From Bryobacterales bacterium (lineage in GTDB: Bacteria; Acidobacteriota; Terriglobia; Bryobacterales; UBA6623), in NCBI GenBank assembly GCA_965248205.1, contig CBDFIS010000006.1:3337149-3401148 (forward strand): a stretch of 64,000 bases of DNA. The letters are read 5' to 3'. A program made the position numbers and the translations under genes. The number at the start of each line of letters is the position of its first letter. Positions within the stretch are counted from its first letter, which is position 1. Below the pieces are notes generated by a model. That model did not search any database and was not told the origin of the DNA. It saw only the letters and a program-made list of their open reading frames with translations. Shown here piece after piece: positions 1 through 64,000 of the stretch.

Positions 1-2
1 TG

Positions 3-473
3 AAAGCAGAAACCGTTTCACTCGATGATTGTGTCGACGAGTCCCTCGAAGCGCTCCGATCGCAACTGGAACAATCCGGAGCTCGGATCGAGCGCCAAGC
101 GCTTCCGAGGGTTGTGGGGGACGCGACCCTGCTGACACAGCTCTATCAGAACCTGCTCTCCAACGCCGTGAAGTTTGCCGGTGACGGGCAGCCTGTGGTG
201 GAACTGACGGCCCAGCAAACGGGTGGTGTTTGGACACTGGGTGTTCGCGATAACGGTATCGGGCTCGAGCCGGAACATGCCGAGCAGATCTTCGAACCCT
301 TCAAGCGTTTGCATGGGATCACCGAGTATCCGGGGACGGGCATCGGGCTGGCCATCTGCCGCAAAAGCGTTGACCGCCACGGGGGTAGGATTTGGGTGGA
401 ATCGAAACCCGCCGAAGGGGCCCATTTCAAGTTCACCCTCCCAACCCGAGGTAACGAATTGGAGCCATCATGA
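3..473 (+). CDS. sensor histidine kinase, C-terminal HATPase_c portion (5' end lies outside the window)
   Basis: The frame is open from the window edge (KAETVSLDDCVDESLEAL...). N box LLSNAVKF, G1 box RDNGIGL and G2 box GTGIGLAICRK are present. The stop overlaps the next start (ATGA). Confidence 0.85.
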   Translation, partial: KAETVSLDDCVDESLEALRSQLEQSGARIERQALPRVVGDATLLTQLYQNLLSNAVKFAGDGQPVVELTAQQTGGVWTLGVRDNGIGLEPEHAEQIFEPFKRLHGITEYPGTGIGLAICRKSVDRHGGRIWVESKPAEGAHFKFTLPTRGNELEPS

Positions 474-937
474 TGCAGCTAGGCGAGCAGGTTCATGCCG
501 CGACCGTTTTGCTGGCGGAAGACAATCCAGCTGACCAGAACCTCACCCGTCGGGCGCTCGACAGGGGGGTGATTCGTTGTGACCTGCGCGTTGTCTCGAA
601 TGGCGAGGAGGCGATGGATTATCTCCTTCAGCGCGAGCAGTTCGCGGACCGGGCAGCGTGCCCCAGACCTGACCTCATCCTCTTGGACTTGAACATGCCA
701 AGGCTCGACGGGCGGCAGGTTCTTGAGCGCATGAGGGCTGATCCTAACCTGGACACTATTCCCGTCGTCGTGCTTACCACGTCGCGGCAGGAAGAGGACG
801 TCGTGCGGAGCTACAAGCTGGGCTGCAACTCGTTCATCCAGAAGCCCATCCAGATCCAGGACTTCGTCGCCGCCTTGGAGCAATTGGGCGCCTACTGGCT
901 GAAGCTCGTAGTGCTCCCCACACACAGAGGCGACTAG
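470..937 (+). CDS. single-domain response regulator (CheY-like receiver)
   Basis: VLLAEDNPADQ..., phospho-acceptor context DLILLDLNMPRLDG, and KP motif (SFIQKP). Translationally coupled to both flanking genes. Confidence 0.85.
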   Translation: MMQLGEQVHAATVLLAEDNPADQNLTRRALDRGVIRCDLRVVSNGEEAMDYLLQREQFADRAACPRPDLILLDLNMPRLDGRQVLERMRADPNLDTIPVVVLTTSRQEEDVVRSYKLGCNSFIQKPIQIQDFVAALEQLGAYWLKLVVLPTHRGD

Positions 938-939
938 CC

Positions 940-2109
940 ATGAGCAGGCAAACACTGGAGATTCTGCTCATCGACGACAACCCCGCGGATGCCGAACTCC
1001 TGCGGCGTCTGTTGAACAAAATTTCCGAATTTCAGGTTGAATTCACTCACTGCCTGGACGGAGAGAGTGGTCGGCAAGCCTTAGCTACCGAGAAAACCGA
1101 TTGTCTATTGCTCGACTATCGCCTCGGAGAACACGATGGCTTGGAGGTGCTCGCTTCGATTCGCGAGCTCGGCAACGACGTTCCTACCATTGTTCTTACC
1201 GGCGCCGGCAACGAGGCAGTGGCAGTCGAGGCGATGAAGAGGGGCGCACAGGATTACATGGTCAAAGATGTCGTAGCGCGCGAGGTTATGACGCCCAAAG
1301 CCCTCTATCGGGCTATCACCAACGCCGTGGAAAAGGTCGGACTGGAGAGACTAGTAGCCGAAAAGCAGAGAGAGCTCGAATCTTTCGTTTCGGTTGCCTC
1401 GCACGATTTGAAGACCCCCCTGTGCTCTGTAAGAGACAACGTGGAAGTGATACGTGACTTCTATCCAAACAAGCCTCTGGACGCCAAGGCCGATGAGTTT
1501 CTTGTAGCGGCTGTTCGGATGGTGGACCGCATGATGAAAATGCTGGACAGCCTTCTCAAATACTCCCGCGCGGGAAGATCGGCGAAGGCCCTCGTTCCGG
1601 TTGACCTTAAGCTATGCATGACGTCCGTTATGGAAAACCTGAAGTCTCTGATCGAAGAGACTCAAGCAGCGGTTATTGTGGGGATCATGCCGCGGGCGGT
1701 GGCGGGAGACGAAGATGCACTCGTCCCATTGCTGCAGAATCTGATTTCGAACGGCATCAAATTTAGGAGCAGCGAGCCGGTCGTCGTGAGGGTCATGTCC
1801 CGTTGCGACGGCGGACGCTGGAAAATCTCGGTGGCGGACAACGGCATCGGCATCGACGCGCAGTACCATTCAGAGGTATTCGCGCCCTTCAAACGCCTCC
1901 ATTCAAAGCAAGAGTTTGATGGTTCGGGCATCGGCCTTGCGACCTGTAAAAGAATCGTGGACCAACACGGTGGGCGCCTTTGGGTAGAGTCTACGGTTGG
2001 GCAGGGCGCAACGTTCTACTTCACACTGGAAGATGCGGCGGCAGAAGGCCTAGATTCCGAGAAGCCATCCGCCGCTCGTCAACCTCAAACCGAAATCCTG
2101 GCTACCTAG
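940..2109 (+). CDS. hybrid receiver-histidine kinase (REC + HisKA + HATPase_c)
   Basis: N-terminal receiver (ILLIDDNPADAELL, CLLLDYRLGEHDG). H-box SVASHDLKTPL. N, G1 and G2 boxes (LISNGIKF, DNGIGI, GSGIGLATCKR). Confidence 0.85.
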   Translation: MSRQTLEILLIDDNPADAELLRRLLNKISEFQVEFTHCLDGESGRQALATEKTDCLLLDYRLGEHDGLEVLASIRELGNDVPTIVLTGAGNEAVAVEAMKRGAQDYMVKDVVAREVMTPKALYRAITNAVEKVGLERLVAEKQRELESFVSVASHDLKTPLCSVRDNVEVIRDFYPNKPLDAKADEFLVAAVRMVDRMMKMLDSLLKYSRAGRSAKALVPVDLKLCMTSVMENLKSLIEETQAAVIVGIMPRAVAGDEDALVPLLQNLISNGIKFRSSEPVVVRVMSRCDGGRWKISVADNGIGIDAQYHSEVFAPFKRLHSKQEFDGSGIGLATCKRIVDQHGGRLWVESTVGQGATFYFTLEDAAAEGLDSEKPSAARQPQTEILAT

Positions 2110-2181
2110 TCGCGCAAAGACGAGCCCCACCAGCCAACCCGCGCTTGCTTCTCGGTCCCGAGCGAGATAGTGTGGGACTTC

Positions 2182-3105
2182 ATGTCCAAGACCGCGTTTG
2201 TTTTTCCGGGCCAGGGATCCCAGGTCCCTGGAATGGGCCGCGAGTTGGCCGAGCACTTTCCCGCCGCTCGTCAGGTCTTCGAGCAGGCGGACCGAGCGCT
2301 TGACTTCCCGATCTCTAAGGTCTGCTTCGAGGGCCCGGAGGCAGACCTCAAGCTCACCGAGAACACCCAGCCGGCTCTGCTGACCTGTTCGCTCGCTACG
2401 CTCGCCGTGCTCGGTGAGCGAGGAATCGAGGCCGACTGCGTGGCGGGGCACAGCCTCGGGGAGTACTCGGCGCTGGTGGCCGGCGGGTCTTTAAGCTTTG
2501 AGGATGCAGTGCGGCTGGTCCGCAAGCGGGGTCGCTATATGCAGGAAGCTGTTCCCGAGGGAGTCGGGGCCATGGCCGCTCTGCTCGGATTGCCCGATGG
2601 AGAGCTGGACTCGATTTGCAGCGCAGCTTCAAACGGTGAGGTCGTTTCCGCCGCTAATTTCAACGCACCAGGGCAGGTAGTCATCGCCGGACACGCCGGC
2701 GCCGTGTCACGGGCAGTCGAGTTGGCCAAGGCCCGAGGAGCGCGTAAGGCAGTGCTACTTTCGGTCAGTGCTCCCTTCCATTGCGCGCTGATGAAGCCGG
2801 CCCAGGAGCGGCTCGCGGGCGATTTCGATGAGGTCGAGTTCGAGGATCTCCGAATCCCGCTCGTCAACAATTACGCGGCCCGAGAGATTCGAAGTGCTGA
2901 GCAAGTCCGCGAGGGTCTCAACGAGCAGGTGCCCAACCCGGTTCTCTGGGAACAATCCGTGCGCTACTTGGCCGCTCAGGGAGTCGATCACTTTATCGAG
3001 GTCGGGCCTGGGAAGGTGTTGACCAGTCTTTTGAAGAGAATCGACAGATCACTGAAAGGATCGAACGTGGAAGATTTGAAGACTTTGGAGAAGCTAGTGT
3101 CATGA
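2182..3105 (+). CDS. fabD: malonyl-CoA:ACP transacylase
   Basis: FVFPGQGSQ, active-site GHSLGEYSAL and the whole-length pattern match FabD. I prefer ATG 2182 over the track's GTG 2170. Confidence 0.9.
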   Translation: MSKTAFVFPGQGSQVPGMGRELAEHFPAARQVFEQADRALDFPISKVCFEGPEADLKLTENTQPALLTCSLATLAVLGERGIEADCVAGHSLGEYSALVAGGSLSFEDAVRLVRKRGRYMQEAVPEGVGAMAALLGLPDGELDSICSAASNGEVVSAANFNAPGQVVIAGHAGAVSRAVELAKARGARKAVLLSVSAPFHCALMKPAQERLAGDFDEVEFEDLRIPLVNNYAAREIRSAEQVREGLNEQVPNPVLWEQSVRYLAAQGVDHFIEVGPGKVLTSLLKRIDRSLKGSNVEDLKTLEKLVS

Positions 3106-3836
3106 AAGATCGGGCTGCATTCGTCACGGGAGCTAGCCAGGGTATTGGTCGCGCCTGCGCCCTGGCGTTGGCGGAGGCAGGCGCTCGGGTGGTTCTCGGC
3201 GCGAGACAGCAAGACAAGCTGAACGAACTCGTGGAAGAGATTCGCTCCCAAGGTGGGCGGGCTGACGCGGTGCCCCTCGACATCGCATCGGCTGAGTCGA
3301 TTCAAGAGGCCTTCGCCAAAGCCAGCGAGACCTCAGGAGGCATTCACATCCTGGTGAACAACGCCGGCATGACCCGAGACGGGCTGGCCCTGCGGATGTC
3401 CTCTGAAAACTGGCGGCAGGTGATCGAGACCAATCTTACTGGAAGTTTCCTCTGTATACAGGCGGTTCTACCCGCTATGGTTCGGGGGCGCTGGGGACGC
3501 ATTATCAACATCTCGTCGGTGGTAGGACAGGCCGGCAACCCTGGTCAAGCCAACTACGTGGCGTCAAAGGCCGGACTGATCGGATTGACGAAGGCTCTTG
3601 CCCAAGAGATCGCCTCCCGAAGCATTACCGTCAACGCCGTGGCGCCCGGATTCATTCAGACTGCGATGACAGAGACTCTCGATGAAAAGGTGCGGGAGAA
3701 AATCCTGTCGTCAGTTCCCCTCCGCCGGATCGGCGAAGCCAATGACGTAGCGCATGCGGTTCGGTTCCTCGCCAGTGAAGAAGCGGGTTACATCACCGGC
3801 CACGTTCTCAACGTGAACGGCGGAATGTATATGTAA
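3102..3836 (+). CDS. fabG: 3-oxoacyl-ACP reductase (SDR)
   Basis: TGASQGIGRA cofactor motif, NNAG, catalytic YVASKAG. ATGA overlap with fabD. Confidence 0.9.
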   Translation: MKDRAAFVTGASQGIGRACALALAEAGARVVLGARQQDKLNELVEEIRSQGGRADAVPLDIASAESIQEAFAKASETSGGIHILVNNAGMTRDGLALRMSSENWRQVIETNLTGSFLCIQAVLPAMVRGRWGRIINISSVVGQAGNPGQANYVASKAGLIGLTKALAQEIASRSITVNAVAPGFIQTAMTETLDEKVREKILSSVPLRRIGEANDVAHAVRFLASEEAGYITGHVLNVNGGMYM

Positions 3837-4178
3837 CGATCGCACCCCGCGATCTGCCGACGGGCCGCACCGCGCCTAACGACCGCCACCCTTGCCCGCC
3901 CGAATCCCGCCGGCTTCCCTCGCGATGAGCGAATCGGAGCCGCGAACGCCAGGGTCTGTGAGCGGTCATACCCTGTGGGCAAATACGGGCGTCGCTCACC
4001 GCCACCGGCCAGCCTCGAAATCGACATTCCTCTACACGGTCAGTTCAATGTTTGTGTGAAAGCGTCCGACCCCTGTGGTGCACGCTCTCAGCCCAAATCC
4101 CCCGGCCCTGCCTAGCCGGCTCGCGAGCCTTATCGTTGAAGGCCAAACCAGGCCGTAGCAAGCCTCACTACCACTCTA

Positions 4179-4206
4179 TTGGGCGGCGCACAACCCCTGG
4201 TATAAT
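4179..4206 (+). promoter_or_regulatory. candidate sigma-70 promoter (TTGGGC-16 nt-TATAAT) about 130 nt upstream of the yjbQ-like gene
   Basis: The hexamers were read directly. A perfect TATAAT lies at 4201-4206. There is no experimental support. Confidence 0.35.
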
Positions 4207-4337
4207 ACGATGCAGCTGGTGTCAACGGGGCGTGCAGGCTATAAGCACGATGCCCCAAGGGCAGGCAAAGCACTTTTGGACAGTCAAATCGATCTGAGGT
4301 CTTCCCCGAAGTCCCAAGTCTTGGAGGTTGATCTACT

Positions 4338-4847
4338 ATGAGCGCCAAAGCAAGCCTAAAACCCCAAGCCGTGAAAGACGATCCTGTCAAGACCCAACGG
4401 CCCGCGGGTATGCCGGGTGTCAAAACGTTTGTGCGAATCGTTGACTGGATTACGAACGATAAGTTCGAGCTGATCAATGCAACCGATCGGATCAACGAAA
4501 TCGTGCGCAAAAGCGGCGTGCGAAACGGCACTGTTCACCTGCAGTCGCTGCACACCACGGCTTGTTTGTTCATCAACGAGTGGCAGGACGCGTTGCTACA
4601 CGACATCCGGACCATGCTCGAACAATTCGTAGGGCGGAATACCTCGTGGCGGCACGACGATCCGGCCTACTCCGATTGTGAACGCAAGAACGCGGTTTCT
4701 CACCTGCGGGGGCTGTTTCTAGGCCAGTCCGTCTCGCTTCAGGTGCGTAATACAAAGGTATTGCTGGGGACCTGGCAAAGCATTATCCTGGCCGAGCTCG
4801 ACGGCCCGCGAAGCCGTTCCATCTCGGTGCAAGTGATGGGCGTTTAG
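4338..4847 (+). CDS. YjbQ/UPF0047 family protein (secondary thiamine-phosphate synthase-like)
   Basis: HTTACLFINE, SHLRGLFLGQSVSL and LGTWQSIILAELDGPRSR match the family signature. GGAGG lies 10 nt upstream of the start. Confidence 0.75.
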   Translation: MSAKASLKPQAVKDDPVKTQRPAGMPGVKTFVRIVDWITNDKFELINATDRINEIVRKSGVRNGTVHLQSLHTTACLFINEWQDALLHDIRTMLEQFVGRNTSWRHDDPAYSDCERKNAVSHLRGLFLGQSVSLQVRNTKVLLGTWQSIILAELDGPRSRSISVQVMGV

Positions 4848-4982
4848 CCCGCACCATCCAGCCCCTTCCGGGGGGATTGATCCAGAGCTTTTTGTCGGGC
4901 CTGCTTGGATGTTCGCGTGTCTTGCCCCGCGCCGGGCGAGCCGGCGGACGGCGCAACCACAACCGGCCCCGAGCCGACACTG

Positions 4983-5423
4983 ATGGGAAAACTGTTTACC
5001 TTGGAAGAAGCGGAAGAACTCATTCCGAGGCTCGGTGAGTGGCTGCAACAGGCCATCGATGCCAAGAAAGAGGCGGTCGAGGTCGAACGCGAGCTGCGGT
5101 CGCTGAGCGCCCGAATCAATGCTCTGGGCGGAACCGAGATCGACCCCACCGCGGTGGCCAAGCGCAAGCTAGCGAGAGACCAAGCGGTCGAGCGACTGCA
5201 AGCGGTGGCACGCAGTATCGAGGAATCGGGGGCGCTCGTGAAGGACCTAGACACGGGGCTGATCGACTTCCCGGCTCGCTTGGAAAACGAAGAAGTCTAT
5301 CTGTGTTGGAAGCTAGGGGAACCCCGGATCGAATACTGGCACCGCGTCCAGGATGGTTTCGCCGGCCGGAAGCGGATCGCCGGTGAGTTCGGTCAAGGCG
5401 GTGTTTCGGGCAAGCCCAATTAG
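4983..5423 (+). CDS. DUF2203-family protein
   Basis: MGKLFTLEEAEELIPRL...LVKDLDTGLIDFPA...EVYLCWKLGEPRIEYWH..GFAGRK is the typical DUF2203 pattern. I prefer ATG 4983 over the track start 4905. Confidence 0.65.
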   Translation: MGKLFTLEEAEELIPRLGEWLQQAIDAKKEAVEVERELRSLSARINALGGTEIDPTAVAKRKLARDQAVERLQAVARSIEESGALVKDLDTGLIDFPARLENEEVYLCWKLGEPRIEYWHRVQDGFAGRKRIAGEFGQGGVSGKPN

Positions 5424-5614
5424 CCCGCTTTTCTCACGACAAGCCCGTAGGGGCGGGCCGCTGCGCCCGCCCAAAGAGGACTTCACGGGGTTAGGTTGCG
5501 TGATCGCATGGGACGGAGTGTGTATCTCACAAATGGGCGGACACGGCGGTCCGTCCCTACAAATAAAGTCCGTTCAACGCCGGTCGACCGAACGCTCGTG
5601 AGAAATGCGGGCTA
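5421..5614 (+). repeat. 194-bp dispersed element, family A copy 1, with terminal inverted repeats TAGCCCGC(T/A)TTTCTCACGA (MITE-like)
   Basis: The left end tagcccgcttttctcacga and the reverse complement of the right end tagcccgcatttctcacga match at 18 of 19 positions. Homologous to 7450-7643 in the opposite orientation. TA dinucleotides sit on both flanks. Confidence 0.7.
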
Positions 5615-5648
5615 GGGGTTCCAGCTATCCCGACTCCCCTCGCGCGGC

Positions 5649-6080
5649 TCAGGAGATCGGCTTTTCGATGATTAGCTCCATGAGTTGGCCCAACGCCGGG
5701 TAATACTGGAGCCGCACCTTCGACCCCGCCTTAAGCTCCTCGAGTCTTAGCTTTTTCGCTCCCAGAATCTTGGCAGCTTTCTTCGAGACCTTGATCTGCT
5801 CGCGGCCCGCCGGCTGGGGGAACCCGAGTTCGAGACCGGCATCTCGCTTTCCGGCAAGGATCGTGACGGTGCGCTTTTCGAGATCTATCCTCTCGAGAGT
5901 GCCCTTGACCTTGAGGACTTTGAGCACCGACTCGGGCCGGTTCAGAGGCGCCTCGGGCCCGCCTTTGAAGTCTATGTCCCGGCGGATCTTGGCACCCGAA
6001 GAGGTAGTGGATGCTTTCTGCGCCGGCAGGGCGAGGGTGACCACAAACATGAGTAACAAAAGCCGATAAGCGTGTGCCAT
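5649..6080 (-). CDS. secreted hypothetical protein
   Basis: N-terminal signal peptide (MAHAYRLLLLMFVVTLALPAQ). No recognisable domain. Confidence 0.55.
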   Translation of the reverse strand: MAHAYRLLLLMFVVTLALPAQKASTTSSGAKIRRDIDFKGGPEAPLNRPESVLKVLKVKGTLERIDLEKRTVTILAGKRDAGLELGFPQPAGREQIKVSKKAAKILGAKKLRLEELKAGSKVRLQYYPALGQLMELIIEKPIS

Positions 6081-6563
6081 TGTCTCCTCAAATCCGGCTC
6101 TGGCAGCCTATCGTAGAAGCTAGGTTCGGCAAAAAATAGGGACTGTCATCCGATTTTCGCTTCAGCAACTGCTTTGTTTCCAGTATGGGTTAGAAGATGA
6201 AAATCGGTGACTGTATCATTTTTGCGACGAAGGACTTTCACCACGGGCTGCTGGCCGATACTTTCATTCTGCGGTTCGCGCCGGCTGTCGGTCAAGCGAT
6301 GGCCGTACGTAGCGACACCAGACGTCTTCGTCTGGCCCACTAGTAGTTTCGTCGCGGATTCTTCCGAGCCCCGACCGGGAGGGAGCGGTCCAGCGATTGT
6401 CCGCCTATCATCTATCGCCAGTAATCGCCAGTCTATGCCGAGCCCCGACAGAGCCGCCGCAGCATTACTAGCTTGGCCTCTCGAAACACGCCATTACCAC
6501 GTCTCGCCGTCAGGAAACAGTACACTATAGCGAAGCTGTCTTCCCCGGATCGACTAACGGTTC

Positions 6564-7295
6564 ATGTTCTTCTGGCACGACTACTGGAGCTGGTCTTTCA
6601 TCTTCCAGCTCCTGATGCTGATTCACTTTTTCCGCAGACGTCCGGAATGGTATTGGTTCTTCGTGATCCTTTTCTTGGATGTGTTAGGAGCCGCGGTCTA
6701 TTTCGTGATCGAGGTGATACCCGACCTGTGCGTCAAGCCGCCCGTCATCCGCCGATTTGAGCGCAGGCGCCGACGGCAGTGGCTCGAAAGGCTAGTGGTG
6801 GACAGCCCTTCTCACGAAGCACTGACCGGGCTCGCCGAAATCCACGCCATCGAGGGACGACACCCCGAAGCTATTGACCTTTACGCCCGTGCGTTGCAAC
6901 TCGACCCGGAAGACCCCGAGAGCCTCTATGGTCGCGGGCGCAGCTACCTCGAAACCGAGCAGGTTGCCAGTGCCATTGCCGATTTGGAACGAGTCGTCCA
7001 AGCCGACCCTTCCTACAGCTTCTACGGCGCCCATCTGTCCCTAGCCGAGGCCTATGAAGCCACAGACCGGGCCGATGAAGCTCTTCGCGCCTACGAAGCC
7101 ATTCTGGGACGAACGACGGTCTCGCGTGCCTACTTCAACTACGGGCGGCTGCTGGCCCAGCAGGGGGAGATGAAAAAAGCGCGAAAGATGATGGAAGAAA
7201 TCCTAACCAAGAAAGCTACGCTCCCTCGTTATCTGCGGCGTCAAGAGCGGCCTTGGTTCCGACGGGCGAGGGCCTTTCTGAAAGAAACGGGCTAG
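6564..7295 (+). CDS. membrane-anchored TPR-repeat protein (PLD-N-like two-helix N-terminus)
   Basis: The hydrophobic N-terminus WSFIFQLLMLIHFFRRRPEWYWFFVILFLDVLGAAVYFVIEVIP is followed by TPR-like repeats (AIDLYARALQLDPEDPESLYGRGRSY...). Confidence 0.65.
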   Translation: MFFWHDYWSWSFIFQLLMLIHFFRRRPEWYWFFVILFLDVLGAAVYFVIEVIPDLCVKPPVIRRFERRRRRQWLERLVVDSPSHEALTGLAEIHAIEGRHPEAIDLYARALQLDPEDPESLYGRGRSYLETEQVASAIADLERVVQADPSYSFYGAHLSLAEAYEATDRADEALRAYEAILGRTTVSRAYFNYGRLLAQQGEMKKARKMMEEILTKKATLPRYLRRQERPWFRRARAFLKETG

Positions 7296-7449
7296 CCTGC
7301 CCCGGTAGCGACCGCCACTCATGGCGGTCCCAGTCGGAAGTGGCCGCTGGCACTCCTGCCGGCCAGGAATCCAAGCCACAAGGGAAGGCCTACTCAACCT
7401 TAGCAGGAGCAGGTAGGGGCGCGATTCATCGCCCCCGCAGTCGGCCGCC

Positions 7450-7643
7450 TGACCCGCTTTTCTCACGAAGGTTTGGAAGGCCCGCGTTGAACGAACGTTA
7501 TGTGTAGGGGCGGACCGCCGTGTCCGCCCATGCGTGAGATTCACACCGCGTCGCATTCGATCACGCGACCAAACCCGGCAAAAACCTCTCTGGGCGGGCA
7601 CAGTGGTCTGCTCCTAAAGTTCTGTCGCAAGAAATGCGGGCTA
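7450..7643 (-). repeat. 194-bp dispersed element, family A copy 2 (inverted relative to copy 1)
   Basis: The reverse complement aligns with 5421-5614 over its full length, roughly three quarters identical by eye. This includes the block atgggcggacacggcggtcc and both termini. Confidence 0.7.
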
Positions 7644-8035
7644 GCCGCAATACCGTTCACTTAAGCTGTAATAGAACCCCGAGTTTTTTCCGCATTGCAC
7701 CGTTTGTCATGTACCGGCGCGACATGTTGCGCTCTGGACAAGCGGGATCGCTTGTCCCTACTTGAGTCGTCACAAGCCGCGGCAGTAGGGACCGGCGATC
7801 TCGCCGGTCCGGGGTCCGACACATCGCCCCACAGACTCCTCCGGGGCCTGTTCGCTTGTGCATACGGACCCCCGGTTTTGCTGCAGCATGTGTGGGAGCT
7901 GTGTCGCCCTCTCCGGGGCTTTCCGCACTGCCACTTTTCCCCACGGCTGAAGCCGTGAGCTGTGATTGTTGCGGCCCCCTGACGGGGCCAGACTCGTGGT
8001 TCATCTGCCACTGATTGGGGTGATATATAGTAACT

Positions 8036-9364
8036 CAGTGCTGTCCGGGGAAAGTCGCGCCATCGGACGGTAAGTCTCGACCGTTCAATGTCTTATGGCC
8101 TGTTTTGCCCGGGAACGATTTGAAATCCCGAGGCCGCAAATGGTCGCCTGAACGGAGCATCCGGACGCGGCACAATGAGGGATGAACCTTGGCCGTACGG
8201 TTTTCTCCCAACTGATCGAGCACCTACCGAGCAAAGAGTTTCAGAAATGTGTATCGCGCTACCGCGGCGATTCCTATCTGAAAAGTTTCTCCTGCTGGGA
8301 TCAGTTTCTTGCGATGGCATTCGCCCAGCTGACCTATCGGGCAAGCCTCCGCGACATCGAGACGTGCCTGCGTTCGATGCACGGCAAACTCTACCACATG
8401 GGATTCCGCGGCAGGGTAGCGCGCTCGACACTGGCCGACGCGAACGAGTCGCGCGACTGGCGGATCTACGCGGACTTCGCGCAGGTCTTGATTGGCATGG
8501 CACGGCCGTTATATGCCCACGACCCGATCGGTGTGGACTTGGACCAGACTCTGTACGCTCTCGACTCGACAACAATCGACCTCTGCCTGTCGCTGTTTCC
8601 GTGGGCGAGATTCCGCAAGCAAAAAGCCGCCGTGAAGATGCACACGCTGCTGGATCTGCACGGCAATATTCCCACGTTCATCCGCATTACTGGAGGCAAA
8701 GTGCACGACATCAACATCCTCGACGAGATCGGCCCGGAGGCCGGCGCGTTCTACGTCATGGATCGGGCCTACGTCGATTTCGAACGCCTCTTCGTGTTCA
8801 CTCTCTGCTCGTCGTTCTTCGTCGTGCGAACCAAGAAGAACATCTTGCTCCAACGGCGCTACTCGCATCCCGTCGACAAATCCACGGGCTTGCGCTCGGA
8901 TCAGACCGTCATACTGGCTGCCATCGAATCGGCCCAAGCCTATCCCGACCCGTTGCGGAGGGTCAGTTACTTCGACGCCCGGACGAACAAGCGGCTGAAG
9001 TTTCTGACCAACAACTTCGCGCTCCCGGCGCTGACCATCGCCCACATCTACAAGTCGCGTTGGCAGATTGAGTTGTTCTTCAAGTGGATCAAGCAACATC
9101 TGCGAATCAACTCGTTTTACGGCACCAGCGAGAACGCCGTCAAGACGCAGATCTGGATCGCTGTCTCGATTTACGTGCTCATCGCCATCGTCCGGAAACG
9201 CCTCGGGCTGGAAGCGAGTCTTTACCAGATTCTACAGATTCTCAGCGTTACGCAATTCGAAAAAATGCCCCTTTTACAGGCACTCCAGCCATCCGACTCC
9301 CCAAACGAATCCCCCTATGACCCCAACCAATTGATTCTATTCGACTTTTAACCGGACAGCAGTG
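8036..9364 (+). mobile_element. IS4-family insertion sequence, copy 1 (1329 bp), 9-bp target duplication ATAGTAACT
   Basis: Terminal IRs cagtgctgtccgg / ccggacagcagtg. Flanking direct repeats at 8027-8035 and 9365-9373. ORF content is identical to the copies at 55411 and 61552. Confidence 0.9.
8182..9351 (+). CDS. IS4-family DDE transposase
   Basis: The N-terminus FSQLIEHLP...[25 protein letters not shown] is typical of the DUF4372 + DDE_Tnp_1 class. The Y-2-R-3-E-6-K signature is present in [15 protein letters not shown]. Confidence 0.9.
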   Translation: MNLGRTVFSQLIEHLPSKEFQKCVSRYRGDSYLKSFSCWDQFLAMAFAQLTYRASLRDIETCLRSMHGKLYHMGFRGRVARSTLADANESRDWRIYADFAQVLIGMARPLYAHDPIGVDLDQTLYALDSTTIDLCLSLFPWARFRKQKAAVKMHTLLDLHGNIPTFIRITGGKVHDINILDEIGPEAGAFYVMDRAYVDFERLFVFTLCSSFFVVRTKKNILLQRRYSHPVDKSTGLRSDQTVILAAIESAQAYPDPLRRVSYFDARTNKRLKFLTNNFALPALTIAHIYKSRWQIELFFKWIKQHLRINSFYGTSENAVKTQIWIAVSIYVLIAIVRKRLGLEASLYQILQILSVTQFEKMPLLQALQPSDSPNESPYDPNQLILFDF

Positions 9365-9499
9365 ATAGTAACTCTGTAACCCGCAAGGGCTGAGGCACAC
9401 TAAGTGGCGAGTATTGGCAACTAGCCCGCACTAGCCGCACTAACCCGGGCTAACCGAGGGCTAACCGTATTTGTAAGGAACCAAGTTCTAAGCAACTCC

Positions 9500-11182
9500 C
9501 TACACCACCAGCACCTGATGGTCGTGACAATCGGGACTGATCGCCCCGTACAGCCGCTCGATAAAGTCAGGTCCGTGGTGAGCGAGGAACGCAAGGACCG
9601 AATAGACTCGCTCCTGCTGGGTCTTGTTGGGATAGACCAAATTCGACAAGGCTTCGGTCTCACGCTGGACGTCCCCATTCCGGCGAAGGCTTTCGCGCAC
9701 CGCCTTGCCGCGAATCTTTCCCAACTGGTAGAGCATCTTGCCCCGCGCTGTCGAAAGGGCCGAGCTGAGGGTGGAATCGAATGCCGCCAGGCTTTCGTCG
9801 ATGGCGTGGATCGCGCTTTCGATCCCGGCCTCGCCCTGCTTGAAGGCCGTATCGAGGGCTGACGGGAGCAGCCTTTCACCCACGCGCTTGCGCAATGTCT
9901 CCGGACCCTCGAAGCAGTCGGTCACGCTCAGTTTGTGTCGCTGCAGAAAGTCGTGCGCATCGGAATCCAACACGGTGAACGAAGCCCGCGGCAAGATCAC
10001 TGGCATGCGGCCAAGCAGTCGGGTGTAGAGAACTTCTGCCTGCGCCAGATAACAGAGCTCGGTCGGCCCGGCCACGTAGGCGGCTGTCGGCAGGATGAAA
10101 TCTTGAACGACCGGGCGCAGCAACGCGTTCGGTGAGAAATTCTCCGGGCGCTCCTCCAGCCGACCAAGTAACTCCGGCACGGTATAGGAGCCGCTGCCGT
10201 CGGAATAGCCGGCGTCGGTGCGTCGCAAGACCCGACGCTGCTCTTCATCGATCAGAAACACCAGCGCCGTTTCGTCACTCACCTGAACTTGGGCATGGTA
10301 ACCGGCCCCTTCAAGGGCCCGGCCGCGTTCGACGAGAGCCGCGTCCAGCTCGGCGTTCTGCTCGATTGCCTTCCGAAACACCGGTGCCGCCACTCGGCGA
10401 ATCCCCGAGTGCATCGGATCGATCAGGATCAGGCCGTAGCGATCGAACAGACTGCGAAACAAAGCGGCGAAACTCGCACCGAAGCTTGACCCGTCGTGGT
10501 AGGTGCTCGCGGCGCGATCCAAAACGCTCTTCGCGTAGGGAGCGTTCGCCAGGGCGGCCGTGAGAGACTCTGCGGCGTCACCCCCCACTGCAACTCCGCC
10601 CACTGGCTGGTGCGGGCCGGCCTGGGCAGAAGCCTGGAGGCGGATCGGCTGCTTCTGATCGTCGAAGACCCAAACATGATCGACTTCAGCTAGATCATGA
10701 TCCTCGGTAGCGAGCCAGAAAACTGGAACGGCCGAGAGTCCTTCCGCTCGTAGCTGCTCCGCAACGCGAATCGCGGTCAACGCCTTGAAGACCGCAAAGA
10801 CCGGTCCTCCGTAGAGGCCCACTTGCTGGCCGGCTACGACGACGACGGTCCCCTCGCGGCCCAGCATGTCCAGATGAGCGGCCGTCGGCTGCCCAGCTTC
10901 GGCGTTCTGTTCACGGAGCGTCTCGACGAGCGCCCGGCGATGTGCCGGGGCGATCTGAACTCCGCTGGCCGCCGACGCGACTGCGGACGGCTGAGGCGCA
11001 TACCTGTAGTAAGCCGCGACCCGCTCAAAATCGTAAAGAAAATCGGTGAATAAGGGGGTCGAAGAGGGCAGGTCCGTATGCTTGATACAAATGCCGTTGA
11101 TGCTGCTCAAAACAACGCCTTTCCTTAATCTTTCAGAACTGCAAGCAATGGGGAAGCGGCCTGGGATTTCGGGCCGCTGCAC
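9500..11182 (-). CDS. bshC: bacillithiol biosynthesis cysteine-adding enzyme BshC-like (UPF0747)
   Basis: GQQVGLYGGPVFAVFKALTAIRVAEQL...PVFWLATEDHDLAEVDH is the hallmark BshC core. The length (560 aa) fits. The N-terminal start is uncertain. Confidence 0.7.
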   Translation of the reverse strand: MQRPEIPGRFPIACSSERLRKGVVLSSINGICIKHTDLPSSTPLFTDFLYDFERVAAYYRYAPQPSAVASAASGVQIAPAHRRALVETLREQNAEAGQPTAAHLDMLGREGTVVVVAGQQVGLYGGPVFAVFKALTAIRVAEQLRAEGLSAVPVFWLATEDHDLAEVDHVWVFDDQKQPIRLQASAQAGPHQPVGGVAVGGDAAESLTAALANAPYAKSVLDRAASTYHDGSSFGASFAALFRSLFDRYGLILIDPMHSGIRRVAAPVFRKAIEQNAELDAALVERGRALEGAGYHAQVQVSDETALVFLIDEEQRRVLRRTDAGYSDGSGSYTVPELLGRLEERPENFSPNALLRPVVQDFILPTAAYVAGPTELCYLAQAEVLYTRLLGRMPVILPRASFTVLDSDAHDFLQRHKLSVTDCFEGPETLRKRVGERLLPSALDTAFKQGEAGIESAIHAIDESLAAFDSTLSSALSTARGKMLYQLGKIRGKAVRESLRRNGDVQRETEALSNLVYPNKTQQERVYSVLAFLAHHGPDFIERLYGAISPDCHDHQVLVV

Positions 11183-11316
11183 GGCATCAACGACCGAGCA
11201 GAGTGGAAAACAACCTCTCGAAATCAGAATAGCAGAACACCTGTTGGGCGGCGGGAGGGCAGGCGGGCACAGCGTGCTGCGCTCTTACAGGTCTGTTGGG
11301 TGGAGAAGTAGGGGCA

Positions 11317-11358
11317 CGACATGTCGCGGCCTTTCCAGCATCGCGAGTTTCCGACCGG
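11317..11358 (+). repeat. 42-nt core of dispersed repeat family C, copy 1
   Basis: cgacatgtcgcggcctttccagcatcgcgagtttccgaccgg matches the reverse complement of 44828-44869 at 37 of 42 positions. Confidence 0.65.
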
Positions 11359-11456
11359 AGTAAATACACGTAGTAACCGCAGCACGGTCCGAAGCTTCTC
11401 AACACCGAAGAAGGGTCCGTCAACTGGCCGAGCCACCCGCGCTCCTTGCCACTCCA

Positions 11457-12626
11457 ATGACTCTTGATAAACTCATGACTGGGCCAGGTCGGCCTGTCGA
11501 TTCTAAAGGGGCCAATTTGACAGGCGTCTACATTTCGTTCCCCTTTTGCCAACAAAAGTGTACCTACTGTAACTTTTCATCCGGTGTTTTCCCTCGAGAT
11601 CTCGTTCCGGCCTACCTTGACACGCTGATCGCCGAAATCGAAGCTGCTGAATTCCCCTCCGAGCCGGATACGCTCTACCTGGGTGGAGGGACGCCAAGCC
11701 TACTCGAAATCCCCCAGCTTGCCGGCGTTCTCGCCGCGCTTCCCGCGGTCAACTGGCGGGAGGCCACCATCGAGGCCAGCCCCACGACGGTGACCCAGGA
11801 AAAGGCATCCGGCTGGGCTCGGTTGGGAATCAACCGCGTGAGTCTCGGAGTGCAGTCGTTTGTGCCCACGGAGGCCGCCGCCACAGGCCGCAAACATACC
11901 CCAGAGGTGGTGGCCGAGGAGATCTCCCTGCTGAAACGGGAGGGAATAGAGAACGTAAATATTGATCTGATCGCGGGTCTGCCCCACCAGACGAAGCAAA
12001 GCTGGCAAACCTCGCTCGATTGGGTTTCGAGACTCCTACCGCCCCATGTCTCAGTCTACATGCTCGAAGTCGACGACGAGAGCCTGCTCGGCGAGGAGCT
12101 GCGTCGAGGGGGCAACCGGTACGCGGCTGGTGACGTTCCCAGCGACGGGGAGACCGCCGACTTCTACTCTGCGGCCGCAGACCGTCTAGCGCAGATGTCA
12201 ATCTTTCGGTACGAGATTTCTAACTTCGCTAAGCCGGGCCACGAGTCGGCCCACAACCTCAAATATTGGAACATGGAAACATATCTTGGGTTCGGCTCCG
12301 ACGCCCATTCCTTCGACGGCAAGAAGCGCTGGGCGAATGCCTCTGCGCCAGCCGAATACGTCGACCGTTTCCGGGCTGAGGGAAGTGCAAGGGTCCAGGT
12401 CTCACAGATCGACGGGAACCGCAGGGTAGAAGAGCGGCTCATGACCGGGCTGCGGCAAACGTCCGGGATTCGTTTTTCTCCCAACGAGTTTGCTGCCTAC
12501 GAACTGCAATTGGAAGCCATGGCGGCGAACGGTTGGCTGGAGCTAACCCGAGATAACACCTGGCGTCTGACACCCGCCGGAGTCATGTTCTCGAACGAAG
12601 TGTTTCAGCAGTTTCTCCGAGACTAG
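11457..12626 (+). CDS. hemW: radical SAM heme chaperone HemW / HemN-like oxygen-independent coproporphyrinogen oxidase family
   Basis: GVYISFPFCQQKCTYCNF (CxxxCxxC), YLGGGTPS, and a HemN_C-like C-terminus. Confidence 0.8.
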   Translation: MTLDKLMTGPGRPVDSKGANLTGVYISFPFCQQKCTYCNFSSGVFPRDLVPAYLDTLIAEIEAAEFPSEPDTLYLGGGTPSLLEIPQLAGVLAALPAVNWREATIEASPTTVTQEKASGWARLGINRVSLGVQSFVPTEAAATGRKHTPEVVAEEISLLKREGIENVNIDLIAGLPHQTKQSWQTSLDWVSRLLPPHVSVYMLEVDDESLLGEELRRGGNRYAAGDVPSDGETADFYSAAADRLAQMSIFRYEISNFAKPGHESAHNLKYWNMETYLGFGSDAHSFDGKKRWANASAPAEYVDRFRAEGSARVQVSQIDGNRRVEERLMTGLRQTSGIRFSPNEFAAYELQLEAMAANGWLELTRDNTWRLTPAGVMFSNEVFQQFLRD

Positions 12627-12701
12627 CCGTGTCCGAAGCTCCTTGACCGCCCTCGACGTGTTGTGGCTCAGCCCCGTCGCCGTGGGTGATAATCAAGTGC
12701 T

Positions 12702-13736
12702 ATGAACGAGCTGGTTGATCTTCGAAGCGACACGGTCACTCGCCCTACGCCCGAGATGCGGCGCGCCATGGCCGAGGCGGAAGTCGGCGACGACGTATTC
12801 GGTGAGGATCCGACGATGAATCGGCTTGAGGCGCGTGCCGCCGAGATCATAGGCAAGCAGGCCTCCCTTTTTGTGCCTTCGGGGACGATGGGAAACCAGA
12901 TCGCCGTCAACGTGCATACCTCCCCCGGTCACGAAATGATCTGTGACGAGCGGTCACACGTAGTGCTCTATGAGATGGGGGGGCCGGCGAAGCTTTCGAA
13001 CTGCGTCACGCGCACGGTTGCCACCGACGACGGGATCTTACACTGGGCCGAGATTCGCGGACGAATTCGGCCGGCCAGCGATCATTATCTGGGAACGGGC
13101 CTTATCTCAATCGAAAACAGCCACAATGTCGCGGGCGGCCGAGTTTACCCGGCGGGCGTGATCGAAGAGCTTTGCGAGGGGGCGCACGCTGCAGGAGTTC
13201 GTGTCCACATGGACGGTGCGCGCATCTTCAACGCCGCCACGCACTCCGGCCGTCGCGTTGATGACGTGGCCGCCCCGGTCGACTCGGTCATGTTTTGCCT
13301 GTCGAAGGGCCTGGGCGCTCCGGTTGGGTCGATGCTCGCCGGCAGCCGCGAGTTCATCGACCAGGCGCGGTTAGTTCGAAAGGCCCTGGGCGGCGGCATG
13401 CGTCAGGCGGGGGTGCTGGCCGCGGCGGGTTTAGTGGCGCTCGAAAATTCACCCGCGGACTTGCCGACTGATCACGAGAATGCCCGCTATCTAGCCGAGT
13501 CCTTGGCGGAGATGCTCGGCATCGAGATCGATCCGACAACCGTCGAAACCAACATCGTCATATTCGATGTTTCCGGGACCGGCATGACGAGCGACGAGTT
13601 TTGCTCGCGTCTCAAGCAGAGAGAGGTTCTCGCCATCGGCCTCGACCAGCACCGAACTCGGATGGTCGCTCACCACGACGTCAACCGCGAAGGCTGCGAG
13701 AAGGCCGTAGCCGCGGTTAGCGAGATTGTGCACTAG
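12702..13736 (+). CDS. ltaE: low-specificity L-threonine aldolase
   Basis: [43 protein letters not shown] and a PLP-lysine context ([12 protein letters not shown]). Confidence 0.85.
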
Positions 13737-13820
13737 CAAGGTCCCGGAGGCCGGGAAAGAACCACCTACAGCCGCGGCTGGCCACGGTGTGCTGCGGCCC
13801 CTACCCGGTCGGCAGGGGAG

Positions 13821-14333
13821 CTAGCGCAGCCAGACCCTTCCGCGCATGGCCTTGTAGACCATCCCGATCCCCAAGACGATCAGTAATAGCGGCCACAGAT
13901 GCCACACGTCGGAGCGGACAATCCCGAAATTGGCAAGTTGGAACCAAATCCCTGCCAAAATAGCGACGACGCCGAATGACGCACCCCAACCGTGCCGGCG
14001 TGGGCCCGTGAGTTGATAGAGTCCGATTCCGACAAGAATCAAAGGCCAGTAAAGCTTAAGATCAGCGAGATGGAAGGACAGCAAATCGAGGTTGGAAAGT
14101 TGCAACCCGATCCCTGTCGCGAGAACGACAGCACCCAAGCCACGGCCGCGGCGCGACGGGTCCAAGGCCCGATGGATCCCGAAAGCGACGAGCAGCAAGG
14201 GCCAATACCTTTCCAGCCCCCCCAATTGGTAGACGTCGAGGTTGTTAAGGACGAGCAAGACTCCCAACCCGGCAATCAGCAAGCCCGGCAAGATGCGGGC
14301 CGTAGCGTGGCGACGGTTTCTCAACAGGGGCAT
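13821..14333 (-). CDS. polytopic membrane protein with internally repeated LiaF/DUF5668-like segments
   Basis: Three repeats of the pattern L..YWPL(L/I)LV..G; highly hydrophobic. Confidence 0.55.
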   Translation of the reverse strand: MPLLRNRRHATARILPGLLIAGLGVLLVLNNLDVYQLGGLERYWPLLLVAFGIHRALDPSRRGRGLGAVVLATGIGLQLSNLDLLSFHLADLKLYWPLILVGIGLYQLTGPRRHGWGASFGVVAILAGIWFQLANFGIVRSDVWHLWPLLLIVLGIGMVYKAMRGRVWLR

Positions 14334-14507
14334 GATCCTCTCAGGCCAACAAGGGTTGGGCCCCCGTCATCATATCAACCAAGGCAGTGCGTTCGAACGC
14401 CGAGCACGGCACTACGGGGGGGCGTTGAGCATGAAATTCCATGACTATTTAGGGTCGGGCGACCTGCCTTTTCTGCCTGGGTAATACGGGCCGTAAACGT
14501 TCCTGTT

Positions 14508-15203
14508 TCACAAATAGAAAAGACTCAGACGGGGAAGTCCCGCCGCTTGCAAACATTCTCTTTCCAGGTATTGCCTTTCAAGCCGCGCCAGTTGTTCGCC
14601 GGTCATTTTGTGGCGATGAGGGGCGAGTTGGCGGTCCATTTCTCGCCGGGCCGACAGCATCGCCTCTTCGGAAGCTTCCTGTATAGCGGCAGCAATGAGC
14701 TTTCCTTCGAGCACAGCCAAGCGCTGCTCGACGGCTTCCGTGTCGGACAACTCTTCGTCCGGGGCGGTGGCTAACTGCTCGAGCGCCTGCGATGTTCGAT
14801 GGTAGAGTGCCGAATTCTCAGGCTTCTTTTGAGCTTGTGTTTGCTCGATCAGGCCGGCATTGCGGAGAAAGTAAGCGCGCAATTCCTGGTGCGGAAATGA
14901 CTGTTCGACTTCCGCGGACCCCGCCCCGTCGACTTCCTCGGACAGCCGGCGGGCGGCGTCCAAAACCTCCTGGGTGCAATAGGCCAAGGAGTTGACGGTC
15001 CGTACGCGGCGTTTGCGAGCGCGCCACTTCTCAAACGCCCGGTCAATGCCCTTGCGAACCGCCGCCAGCGGGATTCCAGCGTCTTTCCAGGTTTCGATCA
15101 GGGCCCAATCGAGAGGCGACAGTAGGAACGTTGCGGTGCCGCGGGCGCGCTGAAAGTGCTCTTCAATTTCCGTGAAATAGTTGAAATAGTTCACCGCGCC
15201 CAA
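14508..15203 (-). CDS. hypothetical protein (DnaD-like N-terminal helix pattern, coiled-coil C-terminus)
   Basis: The long ORF has plausible composition (FTEIEEHFQRARG...LSPLDWALIETWKDAGIPL). No firm family assignment. Confidence 0.5.
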   Translation of the reverse strand: MGAVNYFNYFTEIEEHFQRARGTATFLLSPLDWALIETWKDAGIPLAAVRKGIDRAFEKWRARKRRVRTVNSLAYCTQEVLDAARRLSEEVDGAGSAEVEQSFPHQELRAYFLRNAGLIEQTQAQKKPENSALYHRTSQALEQLATAPDEELSDTEAVEQRLAVLEGKLIAAAIQEASEEAMLSARREMDRQLAPHRHKMTGEQLARLERQYLERECLQAAGLPRLSLFYL

Positions 15204-17731
15204 TAGTAGAGACCGTTAAACAGCATCTTGAAAGTCGCGTAGGACTGGCCGCGGTATTGCGGCCGAATACCGAACAGGACGAGGTGGCCCCGGCCGATCG
15301 CGACGTCCACCACCGCGGCACGGTTTGAGAGGTGCTCCTGCCCCAGCAGCCAGCCCGATGCCAAGATGTCGTGTTGTGGGAATTGGAGTACGGCGGCAGC
15401 CTGGCGACCCTCCCCCGTGTCCCAAGTCTCGAAGGCGGGCCCGGACTGGAACCACACGGCTTCGCTTGGCCTCATGCCAAAGCACAGCGGATGGGAGGTG
15501 TCGACGGTGACGTTCAGCAATGATCCGGGTGCGTAGAGTTTTTCGTTGTCGAGGCCGCTCAGCACGTTCCGAACGGGAGGGTTCAGTCGCTCAAGCGCGT
15601 ATACGGAGGCCCGGTTGAAGGCCAGGATCGTGCCGCCCTCGTCGACAAAGCTTCGCAGTGACCGGGCCCCTTCATTCTCAATGCCCCCGCAGAACTCCGG
15701 CGGAACCTCGGCCCCGCCATTGTACAAAGCGCCCTGAAGATAGCCGGCGTGAAGCGTTGTGGGACGGGCATCAGGCAAGATGATGACGTCAAAGTCCTGA
15801 TTGAGATTCCCTTGCTGGATCCGTTTGCTTGACAGCGAGCTAAAGGGAAACTCGAACTCTTCCAGGACCCACCGTGTCCAGCCTTCGTCGATGGTCGGGG
15901 AGTGCCCGCGGTAGACTCCGACGCGAGAGCGGCTGAGAAGCTGATGCTCGGCGGGATCTCCGCTCCAACCTCCGAACACCAAGCCGAGCTCATCCGCTAG
16001 GGCCGGAAGCAGCTCGCCGACCGCTCCCTTCCGGGGGACGTAGAAGATACCGTTGCGCCGATTGCGATAGACCTCAGCACCCATCCCGAGTAGCCGATTT
16101 ACAGCTTTCCAGGAATTGCCTAGCGCCGGAGACAAGGCCACCACTGGGGTGTCAGCCACGAAGCCCGGTTGGGGTCCTACCTTCTTCACGCGCTCCAGTG
16201 TGACCTCCACGCGTTCGTCGATCCGGACCGCTTCAACTCCCTTCAGCAGAGGTAGCGAGTGGGCAGTCACATCGTACGGTTTGAGCGGAGGCCCCCCTGG
16301 GTATTCCCGCAAGTCCGGGTATTGCTGCTGTTCCAGCAGCGTCGCGGCGAACGAACCGTAGGGCTGACCCATCCGAATCACGTAATCGCCCTTCGGGAAC
16401 AGCCGCCCGGTCGCTCGAAAGTCCTCTTCGGAACGGTCGATTTCGACCATGCCGAACTCCAGGATCTTTAGCAGCCGCGTCATCGCGTTGGCATCGTGCT
16501 GGGAGCGAGGAATCACGAATGCCCAAGGAGAGTCTTCTTCTATCGTTCGCCGGCCGATGCGATAAAAGTTCTCGAGCAACTCGGTACGGTGAAGGGCGGC
16601 GTTGTAAAGGCAAGAGTCGAACGTAATCAATTGGTAGTCGATGATATCGCTCAGCGTCCACTCCCCACCGGGCCAGGGTTCAAGAAAATTCCAGCTTCGC
16701 TGACGGGCATTGTAGCCACGGTCGCGCGTCTGAAGAGACGAAAAAGGCACCGTAACGGGTGTGGCGTAGCGCACGCTGGCCGCTTCACTGAGCAAACGCA
16801 TGCCGCCGTGATAGCTCTGATAGTGTCGCGCCGGCGCGAAATAGTCATAGATGCCGTGCACGACGACCCCCTTCTTGCCGGCGGCAGTCAGGTCAACGGC
16901 CATCGCTGCGCCGAGCATGTTGACTTGCTGAGCGATGAGCGGGTCGATGTTCGGGTCGATCGGATCCATCCACGGCGGAACGAACATCCTGGCTCCTTGA
17001 GAGCCCATTTGGTGGACGTCGTAGACGATCTGCGGATGCCAGACATTGTGAGCCTTCTCTACGGCCAATCGGGTCTCGACTTGCGTAAACGCATACCAAT
17101 CTCGATTGTTATCGTGGCCCGTATACTTGTGGTAGAGCTCTGTCATGGGCGCGCCTTCGTAAGGCGTTCCGAGGTAGCGTTTGTACCAAGCTGCTACTTT
17201 GTCCACGCCGTCAGGATTCAGTGACGGAATCAAAAGGAAGATCGTGTCTTGTAAGATGCGCCGGTTCCGGGTTGTATCTTCGGTGAGCAATTTGTAGACG
17301 AATTCGACGGCCGTGTGTGTCGAAGCGACTTCGTCCGAGTGGATAGAGCAAGTAATCAGCACCACCACCTTGCCCTCGGCGATAAGTGCTTCGGCTTCTT
17401 CTTGCGATGTGTTACGGGGGTCGGCTAGCCGAGCTTGAATTTCCCGATAGCGGTCGAGGTCGTTTAGCGTTTCGGGATCGGCGATGGTCGCTAGAATAAA
17501 CGGGCGGCCCTCGGTGCTCTTGCCCAACTCGCGGACCACAATCTGGTCGCTCTCGGTTTCCAGTCGCCGGAAATAGCGGACCACCTCGTCCCACTCGATG
17601 AGTTCACGGTCGGCGCCCATGCGGTGTCCGAAGTGGGACTCCGGTGAAGGGATGCCAACCGTCTCCGGAAAGGCAACCGAGGCGAGGGCTAGCAGACCCG
17701 TCGAGAGTCGAACCAAAGAACGCATCGCCAC
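15191..17731 (-). CDS. M14-family zinc carboxypeptidase-like protein, secreted
   Basis: Signal peptide, CSIHSDEVAS (zinc-ligand HxxE context), IPSLNPDG, YTGHDNNRDW. 846 aa with a large C-terminal extension. Confidence 0.75.
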   Translation of the reverse strand: MAMRSLVRLSTGLLALASVAFPETVGIPSPESHFGHRMGADRELIEWDEVVRYFRRLETESDQIVVRELGKSTEGRPFILATIADPETLNDLDRYREIQARLADPRNTSQEEAEALIAEGKVVVLITCSIHSDEVASTHTAVEFVYKLLTEDTTRNRRILQDTIFLLIPSLNPDGVDKVAAWYKRYLGTPYEGAPMTELYHKYTGHDNNRDWYAFTQVETRLAVEKAHNVWHPQIVYDVHQMGSQGARMFVPPWMDPIDPNIDPLIAQQVNMLGAAMAVDLTAAGKKGVVVHGIYDYFAPARHYQSYHGGMRLLSEAASVRYATPVTVPFSSLQTRDRGYNARQRSWNFLEPWPGGEWTLSDIIDYQLITFDSCLYNAALHRTELLENFYRIGRRTIEEDSPWAFVIPRSQHDANAMTRLLKILEFGMVEIDRSEEDFRATGRLFPKGDYVIRMGQPYGSFAATLLEQQQYPDLREYPGGPPLKPYDVTAHSLPLLKGVEAVRIDERVEVTLERVKKVGPQPGFVADTPVVALSPALGNSWKAVNRLLGMGAEVYRNRRNGIFYVPRKGAVGELLPALADELGLVFGGWSGDPAEHQLLSRSRVGVYRGHSPTIDEGWTRWVLEEFEFPFSSLSSKRIQQGNLNQDFDVIILPDARPTTLHAGYLQGALYNGGAEVPPEFCGGIENEGARSLRSFVDEGGTILAFNRASVYALERLNPPVRNVLSGLDNEKLYAPGSLLNVTVDTSHPLCFGMRPSEAVWFQSGPAFETWDTGEGRQAAAVLQFPQHDILASGWLLGQEHLSNRAAVVDVAIGRGHLVLFGIRPQYRGQSYATFKMLFNGLYYWAR

Positions 17732-17804
17732 TACTCACTATATAGCGAATGCTCCCGGTTGCCTCAGCCGCCAAGCGAGGTTCAGATGAAGCGGCCCCGT
17801 TCGA

Positions 17805-18368
17805 CTATTTAGGGCGGCTGGATACCGTCGGAGGGCCGAGGTGTTTCTCGAGTATCCCGAACAGGCCTTCATCTTCGAAGATGCTTCGCTGGAAGGCGTT
17901 GTAGCCGTAGTCCTCGACGATCCAGCCCTTAGGGTCTATCAAGAAAAAGTGAGGGACGTTGATTTCGGGTTTGCCGGGCACTACCTTGGGAAAAAGATAG
18001 GAGGCCGCAACTTGTCCGCAGTCGAATAGCATCAGTTGGTTGATGCGGTTCCGGGCCTTGTAGGTCTGGACGCTTCGCGGCGTATCGGGAGGGTTGACGA
18101 TATCGATGATCAGCAGGCGGCCCGCGTATCTCGCTTCAGCCTCGGCGAGTATCTTCGAGAAGGTGCCGCAGTGGGGACAGCCCGTGTTCATGATATTTAC
18201 GATGGCGTACTTGCCGCGATACCTCGACAATGAATGCTGTCGGCGGTCTTGATCAACGAGGGTGAAGCCGGGCGCCCTGCGGTTAGATAGCTCGCCCGCG
18301 GCCCAGCTGGTCGCCGCAAAAGCAACTGCCATGACGAAAGCGGTGAAGCGTGCGCGCATAATTGTCAC
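17805..18368 (-). CDS. TlpA/redoxin-family thiol:disulfide oxidoreductase, exported
   Basis: Signal peptide plus a thioredoxin-fold CxxC (NTGCPHCGTF). Confidence 0.75.
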   Translation of the reverse strand: MTIMRARFTAFVMAVAFAATSWAAGELSNRRAPGFTLVDQDRRQHSLSRYRGKYAIVNIMNTGCPHCGTFSKILAEAEARYAGRLLIIDIVNPPDTPRSVQTYKARNRINQLMLFDCGQVAASYLFPKVVPGKPEINVPHFFLIDPKGWIVEDYGYNAFQRSIFEDEGLFGILEKHLGPPTVSSRPK

Positions 18369-18607
18369 CTTAGCATAAAGGTTTGGGGGGCTAAGCCAGC
18401 GGCGTCCTGGAAGATACGTGTCTTGGGACAGGCAACCAAACGAACCTCGTCCGCGCCGCGAAGATGGTCGGGTTTTCGGGCGTCGGATCCCCGAACGGGG
18501 AACCGTCGGGGGTCAATGGACGGCCGCAGACGCGGTTGGCCGCCTCCGAAATCTTCTCACACCTTCCTGTCACCTTTTTTGAGCCCGCGGATTCTCACCA
18601 CAGGCCC

Positions 18608-19361
18608 CTAGTCCAGGACATCGCTCTTCGTTAGCCCGACGTTGACCTGGATGTTAGAAGTAGTTGCTTCGAGAGCCCATTCCCTGTTGCGAAGAACCCG
18701 CCTTTTGTGGTGCCAGCGGTAGCCGCCAGCCCCTCTGAAGTCGGAATAGATTTCCTCGACTCTGGCTAGCCCCCCCGGCGTGTCGCCGATGAACGTTTTC
18801 TTGATTACATCATCGGTTTCCGAGTCGATGAACAACTGCACGGGCATGCCCCCAACGTTATAGATTTCAATCACGTTGGTTTGCCGACCTTCGATCTCTT
18901 GTTGCCGCAGAAACCGCACGTCGGTGGGATCCGGCGGGTCAGCGATCAACACGTGAGCGCGTGCCAGATCCGCCCGAAAGCGTTCGACCTGCTCATCCGG
19001 CAAGAAGCGGGAGTCGTTCGGCAGCAGCTGAAATCCCCTCGTGCCGTCGAAGACCATGATCACTGTTGCCTGTTCGGTTTGAATTTCCTGTCGAACGAGG
19101 TTGGGGATTCAGATAGTACTGCTTGCTGCGGAATTCACCCTCCTGCCCTTCAGCATTCTTGATCCGTGTGACACGCTCTAGACTGTAATCCCGAACAGGG
19201 TGGCTGTCAGGACCCGCTCCCGCGGCTGCTCGAGCTCGCTGGTAAATGCTCCAGCCTTGTTCTTTCGCGTCTTCGGACACCAGGTTGGGCGTCCAGGCGA
19301 TGAGGCCCAGTAGCACTGCCAGGCCGAGAAAGGAATAAGGATGTCTTATCATTAGAGCCAT
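18608..19361 (-). pseudogene. LolA-like / outer-membrane lipoprotein-sorting-type exported protein interrupted by a frameshift in a C4 run
   Basis: The signal-peptide-bearing N-terminal ORF (19361..18993) and the C-terminal ORF (19063..18608) overlap in different frames. The C-terminal frame stays protein-like upstream (IPNLVRQEIQTEQATVIMVFDG) as far as a stop at 19111-19109. Skipping one C of cccc (plus-strand GGGG, 19103-19106) fuses ...SKQYYLNP to NLVRQEIQ... Confidence 0.6.
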
Positions 19362-19955
19362 AGAATCATTATCTCCGATATCCTTTTCGCTTAACCGCGG
19401 GCGGGTCCGAGTAGTACTTGCACCGGTCGTAGCGGGTTTCTGCTGGGTCGAATTCGGGGCCGATGTCTAAAGGTGGGCCGGATCGGGGGAGTAGGGAAGG
19501 TCCTACGACGCATTCGGCGAGCGGGGTCCACTTACAGCTGGGGTTGCTCAGGTGCTCATGGGGTCGATATTGGGGTCAACGGTCCATCGCCCGAACCGTG
19601 CTGTTCTCGATTGAAAGCTTGTAAGCTTTCGACGTCCGGCTGTCGTTGAGGTCTAGGGTTGCTGAATCCAAAGGTACCTCCTACCTCCGCGTGAGCCTGA
19701 GCTGATGCGGAGGTCGATCGTCTCGCTAAAGCATTAGGGGCCAAGACCTTAGCCCCTTCGGGACCGCAGTGCTCCTATGAGGCGCTCCCCCGCGGAGCAA
19801 GAGCCGACCCGAATGGCCTTAAAAACAAAAAGGATAGCAGATGCGACCCGTCCAGCGGTGTCGACAGCGAACCGCGCTGGGGGTCAACAGCCGGCGTCTT
19901 GGGGGGAGTCTCGTCTTCCGCAGACGCGCCCCGTCAGCCCGAACACCTGCTGCGG

Positions 19956-21638
19956 TGATCTTGACCTGGAATTTCCGTTTTGGCCATCCCGCGATGGTCA
20001 GGATACTCCGATCCGCGGCTCGGGTGCAAGGTCTTCGTCTTCCTCTCACGATCGATGCTCCGTTCGCTCCCGTTTGGGTCGCTGAATGCCGCTCGATCGC
20101 CGCGTTCCAGCTCGCTGGAGGGCTTTTCGCCGACACGGCTCCGAGTAGTTCCCTCTTCAGCAACCCAGCGTCTCTTCTCCGTCGCAGCCGTCGCCCGTTA
20201 CCCGCCTGGCACAGGCAGCGCCCAGATCCGCCCCAGCATCTCAGCGAACAGCTTGCGGTTGAGATGCCCCTCGGCCAACAGCAGCCAGTAATAGCGGGCA
20301 TGCTTGACCAGCCGCCCTCCGGTTTTCATCAACCGATGCTGCAAGCTCGTCAGCGACCAGTTCTTGATCCTCTGCGCCAGCCCCAGCCGCCGCCACAGGT
20401 TCCCCAGGTTGTAGGCCAACACGCTCAACTGCAAACGCACCTCGTTTGCCCGGAAACGATGACAGGACAGCCGTGTCCAGTGGGTTGCCTGCTTGCCTTC
20501 CTTGATCCATTGCTCGGCCGTGCCGCGCTTGTTGTAGAAGCGCACCAGCGACCGACTGGGCAAGCTCATGCTCGTGACGATGAACCCGACGCGAGGAAAC
20601 AACTCGCCTTGGTGGTGCTCAACCTTGGCCACAACCCGCCGAGGCTTCGACCAACTCGCGGCCTGATAGCGGAAGCTCTTGTAGCGCACTAGTGGCTTCA
20701 GGCTCGGCCTGCCCGGCGGACGGAACAGAATCTCTTCGATCTCCAACTCCAGGTTCTTGTTTGCTGGGATGCGAATGACGTAGTCCACTCCGCGATCCTC
20801 CAACGCCTCGTAGATCTCCGGCTTGGCGAAGGCGGCGTCGGCGCGGAACGTCACTTGCTTGCCTTCTCCCTGTTGGCGCTCGATCTCGGGCAGCAGCAGT
20901 TCGTCCCAGTCCTCGGCGCTGGACACGTTACCCGCTCGCAGCTTCGCCGCCAGACAATCACCGTGCTGGTTGAACAGCAACAGCGGGTGGTAGCAGGTGG
21001 ACTCGAAATGGCCGTTGTAAGCGCTGCCTTCCTGCTGACCGTGGACCGGGCTTTCCGTGGAGTCCATATCGAGCACGACACGCTCGGACTCGTCCTGCGC
21101 TTGGGCTTGAGCGACCAACTCGCGGTTCACCGCCATCAGCCCAAGCAGGTTCTCTTCACTGGCCAGCAGCTCTGCCTCAAAGCTTTGTAGACGCGACGTA
21201 AGCGCCCCGCCGCGATCCCAGTTCTTCTTCGAGCCGATCAGACGAAAAGTCGGGTCAGCCGAGACACGGGCAGCATCGTTGAGATCCTCGTAGCCGGCGA
21301 GGCGGCTGTAGACCGATTGCCGCACCAGGTCGGCCAGTGGGAACTTCTTGTTTGTGCCTTGCCGCGAATCCGTCAGATGCTCGTCGATCAGCTTGCCCAG
21401 TCCGAGCCGCTCGTCCAGTTCCCGAATGAGAATCAGGCCACCATCCGAGGTGACGCGCGATCCTTGGAAATCGACTTTGAGAAATCCGTTGAAGGTGAGC
21501 TGAAACGGCTTGTTTTCTTTTTCACCCATTGGGTGTTGGCCTCCGTGCGTCCTGACAGGGCTTGAACCCCTATAAATAAAGACGCTGAAGGCCGCTGCAA
21601 GGTCGGGATGCCGAAATCAAATTGGAAATGCGGGTCAA
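19956..21638 (-). mobile_element. IS1380-family insertion sequence (about 1.68 kb); boundaries approximate
   Basis: The ends show gapped inverted similarity (ttgacc..atttcc..ttt..catcccg). A direct repeat ctgcgg lies at 19950-19955 and 21639-21644. The size fits the family. Confidence 0.55.
20198..21529 (-). CDS. IS1380-family transposase
   Basis: FQLTFNGFLKVDFQGSRVTSDGGLILIRELDERLGL...LVRQSVYSRLAGYEDLNDA is the characteristic IS1380 N-terminus. 443 aa. Confidence 0.85.
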   Translation of the reverse strand: MGEKENKPFQLTFNGFLKVDFQGSRVTSDGGLILIRELDERLGLGKLIDEHLTDSRQGTNKKFPLADLVRQSVYSRLAGYEDLNDAARVSADPTFRLIGSKKNWDRGGALTSRLQSFEAELLASEENLLGLMAVNRELVAQAQAQDESERVVLDMDSTESPVHGQQEGSAYNGHFESTCYHPLLLFNQHGDCLAAKLRAGNVSSAEDWDELLLPEIERQQGEGKQVTFRADAAFAKPEIYEALEDRGVDYVIRIPANKNLELEIEEILFRPPGRPSLKPLVRYKSFRYQAASWSKPRRVVAKVEHHQGELFPRVGFIVTSMSLPSRSLVRFYNKRGTAEQWIKEGKQATHWTRLSCHRFRANEVRLQLSVLAYNLGNLWRRLGLAQRIKNWSLTSLQHRLMKTGGRLVKHARYYWLLLAEGHLNRKLFAEMLGRIWALPVPGG

Positions 21639-21764
21639 CTGCGGATTGCCTTCTGGGAGTTCAGGTAGGATAATTGAAGGGAGTTCCGAACCTGTAGATC
21701 CCCCGGCCGGCTTTGTTCTCCTGGGATCTAGCTTCATGAGTATTGTCCTTCGAGGAGTTCGTCT

Positions 21765-23048
21765 GTGAAACAGAACAGATCGGGCCAGACCCTGCGCTGT
21801 TCCTTCTGTCACAAGAGCCAAGAGGTGGTTGGGAAGCTGATCTCGACCCCTGGCGACTACCCCAAAGCCTACATCTGCGACGAATGTGTCGCTGTCTGTA
21901 ACTCGATCCTCGAGGACGACAAGCCCGACCATACCGGGCCGAACTTGTCGTCTCTGCTGAAACCGCAGGACCTCAAGGAGCGGTTGGACCAATATGTCGT
22001 CGGCCAGCACTCTGCGAAAAAAAAGCTGGCTGTTGCGGTCTACAACCACTTCAAACGAGTCTTCATGACGAAGCAGCAACCCGGGTCGGAAGACGTCGAG
22101 CTGCAGAAGTCAAACATCTTGCTGATCGGCCCCACCGGCACAGGCAAGACTCTACTGGCACAGACGCTCGCCAAGATACTGGACGTACCGTTTGCGATCG
22201 CCGATGCTACGACGCTGACCGAGGCGGGCTACGTCGGAGAAGACGTCGAGAACATTATCCTCAAGCTGCTGCAGGCGGCGGACGGTGACGTACAGCGGGC
22301 GCAGCAAGGAATCATTTATATCGATGAGATTGACAAGCTGAGTCGTAAAGACGAGAACCCGTCGATCACACGTGATGTCTCGGGCGAGGGGGTGCAACAG
22401 GCCCTGCTGAAGATTCTGGAAGGTACCGTAGCCAACGTGCCCCCGCAAGGTGGACGCAAGCATCCGCACCAAGAATTTACCCCAGTTGACACGACCCATA
22501 TCCTGTTCATTTGCGGCGGCGCCTTCGTGGGGCTTGAGAAGATCGTTGCCCGCCGGGTCGACCAACGTGTCGTTGGCTTCCGCTCTGCCACGGAGCATGA
22601 GAAGGCATCTTCCGGCTCCAGTGAAAGACCTGACCAGGTCGACCTGGGTCTGTTGGGCCAAGTGCAGCCGCAAGACTTGATTCGGCACGGTTTTATTCCT
22701 GAGTTCGTCGGCCGCCTCCCCGTTGCCGCTGTTCTTGGGGATTTGGACCAGAAGGCGCTGGTCGAAATCCTCACTCGCCCGAAAAATTCACTCATGCGGC
22801 AATACCAAAAGCTGTTCGAGTTCGAGAAGGTCCGACTCGAACTGGAGCCGGAGGCCCTGGAGGCCGTCGCTAATCTCGCCCTGGAACGCAAGGTCGGCGC
22901 CCGGGGATTGCGTATGATAATGGAAGAGATGATGCTCGACCTGATGTATTATCTGCCATCCTATGAGCGGGTCAAAGAATTCGTCGTGACCAAGAAAATG
23001 GTCGAGGAACATCACCTCAACGAGAACCTCTTAAAGAAGGCCGGGTAG
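21765..23048 (+). CDS. clpX: ATP-dependent Clp protease ATP-binding subunit ClpX
   Basis: N-terminal C4 zinc finger (CSFCHK...CDEC), Walker [20 protein letters not shown] start. Confidence 0.95.
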
Positions 23049-23124
23049 TTTCCCCAACGAATTCGGCCTACGGCAGGCCATTCACCCAGCACTCATCGCC
23101 AGAGCGTAACCCACCCATACTCGC

Positions 23125-25572
23125 ATGCAATCGATCAAAGAGAAATCGGAGACGCGTCGGCTACCCATGATGCCGATCCGCGACGTGGTCATCTTTCCGC
23201 ACATGATGACCCCTTTTGTCGTGGGAAGAGAGTCCAGCGTCCGGGCGTTGGAAGAAGCCCTGGTCGGCGACAAGAAGATCTTTCTGGCTACACAGCATGA
23301 TGCTTCCGTCGATGACCCTAAGCCTGACCAGATCTATCAGGTGGGCTCGATCGTCAACATCGTGCAGAGCCTTAAGTTGCCCGACGGCAACGTCAAAGTT
23401 TTGGTCGAGGGCGTCGAGCGCGCGCAAGTGGTGTCGGTCAGCCTCGAGGAGGGGTTCCACCGCGCGACGGTCCGAACCACGAACTTCCAGGTCGAGAGCA
23501 GTCCCCAGCTGGAGGCTCTGATCGGTCGGGTCACCTCGCTTTTCGAGCAATACGTCAAGCAAAGCCAGAACCTGAATTACGAAACCATGATCGCCGCCGT
23601 GCGAGTGGACGATCCGGGCAAACTGGCCGACACGATCGGCGCCAACCTGCAGCTTACGATCCCCGAAAAACAAGATTTGCTTGAAATATTCGACCCCATC
23701 GAGCGCCTCACGCGTATTGCTGAAGTTCTCGATATCGAGATTGAGAAGTTGGGCGTCGATCGCACCGTCCAAGGTCGCGTGAAGCGGCAGATGGAAAAAG
23801 CACAAAAGGAGTACTACCTCAACGAAAAGATCAAGGCCATCCAGAAGGAACTGGGTCGGGGCGAGAAGAGCGAGTTTGACGAACTGCGCAAGAAGATCGA
23901 CGCCTCCGGCATGAGCAAGGAGGCTCTGGAGAAGGCCACCACCGAACTCAAGCGACTGGAAGCCATGCCTCCCATGTCAGCCGAGTCTACGGTCTCGCGC
24001 AACTACATCGATTGGTTGCTGGCGGCGCCGTGGAAAAAGAAGAGCCGAGAAATCCGCGATCTGAACTTCGCCGAGAAGGTGCTCAACGAAGACCACTATA
24101 GTCTCGAAAAAGTCAAGGACCGCATCCTGGAATTTCTCGCCGTGCGCCGCCTGGTGAAGGATCCCCGAGGCTCTATTCTCTGCTTCGTCGGACCTCCGGG
24201 CGTTGGCAAGACCTCCCTGGGACGATCCATCGCCAGGGCCACCGGCCGCAAGTTCGTTCGCCTGTCGTTGGGTGGAGTGCGCGATGAAGCCGAAATCCGA
24301 GGGCACCGGCGAACCTATATCGGGGCCCTGCCGGGCCAAATCATTCAGATGATGAAGAAGGCCGGAACGCGGAACCCGGTCTTCATGCTCGACGAAATCG
24401 ACAAGATGTCGACCGACTTCCGAGGAGACCCCTCGGCGGCGCTGATGGAAGTGCTCGACCCCGAACAGAACCACATGTTCATGGACCACTATCTCGATGT
24501 CGAGTACGACCTCAGCAAAGTTTTCTTCATCGGGACCGCCAATGTCTTGCACACTTTGCCGCCGGCGTTGCAAGATCGGCTGGAGATCATCAGGCTAAGC
24601 GGCTATACCGAGTTTGAGAAAGTTGAGATCGCCAAGCGCCACCTGGTTGAGAAGCAGCTCAAGCAAACTGGCCTAAAGCCTTCGCAGCTCGCATTCACCG
24701 ACGAGGGACTCCAAGCGCTTGTCCAGCAGTACACCCGCGAGGCGGGCGTGCGCAACCTCGAGCGCGAGATCGGCAACGTCGGACGTAAGGTCGCGCGCAA
24801 AGTCGTCTCCAAGGCAAAGGGTAAGGCCAAGGCCAAGGCCAAAGCGAAAGACAAAGATAAGGTCGTCATCACTCCGGACAACTTGGCTGACTTGCTGGGC
24901 GTACCCAAATACCGCGACCTCGAAGTGGAAAAGACCAACGAGGTGGGCGCTGCGGTGGGGCTGGCTTGGACGGAAGTCGGCGGCCAGTTGCTTAACATCG
25001 AAGCCACGCTGATGGATGGCAAGGGCAAGCTCACCAGTACCGGCCAGCTCGGCGACGTGATGCAGGAATCGGCTCAAGCCGCCATGAGCTATGTGCGTTC
25101 TCGTTCTCAGGCTTTTGGTCTCCCGAAGGATTTCTACCGGCACCTCGATGTTCATATTCACATCCCGGAAGGAGCTATTCCCAAGGATGGACCTTCGGCC
25201 GGCATAACGTTGACGACGACATTGGTGAGCGCATTGACGCGCATCCCCGCCCGCGGCTCTGTCGCCATGACCGGGGAGATCACGTTGCGCGGGAAGGTGC
25301 TCCCGATCGGGGGGATGAAGGAGAAGTTGTTGGCTGCACATCGCCACGCCATCCACGAGGTGATTTTGCCCAAAGACAACGAAAAGGATGTTCCTGACAT
25401 CCCCGAAAACATTCGCGCGGTCATGAAGCTCCATTTCGTTGAACATATGGACGAGGTGTTGATGGTCGCGCTCGAGCGCCCCATCGAGGGCCTAAGTGTT
25501 CCAGCGGTCCCGTCGGAGGCTGTAGAATCTACGCGCCCGAGCGCAAAGACGGGCCGGAAAGTCACGCACTAA
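23125..25572 (+). CDS. lon: ATP-dependent Lon protease
   Basis: LON N-domain, Walker [10 protein letters not shown], and protease domain with [10 protein letters not shown] (catalytic Ser). Contains a K/A-rich insert. Confidence 0.95.
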
Positions 25573-25647
25573 TAGAGCAGAGTTGCGGATTTGGACTTCA
25601 TTGCCCCCAGCGACACAATGGGGACGGCGTTCCGACCGTAGCCGCTC

Positions 25648-26259
25648 ATGGCTGCAGAGTTCGTTGCTAGCGCCTCCGATGCGGGGCAGTTTCCTCGAGA
25701 CGGATCAGCCGAAATTGCGTTCGTGGGCCGCAGCAACGTTGGCAAATCAAGCCTGCTGAACGCTCTGCTGCTCCGGGGGAACAAGCGGGCGGGCCGTCAC
25801 CCCGCCTTGGATCGCAAGAAGCTGGCTCGTGTAAGTCGGACCCCGGGCCGCACGCGGACACTCAACTTTTACCGAATCGAAGGGGCGTTTTACTTCGTTG
25901 ATCTTCCAGGCTATGGCTATGCCAAGGTCTCAAAGAAGGAGATGGCTGCTTGGAAAACTCTTGCCGAAAGCTACCTCCTCAACCGCCCGGCCTTGCGCTT
26001 GGTGGTCGTCATTATTGACGCCCGCCACGGCGCTTCGCCGTTGGACGTACAGATGACAGAATGGCTCGCCGCTCACCGTTATCGCTTTGTGGTCGTCGCT
26101 TCGAAGGCCGACAAGCTCAAGAAGGCCGAGCGCCTGCGCGCCGCGCAAGAGATCCGAGAGAATTTCTATTCCCCGCTGGCCTTCTCCGCCAAAACCGGAG
26201 AAGGGGTCAGCGCCCTGTGGAGCGAAATCCGTAAGGCCCTCACACCCCCCAACCCCTAA
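25648..26259 (+). CDS. engB: ribosome biogenesis GTP-binding protein EngB/YihA
   Basis: GRSNVGKSSLLNAL (G1), DLPGYG (G3), SKADK (G4). About 13 extra residues lie between G1 and the switch region. Confidence 0.85.
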   Translation: MAAEFVASASDAGQFPRDGSAEIAFVGRSNVGKSSLLNALLLRGNKRAGRHPALDRKKLARVSRTPGRTRTLNFYRIEGAFYFVDLPGYGYAKVSKKEMAAWKTLAESYLLNRPALRLVVVIIDARHGASPLDVQMTEWLAAHRYRFVVVASKADKLKKAERLRAAQEIRENFYSPLAFSAKTGEGVSALWSEIRKALTPPNP

Positions 26260-26280
26260 ACTGCCACATCCGAGGACATC

Positions 26281-27582
26281 ATGCCTTCCCGCACACAACA
26301 GTCTTCACGCTCTCCAAGAGAAGAAAGCGCACCCGTCGACCTGGCGGCCCTCAAAGACATGAACATCACCCAGCTGAACCAGCTGGCGAAAGAGCTGGGT
26401 GTCGAAGGTACGGCCGGTCTCCGCAAGCAAGAGCTGATTTTCAAGGTCCTGCAAGGAAAGGCGGAGAAGAGTGGCCTTATCTTTTCCGAGGGAGTACTCG
26501 AAACCCTGCCGGAAGGCTTCGGTTTCTTGCGTGCTCCGGAATATCATTACCTTCCCGGCCCCGATGATATCTACGTCTCGCCCTCGCAGATCCGGCGCTT
26601 CGATCTCAGAACCGGGGACACCATCTCCGGCCAAGTGCGTCCGCCGAAGGAAGGTGAGCGCTATTTCGCCCTTATCAAGGTCGAGGCGATCAACTTCGAA
26701 CCGCCCGAAGCCTCGAGGAACAAGATCTTCTTCGACAATCTAACGCCCCTTTACCCCGAGGGACGAATACGTCTCGAAAGCACCAAAGAGAACCTCAGCG
26801 GCCGGGTGATGGACCTCCTAACTCCGATCGGCAAAGGCCAACGGGGTCTCATCGTTTCGCCTCCCCGTACCGGCAAGACGATGCTGCTGCAGTCTATCGC
26901 CAATTCCGTCACCGCGAACGAGCCCGAAGTCATCCTGATCGTCCTGCTGATTGACGAGCGGCCGGAAGAAGTGACCGACATGAAGCGCTCGGTCAAGGGC
27001 GAGGTGATCAGCTCGACCTTTGACGAACCCGCCACCCGGCACGTCCAGGTGGCCGAGATGGTCATCGAGAAAGCCAAGCGGCTGGTCGAGCACAAGCGCG
27101 ATGTGGTGATCCTGCTCGACTCGATCACCCGTTTGGCAAGAGCCTATAACACGATCGTTCCGCCCTCGGGCAAAATCCTCTCCGGTGGTGTCGACTCGAA
27201 CGCCCTGCAGCGCCCCAAGCGTTTCTTCGGCGCGGCCCGCAATATCGAAGAGGGTGGCTCGCTCACCATCGTCGCCACCGCCCTGATCGACACCGGCAGC
27301 CGCATGGACGACGTCATCTTCGAGGAGTTCAAGGGAACCGGCAACTTGGAGATTCACCTTGACCGCAAGCTGGTCGACAAGCGAGTCTTCCCCGCCATTG
27401 ATATCAATCGCAGCGGCACTCGCAAGGAAGAATTGCTGCTATCGAAAGAAGAGCTCAACCGCGTCTGGGTGTTGCGCAAGGTGCTGAGCCAGATGTCGGC
27501 GGTCGATACGATGGAGCTGCTTCTCGACAAGATGGGCAAGACCGCCACCAACGCCGAATTCCTGAGTTCGATGACGACGTAG
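26281..27582 (+). CDS. rho: transcription termination factor Rho
   Basis: Rho N-terminal domain and RNA-binding domain (GFGFLR), Walker A PPRTGKT, full-length pattern. Confidence 0.95.
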
Positions 27583-28567
27583 TGGCCCGCACTACACACT
27601 GCTGGCAACATTCCACTTAATGCTGGCCCCGGGGCGTCAGCCCCGGGTGGCCGTGCCGGGTCCCCTCCTTTCGACGCCCGACATCGCGGCTCCGAGCGTA
27701 TGGCATCAACCGTCCTTGTGGCGCAGGTCCCCAGACCTGCCGTGTCGGTACTCCTACCGACACCGGTCGCCCCGCCCGCACACCGGTCGCTCCTTTCGGC
27801 GTTCGGCCCACTCCTAGCGGCCGAGCGGGGCTTGGGGTGGGGCAAAAAAGTCGTCCGTCCCTACGGCCGATTCCCTTCTTCTTACCCCTTGGCCACGGAC
27901 GCTACACCCTCGCTAGGCGGCGTTTTCCTTGCGCTAGGACACGATTTCTGCACGGAAAATCCGGCCTCGACGACGCTTTCCAGCACTCCCACAGAACCCT
28001 GTCACAGACTTTTCACATTTTTTCTCCTCGCCATCTCAATGACCTACGCCCCTGGGGCCCTTCCGGCCCGCCATCCGTCTCGTATTCTGGTACGGGGCCC
28101 AGAAAGCGGAATCTCGGAGGGATGACCCTCGTATTTCCGCCACTTTCTGCCACCGCCATTTCTCCGGGCGGCTGGAAGTGCTGCTATGTCTTACAATGCA
28201 GAAGACTTAACCAGCAAGCAGAAGGCTCTCATCGCCGCTCCCCTCGGCTGCCAACCCACCGCCAGGTGACGAAAATCGCCCGCTAGCCTACTCCTAGGCC
28301 GTGTTTTTTGCCCGCGAGGCGGCTTTTTCTGCCCGGACACGTGGTGGAATAGCGCTTGGAGAAGATTTGGTAGCGCATGGCTCGGCGGTCGTTTTGCCGA
28401 GACGTGCGGCCGTTGGTTAGTCCCTATTGAATGAATGTTATTGACGTGACAGCGGCAAACGCGGGTTGCACAGGCAATCGTGCCCGTGCACCACGTAGCA
28501 TCGTGAGGAGTCGAGATCTCAGGGCCGTTCTTCCCCAAGGCCCCGATCCGCTACAATCGGTCGCAAT

Positions 28568-29563
28568 ATGACTAAGAGTCCCATCTGCCGCGCGTCTGCC
28601 ACCGCCGCTCTTCTATCGCTTGTGTTGCTGACCGCCTGCGGCTCGTCGCCGGGACCCGGCGACGACAAGCTGTCCATCGCTGTCATCCCCATGGGGACGA
28701 CCCACGAATATTGGAAGTCTATCCACGCCGGTGCCATCAAGGCCTCCCAAGAGCTGGATGTCGAGATCGTTTGGAAGGGCCCCCAAAGGGAAGACGACCG
28801 ATCCCAACAAATAGCCGTCGTCGAGGACATGATCTCGTTACGCGTGGACGGCATCGTCATTGCGCCGCTCGATCGGACGGGCCTGCGCAGGCCTGTCGCC
28901 GAGGCCAAGCAAGCCGGTATCCCGACCGTCGTGGTTGACTCAGGACTCGAAGGCGACGAGCACATCAGCTTCGTGGCGACCAACAACCGCAAGGGAGGCG
29001 TGGTCGGCGCCCAACGGCTCGCCGAGATCCTCGACGGCCGCGGCAAAATTATTCTGATGCGCGTTTTGGTGGGTGCCGAAAGCAGCATGGACCGCGAGGA
29101 AGGCTTTCTGGAAGAAATCGGGAAATACCGTGACATCGAGATCCTCAGCGACAACCAATACGGTGGCGCCACCACGGAAACCGCCTACCAAGTCGGCGAG
29201 AACTTGCTCAACCGCTTTCCCGAAGTGGACGGTATCTTTTGTCCGAACGAGTCGACAACGTTTGGGATGCTGCGGGCTCTGACGGACGCCGGCAAGGCGG
29301 GCAAAGTCAAATTTGTCGGCTTCGACAGCAGTGAAAAGATGATCACCGCTCTCCGCGAGCGGCATCTCTACGGTTTGGTGCTCCAGAACCCGTTCCTAAT
29401 GGGACAAATAGGCGTCAGGACGATCGTCGACTACGTTCGACATCCCGAGAAACAGCCGCCCAAGCGAATCGACACCGGTGTCCGCATGGCGACCCCGGAA
29501 AACATGGATCAGCCCGACATGCTAAGCCTCCTGCGCCCGCCCCTCGAAGAATACTTGGAATAG
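28568..29563 (+). CDS. sugar ABC-type periplasmic binding lipoprotein (RbsB/PBP1 fold), orphan
   Basis: Lipobox LLTAC, then the typical PBP1 pattern (IAVIPMGTTHEYW..., VDGIVIAP, FVATNN). No adjacent permease or ATPase genes. Confidence 0.75.
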   Translation: MTKSPICRASATAALLSLVLLTACGSSPGPGDDKLSIAVIPMGTTHEYWKSIHAGAIKASQELDVEIVWKGPQREDDRSQQIAVVEDMISLRVDGIVIAPLDRTGLRRPVAEAKQAGIPTVVVDSGLEGDEHISFVATNNRKGGVVGAQRLAEILDGRGKIILMRVLVGAESSMDREEGFLEEIGKYRDIEILSDNQYGGATTETAYQVGENLLNRFPEVDGIFCPNESTTFGMLRALTDAGKAGKVKFVGFDSSEKMITALRERHLYGLVLQNPFLMGQIGVRTIVDYVRHPEKQPPKRIDTGVRMATPENMDQPDMLSLLRPPLEEYLE

Positions 29564-29591
29564 GAAAGTCGCAGCCTGTCCCCAACTTTTC

Positions 29592-30416
29592 GTGATTCTT
29601 CCCATGTCAAACGTCCACCTTACACTGCGCCTTTTGTTACTGGCTCTGAGTTGCTCGGGGGTCATGTACTGTCAAGACGAAGGCACCGATGCGGTGGAAC
29701 CCCGGTTAGACTGCGAGATTGTCGCGGGAAACAAAGATTCTAAAAGTACAGATGACATCCCGGAGGTGAGTAGTCTACAACGAATCAGGGTCCGATGCGA
29801 ACTTGTGAATGCGGGTGTTCGATCGAACCTTGTGCCGCTGGAGGCTCTTAGCATTGAGGTGACTGCGGTAGACGGCGCCGCAATCGCTAGTCTTCCAGTG
29901 AAGTTTACCTTCTCGGGAGGAGGCGGCACGCCGGAGAGGCGGCATGTATCAGCGTTGCTCCTTTTGCCCATTCCAGAGGAACAGCGGCAACAGAATATCA
30001 GGGCCTACCTGAGTCGAATGGTGGAAGTTCAAGAGTCATGGTTTGAGGAGCTTCGAACCAAGATCGATCAGATTGATCCTGAAAAGCGCTCGATCGTCGA
30101 ACAATTGCGAGAGCATTGGTCAGCTGGCGCCACCGACGGGACGGTTGAACGGGTATTGGAGGCTCGCTATGTCGAAAACCGAGTGGGCACTTTCGAAATG
30201 AGATGCCGATATCAGCCTATGCAAGTTGGTGGACCGGAAGGCGAGAAACTCACATCACGACCGGTTAGGTTTAGAGTCCGAAACGACGGGACTTTCATGG
30301 ACACTCTGATCGACGAGCTTGAGTCGCAGAAAGCCACTGGAGCCAATGAGATGTTGCGACTTTTTGATGAGATTGAATTAGAGGGACAGGGTCAAACTAA
30401 GTACACAATTTCATAA
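29592..30416 (+). CDS. secreted hypothetical protein; 3' end runs into the IS630 terminus
   Basis: Signal peptide present. GC is visibly lower than in neighbouring genes. The last five codons and the stop (KYTIS*) come from the IS630 end. Confidence 0.5.
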   Translation: MILPMSNVHLTLRLLLLALSCSGVMYCQDEGTDAVEPRLDCEIVAGNKDSKSTDDIPEVSSLQRIRVRCELVNAGVRSNLVPLEALSIEVTAVDGAAIASLPVKFTFSGGGGTPERRHVSALLLLPIPEEQRQQNIRAYLSRMVEVQESWFEELRTKIDQIDPEKRSIVEQLREHWSAGATDGTVERVLEARYVENRVGTFEMRCRYQPMQVGGPEGEKLTSRPVRFRVRNDGTFMDTLIDELESQKATGANEMLRLFDEIELEGQGQTKYTIS

Positions 30417-31681
30417 AGACACTAACGTATCTAGGCCTTGAAAGTTATGTTCTGATGTGGCACAGTGGCACGAGGGAGGTTACCCCACGTGCCTCGCAAA
30501 AGCCCTTACCACATCGTGCTCTCTTCCGCCGAAGCCCGTGAGTTACAGCGCCGTGCCTCGAAGTATACGTTATCGTATTTTCAGGTCGTTCGGGCCCAGA
30601 TGATCTTGCTTGCCGCCCAGGGCCTTTCCAACCAGGAGATCGCCCGCCGTCTGCGGACACGACGCGAGGTCGTCTGCCTGTGGCGCAAACGTTTCTACCA
30701 GCAACGTCTCGAGGGTCTCGAAGAGCGTCCGCGGTCCGGTCGGCCACGGGCCTTTCCCCCCGGAGCTGGTCGTCGAGATCAAGGCACTAGCCTGTGAACT
30801 TCCCGCCAGCCAAGACCGCCCCCTGTCTCGTTGGAGCAGCGGGGAACTGGCCCGCTATGCCTGCCAGGCTGGACTGGTGGCCAGCTTGTCGGGTAGCACC
30901 GTCTGGCGCTGGCTCCACGAAGACGCCATCCGCCCCTGGCAGCATCGCAGTTGGATCTTCCCTCGCGATCCGGATTTCGCCACCAAGGCGGGGCGTATCT
31001 TGGATCTCTACGAGCGGCAGTGGGACGGCAAGCCCCTTAGCTGCGATGAGTTCGTGCTTTCGGCCGACGAGAAGACCAGTATCCAAGCACGCCGTCGCAA
31101 GCACGCCACTCACCCCCCGCGATCCAGATCGGCCATGAAGGTGGAACATGAGTACGAACGATGTGGGGCGTGGGCCTACCTCGCTGCACTCGATGTTCAG
31201 CGTGCCAAACTCTTCGGTCGTTGCGAGTCGAAAACGGGCATCGAACCTTTTGACCGCTTGGTGGAGCAAGTCATGTCTCAACCCCCCTATGACCAGGCCC
31301 GCCGGGTGTTCTGGATCGTTGACAACGGCTCGGCGCATCGGGGCCAACGGTCGATCGTCCGTTTGAAGCAGAAGCATCCCACCCTGGTATTGGTGCACGG
31401 GCCAGTGCACGCCAGTTGGCTCAATCAAATTGAAATCTACTTTTCGATCTTGCAGCGCAAGGCCCTCACCCCCAATGATTTCGCATCGCTCGCGGCGGTG
31501 GAAGACCGCCTGTTGAGCTTCCAGCAACACTACGAGTCGATTGCGAGACCATTTGAATGGAAGTTCACTCGACGCGATCTGACCGATCTATTGCACAAGA
31601 TAAAAAGACAGCCCCACAACTCGACTCCGCTCGCCGCATAGCTGAAAATAATACGTGACCGTACTTACGAAACGGTGTACT
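30400..31681 (+). mobile_element. IS630-family insertion sequence (1282 bp) with TA target duplication
   Basis: The ends agtacacaatttc... and the reverse complement of the other end agtacaccgtttc... form imperfect IRs of about 30 bp. TA lies at 30398-30399 and 31682-31683. Confidence 0.75.
30465..31641 (+). CDS. IS630-family transposase encoded in two frames (orfA frame 30465-30797, orfB frame reported by the track as 30610-31641) joined at a C6 run
   Basis: HTH part (LSNQEIARRLRTRREVVCLWRKRF) in frame A. DDE part (ADEKTSIQAR...WIVDNGSAH...ASWLNQIEIYFS) in frame B. Frame A ends ...RPRAFPPGAG and frame B reads ...FPPELVVEIK. Removing one C from 30756-30761 gives one continuous ORF of about 391 aa. 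Confidence 0.8.
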
Positions 31682-32064
31682 TAGGATAAGTGCACGTGGC
31701 CGACGGCGGGTTGCTCGAATCGATTGCCCCCTTCAGTGGGTTCTGGGATACTAGGAATACTGCTGGGCTGGAAGGAATCGCTCTTACTATTCGTTCCTAC
31801 AGCCGGCAAAGCGGTTTCTTTTATCCCTGCGCATCGCGTCAGCGGGTCGCTCACGGGGTTACCAACATCGAGAAGTTGTTAGACCAGTCGTGCGAACAGT
31901 TGTTTCCTGCCAGTGGTCTCAGCAGAGCGGCGACGCTTCACCCGCGACAGTCGCCTTGAGGTGCGTACTCCCAAGAGGGGAGCCGGGTCTCTATTCCGAT
32001 ATAACGGGCTCAGGTTCCCTCAGTGGATCGGGCAGAAAGCTAATGGAGAGCAGAATGGAGGGCA

Positions 32065-32283
32065 GTGGCAAAAGAGGAAGGCATTGAGGTAGTCGGAACT
32101 ATCGTCGAAAAACACCCCGGCGGCATCTTCAGCGTCGAGCTAGACGACAAGCATAAAGTCCTCGCCCAGATCGCGGGCAAGCTCCGCAAGCACCGAATTC
32201 GCATCTTGACAGGCGATAGGGTGCAACTCGAGCTTTCGCCGTACGACCTTACGCGAGGTCGGATTGTTTACCGCTATCGCTGA
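32065..32283 (+). CDS. infA: translation initiation factor IF-1
   Basis: [28 protein letters not shown]...[26 protein letters not shown] has a near-canonical IF-1 length and pattern. GTG start after GGAGGG. Confidence 0.95.
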
Positions 32284-32475
32284 CGAAGCTGGCGAAATCA
32301 GCCGAAGGTTCCTTAAGCACGCGGTCCCATCCTGACTAGGACGAGCGTGGCCTGGGACTATTTGGAAGTTTAGTCGGGCTTGGGAAGGGTTGCCGGCAGC
32401 TTCTTCGATTCGTCCCAAGATCATGAGCCTGACCGAGGGTCCGCGGCAGCCCGAAGTCGCCTGTGAGGAAGCAAG

Positions 32476-32760
32476 ATGGCAAGAGCGATGTGGGAAGGCA
32501 CTGTGCTCGCCGAAAGCGACGAAGGCGTGGTGATAGAGGGGAATTACTACTTCCCGCCGGACTCCGTTCGCAAAGAACACTTGAAGCCCAGCGACCAGAC
32601 ATCGGTCTGCTTCTGGAAAGGGACAGCTCGCTACTACGATGTCGAAGTAGAGGGTAAGCATAACCCGGGGGCGGCCTGGTATTACCCCGAACCCAAAGAC
32701 GGCGCCAGTCAGATCAAAGACCACGTCGCTTTCTGGCGGGGAGTCACGGTCGAGACGTGA
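32476..32760 (+). CDS. DUF427 domain protein
   Basis: IEGNYYFPPDSV...CFWKGTARYYDV...AWYYPEP...FW is the DUF427 signature. Confidence 0.75.
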   Translation: MARAMWEGTVLAESDEGVVIEGNYYFPPDSVRKEHLKPSDQTSVCFWKGTARYYDVEVEGKHNPGAAWYYPEPKDGASQIKDHVAFWRGVTVET

Positions 32761-32878
32761 CGGTGGGCGGTTGGACATCGGCAACGGGAATCAACAAAGA
32801 GCAGGTCCTTACGATTGATGTCGCAAGGTATGCCCCCGAGCACCGGTAGCTGGCACTACTGTCTTAACGTTCACACGC

Positions 32879-33343
32879 TTAGGGATCGGCCACCGTCTCC
32901 ATGATTCGCGGTTTGCTCTGGAGAGTCTTGTACACAGGACACCGGGTTCCAATGTACGCCAAGCGTTCGCGCTGTTCCTCACTAAGGTCGCCTTCGAATT
33001 CAAGACGGACGTTGATGCGTTCCACCAAGCCGTGCTCTTCTTCGCAATCTCGGCAATCCTCCGCATGGATGCGCTCATGAGAGAGTCCCACGCTTACGTT
33101 TTCAAGCGGCCAGCCCTTGCGCCGCGCATACATGAGCAGGGTCATTCCGGTGCAGGTCCCGAGCGCACCCAGCAGGAGATCGTAGGGGTTAGGCCCCAGT
33201 CCGTCGCCGACACCCTTGGGTTCATCTGAGATCAGCCCGTGGTCTGCGGTCGCCACCAGCATTTGGTAGTTGCCGAGGCCCCTTACGGTCACTGTAGCCA
33301 TTCGTGTCTCCTCCATGAAACTGATGTGCCGAGACTGAACCAA
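32879..33343 (-). CDS. OsmC-family peroxiredoxin-like protein
   Basis: GPNPYDLLLGALGTCTGMTL and the C-terminal CPVYKTL (two conserved Cys) are typical of OsmC/Ohr. The start may be internal (MATVTV...). Confidence 0.75.
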   Translation of the reverse strand: MVQSRHISFMEETRMATVTVRGLGNYQMLVATADHGLISDEPKGVGDGLGPNPYDLLLGALGTCTGMTLLMYARRKGWPLENVSVGLSHERIHAEDCRDCEEEHGLVERINVRLEFEGDLSEEQRERLAYIGTRCPVYKTLQSKPRIMETVADP

Positions 33344-33586
33344 CTGGCGCAGCCTATCGAACTCCGATTACCCACCAGGACTCGACACCGGTACCGTTGG
33401 CTGTGCGGGAACTTTGTTCGCCGGTTCCCTGCCGACGAGCCTCAAATCTATCACAGATGTGCCAGTAGCTCCTGCGATGTTGTTGACACAACCTTGTGAT
33501 TCTGAACCCCGTCGGGAACAGCGGTGCTTGTAAACGAATGTGCGTTTTCGTAGGTTGCGCTTGACTTCGCGGGCCCAGTCGCCGTA

Positions 33587-34663
33587 GTGTCTCAGTGTAT
33601 GGTCACACAGCCGTCAGTATGGGAGGTAACCCCTGAGGTAGAGCAGGTGCGCGACCATCTGCGGCACTACTATGGCCGCCACCTAAAGAAAAGCTCTGAC
33701 CTAAGCCAAAAAGCTTGCTGCACGGAAGAGACGGAGAAACGCCACGCCGAGATCCTCGAGTTGATTCCCGAGGAGGTAAAGCAGCGGCACTACGGCTGCG
33801 GATGTCCCATTCCCGACGATGAACTCAGCGGCCTCACCGTGTTGGACCTCGGATCCGGTGCAGGCGTGGACGCCTTTATCATGGCCCACAAGGTGGGCCC
33901 CGGTGGCTTCGTTCACGGCATCGACATGACCGAGGAACAACTCGCGATCGCCGGCCAGTATGCCCCCGAAGTGGCACGCCGGTTCGGCTATCGCCGTCCG
34001 AACACGGCCTTTCACAAGGACTTCATCGAAGTGGCCGAATCGATCCCGGACGAAAGCATTGACCTCGTGATTTCGGACTGCGTCATTAACCTCTCGCCTC
34101 GCAAAGACCTTGTCTTCGAGACGATTCACAGGGTTCTCAGGAATGGTGGCGAATTCTATATTTCCGACATTGCCGCTGACCGCCGCGTGCCTGATACCAT
34201 CCGCGAGGACGAGGAACTCGTCGCGGAGTGCCTGGGTGGCGCGCAATACGAGCACGATTGGTTCGACACGATGAAGGACTGCGGCTTCACAGATCCCCGG
34301 GTTGTGCGCCGAACCATCGTACAAACCGACGCCAAGGGAGAACCGGTCATTTTCTCGTCGCTTACGGTTCGCGGGTTCAAGTTCGGAGGGCCGCTCGATC
34401 GCCGCTGCGAGGACTACGGGCAGGTTGCGGTCTACGACGGAAGTTCACCTGGCTCGCCGGCGCGCTTCCCATTCGACGACCACCACGTTTTCGAAACCGG
34501 TCGTCCAACCGCGGTTTGCCGCAATACCGCGCGCATGCTCACGGAAACCAGGCTAGGAAAGTACTTCAGCGTGACGCCCCCGGTCAAGCATTTCGGGCTG
34601 TTTGCGTGCGGAGTGACAGCGGCGACGGCGGACGGAGCCGCATCTGCCGGCAACTGCTGCTAG
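33587..34663 (+). CDS. arsM: ArsM-like As(III) S-adenosylmethionine methyltransferase
   Basis: N-terminal CC (KACCTEE), HYGCGCPIP, SAM motif VLDLGSGAGVD, DCVINLSP and ECLGGA cysteines in ArsM-like positions, C-terminal CC. The true start is possibly ATG 33599. Confidence 0.7.
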   Translation: MSQCMVTQPSVWEVTPEVEQVRDHLRHYYGRHLKKSSDLSQKACCTEETEKRHAEILELIPEEVKQRHYGCGCPIPDDELSGLTVLDLGSGAGVDAFIMAHKVGPGGFVHGIDMTEEQLAIAGQYAPEVARRFGYRRPNTAFHKDFIEVAESIPDESIDLVISDCVINLSPRKDLVFETIHRVLRNGGEFYISDIAADRRVPDTIREDEELVAECLGGAQYEHDWFDTMKDCGFTDPRVVRRTIVQTDAKGEPVIFSSLTVRGFKFGGPLDRRCEDYGQVAVYDGSSPGSPARFPFDDHHVFETGRPTAVCRNTARMLTETRLGKYFSVTPPVKHFGLFACGVTAATADGAASAGNCC

Positions 34664-34763
34664 GGCAGGCCTCGATCGTTATCGGGTTAGGCGGCCCGCT
34701 GAGCGCATCAGCGGTGTGTTCTGAGTTCTCAACCAGATTCATAGGCTGACGCGAGAAACGTCG

Positions 34764-35813
34764 ATGGTTGCACCGGAGAAAGATCAACTCATCAAAGGGA
34801 TGCTGCAGCACTATCCCTTTGTGGTGAAAAGCTTCAGGGCCTACTTCCGTAACCTCTATCGGCGCAAGGTTCTCAAATCGACGGTCGTTACTCCGTACTC
34901 GGCCATCTTCTACGCGACGCACAAGTGCAACCTCGACTGCAGCTACTGCACCCAAAAGAACCCGGAGGTCTTCAGCGAGGAAGTCTCGACGGAAAAGACG
35001 ATCGACATCTTTCGGGCTATTCGCAGGGACGTTGACACGATGGTGATCACGGGCGGTGAATGCCTGGTGAGGCCTGATATCGAAGAGTTGGTCCGCGCGG
35101 CTCGCCAAGACGTCAAATTCCGATCGCTGCTGGCCGTTACCAACGGTGTGTTGCTTGACTCCCGACGCAGCATTCTCGATCACCTCAGCGGCCTCGTCGT
35201 CAGCCTCGATGCTCTGAAACACGATCCCTCCGAGCCATTGTCGAAATCGAATGCCGTTCCGAAGGTCATCGAGAATCTCATGATGGTGAAGGAGAAGCTG
35301 CCCCCTCAGTCGGTGACGGTTAGCTGTGTACTCGAGCTGTGGAACATCGCGGAAGTTGAAAAGATTGTCGATTTCTGCCGGGAGCATGGCTTCGTTTTCT
35401 CGGTGCAATCGGCGCAGAACAACGGCAAGTACCCCAACTTCGCTTTTCTCCGGGACGACCGTTACCGAGGCTTCGTGGACAAGCTCATCGAACTGCGGCG
35501 ACAACGGGCTGTCAGGATCAACGGGACTCCCAAGCTGTTGCAGACTCTCCTGCTGTTTGAGGAGTTCAAGTGTTACCCGACGATGTTCCCGAGAATCTAC
35601 CCCAACGGAGACATCTTCTACCCGTGCGAGGTGTTGCGTAAGATTGCAGGGAACTTGCTCGAAGACGGCTCGATCGCGGCGGCCTTCGAGAGGGGACGGC
35701 GCTTGTACGGAGAAGTCCCCCAATGCAAGGCGAACTGTTACCTTTTCGGCAACGTCCTATCGTCCTACTACGTGGAGGACTTCTGGGGACTGGCCGGTGA
35801 CACCGTGCGCTAG
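34764..35813 (+). CDS. radical SAM protein with Cys-containing C-terminal (SPASM-like) region
   Basis: ATHKCNLDCSYCTQ (CxxxCxxC), ITGGECLVRPDI, and C-terminal PNGDIFYPC...QCKANC. Confidence 0.75.
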   Translation: MVAPEKDQLIKGMLQHYPFVVKSFRAYFRNLYRRKVLKSTVVTPYSAIFYATHKCNLDCSYCTQKNPEVFSEEVSTEKTIDIFRAIRRDVDTMVITGGECLVRPDIEELVRAARQDVKFRSLLAVTNGVLLDSRRSILDHLSGLVVSLDALKHDPSEPLSKSNAVPKVIENLMMVKEKLPPQSVTVSCVLELWNIAEVEKIVDFCREHGFVFSVQSAQNNGKYPNFAFLRDDRYRGFVDKLIELRRQRAVRINGTPKLLQTLLLFEEFKCYPTMFPRIYPNGDIFYPCEVLRKIAGNLLEDGSIAAAFERGRRLYGEVPQCKANCYLFGNVLSSYYVEDFWGLAGDTVR

Positions 35814-36548
35814 CCGGCGAACGCTGTAAACGGCGTGGGCGGCTGTTTCGGCCAGATGCTTACTAAAAGCTCCTACATATTCGAGATGCAGGTGGTCGCT
35901 GCCAGCCAACTTAAGCTCAAGAGTGGCAGTTGCTGCTTGATCGACTGAGTCCTCGCGAACAGGGGGGTCTTTCGCCTCAGACACATAGACCGGGCGGTAG
36001 GTTTCGCCATTAACGAGGATGCGTGCGATTTGTCGAATCGGAATGATCCAGTGCACGTTTTCAGCTCGGTCACGTGGCACGATGAGCAGTTCATTGCCGC
36101 GCAGCAGCAGATAAAGACGTGTTCCCCTTGCCAGAGGCGGCTCGTCGCGCAAGGTGCCCGAGGCATATACTCCACCGTTAAGTAGGTAATCCGCCTGGTG
36201 GAGTTTCTGCAACTTCCTTTCCCGCTCGGGATCGTAGGCTGGACCGAGCGCCACCACACACAGGAACGCCGTCGCCGCGAATCCGGCCACCCACCAGTAC
36301 GAGGCTGGGACGCTCCAGGCGAGCAATCCTAGAGCACCGAGGCCGATCGCGAACCGAATGCGGTTCCAGTCCGTGCGCCGCCGCCAGCGACGGACGAGCG
36401 GAACGAGCAGCACGAACCAAAACAGGGTGTAGAGCAGAATCCCAATCCATTTGGGAACACCGAAGGGCCGCAACGGATCCTTGGTGGGGCGTTCCCGGAG
36501 AGACGGGCCGGAACGCCGGATTTTGATTCGGGACTCTGGATTACCCAC
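35757..36548 (-). CDS. hypothetical membrane protein
   Basis: Three predicted TM helices near the N-terminus and a soluble C-terminal domain. The 3' end overlaps the convergent radical SAM gene by 57 nt. Confidence 0.5.
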   Translation of the reverse strand: MGNPESRIKIRRSGPSLRERPTKDPLRPFGVPKWIGILLYTLFWFVLLVPLVRRWRRRTDWNRIRFAIGLGALGLLAWSVPASYWWVAGFAATAFLCVVALGPAYDPERERKLQKLHQADYLLNGGVYASGTLRDEPPLARGTRLYLLLRGNELLIVPRDRAENVHWIIPIRQIARILVNGETYRPVYVSEAKDPPVREDSVDQAATATLELKLAGSDHLHLEYVGAFSKHLAETAAHAVYSVRRLAHGVTGQSPEVLHVVGR

Positions 36549-36641
36549 GGCCTGCGAACTCCCTCAAGCGTTGACCTTCAAGAATGAGACAGTAGCGGCA
36601 ACCGATGGAGGCTGTCAATGACCTCCGCGGGCACGCCGGTC

Positions 36642-36738
36642 TGTGAAAAAACCTCGGGACAGCCAACCGCAGCTAAAGACGCCATTGATTCTAAGTGACT
36701 TCTAGGACGCCGCTTGTGCTAGCCCCCGTTTTTTCACA
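36642..36738 (+). repeat. 97-nt dispersed element, family B copy 1, with 11-nt terminal inverted repeat TGTGAAAAAAC / GTTTTTTCACA
   Basis: Aligns end-to-end with 44224-44321 in the same orientation. The central block ccattgattc.aagtgacttctaggacgccgcttgtg is nearly identical. Confidence 0.75.
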
Positions 36739-36816
36739 CACCCGCATGCTGGGGTCGGATTCAAGCGCGAAATCCTAAGCGATGCCACCCGGCCCGTTTG
36801 GCAGATCAGATTCCGC

Positions 36817-36848
36817 TTGACTCTGTAGTTCACTTCAGAGTGTATCCT
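36817..36848 (+). promoter_or_regulatory. MerR-family (ZntR/CadR/PbrR-type) metal-responsive promoter: TTGACT, 20-nt spacer with dyad, TATCCT
   Basis: The -35 is at 36817-36822 and the -10 at 36843-36848. The dyad ACTCTGTAGTT/CACTTCAGAGT lies at 36820-36841. This is a strong architectural match to published MerR-type promoters. Confidence 0.6.
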
Positions 36849-36859
36849 GAGAAAAGGGA

Positions 36860-37246
36860 ATGCGGAAACCGTCGCTCAGACTGGTTGCGCTCTTTACATT
36901 GAGCCAAGTGTGTCTACTTTACGGCGGAGGATTGCTCCTAGCATACGATGAGCGATTCGGAACACAGGGAACGAGCTGTGCTCGCGCCTGTTGCCACCTG
37001 GCAAAAGCGGGATCTCCCTATGCGAAGTCGTGCTGTTCGCTTCGCTGCGGCGAGGACCCCACCGATCCCACACCGGAACCAGCCCGCGCTAAGCAGTGGT
37101 TACCGCCGGGGCTTGCCGGCGTGCAATCAGCGGACCCTCGCCCATACCTTCAAGACGCACTGAGAGGTCAACGTACCGGCCTTGCAGCTCCCGCGGAAGC
37201 TCCTGAGCAGGAGCTTTACCTGAGACATTCCATCCTTCTGGTCTAG
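36860..37246 (+). CDS. small exported or N-terminally anchored Cys-rich protein (CxxxCCH...CCxxxC)
   Basis: Hydrophobic N-terminus LRLVALFTLSQVCLLYGGGLLLA, then TSCARACCHLAKAGSPYAKSCCSLRCGE. First gene after the MerR-type promoter. Confidence 0.55.
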   Translation: MRKPSLRLVALFTLSQVCLLYGGGLLLAYDERFGTQGTSCARACCHLAKAGSPYAKSCCSLRCGEDPTDPTPEPARAKQWLPPGLAGVQSADPRPYLQDALRGQRTGLAAPAEAPEQELYLRHSILLV

Positions 37247-37324
37247 CGCCAAAGCAAGAGAGGTGAGGTGCGTCCAGTTTCGGACGTAACCCCTCGTTGC
37301 GGCGGCTTGCCTTGGAGGATTCGA

Positions 37325-38203
37325 ATGCCTATATCACGACTGTTTCGCTCAGCAATTGCCCTATCCGGGGGTGCGCTGGTGATCTTTGGTTGGTTGCCCA
37401 GAGCCGAAGGCCAGGCGATCCTCGCGCCGGGCGGCCGAACTTTGTTCAACCAGCACGTTCTGGTGCGGTCGTTCACCCGGATTGACCGTCGCACCGTACT
37501 GCGCGACGGCTCAGCGATCGGGACCACGCGCTACATCCAGCCGGTCGCGCTGGTCTACGGCTTCGCCCCAGGGTGGCACGCAACCGCTGTGACACCCTTC
37601 GTGTTCGGGGAGAGCAGCGGTCGCGGCGACTCGCGGTTCTTCGTCAAATACGACGGGCTCATCAAGAAGAATGAGCCGGGCGGGCTCACTCGCCTAGCGG
37701 CCGAGTTCGGGGTGCAAACGCCGACAGGGTCCGAGGGCTTCAGTACCGGGGCGGCGAGCTACCTGGGGGATCTGGTGTTCCTGAAGGCCAGCAAGCAACG
37801 TCATTTCCTCGCCGACGTGCAGTATGAGGCGGCGACCCGAAACAGCGACGGTGTGACGGCGGGAAACCGGGCGCTCTTCGATGTAGCGCTATCCTATCTG
37901 TTCCTGCCGGATTCGGAGAAAAGCCGATCCGGTAAAGGCAAGGGGATAGGCCGGCTCGCTCCGCACGGCGTCTTCGGCATTGTCGAGTTCAATGCCGAGC
38001 TGCGTAACCGAGCACGCGACCGCGCCGGCGCGCTGCCGAATTCCGGCGGGGGACTGCTCTACATCTCTCCAGGGATCCAATATTTCATGAAGCGAAATCT
38101 GATTCTCGAGGTGTCGGTACCCATCCCCGTGGTTCGCAACCTCAACGGCTTGCAACCCAAGCCGCAGACCGGGGTGCTCTTCGGCTTTCGATACGTTCTC
38201 TGA
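37325..38203 (+). CDS. outer-membrane beta-barrel protein (MetA-pathway/transporter-like family)
   Basis: GGAGG lies 7 nt before ATG 37325. Signal peptide MPISRLFRSAIALSGGALVIFGWLPRAEG. Alternating beta-strand pattern with a C-terminal LFGFRYVL. The family assignment is tentative. Confidence 0.6.
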   Translation: MPISRLFRSAIALSGGALVIFGWLPRAEGQAILAPGGRTLFNQHVLVRSFTRIDRRTVLRDGSAIGTTRYIQPVALVYGFAPGWHATAVTPFVFGESSGRGDSRFFVKYDGLIKKNEPGGLTRLAAEFGVQTPTGSEGFSTGAASYLGDLVFLKASKQRHFLADVQYEAATRNSDGVTAGNRALFDVALSYLFLPDSEKSRSGKGKGIGRLAPHGVFGIVEFNAELRNRARDRAGALPNSGGGLLYISPGIQYFMKRNLILEVSVPIPVVRNLNGLQPKPQTGVLFGFRYVL

Positions 38204-38226
38204 GAAACCATTAGGAGGAATACAAC

Positions 38227-38733
38227 ATGGACTGGAAACTGCTTCGGCTCACGGTGCTGGCGCTCAGCACCGTACCGGCCTTTGCGCAGGTGGAGCAGGC
38301 CGTCATTCAAGTTGACGGCATGCATTGACCGCTTTGAGCACACGGGGCCCAAAAGACCCTGCAACGCCTGGATGGCGTTGATCAAGCAACGGTGGACTTC
38401 AAGGCTGGCACGGCGGTTGTTCGGTCGAAGAAGGAGGAGAGCTTCGACCCGGAGAAGGTGCGTGAGTTCCTGAAGAAATCTGGGTTCTCGACTCCAAAAC
38501 TGGAATTGGCGGTTCGGGGCCGTGTGGAGAAATGGAAGGACATGCTTGCGCTTCGGGTGCCCGGGCTTGAGCGGGTGCTCGTCCTCGGTGGTGGGGAGAA
38601 ACTCTCGGAACTGGCCCGACAGGGCCTTCTCAGCCGCGATGTGCGGATCGAGGGCTTTCTCCATCCGCTGCATGGGGAGGAACCAAGCGGGCTGACAGTT
38701 GAGGATTTCGTCGTAGAGGAGCTGGAGCCATGA
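38227..38733 (+). CDS. periplasmic MerP-like heavy-metal-associated (HMA) protein; both CxxC positions are in-frame TGA (putative UxxU selenoprotein); about 85-aa C-terminal extension
   Basis: AGGAGG plus ATG 38227. Signal peptide ...STVPAFA/QVEQ. AVIQVDGMH-TGA(38326)-PL-TGA(38335)-AHGAQKTLQRLDGVDQATVDFKAGTAVV has the HMA fold pattern. The frame is continuous to the stop at 38731-38733. Confidence 0.55.
38362..38380 (+). other. candidate SECIS-like hairpin (7-bp perfect stem CAACGCC/GGCGTTG, loop UGGAU), 24 nt after the second TGA
   Basis: The stem was read directly. An alternative pairing of GCGTTG with CAACG (38387-38391) also exists. Not validated against a SECIS model. Confidence 0.25.
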
Positions 38734-38910
38734 AAGACAGCTCTTGACACGCGACGCTTCGCAATGGGGATCGTCGGAGTGGCAGGTGTTCCAATGCCGG
38801 TAAGCTGTCGCAGAACCGCCTTCGCAGTAGTTACGATCGAAGCGATTAGCTCTTAACCTCCGCATCAAAGAACTGAGCTGATTTCGCCGGCCAAATGGAA
38901 CCACCGAGCT

Positions 38911-40251
38911 TCACTCGCCCAGCTCTTTCTGGAACACCTCTACCAGCCGGCTCGCGTGCCGCTTGACTAGGACCTCTTCTTCGGCTTCGACCATGATTCT
39001 AACGAGCGGTTCGGTTCCCGAGTAGCGGACCAAGACGCGGCCACGATCGCCTAAGTCTTTCTCGCTGGCGGAGACAGCGTCGCGCAACGTGGGAACACCT
39101 TCGAACGGCACCTTTCCCCTGACGCGTATGTTCTCAAGGGTCTGCGGGAAGACGCTTAACTCGCTCGCGAGCTCACTCAACGGCTTGCCCGAGGCCGCAA
39201 GGATCTCCAGCATCATGCGTGCCGTGAGCAACCCGTCGCCCGTCGAGGCGAAGTCGCCGAAGATGATGTGCCCGGATTGCTCGCCGCCCAGGGCCGCGCC
39301 GCTTCGAAGCATCTCTTCCAGAACGTATTTGTCGCCGACTTTCGTGCGGCTCATCCGAATCCCCACCTTCGCGAGCGCCTTCTCTAGCCCCATATTCGCC
39401 ATCACGGTAGTCACGACTAGGCTGCCGGGGAGTCGATCTCGACCAGCAAGGTGGCGACTGGCGAGCAGTAACACGACATCACCGTTTATCAAGTTCCCCT
39501 TTTCATCGACAAACAACGCTCGGTCCGCGTCGCCGTCGAACGCGACGCCAAGATCCGCGCCGCTCTCGGCGACCCGCTGTTGCAGCGTTTCCATATGAAG
39601 CGAACCGCAATCGAGGTTGATGTTTCTTCCGTTCGGCTGGTTCGCCATCATCTCCGCTTTGACGCCCAGCCGGTTGAAGAAAGTGGGGGCCAAGCTCGAA
39701 ACGGCTCCGTTGGCACAATCGACCACGAGCTGGGTTTCGAAACGTGGCGCGGGATCGCCCACGGTTACCAGATGATCGACGTACTTCTCGATGAGGGATC
39801 CATCTGCTTCCAGGGCGCCTCGACGAGGCCGGCAGTTTTCGCTCAACGCGCGGAAGATCGCAGCCTCGACGCGCTCTTCTTCTTCATCGGGCAACTTGTA
39901 TCCGGACGATCCGAAGACCTTGATTCCGTTGTCCGAAAATGCATTGTGCGACGCCGAGATCATTACGCCCCTTACGAAGTCACCCTTCTCTGTCAGATGA
40001 GCGACACCGGCCGTGGGCATGACCCCCCCGAATTTGACGACGACGACGCCGTGCTCGAGTCCGGCGGCCAGTAGCTCCGCGAGTTGCAAGCCGGATTCGC
40101 GGGTGTCCATCCCGATAAGCACTTCGGGCCGCCGGCCCGCGGAAACAGTTTGGGCTAGGGCCAAACCCGCAGCGAAAACGGTTCGATCATCGAGGGGCGG
40201 CTCGCCGGCTCGGCCGCGGATGCCATCGGTGCCGAATAGTTTTCTTGGCAT
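38911..40251 (-). CDS. glmM: phosphoglucosamine mutase
   Basis: LFGTDGIRG, active-site SASHNAFSDNGIK, full-length pattern. Confidence 0.92.
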   Translation of the reverse strand: MPRKLFGTDGIRGRAGEPPLDDRTVFAAGLALAQTVSAGRRPEVLIGMDTRESGLQLAELLAAGLEHGVVVVKFGGVMPTAGVAHLTEKGDFVRGVMISASHNAFSDNGIKVFGSSGYKLPDEEEERVEAAIFRALSENCRPRRGALEADGSLIEKYVDHLVTVGDPAPRFETQLVVDCANGAVSSLAPTFFNRLGVKAEMMANQPNGRNINLDCGSLHMETLQQRVAESGADLGVAFDGDADRALFVDEKGNLINGDVVLLLASRHLAGRDRLPGSLVVTTVMANMGLEKALAKVGIRMSRTKVGDKYVLEEMLRSGAALGGEQSGHIIFGDFASTGDGLLTARMMLEILAASGKPLSELASELSVFPQTLENIRVRGKVPFEGVPTLRDAVSASEKDLGDRGRVLVRYSGTEPLVRIMVEAEEEVLVKRHASRLVEVFQKELGE

Positions 40252-40276
40252 GGGTTAAAGAGCGACGGGCGCTGAG

Positions 40277-40930
40277 TTATTCGCTAATGTTCACTTCAAC
40301 CGTGACAGATGCATCTCCATCGAAGCGCAGGTAGGGGTCGGGGAGGTAAGCGGTCGTAGAGACCGTGTGTGTGCCGACCAGGCCTGCAATGGAAATGGGG
40401 TCTGTTGTCACCTGAGCGAGCAGGGCTACCCGCCGCTCCGGACCGACGATGACCAACCGAGGAGGCTCGACGCGGAAAGAAGAGACTGCTCGGGAATCGG
40501 CCGCCGCTCCCACGAAGATGGGTTGAACCGGCACTTCCCGGCGGCCCTGTCTCTCCAAGGACAGGCGCAACTGGGAAGGGACGGCTCGTATCAGATCAAG
40601 ACCGTCGGGGAGAGTTAAGCTTTCGCCGGTCACATCGAACGTTTGCTCGCCGGCTTTGCTCACGCCGGCGAAGTCAATTTGCACCGCCGCCCCTTGCCGC
40701 TGCAATTCCTCCAGGCGGCCGCGCGGTCCCCTGACGACAACCGTCACATGGTGGGCTTGGTCGGGATTAAACTCCAATTCCGCCGGCACATTGACATAGT
40801 TGATACGCGCTTCGAGGACGGTCTCGACTTTCGGCTGGCTTCGAACCAGGCCCCAGAGCAGAACGGCGATCCCGACTGCAATTAGTTTGGGACCGATATT
40901 GCGCCCCGGCCGCTTTCTGGTCCACGCCAT
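40277..40930 (-). CDS. cdaR: YbbR-domain protein (CdaR-like regulator of diadenylate cyclase)
   Basis: N-terminal TM helix followed by YbbR-like repeats. Position between cdaA and glmM matches the known operon. Confidence 0.65.
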   Translation of the reverse strand: MAWTRKRPGRNIGPKLIAVGIAVLLWGLVRSQPKVETVLEARINYVNVPAELEFNPDQAHHVTVVVRGPRGRLEELQRQGAAVQIDFAGVSKAGEQTFDVTGESLTLPDGLDLIRAVPSQLRLSLERQGRREVPVQPIFVGAAADSRAVSSFRVEPPRLVIVGPERRVALLAQVTTDPISIAGLVGTHTVSTTAYLPDPYLRFDGDASVTVEVNISE

Positions 40931-40944
40931 AGGAAAGTCCTGGG

Positions 40945-41826
40945 CTAGCGGGTCTCCGCCGAACTGGCACGAGAAGAGGTCTCCGCGTAGGCCACTGCCC
41001 GCGACGCTTTCTGGACCTGAGGTTGAGTCGTTTCGATCCCGCGCGGGGATGATACGACGGGGCCAAAAGACTCAATCAGCCTTTCACGAAGCCGATCGAG
41101 GGTGACATCTCGTTCAATGCTGCCGGCGGCAGCGACTGAGACTTGCCCATCCGCTTCGGAGACGACGATCGCCAGACAATCACCTTCTTCCGAGATGCCG
41201 ATCGCAGCTCGGTGACGCGTACCGAGAGAGCTGATCTGACCAGGATTGGTCGTCAACGGAAGAAAGCAGGCCGCCGCGGCGATTCGGCCCCGCCGAATGA
41301 TAACCGCCCCGTCGTGCAGCGGAGAGCCGCGATCAAAGATGCTCTCCAGGAGGTCAGTCGAAAGGTGCGCATCAAGCGCAACTCCGCTCTGAACGAAAGT
41401 CCCCAGGCCGGTTTCTCGCTCCAGCACAATCAGGACGCCCACATGCTGTTGCGACAGATGGCCGACGGCGAGAACGACGTCCTCGTACTCGTGGAACGCC
41501 TTCTTTCGTCGTCCCGAGGGCAGGAATTGCAGGGCAAATTGCCGCAAGGCGCGGCGGATTTCGGGTTGAAATATCACGATCAGGGCGATGATCGTGTAAG
41601 GGGCCAACGAGCCGATTAGCCTATGGACCATCTCGAGACCCATGGCCCCGGAGACGTAGTAAACACCACCCAGCAAAGCAAGGCCCAGGACGATGGGAGC
41701 CGCCCGGGTTCCTCGCAATACCACGATCAGCTGGTAGGCCAGATAGCTGAGGACAACGATCTCGAGTACCGCGCGGGCTAGCGCGACCGGCCCTCCGGTC
41801 ACGACTTCGTTGACGAGTTCCCACAT
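40945..41826 (-). CDS. cdaA: diadenylate cyclase CdaA (DisA_N/DAC domain)
   Basis: Three N-terminal TM helices; DAC motifs SPLHDGAVII and GTRHRAAIGISE. Confidence 0.88.
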   Translation of the reverse strand: MWELVNEVVTGGPVALARAVLEIVVLSYLAYQLIVVLRGTRAAPIVLGLALLGGVYYVSGAMGLEMVHRLIGSLAPYTIIALIVIFQPEIRRALRQFALQFLPSGRRKKAFHEYEDVVLAVGHLSQQHVGVLIVLERETGLGTFVQSGVALDAHLSTDLLESIFDRGSPLHDGAVIIRRGRIAAAACFLPLTTNPGQISSLGTRHRAAIGISEEGDCLAIVVSEADGQVSVAAAGSIERDVTLDRLRERLIESFGPVVSSPRGIETTQPQVQKASRAVAYAETSSRASSAETR

Positions 41827-42121
41827 TGGGGTCGGCCAAAAAAGGCCTCATGAATAGTGTAGCCAAAACCATGGAATGCAACCTGTTTTAGGGGGTGCAG
41901 CGGCAGGCCGTTAGGCTGGCGGACACGCTCCCCACGTGGCCCCTGTATAGAGGGCCGGCCTGACCCGCCGCTGCAGGCGGCTTCCGGCGGGTCACAGCGG
42001 CAGGCCAATCCTCATTGCCGATGCAGTTTCGTCTCCTGCGGTGTCTAAACCATTAACAGCTGCTCTGGACGCCGCGCCGAAGGCTATCTGTTAGAATGGC
42101 GCGGGGTTGGTCCAGCCACAG

Positions 42122-42991
42122 ATGAGTTTCCTTGCCCAACGGCTGAGAATGGTGTTTCTGGTGACGCTGTTAGTCTTGGCGGGGGGAGCCAATCACGCAT
42201 CCTCTGGGCAAGCGTCTCCACAAGAGGAACCTGGTCCCGTCAAGATCGTCTACAAGGGCGAACCCTTGGTCGTCGAGTTGCAGTGCGACGGAGACCATTT
42301 TCAGCGCGCGGCCATTGCGTGTTCGGACGCGATGCCTTGCGAACTGTACCTGGAGCTAACAGACGTAGGGCAGTCCGCGGACAAGGTTTTTCTGATCGGC
42401 AACCTTCATACGACGTCAGCGACCGTATCATCGATTCTCCTGGCGAGTGACGACGAAGGCATGAGCTGGTACGAGCCCTATCCTCGCCTCCCGGCTGGTC
42501 TCGAGACGATCCAGTTCGCGGACGATGAATACGGCTGGGTTAGTGGGCAGGAAGGTCAGCTCGACAGTTCCTCGAGACCGTTTCTGTTGCGGACCATCAA
42601 TGGAGGAGTTCGATGGCGCCGGTACGATGTCTGGACCGACGAAGACCGCTCCGGGGCGATTATCGACTTTTACTTTGACACCGAGAAACACGGATTGTTG
42701 AGCATTGACCTGCTTACGTTTGGGGCCGACTCTTACGAACTGTACGAGTCGATGAACGGCGGCCTCTCATGGGGCATACGGGAGATCTCCGATCGCCCAG
42801 CGAAGCTGAAGAACATCCCCCTCGAAAGAAGACAGCCCGACTGGCATTTAGGCGAGGACGCGAAAAAGAGGGTCTATTCAATAGAACGACTAGGGGAGGA
42901 GCGGAGTACCCAGGTCGAGTTCAGCGTACGGGTTGGAACCTGCCGCGGCACACGAGAGACGGCTGACACCAGGTCCGCCGGGAACCCTTGA
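42122..42991 (+). CDS. secreted BNR/Ycf48-like beta-propeller repeat protein
   Basis: Signal peptide. Repeats of S.D.G.SW / T.NGG..W type (SDDEGMSWY, TINGGVRWRR, SMNGGLSWGI). I prefer ATG 42122 over TTG 42107. Confidence 0.5.
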   Translation: MSFLAQRLRMVFLVTLLVLAGGANHASSGQASPQEEPGPVKIVYKGEPLVVELQCDGDHFQRAAIACSDAMPCELYLELTDVGQSADKVFLIGNLHTTSATVSSILLASDDEGMSWYEPYPRLPAGLETIQFADDEYGWVSGQEGQLDSSSRPFLLRTINGGVRWRRYDVWTDEDRSGAIIDFYFDTEKHGLLSIDLLTFGADSYELYESMNGGLSWGIREISDRPAKLKNIPLERRQPDWHLGEDAKKRVYSIERLGEERSTQVEFSVRVGTCRGTRETADTRSAGNP

Positions 42992-43282
42992 ACCGTCAAA
43001 CCTGACGGCTTCTAGCTTCTTCGTCTCCGGCGCCTGAAACGCCATCCCCCTAACGGGAAGCGCCGCCCGGGGCGAGTATTGCTTCACGGGACTCGTCGGA
43101 AGCTACTGCGTACTTGTTTCGGCTAGCCCCCGCGGCTCTCAGGTCGGGGTCGATCCTTCCGGCGGCAGTTTGCCTCACGGCTGTTCGTGCGGCGGCCCAC
43201 CTGGGTAGTGATGGTTGTAACGTCCGGTGTCTCCTAGCCGTCCCATGGACAGACCTAGTTGGCCCGTTGGAGGCGATATCAA

Positions 43283-44215
43283 ATGAAATACGTACAGGTT
43301 GCGATCCTCGCTTTTCTGGTTGTCATAGCAGGACTTTTGGTTGGTATTTACCAAACGCAGCACTCCACTGCGACATCCGCGGAGAGTCACGATGAAGGGT
43401 TGTTCGAGCCAGCTCAGGCCCCGCCGCAAACCGCACGGCAACCGGATTCGGCTGGGATCGCCGGCAAGTCGGTGGAGCCGGTTACGAATCGAGATGCCAG
43501 GTCGCCAAAGCCCGACCCTCGTAGGGAGCGCGTTGAGCCTCGCAGCACGTCTGCCGAGTCGCTCGCGACCCAGCAAGCAGCGTCAGAAGTTCAAGATCCG
43601 GAACCCGTCCCTGAACCGGAAATCGTAGTGTCTCAGCCGACTTCAGCGCCAGTCCCGACCTCACCCGAACCGGAACCAGAACCGAGGCAACCACGGACAG
43701 TGACCCTCCCGGCGAATATGCCCATTGTGGTTCGGCTTGTCGACGCACTTTCGACCGACACTAACTACCCCGGGGATACTTTCTACGCCGCACTCGACGA
43801 AGAGATCATGCTGGACGGCTTGCTCGTGGCCCGAAAGGGAGCGAATGTGGAAGGCCGGGTGCTGGAATCACAGCGCGCTGGGCGGGTCAAAGGGGTCTCG
43901 ATGCTCTCGCTGGAGCTTGTTCGTCTCTCGACCGCCGACGGTCAAACGGTCGAGGTTGTGACCACTCGAGCGAAGGAGCAGGGTCCGCAGTCACAAAAAT
44001 CCGATGCCAAGAAAGTCGGCTTGGGAGCCGCTATTGGCGCGGCGATCGGAGCAATTGCCGGCGGTGGCAAAGGGGCCGCCATCGGGGCGGGCGCCGGCGC
44101 GGGTGCTGGGGCCGGCACGGTTCTGACTACGCGCGGTAAGCCGGTCAAGTTGCCCTCCGAGACCCGACTCGAGTTTCAACTGATGGACCCGGTTCAAGTT
44201 GTAGAAGCGCTCTGA
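43283..44215 (+). CDS. membrane-anchored protein with Pro-rich linker and C-terminal glycine-zipper
   Basis: GGAGG lies 9 nt before ATG 43283. TM helix, Pro/Glu-rich spacer, and GLGAAIGAAIGAIAGGGKGAAIGAGAGAGAGAG. Confidence 0.6.
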   Translation: MKYVQVAILAFLVVIAGLLVGIYQTQHSTATSAESHDEGLFEPAQAPPQTARQPDSAGIAGKSVEPVTNRDARSPKPDPRRERVEPRSTSAESLATQQAASEVQDPEPVPEPEIVVSQPTSAPVPTSPEPEPEPRQPRTVTLPANMPIVVRLVDALSTDTNYPGDTFYAALDEEIMLDGLLVARKGANVEGRVLESQRAGRVKGVSMLSLELVRLSTADGQTVEVVTTRAKEQGPQSQKSDAKKVGLGAAIGAAIGAIAGGGKGAAIGAGAGAGAGAGTVLTTRGKPVKLPSETRLEFQLMDPVQVVEAL

Positions 44216-44223
44216 ACCGAGTC

Positions 44224-44321
44224 TGTGAAAAAACCTTGGGGCCGTCAACCGCAGCTCAAGGCACCATTGATTCCAAGTGACTTCTAGGACGCCGCTTGTG
44301 ACAGTCGCCGGTTTTTTCACA
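44224..44321 (+). repeat. 98-nt dispersed element, family B copy 2
   Basis: Same TIRs and central block as 36642-36738. Begins 9 nt after the stop of the preceding gene. Confidence 0.75.
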
Positions 44322-44457
44322 CCCCCAACCGCGAGCGGCTGACGGCAGATCCGAGCCGGCGGCAGCACAGCCTCTCCAAGCTTCACCAATCCCGTCTGTA
44401 ACGATCGGTCAACACGCCCGCGATCCCCGGGCCGTGCCACATGGCTAAAATGCAACC

Positions 44458-44700
44458 ATGGGTACCGACCAGGGGGCCGGCACTCGCTGGGAATGCCGGC
44501 TTTGCCGAGCCGCTCTCGAAGTCCGAGTCGACTTTAACGGGAAGGTAATATGGACGGTGGATCCGGGTGACCCTGACTTCGGAAACAGGGAACCGGAACT
44601 GCGCGGCAAATCCAAAGAGCCGACACTCGTCTGCTCAGCGGACCCCCTTCATGACACCGGGTTCAAGCTAGTTGCAGGCGAGATCGTGGCCGACCCGTAA
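44458..44700 (+). CDS. hypothetical small protein (CxxC-containing)
   Basis: ORF only, with a weak RBS. Confidence 0.3.
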   Translation: MGTDQGAGTRWECRLCRAALEVRVDFNGKVIWTVDPGDPDFGNREPELRGKSKEPTLVCSADPLHDTGFKLVAGEIVADP

Positions 44701-44827
44701 ACGCCCTCCTCCCCCGGGCCGAGCAAGAAATTCTCCTACTTATTAAGGCTCGCAAGATACAGTGACCTGGGCACAGCATAATGTGCCTCTACGGTCTTAC
44801 TGATGTCGCGAAGTATAGTGACCAATA

Positions 44828-44869
44828 CCGGCTGAACACTCGCGATGCTGGAAAGGGCGCGACATGTCG
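44828..44869 (-). repeat. 42-nt core of dispersed repeat family C, copy 2 (inverted relative to copy 1)
   Basis: See 11317-11358. Looser similarity continues toward the downstream gene (cct.gt.a..gcgc.g...ctg.cc). Confidence 0.65.
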
Positions 44870-44999
44870 CTCGTCCAAAGAAACGCGATCGTTTATCCGC
44901 CTTGTGAATGCGCGGTGGTCTGCCAAAAGCCAGCCCAGCCCTATACTTTGTGAAACCCAATAGGTTGTCAGGCCGGCGGCCAGTTCCTACCATGGCTAT

Positions 45000-45548
45000 A
45001 TGAGGCTTTATCTACAACCTGCCCTGCTCATAGCCCTCGGGAGCTTCGGGGGTCTCGCAGCCCAGCAAGGGGGAGTCGCCCCTCGATGGGAAATCGTGGA
45101 GGTCACTAAGCGTCTCGACGAAAGCGCCAAAGATATCCAGAGGATACTGTCCCAAGCGCGCCCCAAGGACTGGGTTAAGGAGGGTGCGCCTGATGCCTAT
45201 ATTGGGCAAAACGATGCTCTCCGCTCTGACCTTTCAAACCTGGCCCTCTCAGCACAGGCTCTGCAGCGCAGGCCGGAGAAGCTGTCGATCGCGATCGATA
45301 CTTTTCTTTGGCTTGATCGCGTGGGGTCGATGCTGAGGTCGATGACAGCCGCCGTGCGCAAGTATCAGAACCCGGCTCTGGGTGATCTCTTGGCTTCAGC
45401 GGGGAACCGCGCCGCGGCGTTTGAAGAGACGCTAAAAGGATACCTGCGCCAACTCGCGGTGGAGCGAGAAGCGGAACTGGAGATTTCACATAGCGAAGCA
45501 CAGCGTTGCCGCGAAACACTGGCCCGGCAGCCGCGATCTCGGAGATAG
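45000..45548 (+). CDS. secreted hypothetical protein
   Basis: Signal peptide MRLYLQPALLIALGSFGGLAAQ. Helical composition. Confidence 0.5.
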   Translation: MRLYLQPALLIALGSFGGLAAQQGGVAPRWEIVEVTKRLDESAKDIQRILSQARPKDWVKEGAPDAYIGQNDALRSDLSNLALSAQALQRRPEKLSIAIDTFLWLDRVGSMLRSMTAAVRKYQNPALGDLLASAGNRAAAFEETLKGYLRQLAVEREAELEISHSEAQRCRETLARQPRSRR

Positions 45549-45597
45549 GGGCCGCGGGGCTAATCTTTTCGAGACGATTAGACGTTAGAACTCAGTC

Positions 45598-45819
45598 ATG
45601 ACGGAGAATCCACACGAATCGCGCGAACCAGGGTCTGGTCGCGCGTCAACGCCGGGGGCCGCGGGTGCCGGCCCGGACTATTCCTTTCACTGTCACATCT
45701 GTCAGGAGCCGTCGTCGGACATATGCCATCGCTGTACCCGCGACACCTGTGGAAACCATGTCTGCGAACGGTGCCTTAACTGCAGCGACTGCTGCCAGTG
45801 TCAGGTCGCACGCAAGTAA
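45598..45819 (+). CDS. small Cys-rich zinc-ribbon-like protein
   Basis: Four CxxC pairs within about 36 residues (HCHICQ...CHRC...CERCLNCSDCCQC). ORF only. Confidence 0.4.
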   Translation: MTENPHESREPGSGRASTPGAAGAGPDYSFHCHICQEPSSDICHRCTRDTCGNHVCERCLNCSDCCQCQVARK

Positions 45820-45907
45820 AGCGCTTCCCGGCAACACCCGCTTCCTAACCGCAAGCACCGGGGGTCTCGCCGGGCTGTCCGCGTCCCCAGCTACACTGGG
45901 ATGTGCC

Positions 45908-46732
45908 ATGCGGTCCCGCAGAATACCTAAGTGGATCGGGTGGCCGCTGCTGTTGCTTTGGACCTACGTTGTGCTCTCCTTCCTTGCCAAAAAGGCAACT
46001 TTTCATCCGTCGAAGTACCCGGAAGGTTTTTGGGATCTTCAGGCCCACTGGAACGCAGAGGACGTCTGGCTCGAGACGACGGACGGCGTGCGCGTGCACG
46101 GCTGGATGATCGAAAACGAAACGAGCCGCGGCCTGGTGACTCTCTATCTCCACGGCAATGGTGGAAACCTGACGCACCGCGTTGATCACATCGAGGCGAT
46201 TGTGAACGTGGGGTCTTCGTTGCTGATCATCGACTACCGCGGTTACGGTCGAAGCGATGGCAGCCCTTCCGAAGAAGGAACCTATCGCGACACCGAGGCC
46301 GCTTACGACTACTTGGTGGAGCGCGGGTACGGACCGGAGCGCATCGTCGCACACGGCGAATCGCTCGGTACGGCCATGGCGACGGATCTCGCCTCGCGCC
46401 GCCCTTGTGCCGGGTTGGTCTTGGAAGCGCCCTTTCCCTCGGCCCGCGCCGTGGCAGCGCGCGTCCTGCCGCTCCTTGGGCCGTTGGTGACCTCAGGACT
46501 GGAAACAGCCCGCAAAATCGCAGAAGTGAAGGTACCGGTTCTAATCATCCACGGCGACCGCGATGAGGTGATCGCCTACCAGCTCGGTCGAGACGTTTTT
46601 GATGCCGCCAACGAACCGAAACAGTTTTGGACCGTCGAGGGAGCCCATCACAACGACATCGTCGTCGTGGCCGACGCCGAGTATGAAAAGCGCCTAGCCA
46701 AGTTCCACAGCGAATTGCTCGCTCTGGAATAG
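45908..46732 (+). CDS. alpha/beta hydrolase (membrane-anchored, BAAT/S9-like)
   Basis: TM helix, HGNGGN oxyanion region, nucleophile elbow GESLG, HGDRDEVI and the C-terminal His (GAHHND). I prefer internal ATG 45908 over the track start 45665. Confidence 0.75.
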   Translation: MRSRRIPKWIGWPLLLLWTYVVLSFLAKKATFHPSKYPEGFWDLQAHWNAEDVWLETTDGVRVHGWMIENETSRGLVTLYLHGNGGNLTHRVDHIEAIVNVGSSLLIIDYRGYGRSDGSPSEEGTYRDTEAAYDYLVERGYGPERIVAHGESLGTAMATDLASRRPCAGLVLEAPFPSARAVAARVLPLLGPLVTSGLETARKIAEVKVPVLIIHGDRDEVIAYQLGRDVFDAANEPKQFWTVEGAHHNDIVVVADAEYEKRLAKFHSELLALE

Positions 46733-46817
46733 CACCGGCGACTGTGCCAGCACTTAGAACTTGATGTAGCGTGGACCCGTATTACAGGAGTGTGAGCGGC
46801 CGAGAAGGAGTCCGAAC

Positions 46818-46904
46818 GTGACGAAGTTTCTGCTTTGGCTGATCCTGTTGATCCTCTATTGGCCACTGGCGCTGCTGGCGCTGGTTCTTTATCCGTTCGT
46901 CTAG
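46818..46904 (+). CDS. small hydrophobic protein (28 aa); the same frame continues past TAG 46902-46904 to TAG 47016-47018
   Basis: AAGGAG lies 7 nt before GTG 46818. VTKFLLWLILLILYWPLALLALVLYPFV*LVLLPFRLVGIVVGGVLDFIWALVTLPTRLMRGPTHA*. Confidence 0.4.
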   Translation: MTKFLLWLILLILYWPLALLALVLYPFV

Positions 46905-47220
46905 CTTGTGCTCCTCCCCTTTCGGCTGGTGGGCATCGTGGTTGGCGGCGTACTCGATTTCATCTGGGCCCTCGTTACTCTCCCCACTCGCTTGATGCGA
47001 GGCCCGACACACGCCTAGCGACTTGGGCCGAGATCTGTCGGCAGCCGACCCTTGGTACAAGTCCACAAATCAGACTAGGGATGTTCTTGGCTGAGGAAGC
47101 ATATCAGGGCCCGTTAGGCACTGCACAAGGTAAAGACACAATCGGTGATGCCCGAGACCATGCGACTGCTAGAATCGGAGATCAGCACGGGATGGACGCG
47201 ATGACCGCAGGAGATTTCTG

Positions 47221-48864
47221 ATGTCTACTTCCGACGTTGTCAGTACACAAAAGGTGAAAGTCGCTACCTGGAGCGATCTCGAGGAGCACAAGCCTACCTA
47301 TGCCCTAGTCGCCAATGTCGACCTTGTCGTGATTCGATACGGCGGTCAGGTTTCCGTGCTTTACGGCAGGTGCCTACACCGCGGTGCACTGCTCGCCGAC
47401 GGTCGCATCGAAGGGGACAACCTCATCTGTGGAGTCCACAACTGGGACTACCGCTGCGACACCGGCGTCAGCGCGTACAACAACGAAGAAGCTCTCCACA
47501 AATTCAGTGCCTGGGTGGACACCGACGACGACGCGGTCTACGTGGATGAGTACGAAGTGCGCGCTTGGGAACAGGACAACCCGCAGCCCTACGACCGCCA
47601 ATCCTACCAAGGACTCTACGCGGACATCCACGGAGGACCCGAGGAGCCTCATACGCCGTACATCCAAGAACTTGCCAAGAACGGCCTCAAGAACTTCGGC
47701 CATCACGGCAAAGTGTCGGCGATGGGGGTTCCGCTTACTACGCTGCCGCGCTGGGACGACATCCAGATCCTGACGGGCCAGCTCGCCCGCAAGCCTCTTC
47801 TTGACGATGCCGAAGTGGGCACCGACCTTGTCATCGGTCCCAATGCCAAAAAGCCATTGACGCTGAAGATTCCTTTGTTCGTCAGCGACATGAGCTTCGG
47901 GGCGCTCAGCGCCGAGGCAAAAACAGCGCTCTCGAGGGGAGCCGAGCTGGCAGGGACCGGCATCTGCTCGGGGGAAGGCGGCATGCTGCCGGCCGAGAAG
48001 GAAAACAACTCACGCTACTTTTACGAGCTCGCCTCTGCCCGATTCGGCTGGAGCTTGGATCGGGTCGCCCGCTGCCAAGCCTTCCACTTCAAGGGAGGGC
48101 AGGGCGCCAAGACCGGCACAGGGGGGCATCTTCCAGGCGCCAAGGTCAGTCCCGAAATCGCAGCTGTACGCGGACTCAAACCTGGCGAGCCAGCGATCAG
48201 TCCTTCGACTTTCCCTGATCTCGAGTCACCGGCGGACTACCGCAAGATTGCCGAGGAGGTCCGCGAGGTCACCGGCGGAATTCCGATCGGTTTCAAGCTG
48301 TCAGCGCAGCACATCGAGATCGACATTGACTTTGCGTTGGAGGTCGGAGCCGACTACATCATCCTAGATGGCCGGGGCGGTGCGACGGGTGCGGCGCCCG
48401 AGATTTTCAAGAACAATATCTCCGTTCCGACGATGGCGGCCCTCGCGCGGGCACGGCGGCATCTGGACATGCGAGGCCGAAGTGACGTGACGCTGATCAT
48501 CACCGGCGGCCTGCGCAACGAATCCGACTTCGTTAAGGCGATCGCGGTCGGCGCCGACGGGGTGGCTGTGGCTAACGCTGCCATCCAAGCTATCGGCTGC
48601 CTCGGAATGCGAGCCTGCCACACCAACAACTGCCCTGTCGGAATCGCCACGCAAAGAGAAGATTTGCGCGCCCGGCTTATTGTTGAGCAGTCGGCTCAGC
48701 AACTCAAGAACTACTTCGAGGCCACGGTCGAGCTGATGCGAATCCTAGCCCGGGCTTGCGGACACCGCCACCTGAAGCACTTCAGCCGCGACGACTTGAC
48801 GACCTGGAACCGCGACGTGGCTTACTTGACGGGCATTCCGTATGCGGGAGTGGTGCCGCTGTAG
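47221..48864 (+). CDS. Rieske [2Fe-2S] domain fused to a glutamate-synthase-type FMN domain (GltS_FMN family)
   Basis: CLHRG...(16 aa)...CGVHNW Rieske ligands. C-terminal FMN-binding glutamate synthase family pattern (GEGGMLP, KGGQGAKTGTGGHLPG, DGRGGATGAAP). Confidence 0.8.
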   Translation: MSTSDVVSTQKVKVATWSDLEEHKPTYALVANVDLVVIRYGGQVSVLYGRCLHRGALLADGRIEGDNLICGVHNWDYRCDTGVSAYNNEEALHKFSAWVDTDDDAVYVDEYEVRAWEQDNPQPYDRQSYQGLYADIHGGPEEPHTPYIQELAKNGLKNFGHHGKVSAMGVPLTTLPRWDDIQILTGQLARKPLLDDAEVGTDLVIGPNAKKPLTLKIPLFVSDMSFGALSAEAKTALSRGAELAGTGICSGEGGMLPAEKENNSRYFYELASARFGWSLDRVARCQAFHFKGGQGAKTGTGGHLPGAKVSPEIAAVRGLKPGEPAISPSTFPDLESPADYRKIAEEVREVTGGIPIGFKLSAQHIEIDIDFALEVGADYIILDGRGGATGAAPEIFKNNISVPTMAALARARRHLDMRGRSDVTLIITGGLRNESDFVKAIAVGADGVAVANAAIQAIGCLGMRACHTNNCPVGIATQREDLRARLIVEQSAQQLKNYFEATVELMRILARACGHRHLKHFSRDDLTTWNRDVAYLTGIPYAGVVPL

Positions 48865-49038
48865 AAACCCGTTGACACCGCCCATCTCACGGTTAGCTAG
48901 GTCTCGGTGCGTGTTCTTGGTTGGTGGAACAATCGGAACGCCAGCACCCCAGGCAAATAGAACAAAGAAAAGAACCGAAGCGCCCAGTCCGTTTAACGGG
49001 TTTATCCCCGCGCAAGTCTTCCCTAAACAGCAACGGAG

Positions 49039-50160
49039 CTATCCGACCCGCTGGGTTCGTCCGGTTTCGGCGGCTTTGTAGGCGGCAAAGATGGTCTTGA
49101 GGACCTGAAGCCCGTCGGCGGCGGTGAGCGGAGGGTCCTCCAGGCCCGCACTGGCCCGCACGGCAGCTTGCACGAACGGCGTGTAGCCGGTCAGGGTCGC
49201 CGGATTCTTGAAGCGATGGATTTGGGGGGTGGATTCGGTTGTGCTGTACCACTCCAAAGGAAACTCTTGTGCGTCGCCTCGGAACCGCCGAAGCTCAAGC
49301 CAGCCTTTGGATCCCCAGATCTTGATTTGCGAGTGATAGCGGCGATCGAGGTAGTAGCCGGAAGTCATCGTGCCGAAGGTGCCGTTGTCAAATTTCATGG
49401 CGATGGCGGCAGAGTCTTCGGTGTCGAGCGGCTGTCCGCCTACGACTCCCGTGAAGCCGGCGACTTCGGTGATTCGCGACCCGGTCAGATACATCGCAAG
49501 ATCAAGCCAATGGATGCCGAGCCAGATCAGGTGTCCGCCTCCTGCACGAGCCTTTTGCGCCTGCCACCTCTGGTGATAAGACGGCCGCGTTAGGCGCGTC
49601 TGGTCGGCGATGATGTAGAGATCCATGCCGTAAATGCGGCCGATCTTGCCTTCTCGAATGAGCCGCCAGGCTTCGGCAATCTCTGGATTCAGCCGGTTGG
49701 CGAGGGCCAGCATCAAGTGAAGGTTTTTCTCATTCGCTTTGCCAGCGATTTTTTCAAAGTCCGCCGCGCGGACACATGATGGTTTCTCGGCCAACACATG
49801 ACAACCGGCCTGCAAACACGCCTCTATGGCAGGAGGTGCGAGGACGGCCTCCATCGTGACAAGCGCCATCCGCGGCTTCTCCGAGCGGAGCATTTCACCC
49901 AGATTCGTGTGCGTCGCGGTCAGCTTGTCCCCTAGCGTCTGCCGAGCTGATTCAAACGATTCCCCGCTTGGGTCTGAAAGGACAACAGAGTCACAGTCCT
50001 GAGCAGCGGCCAGTGCGGCGAAATATGAACTGAGATGCGCGCCTCCAGGATGCGTGACGACGCCGACCTTGATAGGCTTTGACGGCTCAGCTGGTGCCTG
50101 GGAGAGTGGCAACAAAGCAGTGCCAGCCCCGATGATTTTCGTGAACGCTCTGCGATGCAT
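49039..50160 (-). CDS. Gfo/Idh/MocA-family oxidoreductase with twin-arginine signal
   Basis: MHRRAFTKIIGAG (TAT motif), Rossmann start IKVGVVTHPGGAHL, and the HVLAEKP motif. I prefer internal ATG 50160. Confidence 0.8.
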   Translation of the reverse strand: MHRRAFTKIIGAGTALLPLSQAPAEPSKPIKVGVVTHPGGAHLSSYFAALAAAQDCDSVVLSDPSGESFESARQTLGDKLTATHTNLGEMLRSEKPRMALVTMEAVLAPPAIEACLQAGCHVLAEKPSCVRAADFEKIAGKANEKNLHLMLALANRLNPEIAEAWRLIREGKIGRIYGMDLYIIADQTRLTRPSYHQRWQAQKARAGGGHLIWLGIHWLDLAMYLTGSRITEVAGFTGVVGGQPLDTEDSAAIAMKFDNGTFGTMTSGYYLDRRYHSQIKIWGSKGWLELRRFRGDAQEFPLEWYSTTESTPQIHRFKNPATLTGYTPFVQAAVRASAGLEDPPLTAADGLQVLKTIFAAYKAAETGRTQRVG

Positions 50161-50208
50161 AGGAACTCCTAGACAAAAACGCAATCGTCCCAGCGGCCAA
50201 GCCGACGG

Positions 50209-50259
50209 CAAGCTGAAGCTTGCCGGCACTGTCGGCCGGGACAAACACGAGTGTTTGTC
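50209..50259. promoter_or_regulatory. paired palindromes CAAGCT-GA-AGCTTG and GACAAACAC-GA-GTGTTTGTC (17-nt gap), copy 1
   Basis: Perfect dyads read directly. The same pair with the same spacing occurs at 53218-53268. Copy 1 lies 49-99 nt upstream of the start at 50160. Confidence 0.5.
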
Positions 50260-50385
50260 ACCACCGGGCGTGAAGTCCTCTGCTCGCAGGAATCTCCTGC
50301 CTGCCGGAAGTCGCCCCTCAGCCCTCCGAGAATTTCCCGTGTGCCGCCGGACTAGGCCCTCCGCCCTGCGTGGGTCTCCGGGTCC

Positions 50386-51660
50386 TCAGCCGGCGCGAAT
50401 CTCACGCTCTTCGGGGTCGAAGATCATTCGTTGCCCGCTCCACATCGCATCGGTCGTCATGATGCAGGCCACCGAATGGCCGTAGCCGGCGCCTGCGGGG
50501 CAGTACAAATCCTGTGGCGCGCGGCGGCGGATGCAGTCCAGCCAGTTCGCCATGTGGTGCAGGGTGCCGGGCTTCTCGGGAATCTCCTCTGCCTCCTGGA
50601 GCGCGTCTTCTCCCTCGACGCCGTCGCCGGAAACCCGCCAGACCTCCTCAACTTCGAGAGTGCCCCTTGTGCCGAGGACGCGCGTCGCTCTGCCCGCCGC
50701 GTTTGACAGACAGGTTGCGTAGGTCGCCAGGAACTTCCTGCCGCCATGGCCGTATTCGAGGACAGCCTGCATCGTGTCGGGATTCTCGCGGTAATCGTGG
50801 AACCGGTGGATTCCTCCGAGCGCGACGACGCTCTTAGGATAAGGTTCTCCCGTAAGCATGTGAATCACGTCGACTCCGTGGGTCATCCACTGGTCGATGA
50901 TGGCGCTAGAAAAATCGCGGAACAGCCGGAAAGAGCGGTAGATTTTCGGATCGAACGGGCGGTAGGGCTTCCCCATCAAGAACGCTTCCCAATCGACATC
51001 GCTCTCTTTGATCGAATCGAGTTCCTCCTGCTTTTTCGCCCAGCGGTAGGGGGAGTAGCCATTCCAGAGGATGTCCACCTTGACGATGTCGCCGATGCGG
51101 CCCTCGAGCATGATGTCGACTGCCGAGCGATACCGCGGGTCGCTTCGCCGCTGCGTGCCGACCTGCACGATGCGGTCGGATTTTTCGACGGCGGCAAAAG
51201 CTTCGTTCACCTCCGACAGGACGTTGCCCATGGGCTTCTCGACGTAGACGTCCTTGCCCGCCTCAATTGACGCTTTGAGCATCTTCGAATGCTGATGGTC
51301 GGGCGTGGCGATGATGACGGCGTCGATGTCTTTGTCTTCGAGCACCTGTTCGTAACGCTTGTGCGCCTTCGGCTCGACACTGTAGGACTCCCGCACCAGC
51401 TTCGCCGCGGCGTCGAGGCGCTGATTCCAGATATCGCAGACGGCGGTGACTCGGGCTTTGTAGACGCTTCCGAACTCAATGCATTGTTTCAGCAGTTTGG
51501 TTCCCCGTCCGCCGGGCCCGATGACGCCCACGCGAATGGTGTCTTTGGATCCCGCGGCTGGTGCAGGTTTCGGTTTCGCTAATCCAGCCGCGGCCAACGC
51601 GGCAGCCGTCCCGGCGGTAGTTGTGAGGAAGTTGCGGCGGTCAAGTTGTGGGTCTTTCAT
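50386..51660 (-). CDS. Gfo/Idh/MocA-family oxidoreductase with twin-arginine signal
   Basis: MKDPQLDRRNFLTTTAGTAAALAAAG (TAT), IRVGVIGPGGRG, VYVEKP. I prefer internal ATG 51660. Confidence 0.8.
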   Translation of the reverse strand: MKDPQLDRRNFLTTTAGTAAALAAAGLAKPKPAPAAGSKDTIRVGVIGPGGRGTKLLKQCIEFGSVYKARVTAVCDIWNQRLDAAAKLVRESYSVEPKAHKRYEQVLEDKDIDAVIIATPDHQHSKMLKASIEAGKDVYVEKPMGNVLSEVNEAFAAVEKSDRIVQVGTQRRSDPRYRSAVDIMLEGRIGDIVKVDILWNGYSPYRWAKKQEELDSIKESDVDWEAFLMGKPYRPFDPKIYRSFRLFRDFSSAIIDQWMTHGVDVIHMLTGEPYPKSVVALGGIHRFHDYRENPDTMQAVLEYGHGGRKFLATYATCLSNAAGRATRVLGTRGTLEVEEVWRVSGDGVEGEDALQEAEEIPEKPGTLHHMANWLDCIRRRAPQDLYCPAGAGYGHSVACIMTTDAMWSGQRMIFDPEEREIRAG

Positions 51661-51768
51661 GGCGCTTTTCTCCAGTGACGTCCATGGTGATGGGGGGCGA
51701 ATTGGTGGCAGTCCATGGCAGTCCCCATTTTTTGCTCCTGCACGACTCTTGCCGCGGGCTACGGTCAC

Positions 51769-53064
51769 TCAGTTCATTTCCCGGATGCAGAACAGCGCCG
51801 TCTCGCTGCGCAGGAAGATTTCGTCGTTGGCGATGGCCGGTGATGCAACAAATGTCTGCCCCGTGAGCGTGTTGGTCGCCAGGACTTCATACTGCTCTCC
51901 CATCTTGAGGACAATCACGTCCCCCTCTTCGCTCGACAGGTAGAGCTTGCCGTTGGCGGCGACAAGCGAGGCCTTGAACTTGTAGGGTTTTGGAAGGCGC
52001 TGCTGCTTGTAGTACGGTGCTCCCGTCGTGGCGTTGTAGCAGCTAATGAACCCGTTGTCGGTAAGCACGTATAGCTTGTTGTCATCGAGCACGGGGGAGG
52101 ACGTGTAGGCGTTAGCCTTCTGGTTGCTCCACAGGACCCATTCCGAATCGGTAATGTCGCCTTCCCCGCCCAGTCTTATCGCCAGCAGGTTTGGGTCTTT
52201 GTAACCACTCATGACAAACACGATGTCGTCGTGAATCACAGGCGCCGGGATAACATTCCGACCTAGCCCCTTGGACTCCCAGATGAGCTCGCCGTTCGTG
52301 AAGTCGTAGCTGCGAATCTTGTTCGTGGCACTTGTGATCACCTGTTTGCGGCCACCGTGTTCGACTACTAGGGGCGGCGCCCAGGCAGTTACTTCGTCAC
52401 GTTCCACGCGCCAGATCTCCCGGCCGTCGTTCTTATCGAGCGCCACCATCAGGGAATCACCTTCATGGTCAAATTTCAGCAAGAGCACGTCGCCGTCGAG
52501 CACCGGGGCGCTCCCCTCACCGAATTCCCAGAACGTTTTCATCTGAACGCCGAGGTTCTTTTTCCACGCCAGGTTTCCGTCAAGGTCGTAGCTGTAGACG
52601 CCCCGAGAACCGAAGTCGGCGATAAGATGCTCGCCATCGGTGACAGGCGAGCCCGAGGCGAAACTACCATAGTCGGCGTGGTAGCTTTCATGCGGCGTGG
52701 CCGATGTGGCTGTCCTCTGCCATAGATCCTTGCCCGTCTTTCGGTCGAGACACAGAACGACGAACTCATGGGCGACCGGTTGCTCGGAGGCCTCTTCGGT
52801 CGGAATGGCAGTCGTCAGGAAGATCTTGTCACCCCACACGACGGGAGAGGAACTCCCCCTGCCAGGGATTTCTACTTTCCATTTGACGTTCTGGGTGTCG
52901 CTCCATGAGGTGGGTGCATCACCGTCAGCCATTCCGCTGTTGGTCGGTCCCCGCCAACGGGGCCACTGGCCGGACGTCGAGCTCACCGTTGAGCAAGCCA
53001 GCAGTAGAACGCCGGCCGTAATGCTCGTAGCTGTTAGTATTGCTGCTTGGTGTAAGGTTTTCAT
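51769..53064 (-). CDS. PQQ-like beta-propeller repeat protein, exported
   Basis: Signal peptide or lipobox-like LLLACS. WPRWRGP..., repeated SSP(V/L) ... (I/L)(Y/F) propeller motifs. I prefer internal ATG 53064. Confidence 0.7.
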   Translation of the reverse strand: MKTLHQAAILTATSITAGVLLLACSTVSSTSGQWPRWRGPTNSGMADGDAPTSWSDTQNVKWKVEIPGRGSSSPVVWGDKIFLTTAIPTEEASEQPVAHEFVVLCLDRKTGKDLWQRTATSATPHESYHADYGSFASGSPVTDGEHLIADFGSRGVYSYDLDGNLAWKKNLGVQMKTFWEFGEGSAPVLDGDVLLLKFDHEGDSLMVALDKNDGREIWRVERDEVTAWAPPLVVEHGGRKQVITSATNKIRSYDFTNGELIWESKGLGRNVIPAPVIHDDIVFVMSGYKDPNLLAIRLGGEGDITDSEWVLWSNQKANAYTSSPVLDDNKLYVLTDNGFISCYNATTGAPYYKQQRLPKPYKFKASLVAANGKLYLSSEEGDVIVLKMGEQYEVLATNTLTGQTFVASPAIANDEIFLRSETALFCIREMN

Positions 53065-53217
53065 GGTCACATTTGTCGGATAGTCGGTGGGTCTTATGAG
53101 ATTCGAGCCTGGAGAGCCGCTCCTCTGTCTCGGACTATAGCTGATTTTATCGAGGGGCATGCTGTGCCCGTTCCAGCGCCGCCCCAGCATCCCTTTCAAA
53201 ACGGCAACCTCGAGCGG

Positions 53218-53268
53218 CAAGCTAAAGCTTGTCTCGACTGCCAACAAGGACAAACACGAGTGTTTGTC
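53218..53268. promoter_or_regulatory. paired palindromes CAAGCT-AA-AGCTTG and GACAAACAC-GA-GTGTTTGTC (17-nt gap), copy 2
   Basis: See 50209-50259. Copy 2 lies 154-204 nt upstream of the start at 53064. Confidence 0.5.
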
Positions 53269-53319
53269 GCCACCGAAGCGCCCGGTAGCAACCGCCACTC
53301 TTGGCTGTCCTAGCTATAG

Positions 53320-55410
53320 CTAACTTGCTGCGAGGATCAGGTTGCCAAATCGATCAACTTCGGCCTGGTAGCCCGGGTGGATCACTGTAGTGGAATCTAA
53401 TTCCACAACAATGGCTGGCCCGTTGAGAACGTGTCCGACCGCCAGCCGATAACGATCATAGATCGGACAATCAACGTAGCCGTCGCTCTCGGCAAAGTAG
53501 ACCGACCGAGTTGCTTTCAGCGCCGAAGCCGGATCCACGGCCCCGCGGTGTGGTTTCAGTTCACGCAGCCGGGGCTTCATGATTTGGCCGATTGCGGTCA
53601 GCCTGAGGTTAACAAACTCGACCGGCTCGCCTGGGGCGCTGAAGCCATAAGCCCGATTATGCTCCTGATGGAACTGCTCCAAAACGCGGCCGATTTCAGC
53701 AGAACTCAGAGGGTTGTGGGGTAACGACAGCGTCAACTCGTGGCTCTGGCCCACGTAGCGCATGTCCACCTGCCGCTGAAAGCTCATCTCTTCAGGCCGA
53801 ACACTCTCGCGCTCCAGCGTAGCTCGTCCCCGCGCCTCCATTTCTTGGTAAGCGCTCTCAGCTGCCGCGCTATCTAACCGGTCGATGCGCTCAATCATGG
53901 TCGTCGAGTAGTCATGCTTAAGATCGGTGACCAGCAAGCCCAAGGCCGAGGTGGTGCCAGGGCTCATTGGGATGATCGTGGTCGGTATGTCGGTTTCCAT
54001 TGCCAGACGATTGGCGTGAGCCGGTCCGGCCCCGCCGAAAGCCATCAGCACGAAATCTCTGGGATCGTAGCCTCGCTGGATCGAAACCAGGCGCAGGGCA
54101 TTGACCATGGCGGCATTGGCAATCTCGACAATGCCATGGGCTGCCTCTACCCCATCCATCCCCAATGGATCGGCGCACTGTTGCTTAATCGCCCGCCGGG
54201 CAGCTTCGACATCCAATTCGATCTCGCCACCCAAGAAAAGGTCTGGGCTGAGGCGTCCCAGAACCAGGTTAGCGTCGGTAACGGTTGGCTCAGCGCCGCC
54301 CTTGCCGTAGCAGACCGGACCAGGATCGGCGCCTGCGCTTTGGGGGCCCACGCGCAAGATGCCACCGGGATCGACCCAGGCGACGGAGCCGCCGCCGGCA
54401 CCGATCTCCACTAGATCAATGACGGGCGTCCGGATTGGATAACCTGCTCCCCGATGGGAGCCCACCCCGGCCCTGGCCGCTGCCCCAACTTCATAATCCT
54501 TGGTCACCTTTGGCGCCCCGTTCTGGATGAGGCCAACCTTGGCTGTGGTTCCCCCCATATCGAAGGCGATAATGTCCCCGTAGCCGAGGTTGTTGCCCAG
54601 ATAGGCCGCCGCAATAACGCCCGCCGCTGGGCCCGACTCTACCATGAAGACCGGTTTTCGGCTCGCTTCAGCAAAGGTAAAGACCCCGCCGCTGCTCTGC
54701 ATCAAGAGCAATTCTGCCACCAGTCCCTCGTCTCGGAGCCGCTTCTCGATCCGCTCCAGATAGCGGGCCACCAGGGGCCGGATGCTGGCATTAATTACGG
54801 TGGTGCTCGCCCGAAAGTATTCCCGAAACTCCGGGGCCACCTCGGAGGAAAGCGAAATGATGGCCTCCGGGAAGACTTCCCGGATGATCTCTCCGACGCG
54901 TTTTTCGTGATCCGGATTCGCGTAGGTGTGTAGCAAGCAGACGGCGACCGAGGCCACCGCCTCGTGGCGTAGTTGCTCCGCTACGCTCCGCACGGCGGCT
55001 TCGTCGAGCGGCGTCAAGACTTGCCCTTGGGCATCCAACCGTTCGGGGACACCAAAACAAAGGTAGCGAGGGACTAGCGGTTTCGGCTTCTCAAATTGCA
55101 GGTCATACAAGCTCGGCCGGACTTGTCGAGCGATCTCCAGCATGTCACGGAAGCGATCGGTCGTAACGAATGCCGTCCGAGCAAGCCTGCCTTCAATGAT
55201 GGAATTGGTGGCGACCGTGGTGCCGTGAACCACGTAGGACACCTCGGCCGGCGCGACGTTGTTCTCGCGCAAAATCCGATGCGTACTTTCCATAAAACCC
55301 ACAGATGGGTCCTGGGGCGTGGAGGAAACTTTGCCAATGCGGATCTCCCCCGTATCCTCATTGATCAGGGTCGCATCGGTGAACGTGCCGCCAATGTCTA
55401 TGCCCAGCCT
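53320..55410 (-). CDS. hyuA: hydantoinase/oxoprolinase A-subunit family protein (HyuA-like); 5' end abuts the IS4 copy and lacks a canonical start
   Basis: The reading frame continues upstream of the track start (55302) as RLGIDIGGTFTDATLINEDTG..., the ATPase phosphate-1 motif, right up to the IS boundary at 55410/55411. Confidence 0.75.
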   Translation of the reverse strand, partial: RLGIDIGGTFTDATLINEDTGEIRIGKVSSTPQDPSVGFMESTHRILRENNVAPAEVSYVVHGTTVATNSIIEGRLARTAFVTTDRFRDMLEIARQVRPSLYDLQFEKPKPLVPRYLCFGVPERLDAQGQVLTPLDEAAVRSVAEQLRHEAVASVAVCLLHTYANPDHEKRVGEIIREVFPEAIISLSSEVAPEFREYFRASTTVINASIRPLVARYLERIEKRLRDEGLVAELLLMQSSGGVFTFAEASRKPVFMVESGPAAGVIAAAYLGNNLGYGDIIAFDMGGTTAKVGLIQNGAPKVTKDYEVGAAARAGVGSHRGAGYPIRTPVIDLVEIGAGGGSVAWVDPGGILRVGPQSAGADPGPVCYGKGGAEPTVTDANLVLGRLSPDLFLGGEIELDVEAARRAIKQQCADPLGMDGVEAAHGIVEIANAAMVNALRLVSIQRGYDPRDFVLMAFGGAGPAHANRLAMETDIPTTIIPMSPGTTSALGLLVTDLKHDYSTTMIERIDRLDSAAAESAYQEMEARGRATLERESVRPEEMSFQRQVDMRYVGQSHELTLSLPHNPLSSAEIGRVLEQFHQEHNRAYGFSAPGEPVEFVNLRLTAIGQIMKPRLRELKPHRGAVDPASALKATRSVYFAESDGYVDCPIYDRYRLAVGHVLNGPAIVVELDSTTVIHPGYQAEVDRFGNLILAAS

Positions 55411-56739
55411 CAGTGCTGTCCGGGGAAAGTCGCGCCATCGGACGGTAAGTCTCGACCGTTCAATGTCTTATGGCCTGTTTTGCCCGGGAACGATTTGAAA
55501 TCCCGAGGCCGCAAATGGTCGCCTGAACGGAGCATCCGGACGCGGCACAATGAGGGATGAACCTTGGCCGTACGGTTTTCTCCCAACTGATCGAGCACCT
55601 ACCGAGCAAAGAGTTTCAGAAATGTGTATCGCGCTACCGCGGCGATTCCTATCTGAAAAGTTTCTCCTGCTGGGATCAGTTTCTTGCGATGGCATTCGCC
55701 CAGCTGACCTATCGGGCAAGCCTCCGCGACATCGAGACGTGCCTGCGTTCGATGCACGGCAAACTCTACCACATGGGATTCCGCGGCAGGGTAGCGCGCT
55801 CGACACTGGCCGACGCGAACGAGTCGCGCGACTGGCGGATCTACGCGGACTTCGCGCAGGTCTTGATTGGCATGGCACGGCCGTTATATGCCCACGACCC
55901 GATCGGTGTGGACTTGGACCAGACTCTGTACGCTCTCGACTCGACAACAATCGACCTCTGCCTGTCGCTGTTTCCGTGGGCGAGATTCCGCAAGCAAAAA
56001 GCCGCCGTGAAGATGCACACGCTGCTGGATCTGCACGGCAATATTCCCACGTTCATCCGCATTACTGGAGGCAAAGTGCACGACATCAACATCCTCGACG
56101 AGATCGGCCCGGAGGCCGGCGCGTTCTACGTCATGGATCGGGCCTACGTCGATTTCGAACGCCTCTTCGTGTTCACTCTCTGCTCGTCGTTCTTCGTCGT
56201 GCGAACCAAGAAGAACATCTTGCTCCAACGGCGCTACTCGCATCCCGTCGACAAATCCACGGGCTTGCGCTCGGATCAGACCGTCATACTGGCTGCCATC
56301 GAATCGGCCCAAGCCTATCCCGACCCGTTGCGGAGGGTCAGTTACTTCGACGCCCGGACGAACAAGCGGCTGAAGTTTCTGACCAACAACTTCGCGCTCC
56401 CGGCGCTGACCATCGCCCACATCTACAAGTCGCGTTGGCAGATTGAGTTGTTCTTCAAGTGGATCAAGCAACATCTGCGAATCAACTCGTTTTACGGCAC
56501 CAGCGAGAACGCCGTCAAGACGCAGATCTGGATCGCTGTCTCGATTTACGTGCTCATCGCCATCGTCCGGAAACGCCTCGGGCTGGAAGCGAGTCTTTAC
56601 CAGATTCTACAGATTCTCAGCGTTACGCAATTCGAAAAAATGCCCCTTTTACAGGCACTCCAGCCATCCGACTCCCCAAACGAATCCCCCTATGACCCCA
56701 ACCAATTGATTCTATTCGACTTTTAACCGGACAGCAGTG
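55411..56739 (+). mobile_element. IS4-family insertion sequence, copy 2, 9-bp target duplication GCCCAGCCT
   Basis: Direct repeats at 55402-55410 and 56740-56748. Same ends and ORFs as copy 1. Confidence 0.9.
55557..56726 (+). CDS. IS4-family DDE transposase
   Basis: Protein identical to 8182-9351. Confidence 0.9.
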   Translation: MNLGRTVFSQLIEHLPSKEFQKCVSRYRGDSYLKSFSCWDQFLAMAFAQLTYRASLRDIETCLRSMHGKLYHMGFRGRVARSTLADANESRDWRIYADFAQVLIGMARPLYAHDPIGVDLDQTLYALDSTTIDLCLSLFPWARFRKQKAAVKMHTLLDLHGNIPTFIRITGGKVHDINILDEIGPEAGAFYVMDRAYVDFERLFVFTLCSSFFVVRTKKNILLQRRYSHPVDKSTGLRSDQTVILAAIESAQAYPDPLRRVSYFDARTNKRLKFLTNNFALPALTIAHIYKSRWQIELFFKWIKQHLRINSFYGTSENAVKTQIWIAVSIYVLIAIVRKRLGLEASLYQILQILSVTQFEKMPLLQALQPSDSPNESPYDPNQLILFDF

Positions 56740-56746
56740 GCCCAGC

Positions 56747-58492
56747 CTATATGCCAGGGTTGGTGTTCCTTTCCGCGCGCAGCTTCGTAGTCTCTGTGGT
56801 GTCTATCTGCCAGGTTTTGGGGTCGATGGCCACGCGGTAAACCTCTCGCGCCCGCTCCAGGCTCACTTTGGCCTCGCGCACGTCTCGTAGCACTGCCTGT
56901 GGGTCACGTTCCCCGGGTGGCCCATAGCCGCCGCCACCGCAGGTGCGATAGCTCACCACATCGCCTGGTTTCAGTTCGATGGTCACTTTCGAGCCCAACT
57001 CGGTGGCTTCACGATCAGGATTCAGAACATAGCTGGCCTTGCGACCAGGCAGTCCACCGAAGAGCCCCCACGGCCCCCAGCGATCTCGATCGGCTAGAAC
57101 GGTAAAAGAAAGCTCGTGATCGGGAAAGAGGTAATCCCGGCGGAAGCCCAGCCCGCCGCGATGCCGGCCCGCGCCTTCCGAATCTTCTACCAGTTCGTAA
57201 CAACTGATGCGGAAAGGGTAGTTGATTTCGATCTCCTCAATCGGCGCATTCTCGGTATTCTGGCCGTGGGCCTGGACGGCATCGGGCCCGTCACGCGTTG
57301 CCCGGCCCCCGTACCCGCCCGCGAGGGCCTCGTAGTAGGCATAGAGTTCGCCCGTGCGGGGGTCGGTGCCGCCGAGGCCCACCTGGCATATCATCGCCTT
57401 GGTACCTGCTGGAACACGGTCGGGGACTGCCGTGGCCAGGGCCTTCAGAATCACGTCCGTCAGCCGAGTCTGAGTTTCCCAGCCTCCCACCACCGGTGCC
57501 GGGGCTTTGGCGTTAACCACCGTTCCTTCCGGAGCGATCAGGCGCACCAGGCGATCAAAGCCGGCGTTGACCGGCACATCCGGATCGATCAGGCACTTGA
57601 GCACATAGGCGCAAGCCGAATAGGTCATGGCATAGGTGGAGTTTACGGGCGCCCTCCGCTGGGGATCGGAGCCGCTGAAATCGAACAGGACACCGTCGTC
57701 GTCAATCACAACCTTCACCACTAGATGGACCGGTTCATCGGTAAAGCCATCATTGTCCACATAGCCGTCGGCGGGGAAGACCCCCTTGGGCAGGTTGGCC
57801 AGCTCTGCTCGGGCGCGTCGCTCCGTGTAAGTGATCAATTCATCCATGTAGAAAGTTACTTCTTCACTCCCCCGTTGACTCAATAGTGCGCTCAGCCGGC
57901 GCACGCCGGTATTGTTGGCCGCCAACTGAGCCCGAAAGTCGCCCGCCGTCTCGCGTTGGGAACGGATCTGCGCCAGAACCAGTCGAAGGATGTCGGGCAC
58001 GATTTCGCCACCCTGCACGAGCTTGACCGGAGGAATGATGATGCCCTCTTGGTAGACCTCGCGGAAGGCGCCAATACTGGCCGGCGCTCCTCCGCCTACG
58101 TCTACGTGGTGAACCAGGCTGGCCACATAGCCGAAGAGTTCATCCTGGTGATACACCGGCGAGATGAGAGTGATGTCATTGAGGTGAACTCCGCCTAGAT
58201 AGGGATCGTTCGCAAGAATGGCGTCACCCGGACCCAGCTTCTCGGGTCCGTATTCATTGATGACGCGTGGCAACAGCACCACCAGGGAGCCAAGGTGAAT
58301 AGGCTGGCCAAAAGCCTGGGCGATGGGCCGTAAGTGGCGGTCGAAAAAGGCGCAAGAGAAGTCGGCCCGGGTCTTGATGTTGGTCGAGTAGGCGCTACGG
58401 CGCAGGGCAATCGCCATTTCCTCCGTCGCCTCGATGAGCGCGTTGCGGATAACCTCGAATCGGATGGGATCACGATGGGTGGCAGCGGTCAT
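56747..58492 (-). CDS. hyuB: hydantoinase B/oxoprolinase family protein (HyuB-like)
   Basis: DPIRFEVIRNALIEATEEM..., the LNDPYLGGVHLND-like motif (ANDPYLGGVHLNDI), full-length pattern. The stop codon overlaps the IS target duplication. Confidence 0.85.
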   Translation of the reverse strand: MTAATHRDPIRFEVIRNALIEATEEMAIALRRSAYSTNIKTRADFSCAFFDRHLRPIAQAFGQPIHLGSLVVLLPRVINEYGPEKLGPGDAILANDPYLGGVHLNDITLISPVYHQDELFGYVASLVHHVDVGGGAPASIGAFREVYQEGIIIPPVKLVQGGEIVPDILRLVLAQIRSQRETAGDFRAQLAANNTGVRRLSALLSQRGSEEVTFYMDELITYTERRARAELANLPKGVFPADGYVDNDGFTDEPVHLVVKVVIDDDGVLFDFSGSDPQRRAPVNSTYAMTYSACAYVLKCLIDPDVPVNAGFDRLVRLIAPEGTVVNAKAPAPVVGGWETQTRLTDVILKALATAVPDRVPAGTKAMICQVGLGGTDPRTGELYAYYEALAGGYGGRATRDGPDAVQAHGQNTENAPIEEIEINYPFRISCYELVEDSEGAGRHRGGLGFRRDYLFPDHELSFTVLADRDRWGPWGLFGGLPGRKASYVLNPDREATELGSKVTIELKPGDVVSYRTCGGGGYGPPGERDPQAVLRDVREAKVSLERAREVYRVAIDPKTWQIDTTETTKLRAERNTNPGI

Positions 58493-58917
58493 CGGGATAG
58501 CCTCCTAAGCTGGTGGCCGAATCGCGACCACTTGCGACTGTCGCATAGTTGCCCGAGAAATTCAAAGTAGGGCCTATACGCACCGAGGAGCGTCAGGCCA
58601 GGGTATGACGACCGACACCCACATTCTTTAAGCTCTTTAAGCAAAGGCCGCGGATCTCAACGGCGAGATCCGCGCTACAGGTTTCGTCCTCAGACGGCGT
58701 TGATTCCACGGGAGTTCGGCGGAATTGGGTTTGTTTGGTTTTTTGTGATTGAAGCGCTCCGGAGGCGTCGAGAAGAGTCTCGACGCGGCACGCTGAGAGC
58801 GTGCGCCACGAAAGAATGGGCCACAGGAGAATCGGGGGCTTTCACATGGACTTTGCCTGTGCATTCCTTGAGGCCAAGGACTTCGCCCGGGCTGCTGACG
58901 CAAAGCGACGATACAGG

Positions 58918-58993
58918 TGGTGGGCCCTGTAGGATTCGAACCTACGACCGACGGATTATGAGTCCGCAGCTCTAACCACTGAGCTAAGGGCCC
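58918..58993 (-). tRNA. tRNA with CAT anticodon (tRNA-Ile2 lysidine type or elongator tRNA-Met), encoded CCA
   Basis: GGGCCCTTAGCTCAGTGGTTAGAGCTGCGGACTCATAATCCGTCGGTCGTAGGTTCGAATCCTACAGGGCCCACCA folds as a cloverleaf with a 7-bp acceptor stem and a T-loop GGTTCGAATCC. C4 and C5 in the acceptor stem and overall similarity to E. coli ileX favour Ile2. Confidence 0.9.
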
Positions 58994-59309
58994 TCTGCCA
59001 AACTGCTCCCGATTCTAGCACGCAGTTTGCCGCCCGCCCCGAGGAGAAAAGTATGCCGTATCAGGGACGGTGGGGACCGTCGCGGTTTCCCTCGGTTGGA
59101 AGGACCTGACACCGGTCAGCCTAGTTGCTTTGGGACCAGCCGCCCGTCGAAGCCTTTGATAGACTGAGCCTTAGTCTTACGTCTTCGTTCATAGTTGGCT
59201 TGGCCCGCCCCGGCCATCATCACGCTATGAACCTCGCTCCGCTCCCGGCCTAGCCGGGTACCGAGCGCGGTGGCCCAGAGCCGAAACTTGGGCCTCAATT
59301 CAACAACCC

Positions 59310-60722
59310 ATGAGCAGAGGCAGAAAGATTCTGTTGGGGGTCATTGGTCTCGTCGTCGTCTCAGGCGTCGGCTCGGGGGTTTACCGCTACCTCCAACGGG
59401 GGGTTGTAGGGGTCCAAACAGGCAAGGTTGCCCGACAGGATCTGGTCTCGGTCGTCACGGCGTCGGGGGAAGTCAAGCCTCGCAAGTACATCAACATAGG
59501 TGCTAACAGCATGGGCCGACTTACTGACATCTATGTCCGAGAAGGTGACATGGTCGAGCAGGGCCAGGAGTTGGCCAAGCTGGAAACGGTGCAGCCGGCC
59601 GCCGAGGTCGCCGCCCAGAGGGCCTCGCTCGAACTCGCCAGAGCGGAGCTTGCGGCCCGCGACGCCGCCATTGAGACGAACGAAGCGAACCAAAAGACGC
59701 AGCAGGCATCGTTGAAACGATCTCAGGCTGAATTCCAGCGCGCCAAAATCAACTACGACCGGGCCAGCGAGCTTCTGGAGGACAAGTTGATCGCCCGACA
59801 AGACTATGATCAGCGAAGGGCGGACTACGATGCGGCTGAGGCGGCGGTCGAAGAGGCGGCCGCCCGCCTCGAGCAGCTCCGAGCTCAGCGGAAAGAATTG
59901 GTCGCACAGACGAATTCCGCGCGGCGCCGAGTCGACCAGACGGAAGCTCAACTCCGCCGAGTCCGCGACGTGCTTCAGAAGCACTACTCCGTTGCGCCGA
60001 TCGAGGGTATCGTCACCAACCTTCCGGTGAGGGTAGGTGAAACGGTGGTGCCGGGGATTCAGAATTCGGCGGCGAGCCTGATCATGACCATTGCCGACAT
60101 GTCGCTGATCACGGCGGAGGTCAAAGTCGACGAGACCGATATTGTCGACGTTACCTTGGGCCAGGCGGCCGAGGTCAGCGTTGACGCCATTCCCGGCCGC
60201 ACATTCTCTGGGCGGGTAACCGAAATCGGCAACACTGCGATTCTAAGGACCACCGGCCTAGCGGCTTCCCAGAGCGCCGTGGCGAGCCAAGAGGCCAAGG
60301 ATTTCAAGGTTGTGGTGGCGCTTGACACGCCGACCGACGCGATCCGTCCGGGAATGTCCTGCACGGCACGAATTACCACCGCAACCCGGGAAGGCGCCTT
60401 GACGGTACCGATTCAAGCGTTGACGGTGCGTGAGTCCTCGGACCTCGAGCCCCCACAATCCTCGGATACGGCCCGAGCAGCTACTTCCCTGGGAGATCCG
60501 GACGAAGAGGTCGAAGGAGTATTCGTAGTTACCGACGGCAGCGTTGAGTTTCGCCCCGTGGGAACCGGTATCACAGGCGCCACCCGCATTGAGGTGATCG
60601 AGGGCCTCGAAGAAGACGAGGAGATTGTCACCGGAAGCTACAAGGTTTTAAGAACGATTCGGCCGGGTGCGTCAGTCAAGGTCGGCAGCGAATCGTCCAA
60701 CTGGCGCCGACCTTCGCGCTGA
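59310..60722 (+). CDS. efflux periplasmic adaptor (HlyD/MacA family)
   Basis: N-terminal TM helix, lipoyl-like halves, long coiled-coil (AAEVAAQRASLELARAELAARDAA...), beta-barrel C-terminus. Confidence 0.8.
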   Translation: MSRGRKILLGVIGLVVVSGVGSGVYRYLQRGVVGVQTGKVARQDLVSVVTASGEVKPRKYINIGANSMGRLTDIYVREGDMVEQGQELAKLETVQPAAEVAAQRASLELARAELAARDAAIETNEANQKTQQASLKRSQAEFQRAKINYDRASELLEDKLIARQDYDQRRADYDAAEAAVEEAAARLEQLRAQRKELVAQTNSARRRVDQTEAQLRRVRDVLQKHYSVAPIEGIVTNLPVRVGETVVPGIQNSAASLIMTIADMSLITAEVKVDETDIVDVTLGQAAEVSVDAIPGRTFSGRVTEIGNTAILRTTGLAASQSAVASQEAKDFKVVVALDTPTDAIRPGMSCTARITTATREGALTVPIQALTVRESSDLEPPQSSDTARAATSLGDPDEEVEGVFVVTDGSVEFRPVGTGITGATRIEVIEGLEEDEEIVTGSYKVLRTIRPGASVKVGSESSNWRRPSR

Positions 60723-60779
60723 TCTGCTAGCCGCCAGCGCGGGCCGGTCCAGGGTGGAACAAGAGACGGTCGTGTTCTC

Positions 60780-61568
60780 ATGCGGGTTCGGCTTTCATTT
60801 GGCAAAAAGGCACGGTTGACACCAACGACGGCCACCGAGAGCTCTGATCGGGGTGAGCCGCTTCCCCCCAACGGGGCCGTGATCCGCACTCAGGACTTGT
60901 GGAAGACGTATTTGATGGGCGAGGAACGGATTCACGCCGTCCAGGCCGTGAATCTCGAGATCCAGAAAGGTGAATACGTCGCCATCATGGGACCGTCGGG
61001 TTCGGGCAAGTCGACTTTGATGAACCTGATCGGCTGCCTCGACACACCAACCACGGGGCAGTATCACATTTCCGGCCACCCGGTTAGCGATCTGGACGAC
61101 GATGAACTGGCGAGGATTCGCAACGAAGAAATTGGTTTCGTATTCCAGACCTTCAATTTACTGCCGCGCTTGTCGGCGATTCAGAACGTGGAACTACCGC
61201 TTGTTTACGCCGGAGCGCCCCCCGCCGACCGCCTGGAGCGTGCCCGTCACGCCTTGATGCAGGTGGACTTGCTCGACCGGATGGACCACAAACCGAATGA
61301 GCTTTCCGGGGGTCAGAGACAGCGCGTGGCCATCGCCAGGGCGCTTGTCAACGGGCCCTCGATACTACTAGCCGACGAACCGACGGGGAACCTCGACAGC
61401 GGGACAAGCACGGAAATCCTCGATCTGTTTGATCGCCTGCACGCACAGGGCAATACCATCATCATCGTGACCCACGAGATGGACGTTGCGAAGCACACTC
61501 GACGTGTTATCCGCCTGCGCGACGGCATGGTGGAGAAAGATGAGAGAACTCCACTGCTGTCCGGTTAA
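60780..61568 (+). CDS. ABC transporter ATP-binding protein (MacB/LolD-type); last codons supplied by the IS4 copy
   Basis: Walker [11 protein letters not shown]-loop, signature LSGGQRQR, Walker [10 protein letters not shown]-loop THE. The C-terminus ...[11 protein letters not shown] crosses the IS boundary at 61551/61552. Confidence 0.85.
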
Positions 61569-62880
61569 AAGTCGAATAGAATCAATTGGTTGGGGTCATA
61601 GGGGGATTCGTTTGGGGAGTCGGATGGCTGGAGTGCCTGTAAAAGGGGCATTTTTTCGAATTGCGTAACGCTGAGAATCTGTAGAATCTGGTAAAGACTC
61701 GCTTCCAGCCCGAGGCGTTTCCGGACGATGGCGATGAGCACGTAAATCGAGACAGCGATCCAGATCTGCGTCTTGACGGCGTTCTCGCTGGTGCCGTAAA
61801 ACGAGTTGATTCGCAGATGTTGCTTGATCCACTTGAAGAACAACTCAATCTGCCAACGCGACTTGTAGATGTGGGCGATGGTCAGCGCCGGGAGCGCGAA
61901 GTTGTTGGTCAGAAACTTCAGCCGCTTGTTCGTCCGGGCGTCGAAGTAACTGACCCTCCGCAACGGGTCGGGATAGGCTTGGGCCGATTCGATGGCAGCC
62001 AGTATGACGGTCTGATCCGAGCGCAAGCCCGTGGATTTGTCGACGGGATGCGAGTAGCGCCGTTGGAGCAAGATGTTCTTCTTGGTTCGCACGACGAAGA
62101 ACGACGAGCAGAGAGTGAACACGAAGAGGCGTTCGAAATCGACGTAGGCCCGATCCATGACGTAGAACGCGCCGGCCTCCGGGCCGATCTCGTCGAGGAT
62201 GTTGATGTCGTGCACTTTGCCTCCAGTAATGCGGATGAACGTGGGAATATTGCCGTGCAGATCCAGCAGCGTGTGCATCTTCACGGCGGCTTTTTGCTTG
62301 CGGAATCTCGCCCACGGAAACAGCGACAGGCAGAGGTCGATTGTTGTCGAGTCGAGAGCGTACAGAGTCTGGTCCAAGTCCACACCGATCGGGTCGTGGG
62401 CATATAACGGCCGTGCCATGCCAATCAAGACCTGCGCGAAGTCCGCGTAGATCCGCCAGTCGCGCGACTCGTTCGCGTCGGCCAGTGTCGAGCGCGCTAC
62501 CCTGCCGCGGAATCCCATGTGGTAGAGTTTGCCGTGCATCGAACGCAGGCACGTCTCGATGTCGCGGAGGCTTGCCCGATAGGTCAGCTGGGCGAATGCC
62601 ATCGCAAGAAACTGATCCCAGCAGGAGAAACTTTTCAGATAGGAATCGCCGCGGTAGCGCGATACACATTTCTGAAACTCTTTGCTCGGTAGGTGCTCGA
62701 TCAGTTGGGAGAAAACCGTACGGCCAAGGTTCATCCCTCATTGTGCCGCGTCCGGATGCTCCGTTCAGGCGACCATTTGCGGCCTCGGGATTTCAAATCG
62801 TTCCCGGGCAAAACAGGCCATAAGACATTGAACGGTCGAGACTTACCGTCCGATGGCGCGACTTTCCCCGGACAGCACTG
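61552..62880 (-). mobile_element. IS4-family insertion sequence, copy 3 (inverted), 9-bp target duplication AGAGAACTC
   Basis: Direct repeats at 61543-61551 and 62881-62889. Same ends and ORFs as copies 1 and 2. Confidence 0.9.
61565..62734 (-). CDS. IS4-family DDE transposase
   Basis: Protein identical to 8182-9351. Confidence 0.9.
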
Positions 62881-62950
62881 AGAGAACTCATTAAGCCGGG
62901 GGGCGGCGGCGGGTTTGAAAGGCTGTTGCACGGCAATCGAAGGCAACCCT

Positions 62951-64000
62951 TCATTGGACGTAGCCCATGCTCTTGAGTTTGCGCAGTAAATCCTCATCCA
63001 GGATAGCTTCCCCGGGCTCGAGTGCAGTCGACGGTGCGAGGGCGTGAGCTTTAATCATCGCTTTCAAGTATTTCGCTCGCAGCGGATGCTCGCCGGATAA
63101 ATTGGTCTTCTCCCTCGGGTCGGTTTCGATATTGAAAAGTTGCTCGTTCGGTCCGGAGACGGAATTCCAAATAAACTTCCATGGGAAATCGATGACACTC
63201 GCCCCGGCCTCGGTGCCGTCAGCTACATACGAGAAGATTCTTCGGCTCTGATGACTCTCCTGCTCTCGGAAGACGCTCGGGAGCAGGCTAATGCCCTCTA
63301 GGTGCTTGGGCATCTCAATCCCCAAGTAGTCCAAGATGGTGGGAACAACGTCTATGTGTTGCGCCAGATCCCGGCGCCTCTCCCCTTTCACGCCCGTGGA
63401 GGAGGGCAACTTCACGATGAGTGGGATGTTCAGGACTTCGGAATACAAAGTCTTCCCGTGCGCCCAGGAGCCGTGGTCATAGAGCTCCTCCCCATGGTCG
63501 GAGAGAAAGACGATTAACGCATCCTCGTAAAGTTTCCGCTTCTTCAGCTCCTCGATAAGCAGACCGAAACGCTCATCTGCTTGAGCAACGCCGGCGTCAT
63601 AGAGAGAAACCATGTCGTAGATCCGCTCTTGGGTAGCGGCAAGCTCCTCGGCCAGCAGCGCGTCCAGCCAAGCCCTGGACCCCGGCTTCGTTGCGGATGG
63701 ACTCGGCTTACCTTCTCTCTTGGTAGAAATATCTCGCAGTAGAGCTTCCTGTTCCGGCGTGAGATCCGGCTGGCGAAGCGCGCCGGCAAACCTGCGTCGA
63801 AAGCGGTCTGGTGCGTCGTAGGGATCGTGCGGTTCACCGGTGTGTACATAGAGGAAAAATGGCTGCTCGTCGCTCTTGTCAGCTAGCCATTGACGGATCC
63901 GCTGAGGAGCATCCACGTCACGCATGAACTCGATGCCGACGAAACCTTGGTCAACACCTGCTTGTCTGAGCGCGGGGCTCGTAATGATGGCTGTGCTGTT
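62951..64000 (-). CDS. sulfatase-family protein, C-terminal part (5' end outside the window)
   Basis: The frame is open to the window edge. FLSDHGEELYDHGSWAHGKTLYSEVLNIPLIV is typical of the sulfatase C-terminal core. Confidence 0.75.
   Translation of the reverse strand, partial: NSTAIITSPALRQAGVDQGFVGIEFMRDVDAPQRIRQWLADKSDEQPFFLYVHTGEPHDPYDAPDRFRRRFAGALRQPDLTPEQEALLRDISTKREGKPSPSATKPGSRAWLDALLAEELAATQERIYDMVSLYDAGVAQADERFGLLIEELKKRKLYEDALIVFLSDHGEELYDHGSWAHGKTLYSEVLNIPLIVKLPSSTGVKGERRRDLAQHIDVVPTILDYLGIEMPKHLEGISLLPSVFREQESHQSRRIFSYVADGTEAGASVIDFPWKFIWNSVSGPNEQLFNIETDPREKTNLSGEHPLRAKYLKAMIKAHALAPSTALEPGEAILDEDLLRKLKSMGYVQ

Follow-up and report, generated by a model that had tools for sequence, protein, structure and literature searches.

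Why does a gene that looks like an arsenite methyltransferase gene stand directly before a gene for a radical SAM enzyme in the genome of a soil acidobacterium (Bryobacterales), and do the two enzymes work together? The question arises from a stretch of 64,000 nucleotides (contig CBDFIS010000006.1 of assembly GCA_965248205.1), hereafter the window, in which the initial annotation regarded the two genes as a possible pair for organoarsenical synthesis. The elements concerned are as follows.

33587-34663, plus strand: arsM-type As(III) S-adenosylmethionine methyltransferase, 358 aa (PDB phmmer, Pfam, NCBIfam)
34664-34763, plus strand: spacer of 100 nt; GC-rich hairpin at 34696-34714, a terminator-like site
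34764-35813, plus strand: radical SAM enzyme, 349 aa, family uncharacterised, with a Cys-rich twitch/SPASM-like C-terminal region (PF04055)

Most probably, these are two functionally unrelated genes, a stand-alone arsM and a radical SAM gene, which have come to lie side by side in a single Bryobacterales lineage at species level. The arrangement itself is as had been described, with both genes on the same strand and a spacer of 100 nt running exactly from 34664 to 34763.

What kind of enzyme is encoded by the second gene? It matches PF04055 with an E-value of 3e-16 (60.4 bits, cut-off 29.5). All NCBIfam models stay below their cut-offs, with MoaA (74 bits) and PTO1314 (69 bits) scoring highest; with 45.3 bits on TIGR03470 against a threshold of 225, it is not HpnH. 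The CNLDCSYC sequence (CxxxCxxC) and four cysteines in the C-terminal region, C270, C288, C321 and C325, are invariant among 31 homologues. The best matches of the protein are SkfB, PqqE and SuiB; its C-terminal region matches no SPASM model, and the four cysteines there probably hold an auxiliary cluster. The closest sequence match of the protein is SkfB (E 1.6e-10). In the AF2 model, which has a pLDDT of 74, the last 28 residues fall below 50. Foldseek placed this model near SkfB, PqqE, MoaA, SuiB, viperin and BlsE at TM about 0.5 (0.5-0.56 for the best), and also near SpeY and AbmM, which like BlsE modify sugars; these are generic radical SAM folds, and no specific functional match was found among them. 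Homologues amount to 735, and the best 120 of the 735 are 58-96% identical, those from named organisms all belonging to Bryobacterales, Terriglobia or Acidobacteria. Among the matches listed, orthologues are almost confined to Acidobacteriota, with identities of 54-96% over 54 other loci. A literature search on ArsM with radical SAM enzymes in Acidobacteria, or on cdaA/glmM with a radical SAM gene, found nothing on this family. A 379-aa ORF antisense to the gene (34584-35723) was dismissed as a shadow ORF, the gene being GC-rich.

If the radical SAM gene has a constant companion, where is it? It lies on the other side, in the following group of genes.

35757-36548, minus strand: 263-aa protein, membrane-anchored and with a PH-like domain, in no Pfam family, convergent with the radical SAM gene
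38911-40251, minus strand: glmM, recognised from its translation
40277-40930, minus strand: ybbR/cdaR-like gene, recognised from its translation
40945-41826, minus strand: cdaA, recognised from its translation

The 263-aa gene overlaps the radical SAM gene tail-to-tail by 57 nt, and at 45 of the 54 other loci among the matches listed a member of its family occurs no more than 3 kb from the radical SAM gene. The conserved genomic partner of the radical SAM gene is this PH-like membrane protein, not arsM. By hhalign, its versions in Bryobacterales and Terriglobia are homologous with a probability of 99.1% and E 4e-19. The AF2 model (pLDDT 78.5) consists of three N-terminal helices and a beta-sandwich, for which Foldseek returned PH/PTB domains only, as weak hits of E about 2e-3. 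Normally, the 263-aa gene comes directly after the cdaA-ybbR-glmM operon (38911-41826 in the window), and GlmM and the 263-aa homologue are indeed adjacent at L001-L003, L008, L009, L011-L013, L015, L016, L051, L052 and L170; in the window, glmM and the 263-aa gene are split by a 2.3-kb insert (36860-38203). The radical SAM gene and the PH-like membrane protein gene beside cdaA-glmM form a well-conserved uncharacterised pair, found almost only in Acidobacteriota among the matches listed.

The neighbours of the radical SAM gene also raise the possibility that the enzyme acts on bacteriohopanepolyols, altering their polar side chain, or on an amino-sugar lipid related to them. Four Terriglobia species have the arrangement hpnJ-eamA-eamA-hpnI-radical SAM, in which the radical SAM gene stands last and the scores are 692 bits for HpnJ (cut-off 578) and 361 bits for HpnI (cut-off 310). 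In Bryobacterales, the radical SAM gene is found beside glmM, a gene for glucosamine-1-phosphate synthesis. The distant similarity to HpnH (45 bits) and the structural likeness to BlsE, SpeY and AbmM point in the same direction. However, hpnI is a neighbour at only 4 of about 36 Terriglobia loci among the matches listed, most loci having unrelated genes upstream, namely MBL-PilZ and a CDF transporter. Furthermore, glmM is a housekeeping gene, and the fold matches are so generic that peptide-modifying SkfB, PqqE and SuiB score equally well. As a general explanation of the radical SAM gene, the link to hopanoids was rejected since hpnI adjoins it in four species only, and the idea as a whole appears unlikely.

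Turning to the first gene, is it really an arsM? The earlier description of its product as ArsM-like was borne out by homology to ArsM over the full length and by the presence of the four catalytic cysteines. The translation contains KACCTEE, HYGCGCP, VLDLGSGAGVD, DCVINLSP and ECLGGA and ends in ...GNCC, and the ATG at 33599 is probably the true start because M5 is nearly invariant in the orthologues. By phmmer against the PDB, residues 17-357 match CrArsM (5evj, E 6.8e-74) and residues 20-343 match CmArsM (4fr0/4kw7, E 2e-66), with an identity of 43-44% to the solved algal structures; in Pfam, the match is to Methyltransf_31 (E 1e-29). C44, C71, C165 and C215 align with C44/C72/C174/C224 of CmArsM and are invariant among 28 orthologues. 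Extra cysteines, C274, C311, C357 and C358, are invariant in this clade and absent from the algal ArsMs. With all three domains and the four catalytic cysteines, the protein looks like a genuine, full-length ArsM homologue. Its family is also found in MAGs labelled Planctomycetota, Latescibacterota and Elusimicrobia.

As the initial annotation had remarked, ars genes are missing from the neighbourhood: ArsR, ArsB/Acr3, ArsC and ArsH were not found by Pfam and NCBIfam among the neighbours and 20 further ORFs. The scan covered ORFs of 90 aa or more, apart from a few recognised only by eye; thus, the absence is firm for about 10 kb on either side, and good, not exhaustive, over the 64 kb. This is not unusual. 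Two-thirds of the Acidobacteria in one database have ArsM while the inorganic ars pathway is missing, and for soil Acidobacteria an arsM lacking an ars operon is described as the common state (PMC9582695).

Could an enzyme with the fold of ArsM act physiologically not on arsenite but on a different soft metalloid or on a thiol, such as Sb, Se, Te or a dithiol metabolite? The lack of ars context would fit with this, and so would the clade-specific cysteines C274, C311, C357 and C358 and a Latescibacterota orthologue that adjoins Cus/Czc-type metal efflux genes. The protein also scores below every curated ArsM cut-off in NCBIfam (174 bits against 263 for the best family, NF008823 arsenite methyltransferase, then 140 against 500 and 108 against 400). 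It is to be noted, however, that ArsMs adjoining true ArsS genes likewise stay under the NF008823 cut-off, at 190-210 bits, and therefore this cut-off does not separate real long-type ArsMs. For the same reason, the use of these cut-offs as proof that the methyltransferase lies outside 'biosynthetic' ArsM clades was dropped. Against another substrate, the three-domain architecture and every one of the four cysteines for As(III) binding and catalysis are kept at 43-44% identity to biochemically studied ArsMs, which makes such a substrate quite improbable.

Both genes having been considered by themselves, what can be said of the pair? Conservation across genomes had been named beforehand as the test by which a functional pair could be refuted, and among the matches listed the two genes are neighbours in one lineage only. 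A methyltransferase gene lies within 10 kb at 3 of the 54 other radical SAM loci among the matches listed, and these three (L006, L007 and L009) are sister lineages, 95-96% identical. Outside the lineage of the window, six loci carry arsM orthologues at 54-77% identity (L169, L170, L171, L172, L089 and L090); a comparable radical SAM gene was seen near none of these six among the matches listed, and no ars genes were found near them either. L170 has arsM in the same slot, immediately next to the 263-aa gene and glmM, and the radical SAM gene is missing there. In GCA_942492705.1, arsM and the radical SAM gene are on one contig, 12.3 kb apart and on opposite strands. Since arsM occurs within 12 kb of the region of glmM, the 263-aa gene and the radical SAM gene in three Bryobacterales lineages, a loose regional linkage predates the lineage of the window. 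The gene upstream of the radical SAM gene changes with the lineage examined, being peptidase M10, Memo, glmM, MBL-PilZ or hpnI, and in the lineage of the window this slot is taken by DUF427-arsM. Further upstream, the window contains the following genes.

30465-31641, plus strand: IS630-type transposase in two ORFs (HTH_29/HTH_23)
32476-32760, plus strand: DUF427, a variable upstream gene (Pfam)
32879-33343, minus strand: OsmC-like, a variable upstream gene (Pfam)

DUF427 accompanies arsM in the 95-96% relatives (L006, L007 and L009), where OsmC is missing. The IS630-type translation resembles DDE_3 transposases in L007 and L008 and is a sign of local rearrangement, and the five transposase genes in the window are consistent with frequent rearrangement.

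Does the spacer tell us whether the two genes are transcribed together? Its hairpin starts 33 nt past the stop codon of arsM. In a promoter and terminator scan, the number of sites in the region equalled the shuffle expectation, so that the hairpin is suggestive only, and folding of the whole spacer was no better than that of shuffles (z -0.8). Among the 95-96% relatives the spacer sequence has diverged, with an inverted repeat, judged by eye, just past the stop codon in each. As the hairpin is weak evidence, arsM and the radical SAM gene may still be co-transcribed. A search of 31500-38500 in Rfam at E up to 1 found no riboswitch upstream of either gene and gave one chance miRNA match. The repeats in 30000-39000 were not meaningful: a weak family of 24 nt, and a single inverted repeat of 22 nt at 36631-36749.

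Suppose nevertheless that the two genes are a module, in which the radical SAM enzyme uses new chemistry to make a C-As bond, and the product or its precursor is methylated by ArsM to yield a novel organoarsenical. The shared strand and the 100-nt gap, the adjacency retained at the three sister loci, the precedents of ArsM/ArsS and ArsM/ArsL, and non-ArsS radical SAM domains fused to ArsM relatives in metagenomes all speak for it. Against it, the adjacency is missing at 51 of the 54 other radical SAM loci and at all six independent arsM loci among the matches listed, and at L170 the slot holds arsM alone. The two families are also distributed differently, that of the methyltransferase reaching three further groups of MAGs while that of the radical SAM enzyme, among the matches listed, is almost only in Acidobacteriota. 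In addition, the conserved partner of the radical SAM gene is the 263-aa gene, and the radical SAM enzyme has neither a C-terminal As-binding Cys tail like that of ArsL nor similarity to ArsS past the cluster motif. If true, the module would add to the two known routes by which natural organoarsenicals arise a third one; the evidence speaks against this and leaves the module very improbable, and the earlier proposal of a functional organoarsenical pair is thus unsupported. Hardly credible, finally, is the speculation that a recent juxtaposition of arsM and a twitch-type radical SAM gene was co-opted in one Bryobacterales lineage to make an unknown organoarsenical, paralleling the non-ArsS fusions of metagenomes. 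A second speculative reading, which has nothing to do with arsenic, is that the radical SAM enzyme and its PH-like partner make up a system that modifies the envelope, as yet undescribed and mostly restricted to Acidobacteriota.

We are brought back to two unrelated genes, which is the most likely reading, rather than a new arsenic-compound pathway, since among the matches listed they are neighbours in one lineage only. How would each of them work? By homology, ArsM would bind As(III) via C165 and C215, with C44 and C71 needed for the first methylation, and would transfer methyl groups stepwise from SAM to give mono-, di- and trimethylated arsenic. Handling arsenic in this way is usual among soil Acidobacteria without an ars operon, and the locus is one more example of the stand-alone arsM that prevails there. 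The radical SAM enzyme is of the classical type: its CxxxCxxC site is expected to hold a [4Fe-4S] cluster and to generate a 5'-deoxyadenosyl radical. As a best guess made with low confidence, the substrate of the enzyme may be a molecule of the cell envelope, for instance an amino-sugar or the side chain of a hopanoid.

How does the locus compare with known systems? The methyltransferase shares three domains, four cysteines and the SAM-binding motif with ArsM of Cyanidioschyzon merolae (4fr0/4fs8) and Chlamydomonas reinhardtii (5evj). Unlike these, it belongs to a Bryobacterales clade, has additional invariant cysteines in the C-terminal domain and falls under the NCBIfam cut-offs. With the ArsM/ArsS pair for arsenosugars, the window has in common an ArsM-family gene that shares its strand with an adjoining radical SAM gene of the CxxxCxxC type; the difference is that the adjacency in the window is not conserved. 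True ArsS controls beside other ArsM relatives (L163, L140 and L105) reach 431-462 bits on TIGR04167 (threshold 300), whereas this family is missing from the best 25 of 58 NCBIfam families for the radical SAM enzyme, the weakest of the 25 having E 4.4e-9. BLASTP with the ArsS of L140 gave 29% over 63 aa, around CxxxCxxC only. The remark that the enzyme shows no ArsS motifs has therefore stood, both by TIGR04167 and by a similarity limited to the cluster motif. With the ArsM/ArsL pair for arsinothricin, the likeness is again that a member of the ArsM family and a radical SAM enzyme are encoded side by side. The defining feature of ArsL is an RCCLKC motif at the C-terminus, by which As(III) is bound (bioRxiv 10.1101/2024.02.01.577332), while the enzyme of the window ends in ...YYVEDFWGLAGDTVR (...WGLAGDTVR) without an RCCLKC tail, NF040542 (ArsL) is missing from its best 25 of 58 NCBIfam families, and no arsQ-like permease is present. 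Judged by its sequence, the radical SAM enzyme is neither ArsS nor ArsL. With the twitch/SPASM enzymes SkfB, PqqE, MoaA, SuiB and BlsE, it shares a partial TIM barrel and a Cys-bearing C-terminal extension; it differs from them in an identity of just 15-22%, in that no SPASM/twitch model of Pfam or NCBIfam reaches its cut-off, and in its surroundings, where a membrane PH-like protein is the partner and precursor-peptide or cofactor-pathway genes are not nearby. Elsewhere in metagenomes, non-ArsS radical SAM enzymes are fused or adjacent to other ArsM relatives (L138, L134, L113 and L156), fusion proteins being encoded, for example, at L138:8222-10642 and L134:8537-11449. These cases make ArsM-radical SAM partnerships beyond ArsS and ArsL plausible in general, and new arsenic chemistry is more to be expected from the fusions than from the pair in the window.

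The initial annotation proposed that an ArsM-like methyltransferase and a radical SAM enzyme, encoded side by side, may form a pair for organoarsenical biosynthesis. The layout behind this proposal is confirmed: the first ORF has the hallmark motifs of ArsM, the radical SAM ORF follows on the same strand after 100 nt, and no family match to ArsR, ArsB/Acr3, ArsC or ArsH was obtained among the seven nearest ORFs and another 20 spread over the 64 kb. The features of the window are as follows.

8182-9351, plus strand, IS4-type transposase of 389 aa (DUF4372 and DDE_Tnp_1)
20198-21529, minus strand, IS1380-type transposase
30465-31641, plus strand, IS630-type transposase
Neighbours of the next two genes, a DUF427 gene and an OsmC-like gene
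33587-34663, plus strand, methyltransferase of 358 aa (KACCTEE, HYGCGCP, VLDLGSGAGVD, DCVINLSP, ECLGGA and a terminal CC)
34764-35813, plus strand, radical SAM protein of 349 aa (CNLDCSYC and a C-terminus bearing cysteines)
35757-36548, minus strand, ORF of 263 aa, convergent with the radical SAM gene and followed by two small genes without assignment
Beyond these two small genes, minus strand, glmM, a ybbR-like gene and cdaA
55557-56726, plus strand, IS4-type transposase of 389 aa (DUF4372 and DDE_Tnp_1)
61565-62734, minus strand, IS4-type transposase of 389 aa (DUF4372 and DDE_Tnp_1)

For each of the three central proteins the top relatives are in Bryobacterales MAGs, which places the window in this acidobacterial order. 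The absence of ars genes is unremarkable, because a global survey (PMC9582695) reports ArsM without the inorganic ars pathway for two thirds of its Acidobacteria.

By homology, the methyltransferase gene is accepted as arsM. Its product aligns over the whole length with solved ArsM structures at 43-44% identity (E 6.8e-74 to Chlamydomonas reinhardtii ArsM 5evj over residues 17-357, and 2e-66 to Cyanidioschyzon merolae ArsM 4fr0/4kw7), and C44, C71, C165 and C215, invariant in 28 orthologues of 61-92% identity, align with C44, C72, C174 and C224 of CmArsM, the cysteines that define ArsM catalysis. Its scores with the NCBIfam ArsM models stay below the cut-offs, namely 174 bits against 263 for the top family (NF008823, 'arsenite methyltransferase'), 140 against 500 for the arsinothricin-type ArsM model and 108 against 400 for the arsenosugar-type one, and they are non-discriminating, since ArsM relatives beside bona fide ArsS (arsenosugar radical SAM) genes also reach only 190-210 bits with NF008823. 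The ATG at 33599 is likely to be the real start, because M5 is nearly invariant among orthologues. Orthologues of 62-77% identity are widespread; most of those with a name belong to Bryobacterales, and one MAG each is labelled Planctomycetota, Latescibacterota and Elusimicrobia.

Is the arrangement kept elsewhere? Conservation as neighbours is the decisive test of the pair, and the initial annotation itself had named it as what could refute the proposal. Radical SAM loci were collected by searching a single genome for each GTDB species with the radical SAM alignment and by direct look-ups, and 10-kb flanks were compared. At least 54 other loci have a clear radical SAM orthologue (54-96% identity), all in Acidobacteriota except two bins labelled Actinomycetota. 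Only three of the 54 listed loci (L006, L007 and L009) have an arsM homologue at a distance of up to 10 kb; their radical SAM proteins are 95-96% identical to that of the window, and these loci therefore belong to the same species-level lineage. In each of the next-closest relatives (83%, 80% and 78% identity) another gene occupies the upstream slot; genes seen in this slot among the loci include a peptidase M10 gene, a Memo-family gene and divergent glmM, and several others are unannotated. At L173 (4796-7053; GCA_942492705.1, CALOFX010000039.1) the radical SAM orthologue begins 3 nt past the Memo-family (PF01875) gene, which is another lineage-specific upstream partner, and this assembly has arsM and the radical SAM gene on one contig, 12.3 kb apart on opposite strands. 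Six listed arsM-orthologue loci beyond the sister lineage (54-77% identity) have neither a comparable radical SAM gene nor ars genes nearby, and in the 6.9-Mb genome of L170 the 263-aa gene and glmM come immediately next to arsM, no radical SAM gene intervening. Thus, among the compared loci each of the two genes persists without the other, and the idea of a conserved pair is not supported.

Quite probably, an ordinary stand-alone arsM stands here beside an unrelated radical SAM gene conserved across Acidobacteriota, where a lineage-specific rearrangement would have placed it. That the two genes constitute a new organoarsenical module is very improbable; what chance it has comes from their real closeness on one strand, from possible co-transcription and from other fusions of radical SAM and ArsM in nature. 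Such fusions are seen in metagenomes as long ORFs joining an ArsM-family domain with radical SAM/SPASM-like regions (L138:8222-10642, L134:8537-11449, L136:536-3622, L130:8501-10981 and L147:1970-5317); the two scanned, L138 and L134, are not ArsS-type, and the latter also has an MbdU-like C-terminus. In two more loci (L113:11086-12015 and L156:1301-2185) an 'Rv1681-like' radical SAM gene lies about 120 nt downstream of arsM as a separate ORF. For new arsenic chemistry, these metagenome ORFs and pairs seem more promising than the window.

With five IS genes in its 64 kb, the window is evidently a highly plastic region; the three IS4-type ORFs have equal length and identical first 50 residues. 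Compared with its 95-96% relatives, the window has an extra OsmC gene on the upstream side of arsM, and 2.3 kb of inserted DNA part the 263-aa gene from glmM, two genes that directly adjoin each other in L009 and in seven further loci of Bryobacterales. The insert region at 36860-38203 contains an ORF of 128 aa, rich in Cys and secreted-looking, and encodes a protein of 311 aa that resembles a MetA-pathway outer-membrane protein. The spacer between arsM and the radical SAM gene has diverged among these relatives. By eye, an inverted repeat lies just past the arsM stop in each of them too; the hairpin in the window cannot be told from chance statistically, and searches showed no riboswitch at 31500-38500 and no meaningful repeat structure at 30000-39000. 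Elsewhere in the window, a BshC homologue (bacillithiol biosynthesis; 9500-11182, minus strand, Pfam E 1e-83) suggests that this acidobacterium has a low-molecular-weight thiol of the bacillithiol type.

The steadier companion of the radical SAM gene is the convergent 263-aa ORF, a homologue of which lies within 3 kb in 45 of the 54 listed loci; the Bryobacterales form is homologous to a 214-222-aa Terriglobia form (hhalign probability 99.1%, E 4e-19). In Bryobacterales it ends the cdaA-ybbR-glmM block, with the radical SAM gene on one or the other side of the block. The two genes overlap tail-to-tail in the window (35757-35813); about ten loci, including the window, L006-L009, L011, L012, L017, L051 and L052, have such an overlap, 56-74 nt long, with C-termini conserved on both strands (...FWGLAGDTVR for radical SAM and ...SPEVFHVIGR for the 263-aa protein); the latter terminus differs in several lineages without the overlap. 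The 263-aa protein matched no Pfam family, and its model (pLDDT 78.5) combines a PH-like beta-sandwich with three helices at the N-terminus, with PH/PTB matches in Foldseek (E about 2e-3). Four species of Terriglobia have the radical SAM gene as the final one of hpnJ-eamA-eamA-hpnI-rSAM (L004/L005 4417-9062; L026, L032 and L044), both Hpn assignments exceeding NCBIfam cut-offs; this cluster, which includes small transporters of ArnE/F type, is one for hopanoid side chains (BHT-glucosamine/cyclitol ether). Because the upstream genes are unrelated in most Terriglobia loci, a role in hopanoid synthesis is no more than a lead.

The radical SAM family is strongly conserved, with a mean column identity of 72% over 31 sequences and invariant CNLDCSYC, C205, C270, C288, C321 and C325. 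The window protein is a radical SAM enzyme of the classical kind whose C-terminal extension probably holds an auxiliary cluster: PF04055 is its sole Pfam match, SkfB its best PDB sequence match, and its AlphaFold model (pLDDT 74) gives a TM of about 0.5 to SkfB, PqqE, MoaA, SuiB, viperin, BlsE and anSME. No NCBIfam model reaches its cut-off (best MoaA 74, PTO1314 69 and HpnH 45 bits).

As for known arsenic enzymes, the remark that ArsS motifs are missing proved right: TIGR04167 (ArsS) and NF040542 (ArsL, the arsinothricin enzyme) are absent from the best 25 families listed, where the lowest-ranking has E 4.4e-9, whereas three true ArsS genes adjoining ArsM relatives in metagenome loci, used as positive controls, score 431-462 bits with TIGR04167. 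The match to one control ArsS is confined to 63 residues that surround the cluster motif. The defining feature of ArsL is an RCCLKC tail at the C-terminus that binds arsenite (bioRxiv 10.1101/2024.02.01.577332), while the window protein ends in ...WGLAGDTVR. On the methyltransferase side, C274, C311, C341, C357 and C358 of the C-terminal domain, including the terminal CC, are invariant or nearly so in the Bryobacterales-type ArsM clade, whereas solved algal ArsM entries have alanine or other residues there; these extra cysteines may make up a further site for metalloid binding or redox chemistry.

Follow-up and report, generated by a model that had tools for sequence, protein, structure and literature searches.

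The stretch of DNA analysed here (64,000 nucleotides, hereafter the window) carries at positions 36816–36848 the sequence CTTGACTCTGTAGTTCACTTCAGAGTGTATCCT, in which a TTGACT and a TATCCT hexamer are separated by exactly 20 nt, against the 16–18 bp of normal spacing. The question raised by this locus is whether such a site is a promoter operated by a metal sensor of the MerR family and, if so, which genes, which regulator and which metal are involved. The window is part of a 5.99-Mb metagenome-assembled contig, the GTDB relatives of which are all Bryobacterales (Acidobacteriota). The Bryobacterales are a lineage of soils and sediments, for which, to our knowledge, regulatory genetics is almost absent. 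Judged from the sequence comparisons described below, the site very probably serves a MerR-family metal sensor as operator-promoter, and the envelope operon under its control would comprise the three genes at 36860–38733.

MerR-family promoters, which are activated by distortion of the DNA, have as their accepted signature an over-long spacer of 19–20 bp with a dyad inside it (PMC1526738, PMC3431237, PMC9909328). Direct reading of the site bore out the original prediction, which had placed the two hexamers 20 nt apart with a dyad between them, in both coordinates and spacing. The half-sites ACTCTGTAGTT and ACTCTGAAGTG, also written as ACTCTGTAGTT / CACTTCAGAGT, are symmetric at 9 of 11 positions, as had been claimed, and in the 9-4-9 register the symmetry extends to 8 of 9 positions. 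The predicted distance of 11 nt from the end of the −10 hexamer to the ATG at 36860 was likewise confirmed, and because the start codon of gene 1 lies so close to the −10 hexamer, the predicted transcript would be nearly leaderless. The coordinates of the promoter elements and of the downstream features are listed in Table 1.

Table 1. Promoter elements, genes and candidate RNA structures of the locus, with positions counted from the first letter of the window.
Feature	Position	Strand	Remarks
−35 hexamer TTGACT	36817–36822	+	TTGAC invariant in 9/9 ortholog loci; identical to the −35 of E. coli PzntA
Operator dyad ACTCTGTAG-TTCA-CTTCAGAGT, 22 bp, 9-4-9	36820–36841	.	fills the 20-nt spacer and overlaps the −35 hexamer
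−10 hexamer TATCCT	36843–36848	+	TATnnT position-invariant in 9/9 ortholog loci
Gene 1, 128-aa protein	36860–37246	+	N-terminal signal/anchor, invariant CC...CC...C, C-terminal HS-LL-V motif
Gene 2, 292-aa outer-membrane beta-barrel-like protein, Phenol_MetA_deg family	37325–38203	+	PF13557
Gene 3, 168 codons, predicted periplasmic HMA-domain protein with ~80-aa C-terminal extension	38227–38733	+	candidate UxxU double-selenocysteine protein
Two conserved hairpins (CGGGGyC-CAAAr-GACCCUG; CAACGCC-UGGAU-GGCGUUG)	38343–38380	+	candidate bacterial SECIS, just after the second TGA

The pattern TTGACN-N20-TANNNT occurs twice in the window, but only the occurrence at 36817–36848 encloses a dyad (8 of 9 positions symmetric, against 4 of 9 at the other). 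When the window was simulated 400 times with a first-order Markov model, no site of this pattern with a dyad of at least 7/9 arose. The arm pattern named in the original prediction, ACTCTG-N10-CAGAGT, has the promoter dyad as its sole match in the window when at most one mismatch is allowed. Since at least one match of this kind is present in 14 of 100 shuffles of the window, the arm pattern alone is not very rare, whereas the full architecture is. A sigma-70 scan predicted no promoter with a 16–18-nt spacer anywhere in 36400–39000, and an Rfam search of the same interval returned no match. Every feature of the MerR-type promoter signature that can be tested on sequence is present at the window site.

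The conservation of the site was determined on nine distinct loci from Bryobacterales metagenome-assembled genomes that are orthologous at gene 1. All nine have TTGACY, exactly 20 nt with a 9-4-9 dyad, TATnnT and then 8–13 nt to the ATG. On eight of these loci, anchored at TTGAC, the mean top-base frequency reaches 0.86 in the 32-nt promoter; in the flanks it is lower, at 0.56 over 35 nt on the upstream side and 0.62 over 13 nt on the downstream side. The dyad arms are conserved as CT..aG and CT.caGggT, and the central 4 nt vary freely. Conservation of the promoter amid diverged flanks is the footprint that would be expected of a functional operator-promoter. A second contig with gene 1 (L003) was left out of this evidence because it is 100% identical to the window across the promoter and is therefore uninformative on conservation.

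A gene for a three-Cys MerR protein, together with merTP and a DF-family gene, adjoins the promoter and its downstream genes (the cassette) in three relatives, each time in a different arrangement. In L004, merR, a merT-HMA fusion (merTP) and the DF-family gene come after the cassette, all on its strand; in L007, merR, merTP and the DF gene lie directly upstream on the same strand, and the cassette keeps its own promoter; in L011, the three genes are transcribed divergently from the cassette. The closest GTDB relative is L011, whose gene 1 is 95% identical and whose locus shows synteny with the window: the gene for a 263-aa membrane protein that lies upstream of the window promoter on the opposite strand also flanks the locus in L011, and the merR-merTP-DF module of L011 (~1.5 kb) sits exactly where the window has just 311 nt of intergenic DNA.

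The MerR proteins of all three loci have CCC at the columns of Tn501 C82/C117/C126, so that the Hg-ligand positions are aligned. Their best PDB matches are the Hg(II)-MerR structures 4UA1 (E = 1.4e-29) and 5CRL (E = 6.3e-27), and the structures of CueR, CadR, PbrR and ZntR rank below these two. With 137–141 bits, the proteins fall just under the cutoff of the NCBIfam MerR equivalog TIGR02051 (150.85). A separate promoter, likewise with a 20-nt spacer, belongs to each linked merR operon; in L011, this promoter reads TTGACCctgtaccatggtacggggttTAAACT. In all three genomes that hold both promoters, the innermost dyad position of the cassette operator (..AG-N4-CT..) differs from that of the merR operon (..AC-N4-GT..), for which reason the adjacent MerR may not bind the cassette operator.

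The window itself has no MerR-family gene, as the original prediction had stated. A tblastn search of the window with four MerR-family queries gave noise only, and a MerR profile searched against the six-frame translation reached a best E-value of 7.7, compared with ~1e-51 in control loci. Weak tblastn matches at ~56.8 kb and 18.9 kb are absent from the profile search and were rejected as noise. There is also no merT, merP or merA downstream of the window promoter; in the relatives, merTP and the DF gene belong to a neighbouring transcription unit. The conclusion then drawn, that the regulator acts in trans, fits five other ortholog loci which have no MerR gene within 10 kb and still keep the promoter, and this retention argues for a trans-acting regulator rather than a relic. 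The regulator was, however, not located: in a search that covered close homologs only, members of the 20 closest MerR clusters were found neither on the 5.99-Mb contig of the window nor on the other merR-less cassette contigs.

The behaviour of this operator class was also analysed in metagenomes. JGI metagenome contigs were scanned for TTGACYCTNNNGNNNNCTNNNGGSTKTATNNT, a pattern derived from the Bryobacterales cassette promoters that excludes the AGAGT arm of E. coli, and at least 120 sites were obtained, 113 of which, among the matches listed, had enough flanking DNA to be assessed. At 96 of these 113 sites among the matches listed, a MerR-family gene on the strand of the site starts no more than 200 nt downstream, and DF and merTP genes, again among the matches listed, often come next. 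Cysteines occupy all three Hg-MerR ligand positions in 63 of the 83 complete regulators among the matches listed. The proportion of 96/113 indicates that a sequence of this kind is empirically a MerR-family operator. Together, the phylogenetic footprint over nine loci, the linkage to MerR genes in L004, L007 and L011, and this metagenomic class support the MerR-family dependence that had been proposed for the promoter.

The regulators with operators nearest to that of the window are a mixture of MerR-best and ZntR-best proteins. One of them, in L031, is a true ZntR that scores above both NCBIfam cutoffs, and its operator is CTGGAGTTAACTCCAG, in the same frame. Because near-identical operators are used by MerR-like and ZntR-like regulators, the inducing metal is not readable from the operator sequence.

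Among known promoters, the zntA promoter of E. coli is the closest in sequence. The PzntA 33-mer quoted in the original prediction proved exact: of 5426 complete E. coli genomes, 5414 contain it with 100% identity and the other 12 with 95–99%. The window site was found to share its −35, outer dyad arms and −10, as proposed: 29 of 33 positions are identical, and all four differences lie in the inner dyad. Thus, TTGACT, TATCCT, the 20-bp spacer and the outer arms ACTCTG...CAGAGT are the same. The ZntR consensus ACTCTGGAGTCGACTCCAGAGT is a 22-bp palindrome in a 20-bp spacer (PMC1526738), which is a feature of both PzntA and the window site (PMC1526738, PMC3431237), and the window operator matches this consensus at 18 of 22 positions (PMC1526738).

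PzntA, of a proteobacterium, drives a P1B ATPase, whereas the window promoter, of an acidobacterium, precedes genes for a small protein rich in Cys, a barrel of the outer membrane and an HMA (seleno)protein, and domain searches detected no E1-E2 ATPase domain among the products of the genes downstream of it. The start codon follows the −10 after 11 nt in the window, in contrast to the 35 nt between the PzntA 33-mer and the zntA start codon in E. coli (one record inspected). In addition, the ZntR ligand set C79, C114, C115, H119 and C124, that is, CC...H...C, is absent from the cassette-linked regulators of the relatives, which have C...C-x8-C, as in MerR/PbrR, and reach 116–128 bits against ZntR model cutoffs of 143 and 168. 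With no zntA downstream and no ZntR ligands in the linked regulators, the "ZntR" part of the label originally given to the site found no specific support. The window promoter is most PzntA-like in its sequence and yet, by its gene content, is read here as something other than a promoter of zntA, and the likeness does not imply regulation by ZntR. The possibility that a zntA promoter had been acquired horizontally from a proteobacterium was considered and rejected because the orthologous promoters vary normally among themselves and no zntA stands alongside.

The ZntR consensus and the firmicute 9-4-9 MerR consensus both lie in a 20-bp spacer (PMC1526738). The firmicute-type MerR operator (Bacillus MerR, PDB 4UA1) has in common with the window site the 20-bp spacer, the 9-4-9 register and the arms ACyCTG...CAGrGT. 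The merR-operon promoter of L011 fits this consensus well (PMC1526738), and the cassette-linked regulators, with the three Hg-ligand cysteines conserved, are closest to 4UA1. However, the inner dyad of the window has G...C (TAG-N4-CT) where the firmicute type has C...G (TAC-N4-GTA), and, unlike the firmicute-type operators, the window operator has no mer genes downstream of it and a regulator gene outside the operon. The promoters PmerT of Tn501/Tn21, PpbrA and PcadA, which are activated by DNA distortion, share with the window site the over-long spacer, the dyad between −35 and −10, and TTGACT (PMC3431237, PMC9909328), the last of which is documented as the −35 of Tn501 PmerT and PpbrA (PMC3431237). 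Their spacers measure 19 bp, compared with 20 nt in the window. The Tn501 operator is a 7-4-7 palindrome, TCCGTAC-N4-GTACGGA (PMC1526738).

Downstream of the promoter lie three genes, and a convergent glmM gene ends the unit; a terminator scan gave no plus-strand terminator after 38733. The product of gene 1 has no Pfam or NCBIfam match. A word-indexed search gave 12 homologs with 55–96% identity, and among 1.84 billion proteins the family comprises just 12 representative clusters at E ≤ 0.001. Its invariant cysteines are C44, C45, C58, C59 and C63. Gene 1 heads heavy-metal RND efflux operons in two other loci: in L014, a Cus/Czc-like RND operon is led by the same promoter and gene 1, and in L136, a distant homolog (P0210) leads an OEP-CusB-CusA operon. 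As no MerR-type promoter was found upstream of P0210 in L136, the promoter is not a universal companion of the gene 1 family. In L006, the cassette adjoins a P-type ATPase with CzcCBA.

The assignment of gene 2 to PF13557 lies exactly at the cutoff (E = 1.9e-4, 22.0 bits), and its ortholog in L009 is annotated with the same family. The identity of gene 2 across the ortholog loci is 80–94%; its start was placed by the gene caller at 37325, and the longest open reading frame begins at 37268. With the invariant Cys cluster of gene 1, the HMA domain of gene 3 and the association with genes for a P-type ATPase or RND efflux in L006, L014 and L136, the products of the operon look metal-related.

Gene 3 was split by the gene callers into open reading frames of 33 and 113 aa. 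Its GMxCxxC site reads GMH-TGA-P-L-TGA, with the TGA codons at 38326–38328 and 38335–38337, and read-through gives ...VIQVDGMH-U-PL-U-AHG..., in which the TGA codons fall exactly at the CxxC positions of the HMA domain. Five orthologs have one continuous frame across both TGA codons, and conservation of the frame extends to seven orthologs. The corresponding codons are TGA...TGC (U-x-x-C) in L011 and TGC...TGA (C-x-x-U) in L004, so that each TGA position alternates with Cys among the orthologs. When U was replaced by C, the Pfam HMA domain matched across the motif with E = 1.1e-13 and 51.8 bits, against a cutoff of 24.8.

The best NCBIfam match of gene 3 is NF041115, "UxxU metal-binding (seleno)protein", which is listed as a predicted two-Sec selenoprotein family in a 2026 review (PMC13188914). 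The score of 40.8 bits is below the cutoff of 95, and the product is therefore not a member of NF041115. It shares the signature of the HMA fold with the HMA proteins of NF041115, MerP and CopZ, with CxxC replaced by UxxU in gene 3, and it differs from NF041115 in having a signal peptide and a conserved ~80-aa C-terminal extension and in being paired with an outer-membrane barrel.

A consensus fold of the seven orthologs yielded the two hairpins given in Table 1. The sequence there is nearly invariant, and hence the hairpins show no covariation; the single-sequence fold of the region after the TGA is not significantly stable (z = −0.87). A constraint on synonymous sites was observed near the TGA codons: over a stretch of 24 codons that starts with the first TGA, 11 of the 18 codons for invariant amino acids do not differ between any of the seven orthologs, compared with 7 of 45 further downstream (Fisher p = 6e-4). 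The sequence of gene 3 thus has the features by which bacterial selenoproteins are recognised, namely, a TGA aligned with Cys, a frame kept beyond it and, downstream, a candidate SECIS hairpin. The product of gene 3 is probably a diselenol metal-binding protein.

The binding of a regulator, the distortion of the DNA, the inducibility and the identity of the metal are what we infer for this promoter from its family (PMC1526738, PMC3431237, PMC9909328) and its context. A regulator dimer would bind the 9-4-9 dyad, which occupies the over-long spacer. As long as metal is absent, the −35 and −10 hexamers would be out of phase, and the promoter would be repressed or weak. Once the cysteines of the regulator have captured a soft metal, the spacer would become underwound and kinked, and this distortion would bring TTGACT and TATCCT into line for the housekeeping sigma factor. 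The transcript would then start a few nt ahead of the ATG at 36860 as a nearly leaderless mRNA with a predicted leader of ~0–6 nt. In the relatives, the regulator would most plausibly be the three-Cys MerR encoded beside merTP and the DF-family gene; in the present genome, it would be supplied from outside the window. Among the contexts of the cassette are MerR with MerTP, which recurs in three lineages, the P-type ATPase and CzcCBA of L006 and the Cus/Czc-like RND operon of L014. By context, Hg(II) would be the most likely inducing metal, and Zn, Cd or Pb, or else Cu or Ag, are possible.

A more far-reaching reading, which is put forward tentatively, is that the promoter may drive an undescribed outer-envelope system for a soft metal, most likely mercury, consisting of the Cys-rich anchored protein, the outer-membrane barrel and a UxxU MerP-like periplasmic chaperone. 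Such a system could serve as an accessory front end to uptake of the MerTP type or efflux of the RND type, and it would be uncoupled from a neighbouring merR and controlled in trans. An explanation that departs from our best one, a MerR-family sensor with Hg(II) as the most likely metal, in the regulator and the metal only, and that we regard as unlikely although still credible, is that an unlinked ZntR/CadR/PbrR-like paralog senses Zn, Cd or Pb and that the Hg-type MerR of the relatives is merely co-located. The identity of 29/33 with PzntA, the fit of the ..AG-N4-CT.. core to the ZntR consensus (PMC1526738) and the use of CTGGAGTTAACTCCAG in the same frame by the true ZntR of L031 all speak for such a paralog, as do the difference between cassette and merR-operon operators at the inner dyad position in 3/3 genomes and the metal-efflux contexts of L006 and L014. 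On the other hand, no ZntR-like gene was found near any cassette, and the linkage that recurs, in three independent arrangements, is with MerR and MerTP. Most of the regulators behind the operator class among the matches listed are of the three-Cys kind, often followed by DF and MerTP genes, and an HMA protein with a diselenol site is suggestive of a very soft metal, for example Hg.

The syntenic comparison with L011, where the regulator module stands between the same flanking genes and the window lacks it, raises the question of whether the window promoter is an orphan from which merR-merTP-DF has been lost, so that the operator is unbound and the badly spaced promoter is silent or weakly constitutive. 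No MerR gene is present in the window, and no close MerR ortholog was found on the contig, both of which speak for such a loss. However, this search for the regulator covered close homologs only; both hexamers are intact, with their spacing and 8 of 9 dyad positions, as are all three downstream reading frames with both TGA codons included, and five other loci without MerR within 10 kb keep the promoter. Such a relic is accordingly judged improbable. The site could also resemble a MerR-type promoter by chance, or hold the palindrome of a regulator of another family that overlaps an ordinary promoter. The recurrence of the arm pattern in 14 of 100 shuffles lends this some weight, but with the full architecture reproduced in 0 of 400 simulations, the phasing strictly conserved in nine loci and 96/113 metagenomic sites among the matches listed adjoining MerR genes, we regard it as highly improbable.

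The promoter extends the well-understood MerR-type activation by DNA distortion to the Bryobacterales, and it illustrates that a near-copy of E. coli PzntA can precede entirely different genes. As a promoter of a known mechanism, it is of modest interest; its value lies in the conserved envelope operon with a probable diselenol metal-binding protein, since it acts as a label that marks this largely unannotated and partly mis-annotated operon as putatively metal-responsive. If true, a periplasmic two-selenocysteine HMA protein under MerR-type control would provide a concrete and testable link between the use of selenium by environmental bacteria and the way they handle mercury or other soft metals. 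Combined with the regulator of a relative, the operator could also be used as a part in biosensors.

An unrelated locus (L078) has a homolog of gene 3 with CxxC and the C-terminal extension, accompanied by the same kind of outer-membrane barrel and adjacent to a full mer operon; L078 is also the sole locus in which a MerA-like reductase was observed. As for the other 17 of the 113 metagenomic sites among the matches listed, most have no nearby homolog of the query proteins. Identifiable among these 17 sites of the matches listed are the cassette itself (L025), three proteins with an HMA motif, one of which has at least 684 aa, and a possible FAD-dependent reductase; the protein of at least 684 aa and the reductase were assigned by eye from their N-terminal motifs.

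The last gene of the cassette, gene 3, was divided by the gene callers into two ORFs of 33 and 113 aa. When the two in-frame TGA codons (Table) are read through, the product consists of a signal peptide, an HMA domain, and an extension of approximately 80 aa, where the HMA domain carries GMH-U-PL-U at the place where GMxCxxC is expected. Both TGA positions vary between Cys and TGA across the orthologs. Gene 3 is a candidate for a periplasmic metal-binding protein with two selenocysteines. At L078, a metagenome locus of an unrelated, lower-GC lineage, the protein made up of HMA domain and extension is encoded in a CxxC form, alongside the outer-membrane barrel. The two genes adjoin a mer-like operon composed of a small CC membrane protein, merR, a thioredoxin-like gene, merT, an HMA-like stretch, and a MerA-like reductase, where the merR, merT, HMA, and DF matches rest on tblastn and the other identifications were made by eye from the translations.

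Table. Coordinates of the features in the window and at the compared loci.
Feature	Locus	Coordinates	Strand	Remarks
Gene 3 (HMA protein)	window	38227-38733	+	TGA codons 38326-38328, 38335-38337
ArsM-like methyltransferase, then radical-SAM protein	window	33587-35813	+	directly upstream of promoter/cassette locus
IS630-like transposase pair, HTH_23/HTH_29 then DDE_3	window	30489-31641	+	~5 kb upstream of promoter/cassette locus; converted from L002 coordinates
1.33-kb repeat	window	8034-9364; 55409-56740; 61551-62882		second copy direct, third inverted
Interval at place of merR-merTP-DF module	window	36549-36859
merR-merTP-DF module	L011	8105-10000 (compared interval)
HMA-plus-extension/barrel and mer-like regions	L078	255-1648 and 4645-8000	oriented on site strand
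Interval in apparently decaying cassette	L015	10460-11218
RND efflux operon	L014	9961-13269
RND efflux operon	L136	6001-12361

In L011, the syntenic locus of the closest GTDB relative, a merR-merTP-DF module of approximately 1.5 kb lies between the same two flanking genes as in the window, where just 311 nt are found at that place; the difference is explained either by a deletion in the lineage of the window or by an insertion in that of L011. In the three loci with this module (L004, L007, and L011), the cassette operator reads ..AG-N4-CT.. at the innermost dyad position, whereas the merR-operon operator reads ..AC-N4-GT.., and the outer arms of the two operators tend to agree within each of these loci. 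The innermost difference could be a specificity determinant or the mark of two regulators. At the listed metagenome sites matching the operator pattern, the apparent start of many merR genes, set by a crude rule, lies just 4-8 nt past the −10 element, with a mode of approximately 6, which suggests that leaderless merR transcripts are common in this promoter class.

L015 retains an intact promoter and gene 1 but lacks the HMA gene, and its outer-membrane barrel gene is shortened to 252 aa; the cassette there appears to be decaying. In L014 and L136, a member of the Cys-rich 128-aa gene 1 family heads a Cus/Czc-type RND efflux operon, whose products are an OEP and a CusB-like protein that carries a heavy-metal-binding domain. 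The same MerR-type promoter precedes the family member in L014; that in L136 has no MerR-type promoter upstream.

The ArsM-like methyltransferase of the window, which ends in ...NCC, scores 174 bits against the arsenite methyltransferase model, under the cutoff of 263, and may form a metalloid-methylation pair with the radical-SAM protein. The window also contains a 1.33-kb repeat in three 100% identical copies, presumably an insertion sequence; identical copies in a long-read MAG could also be a sign of an assembly issue.
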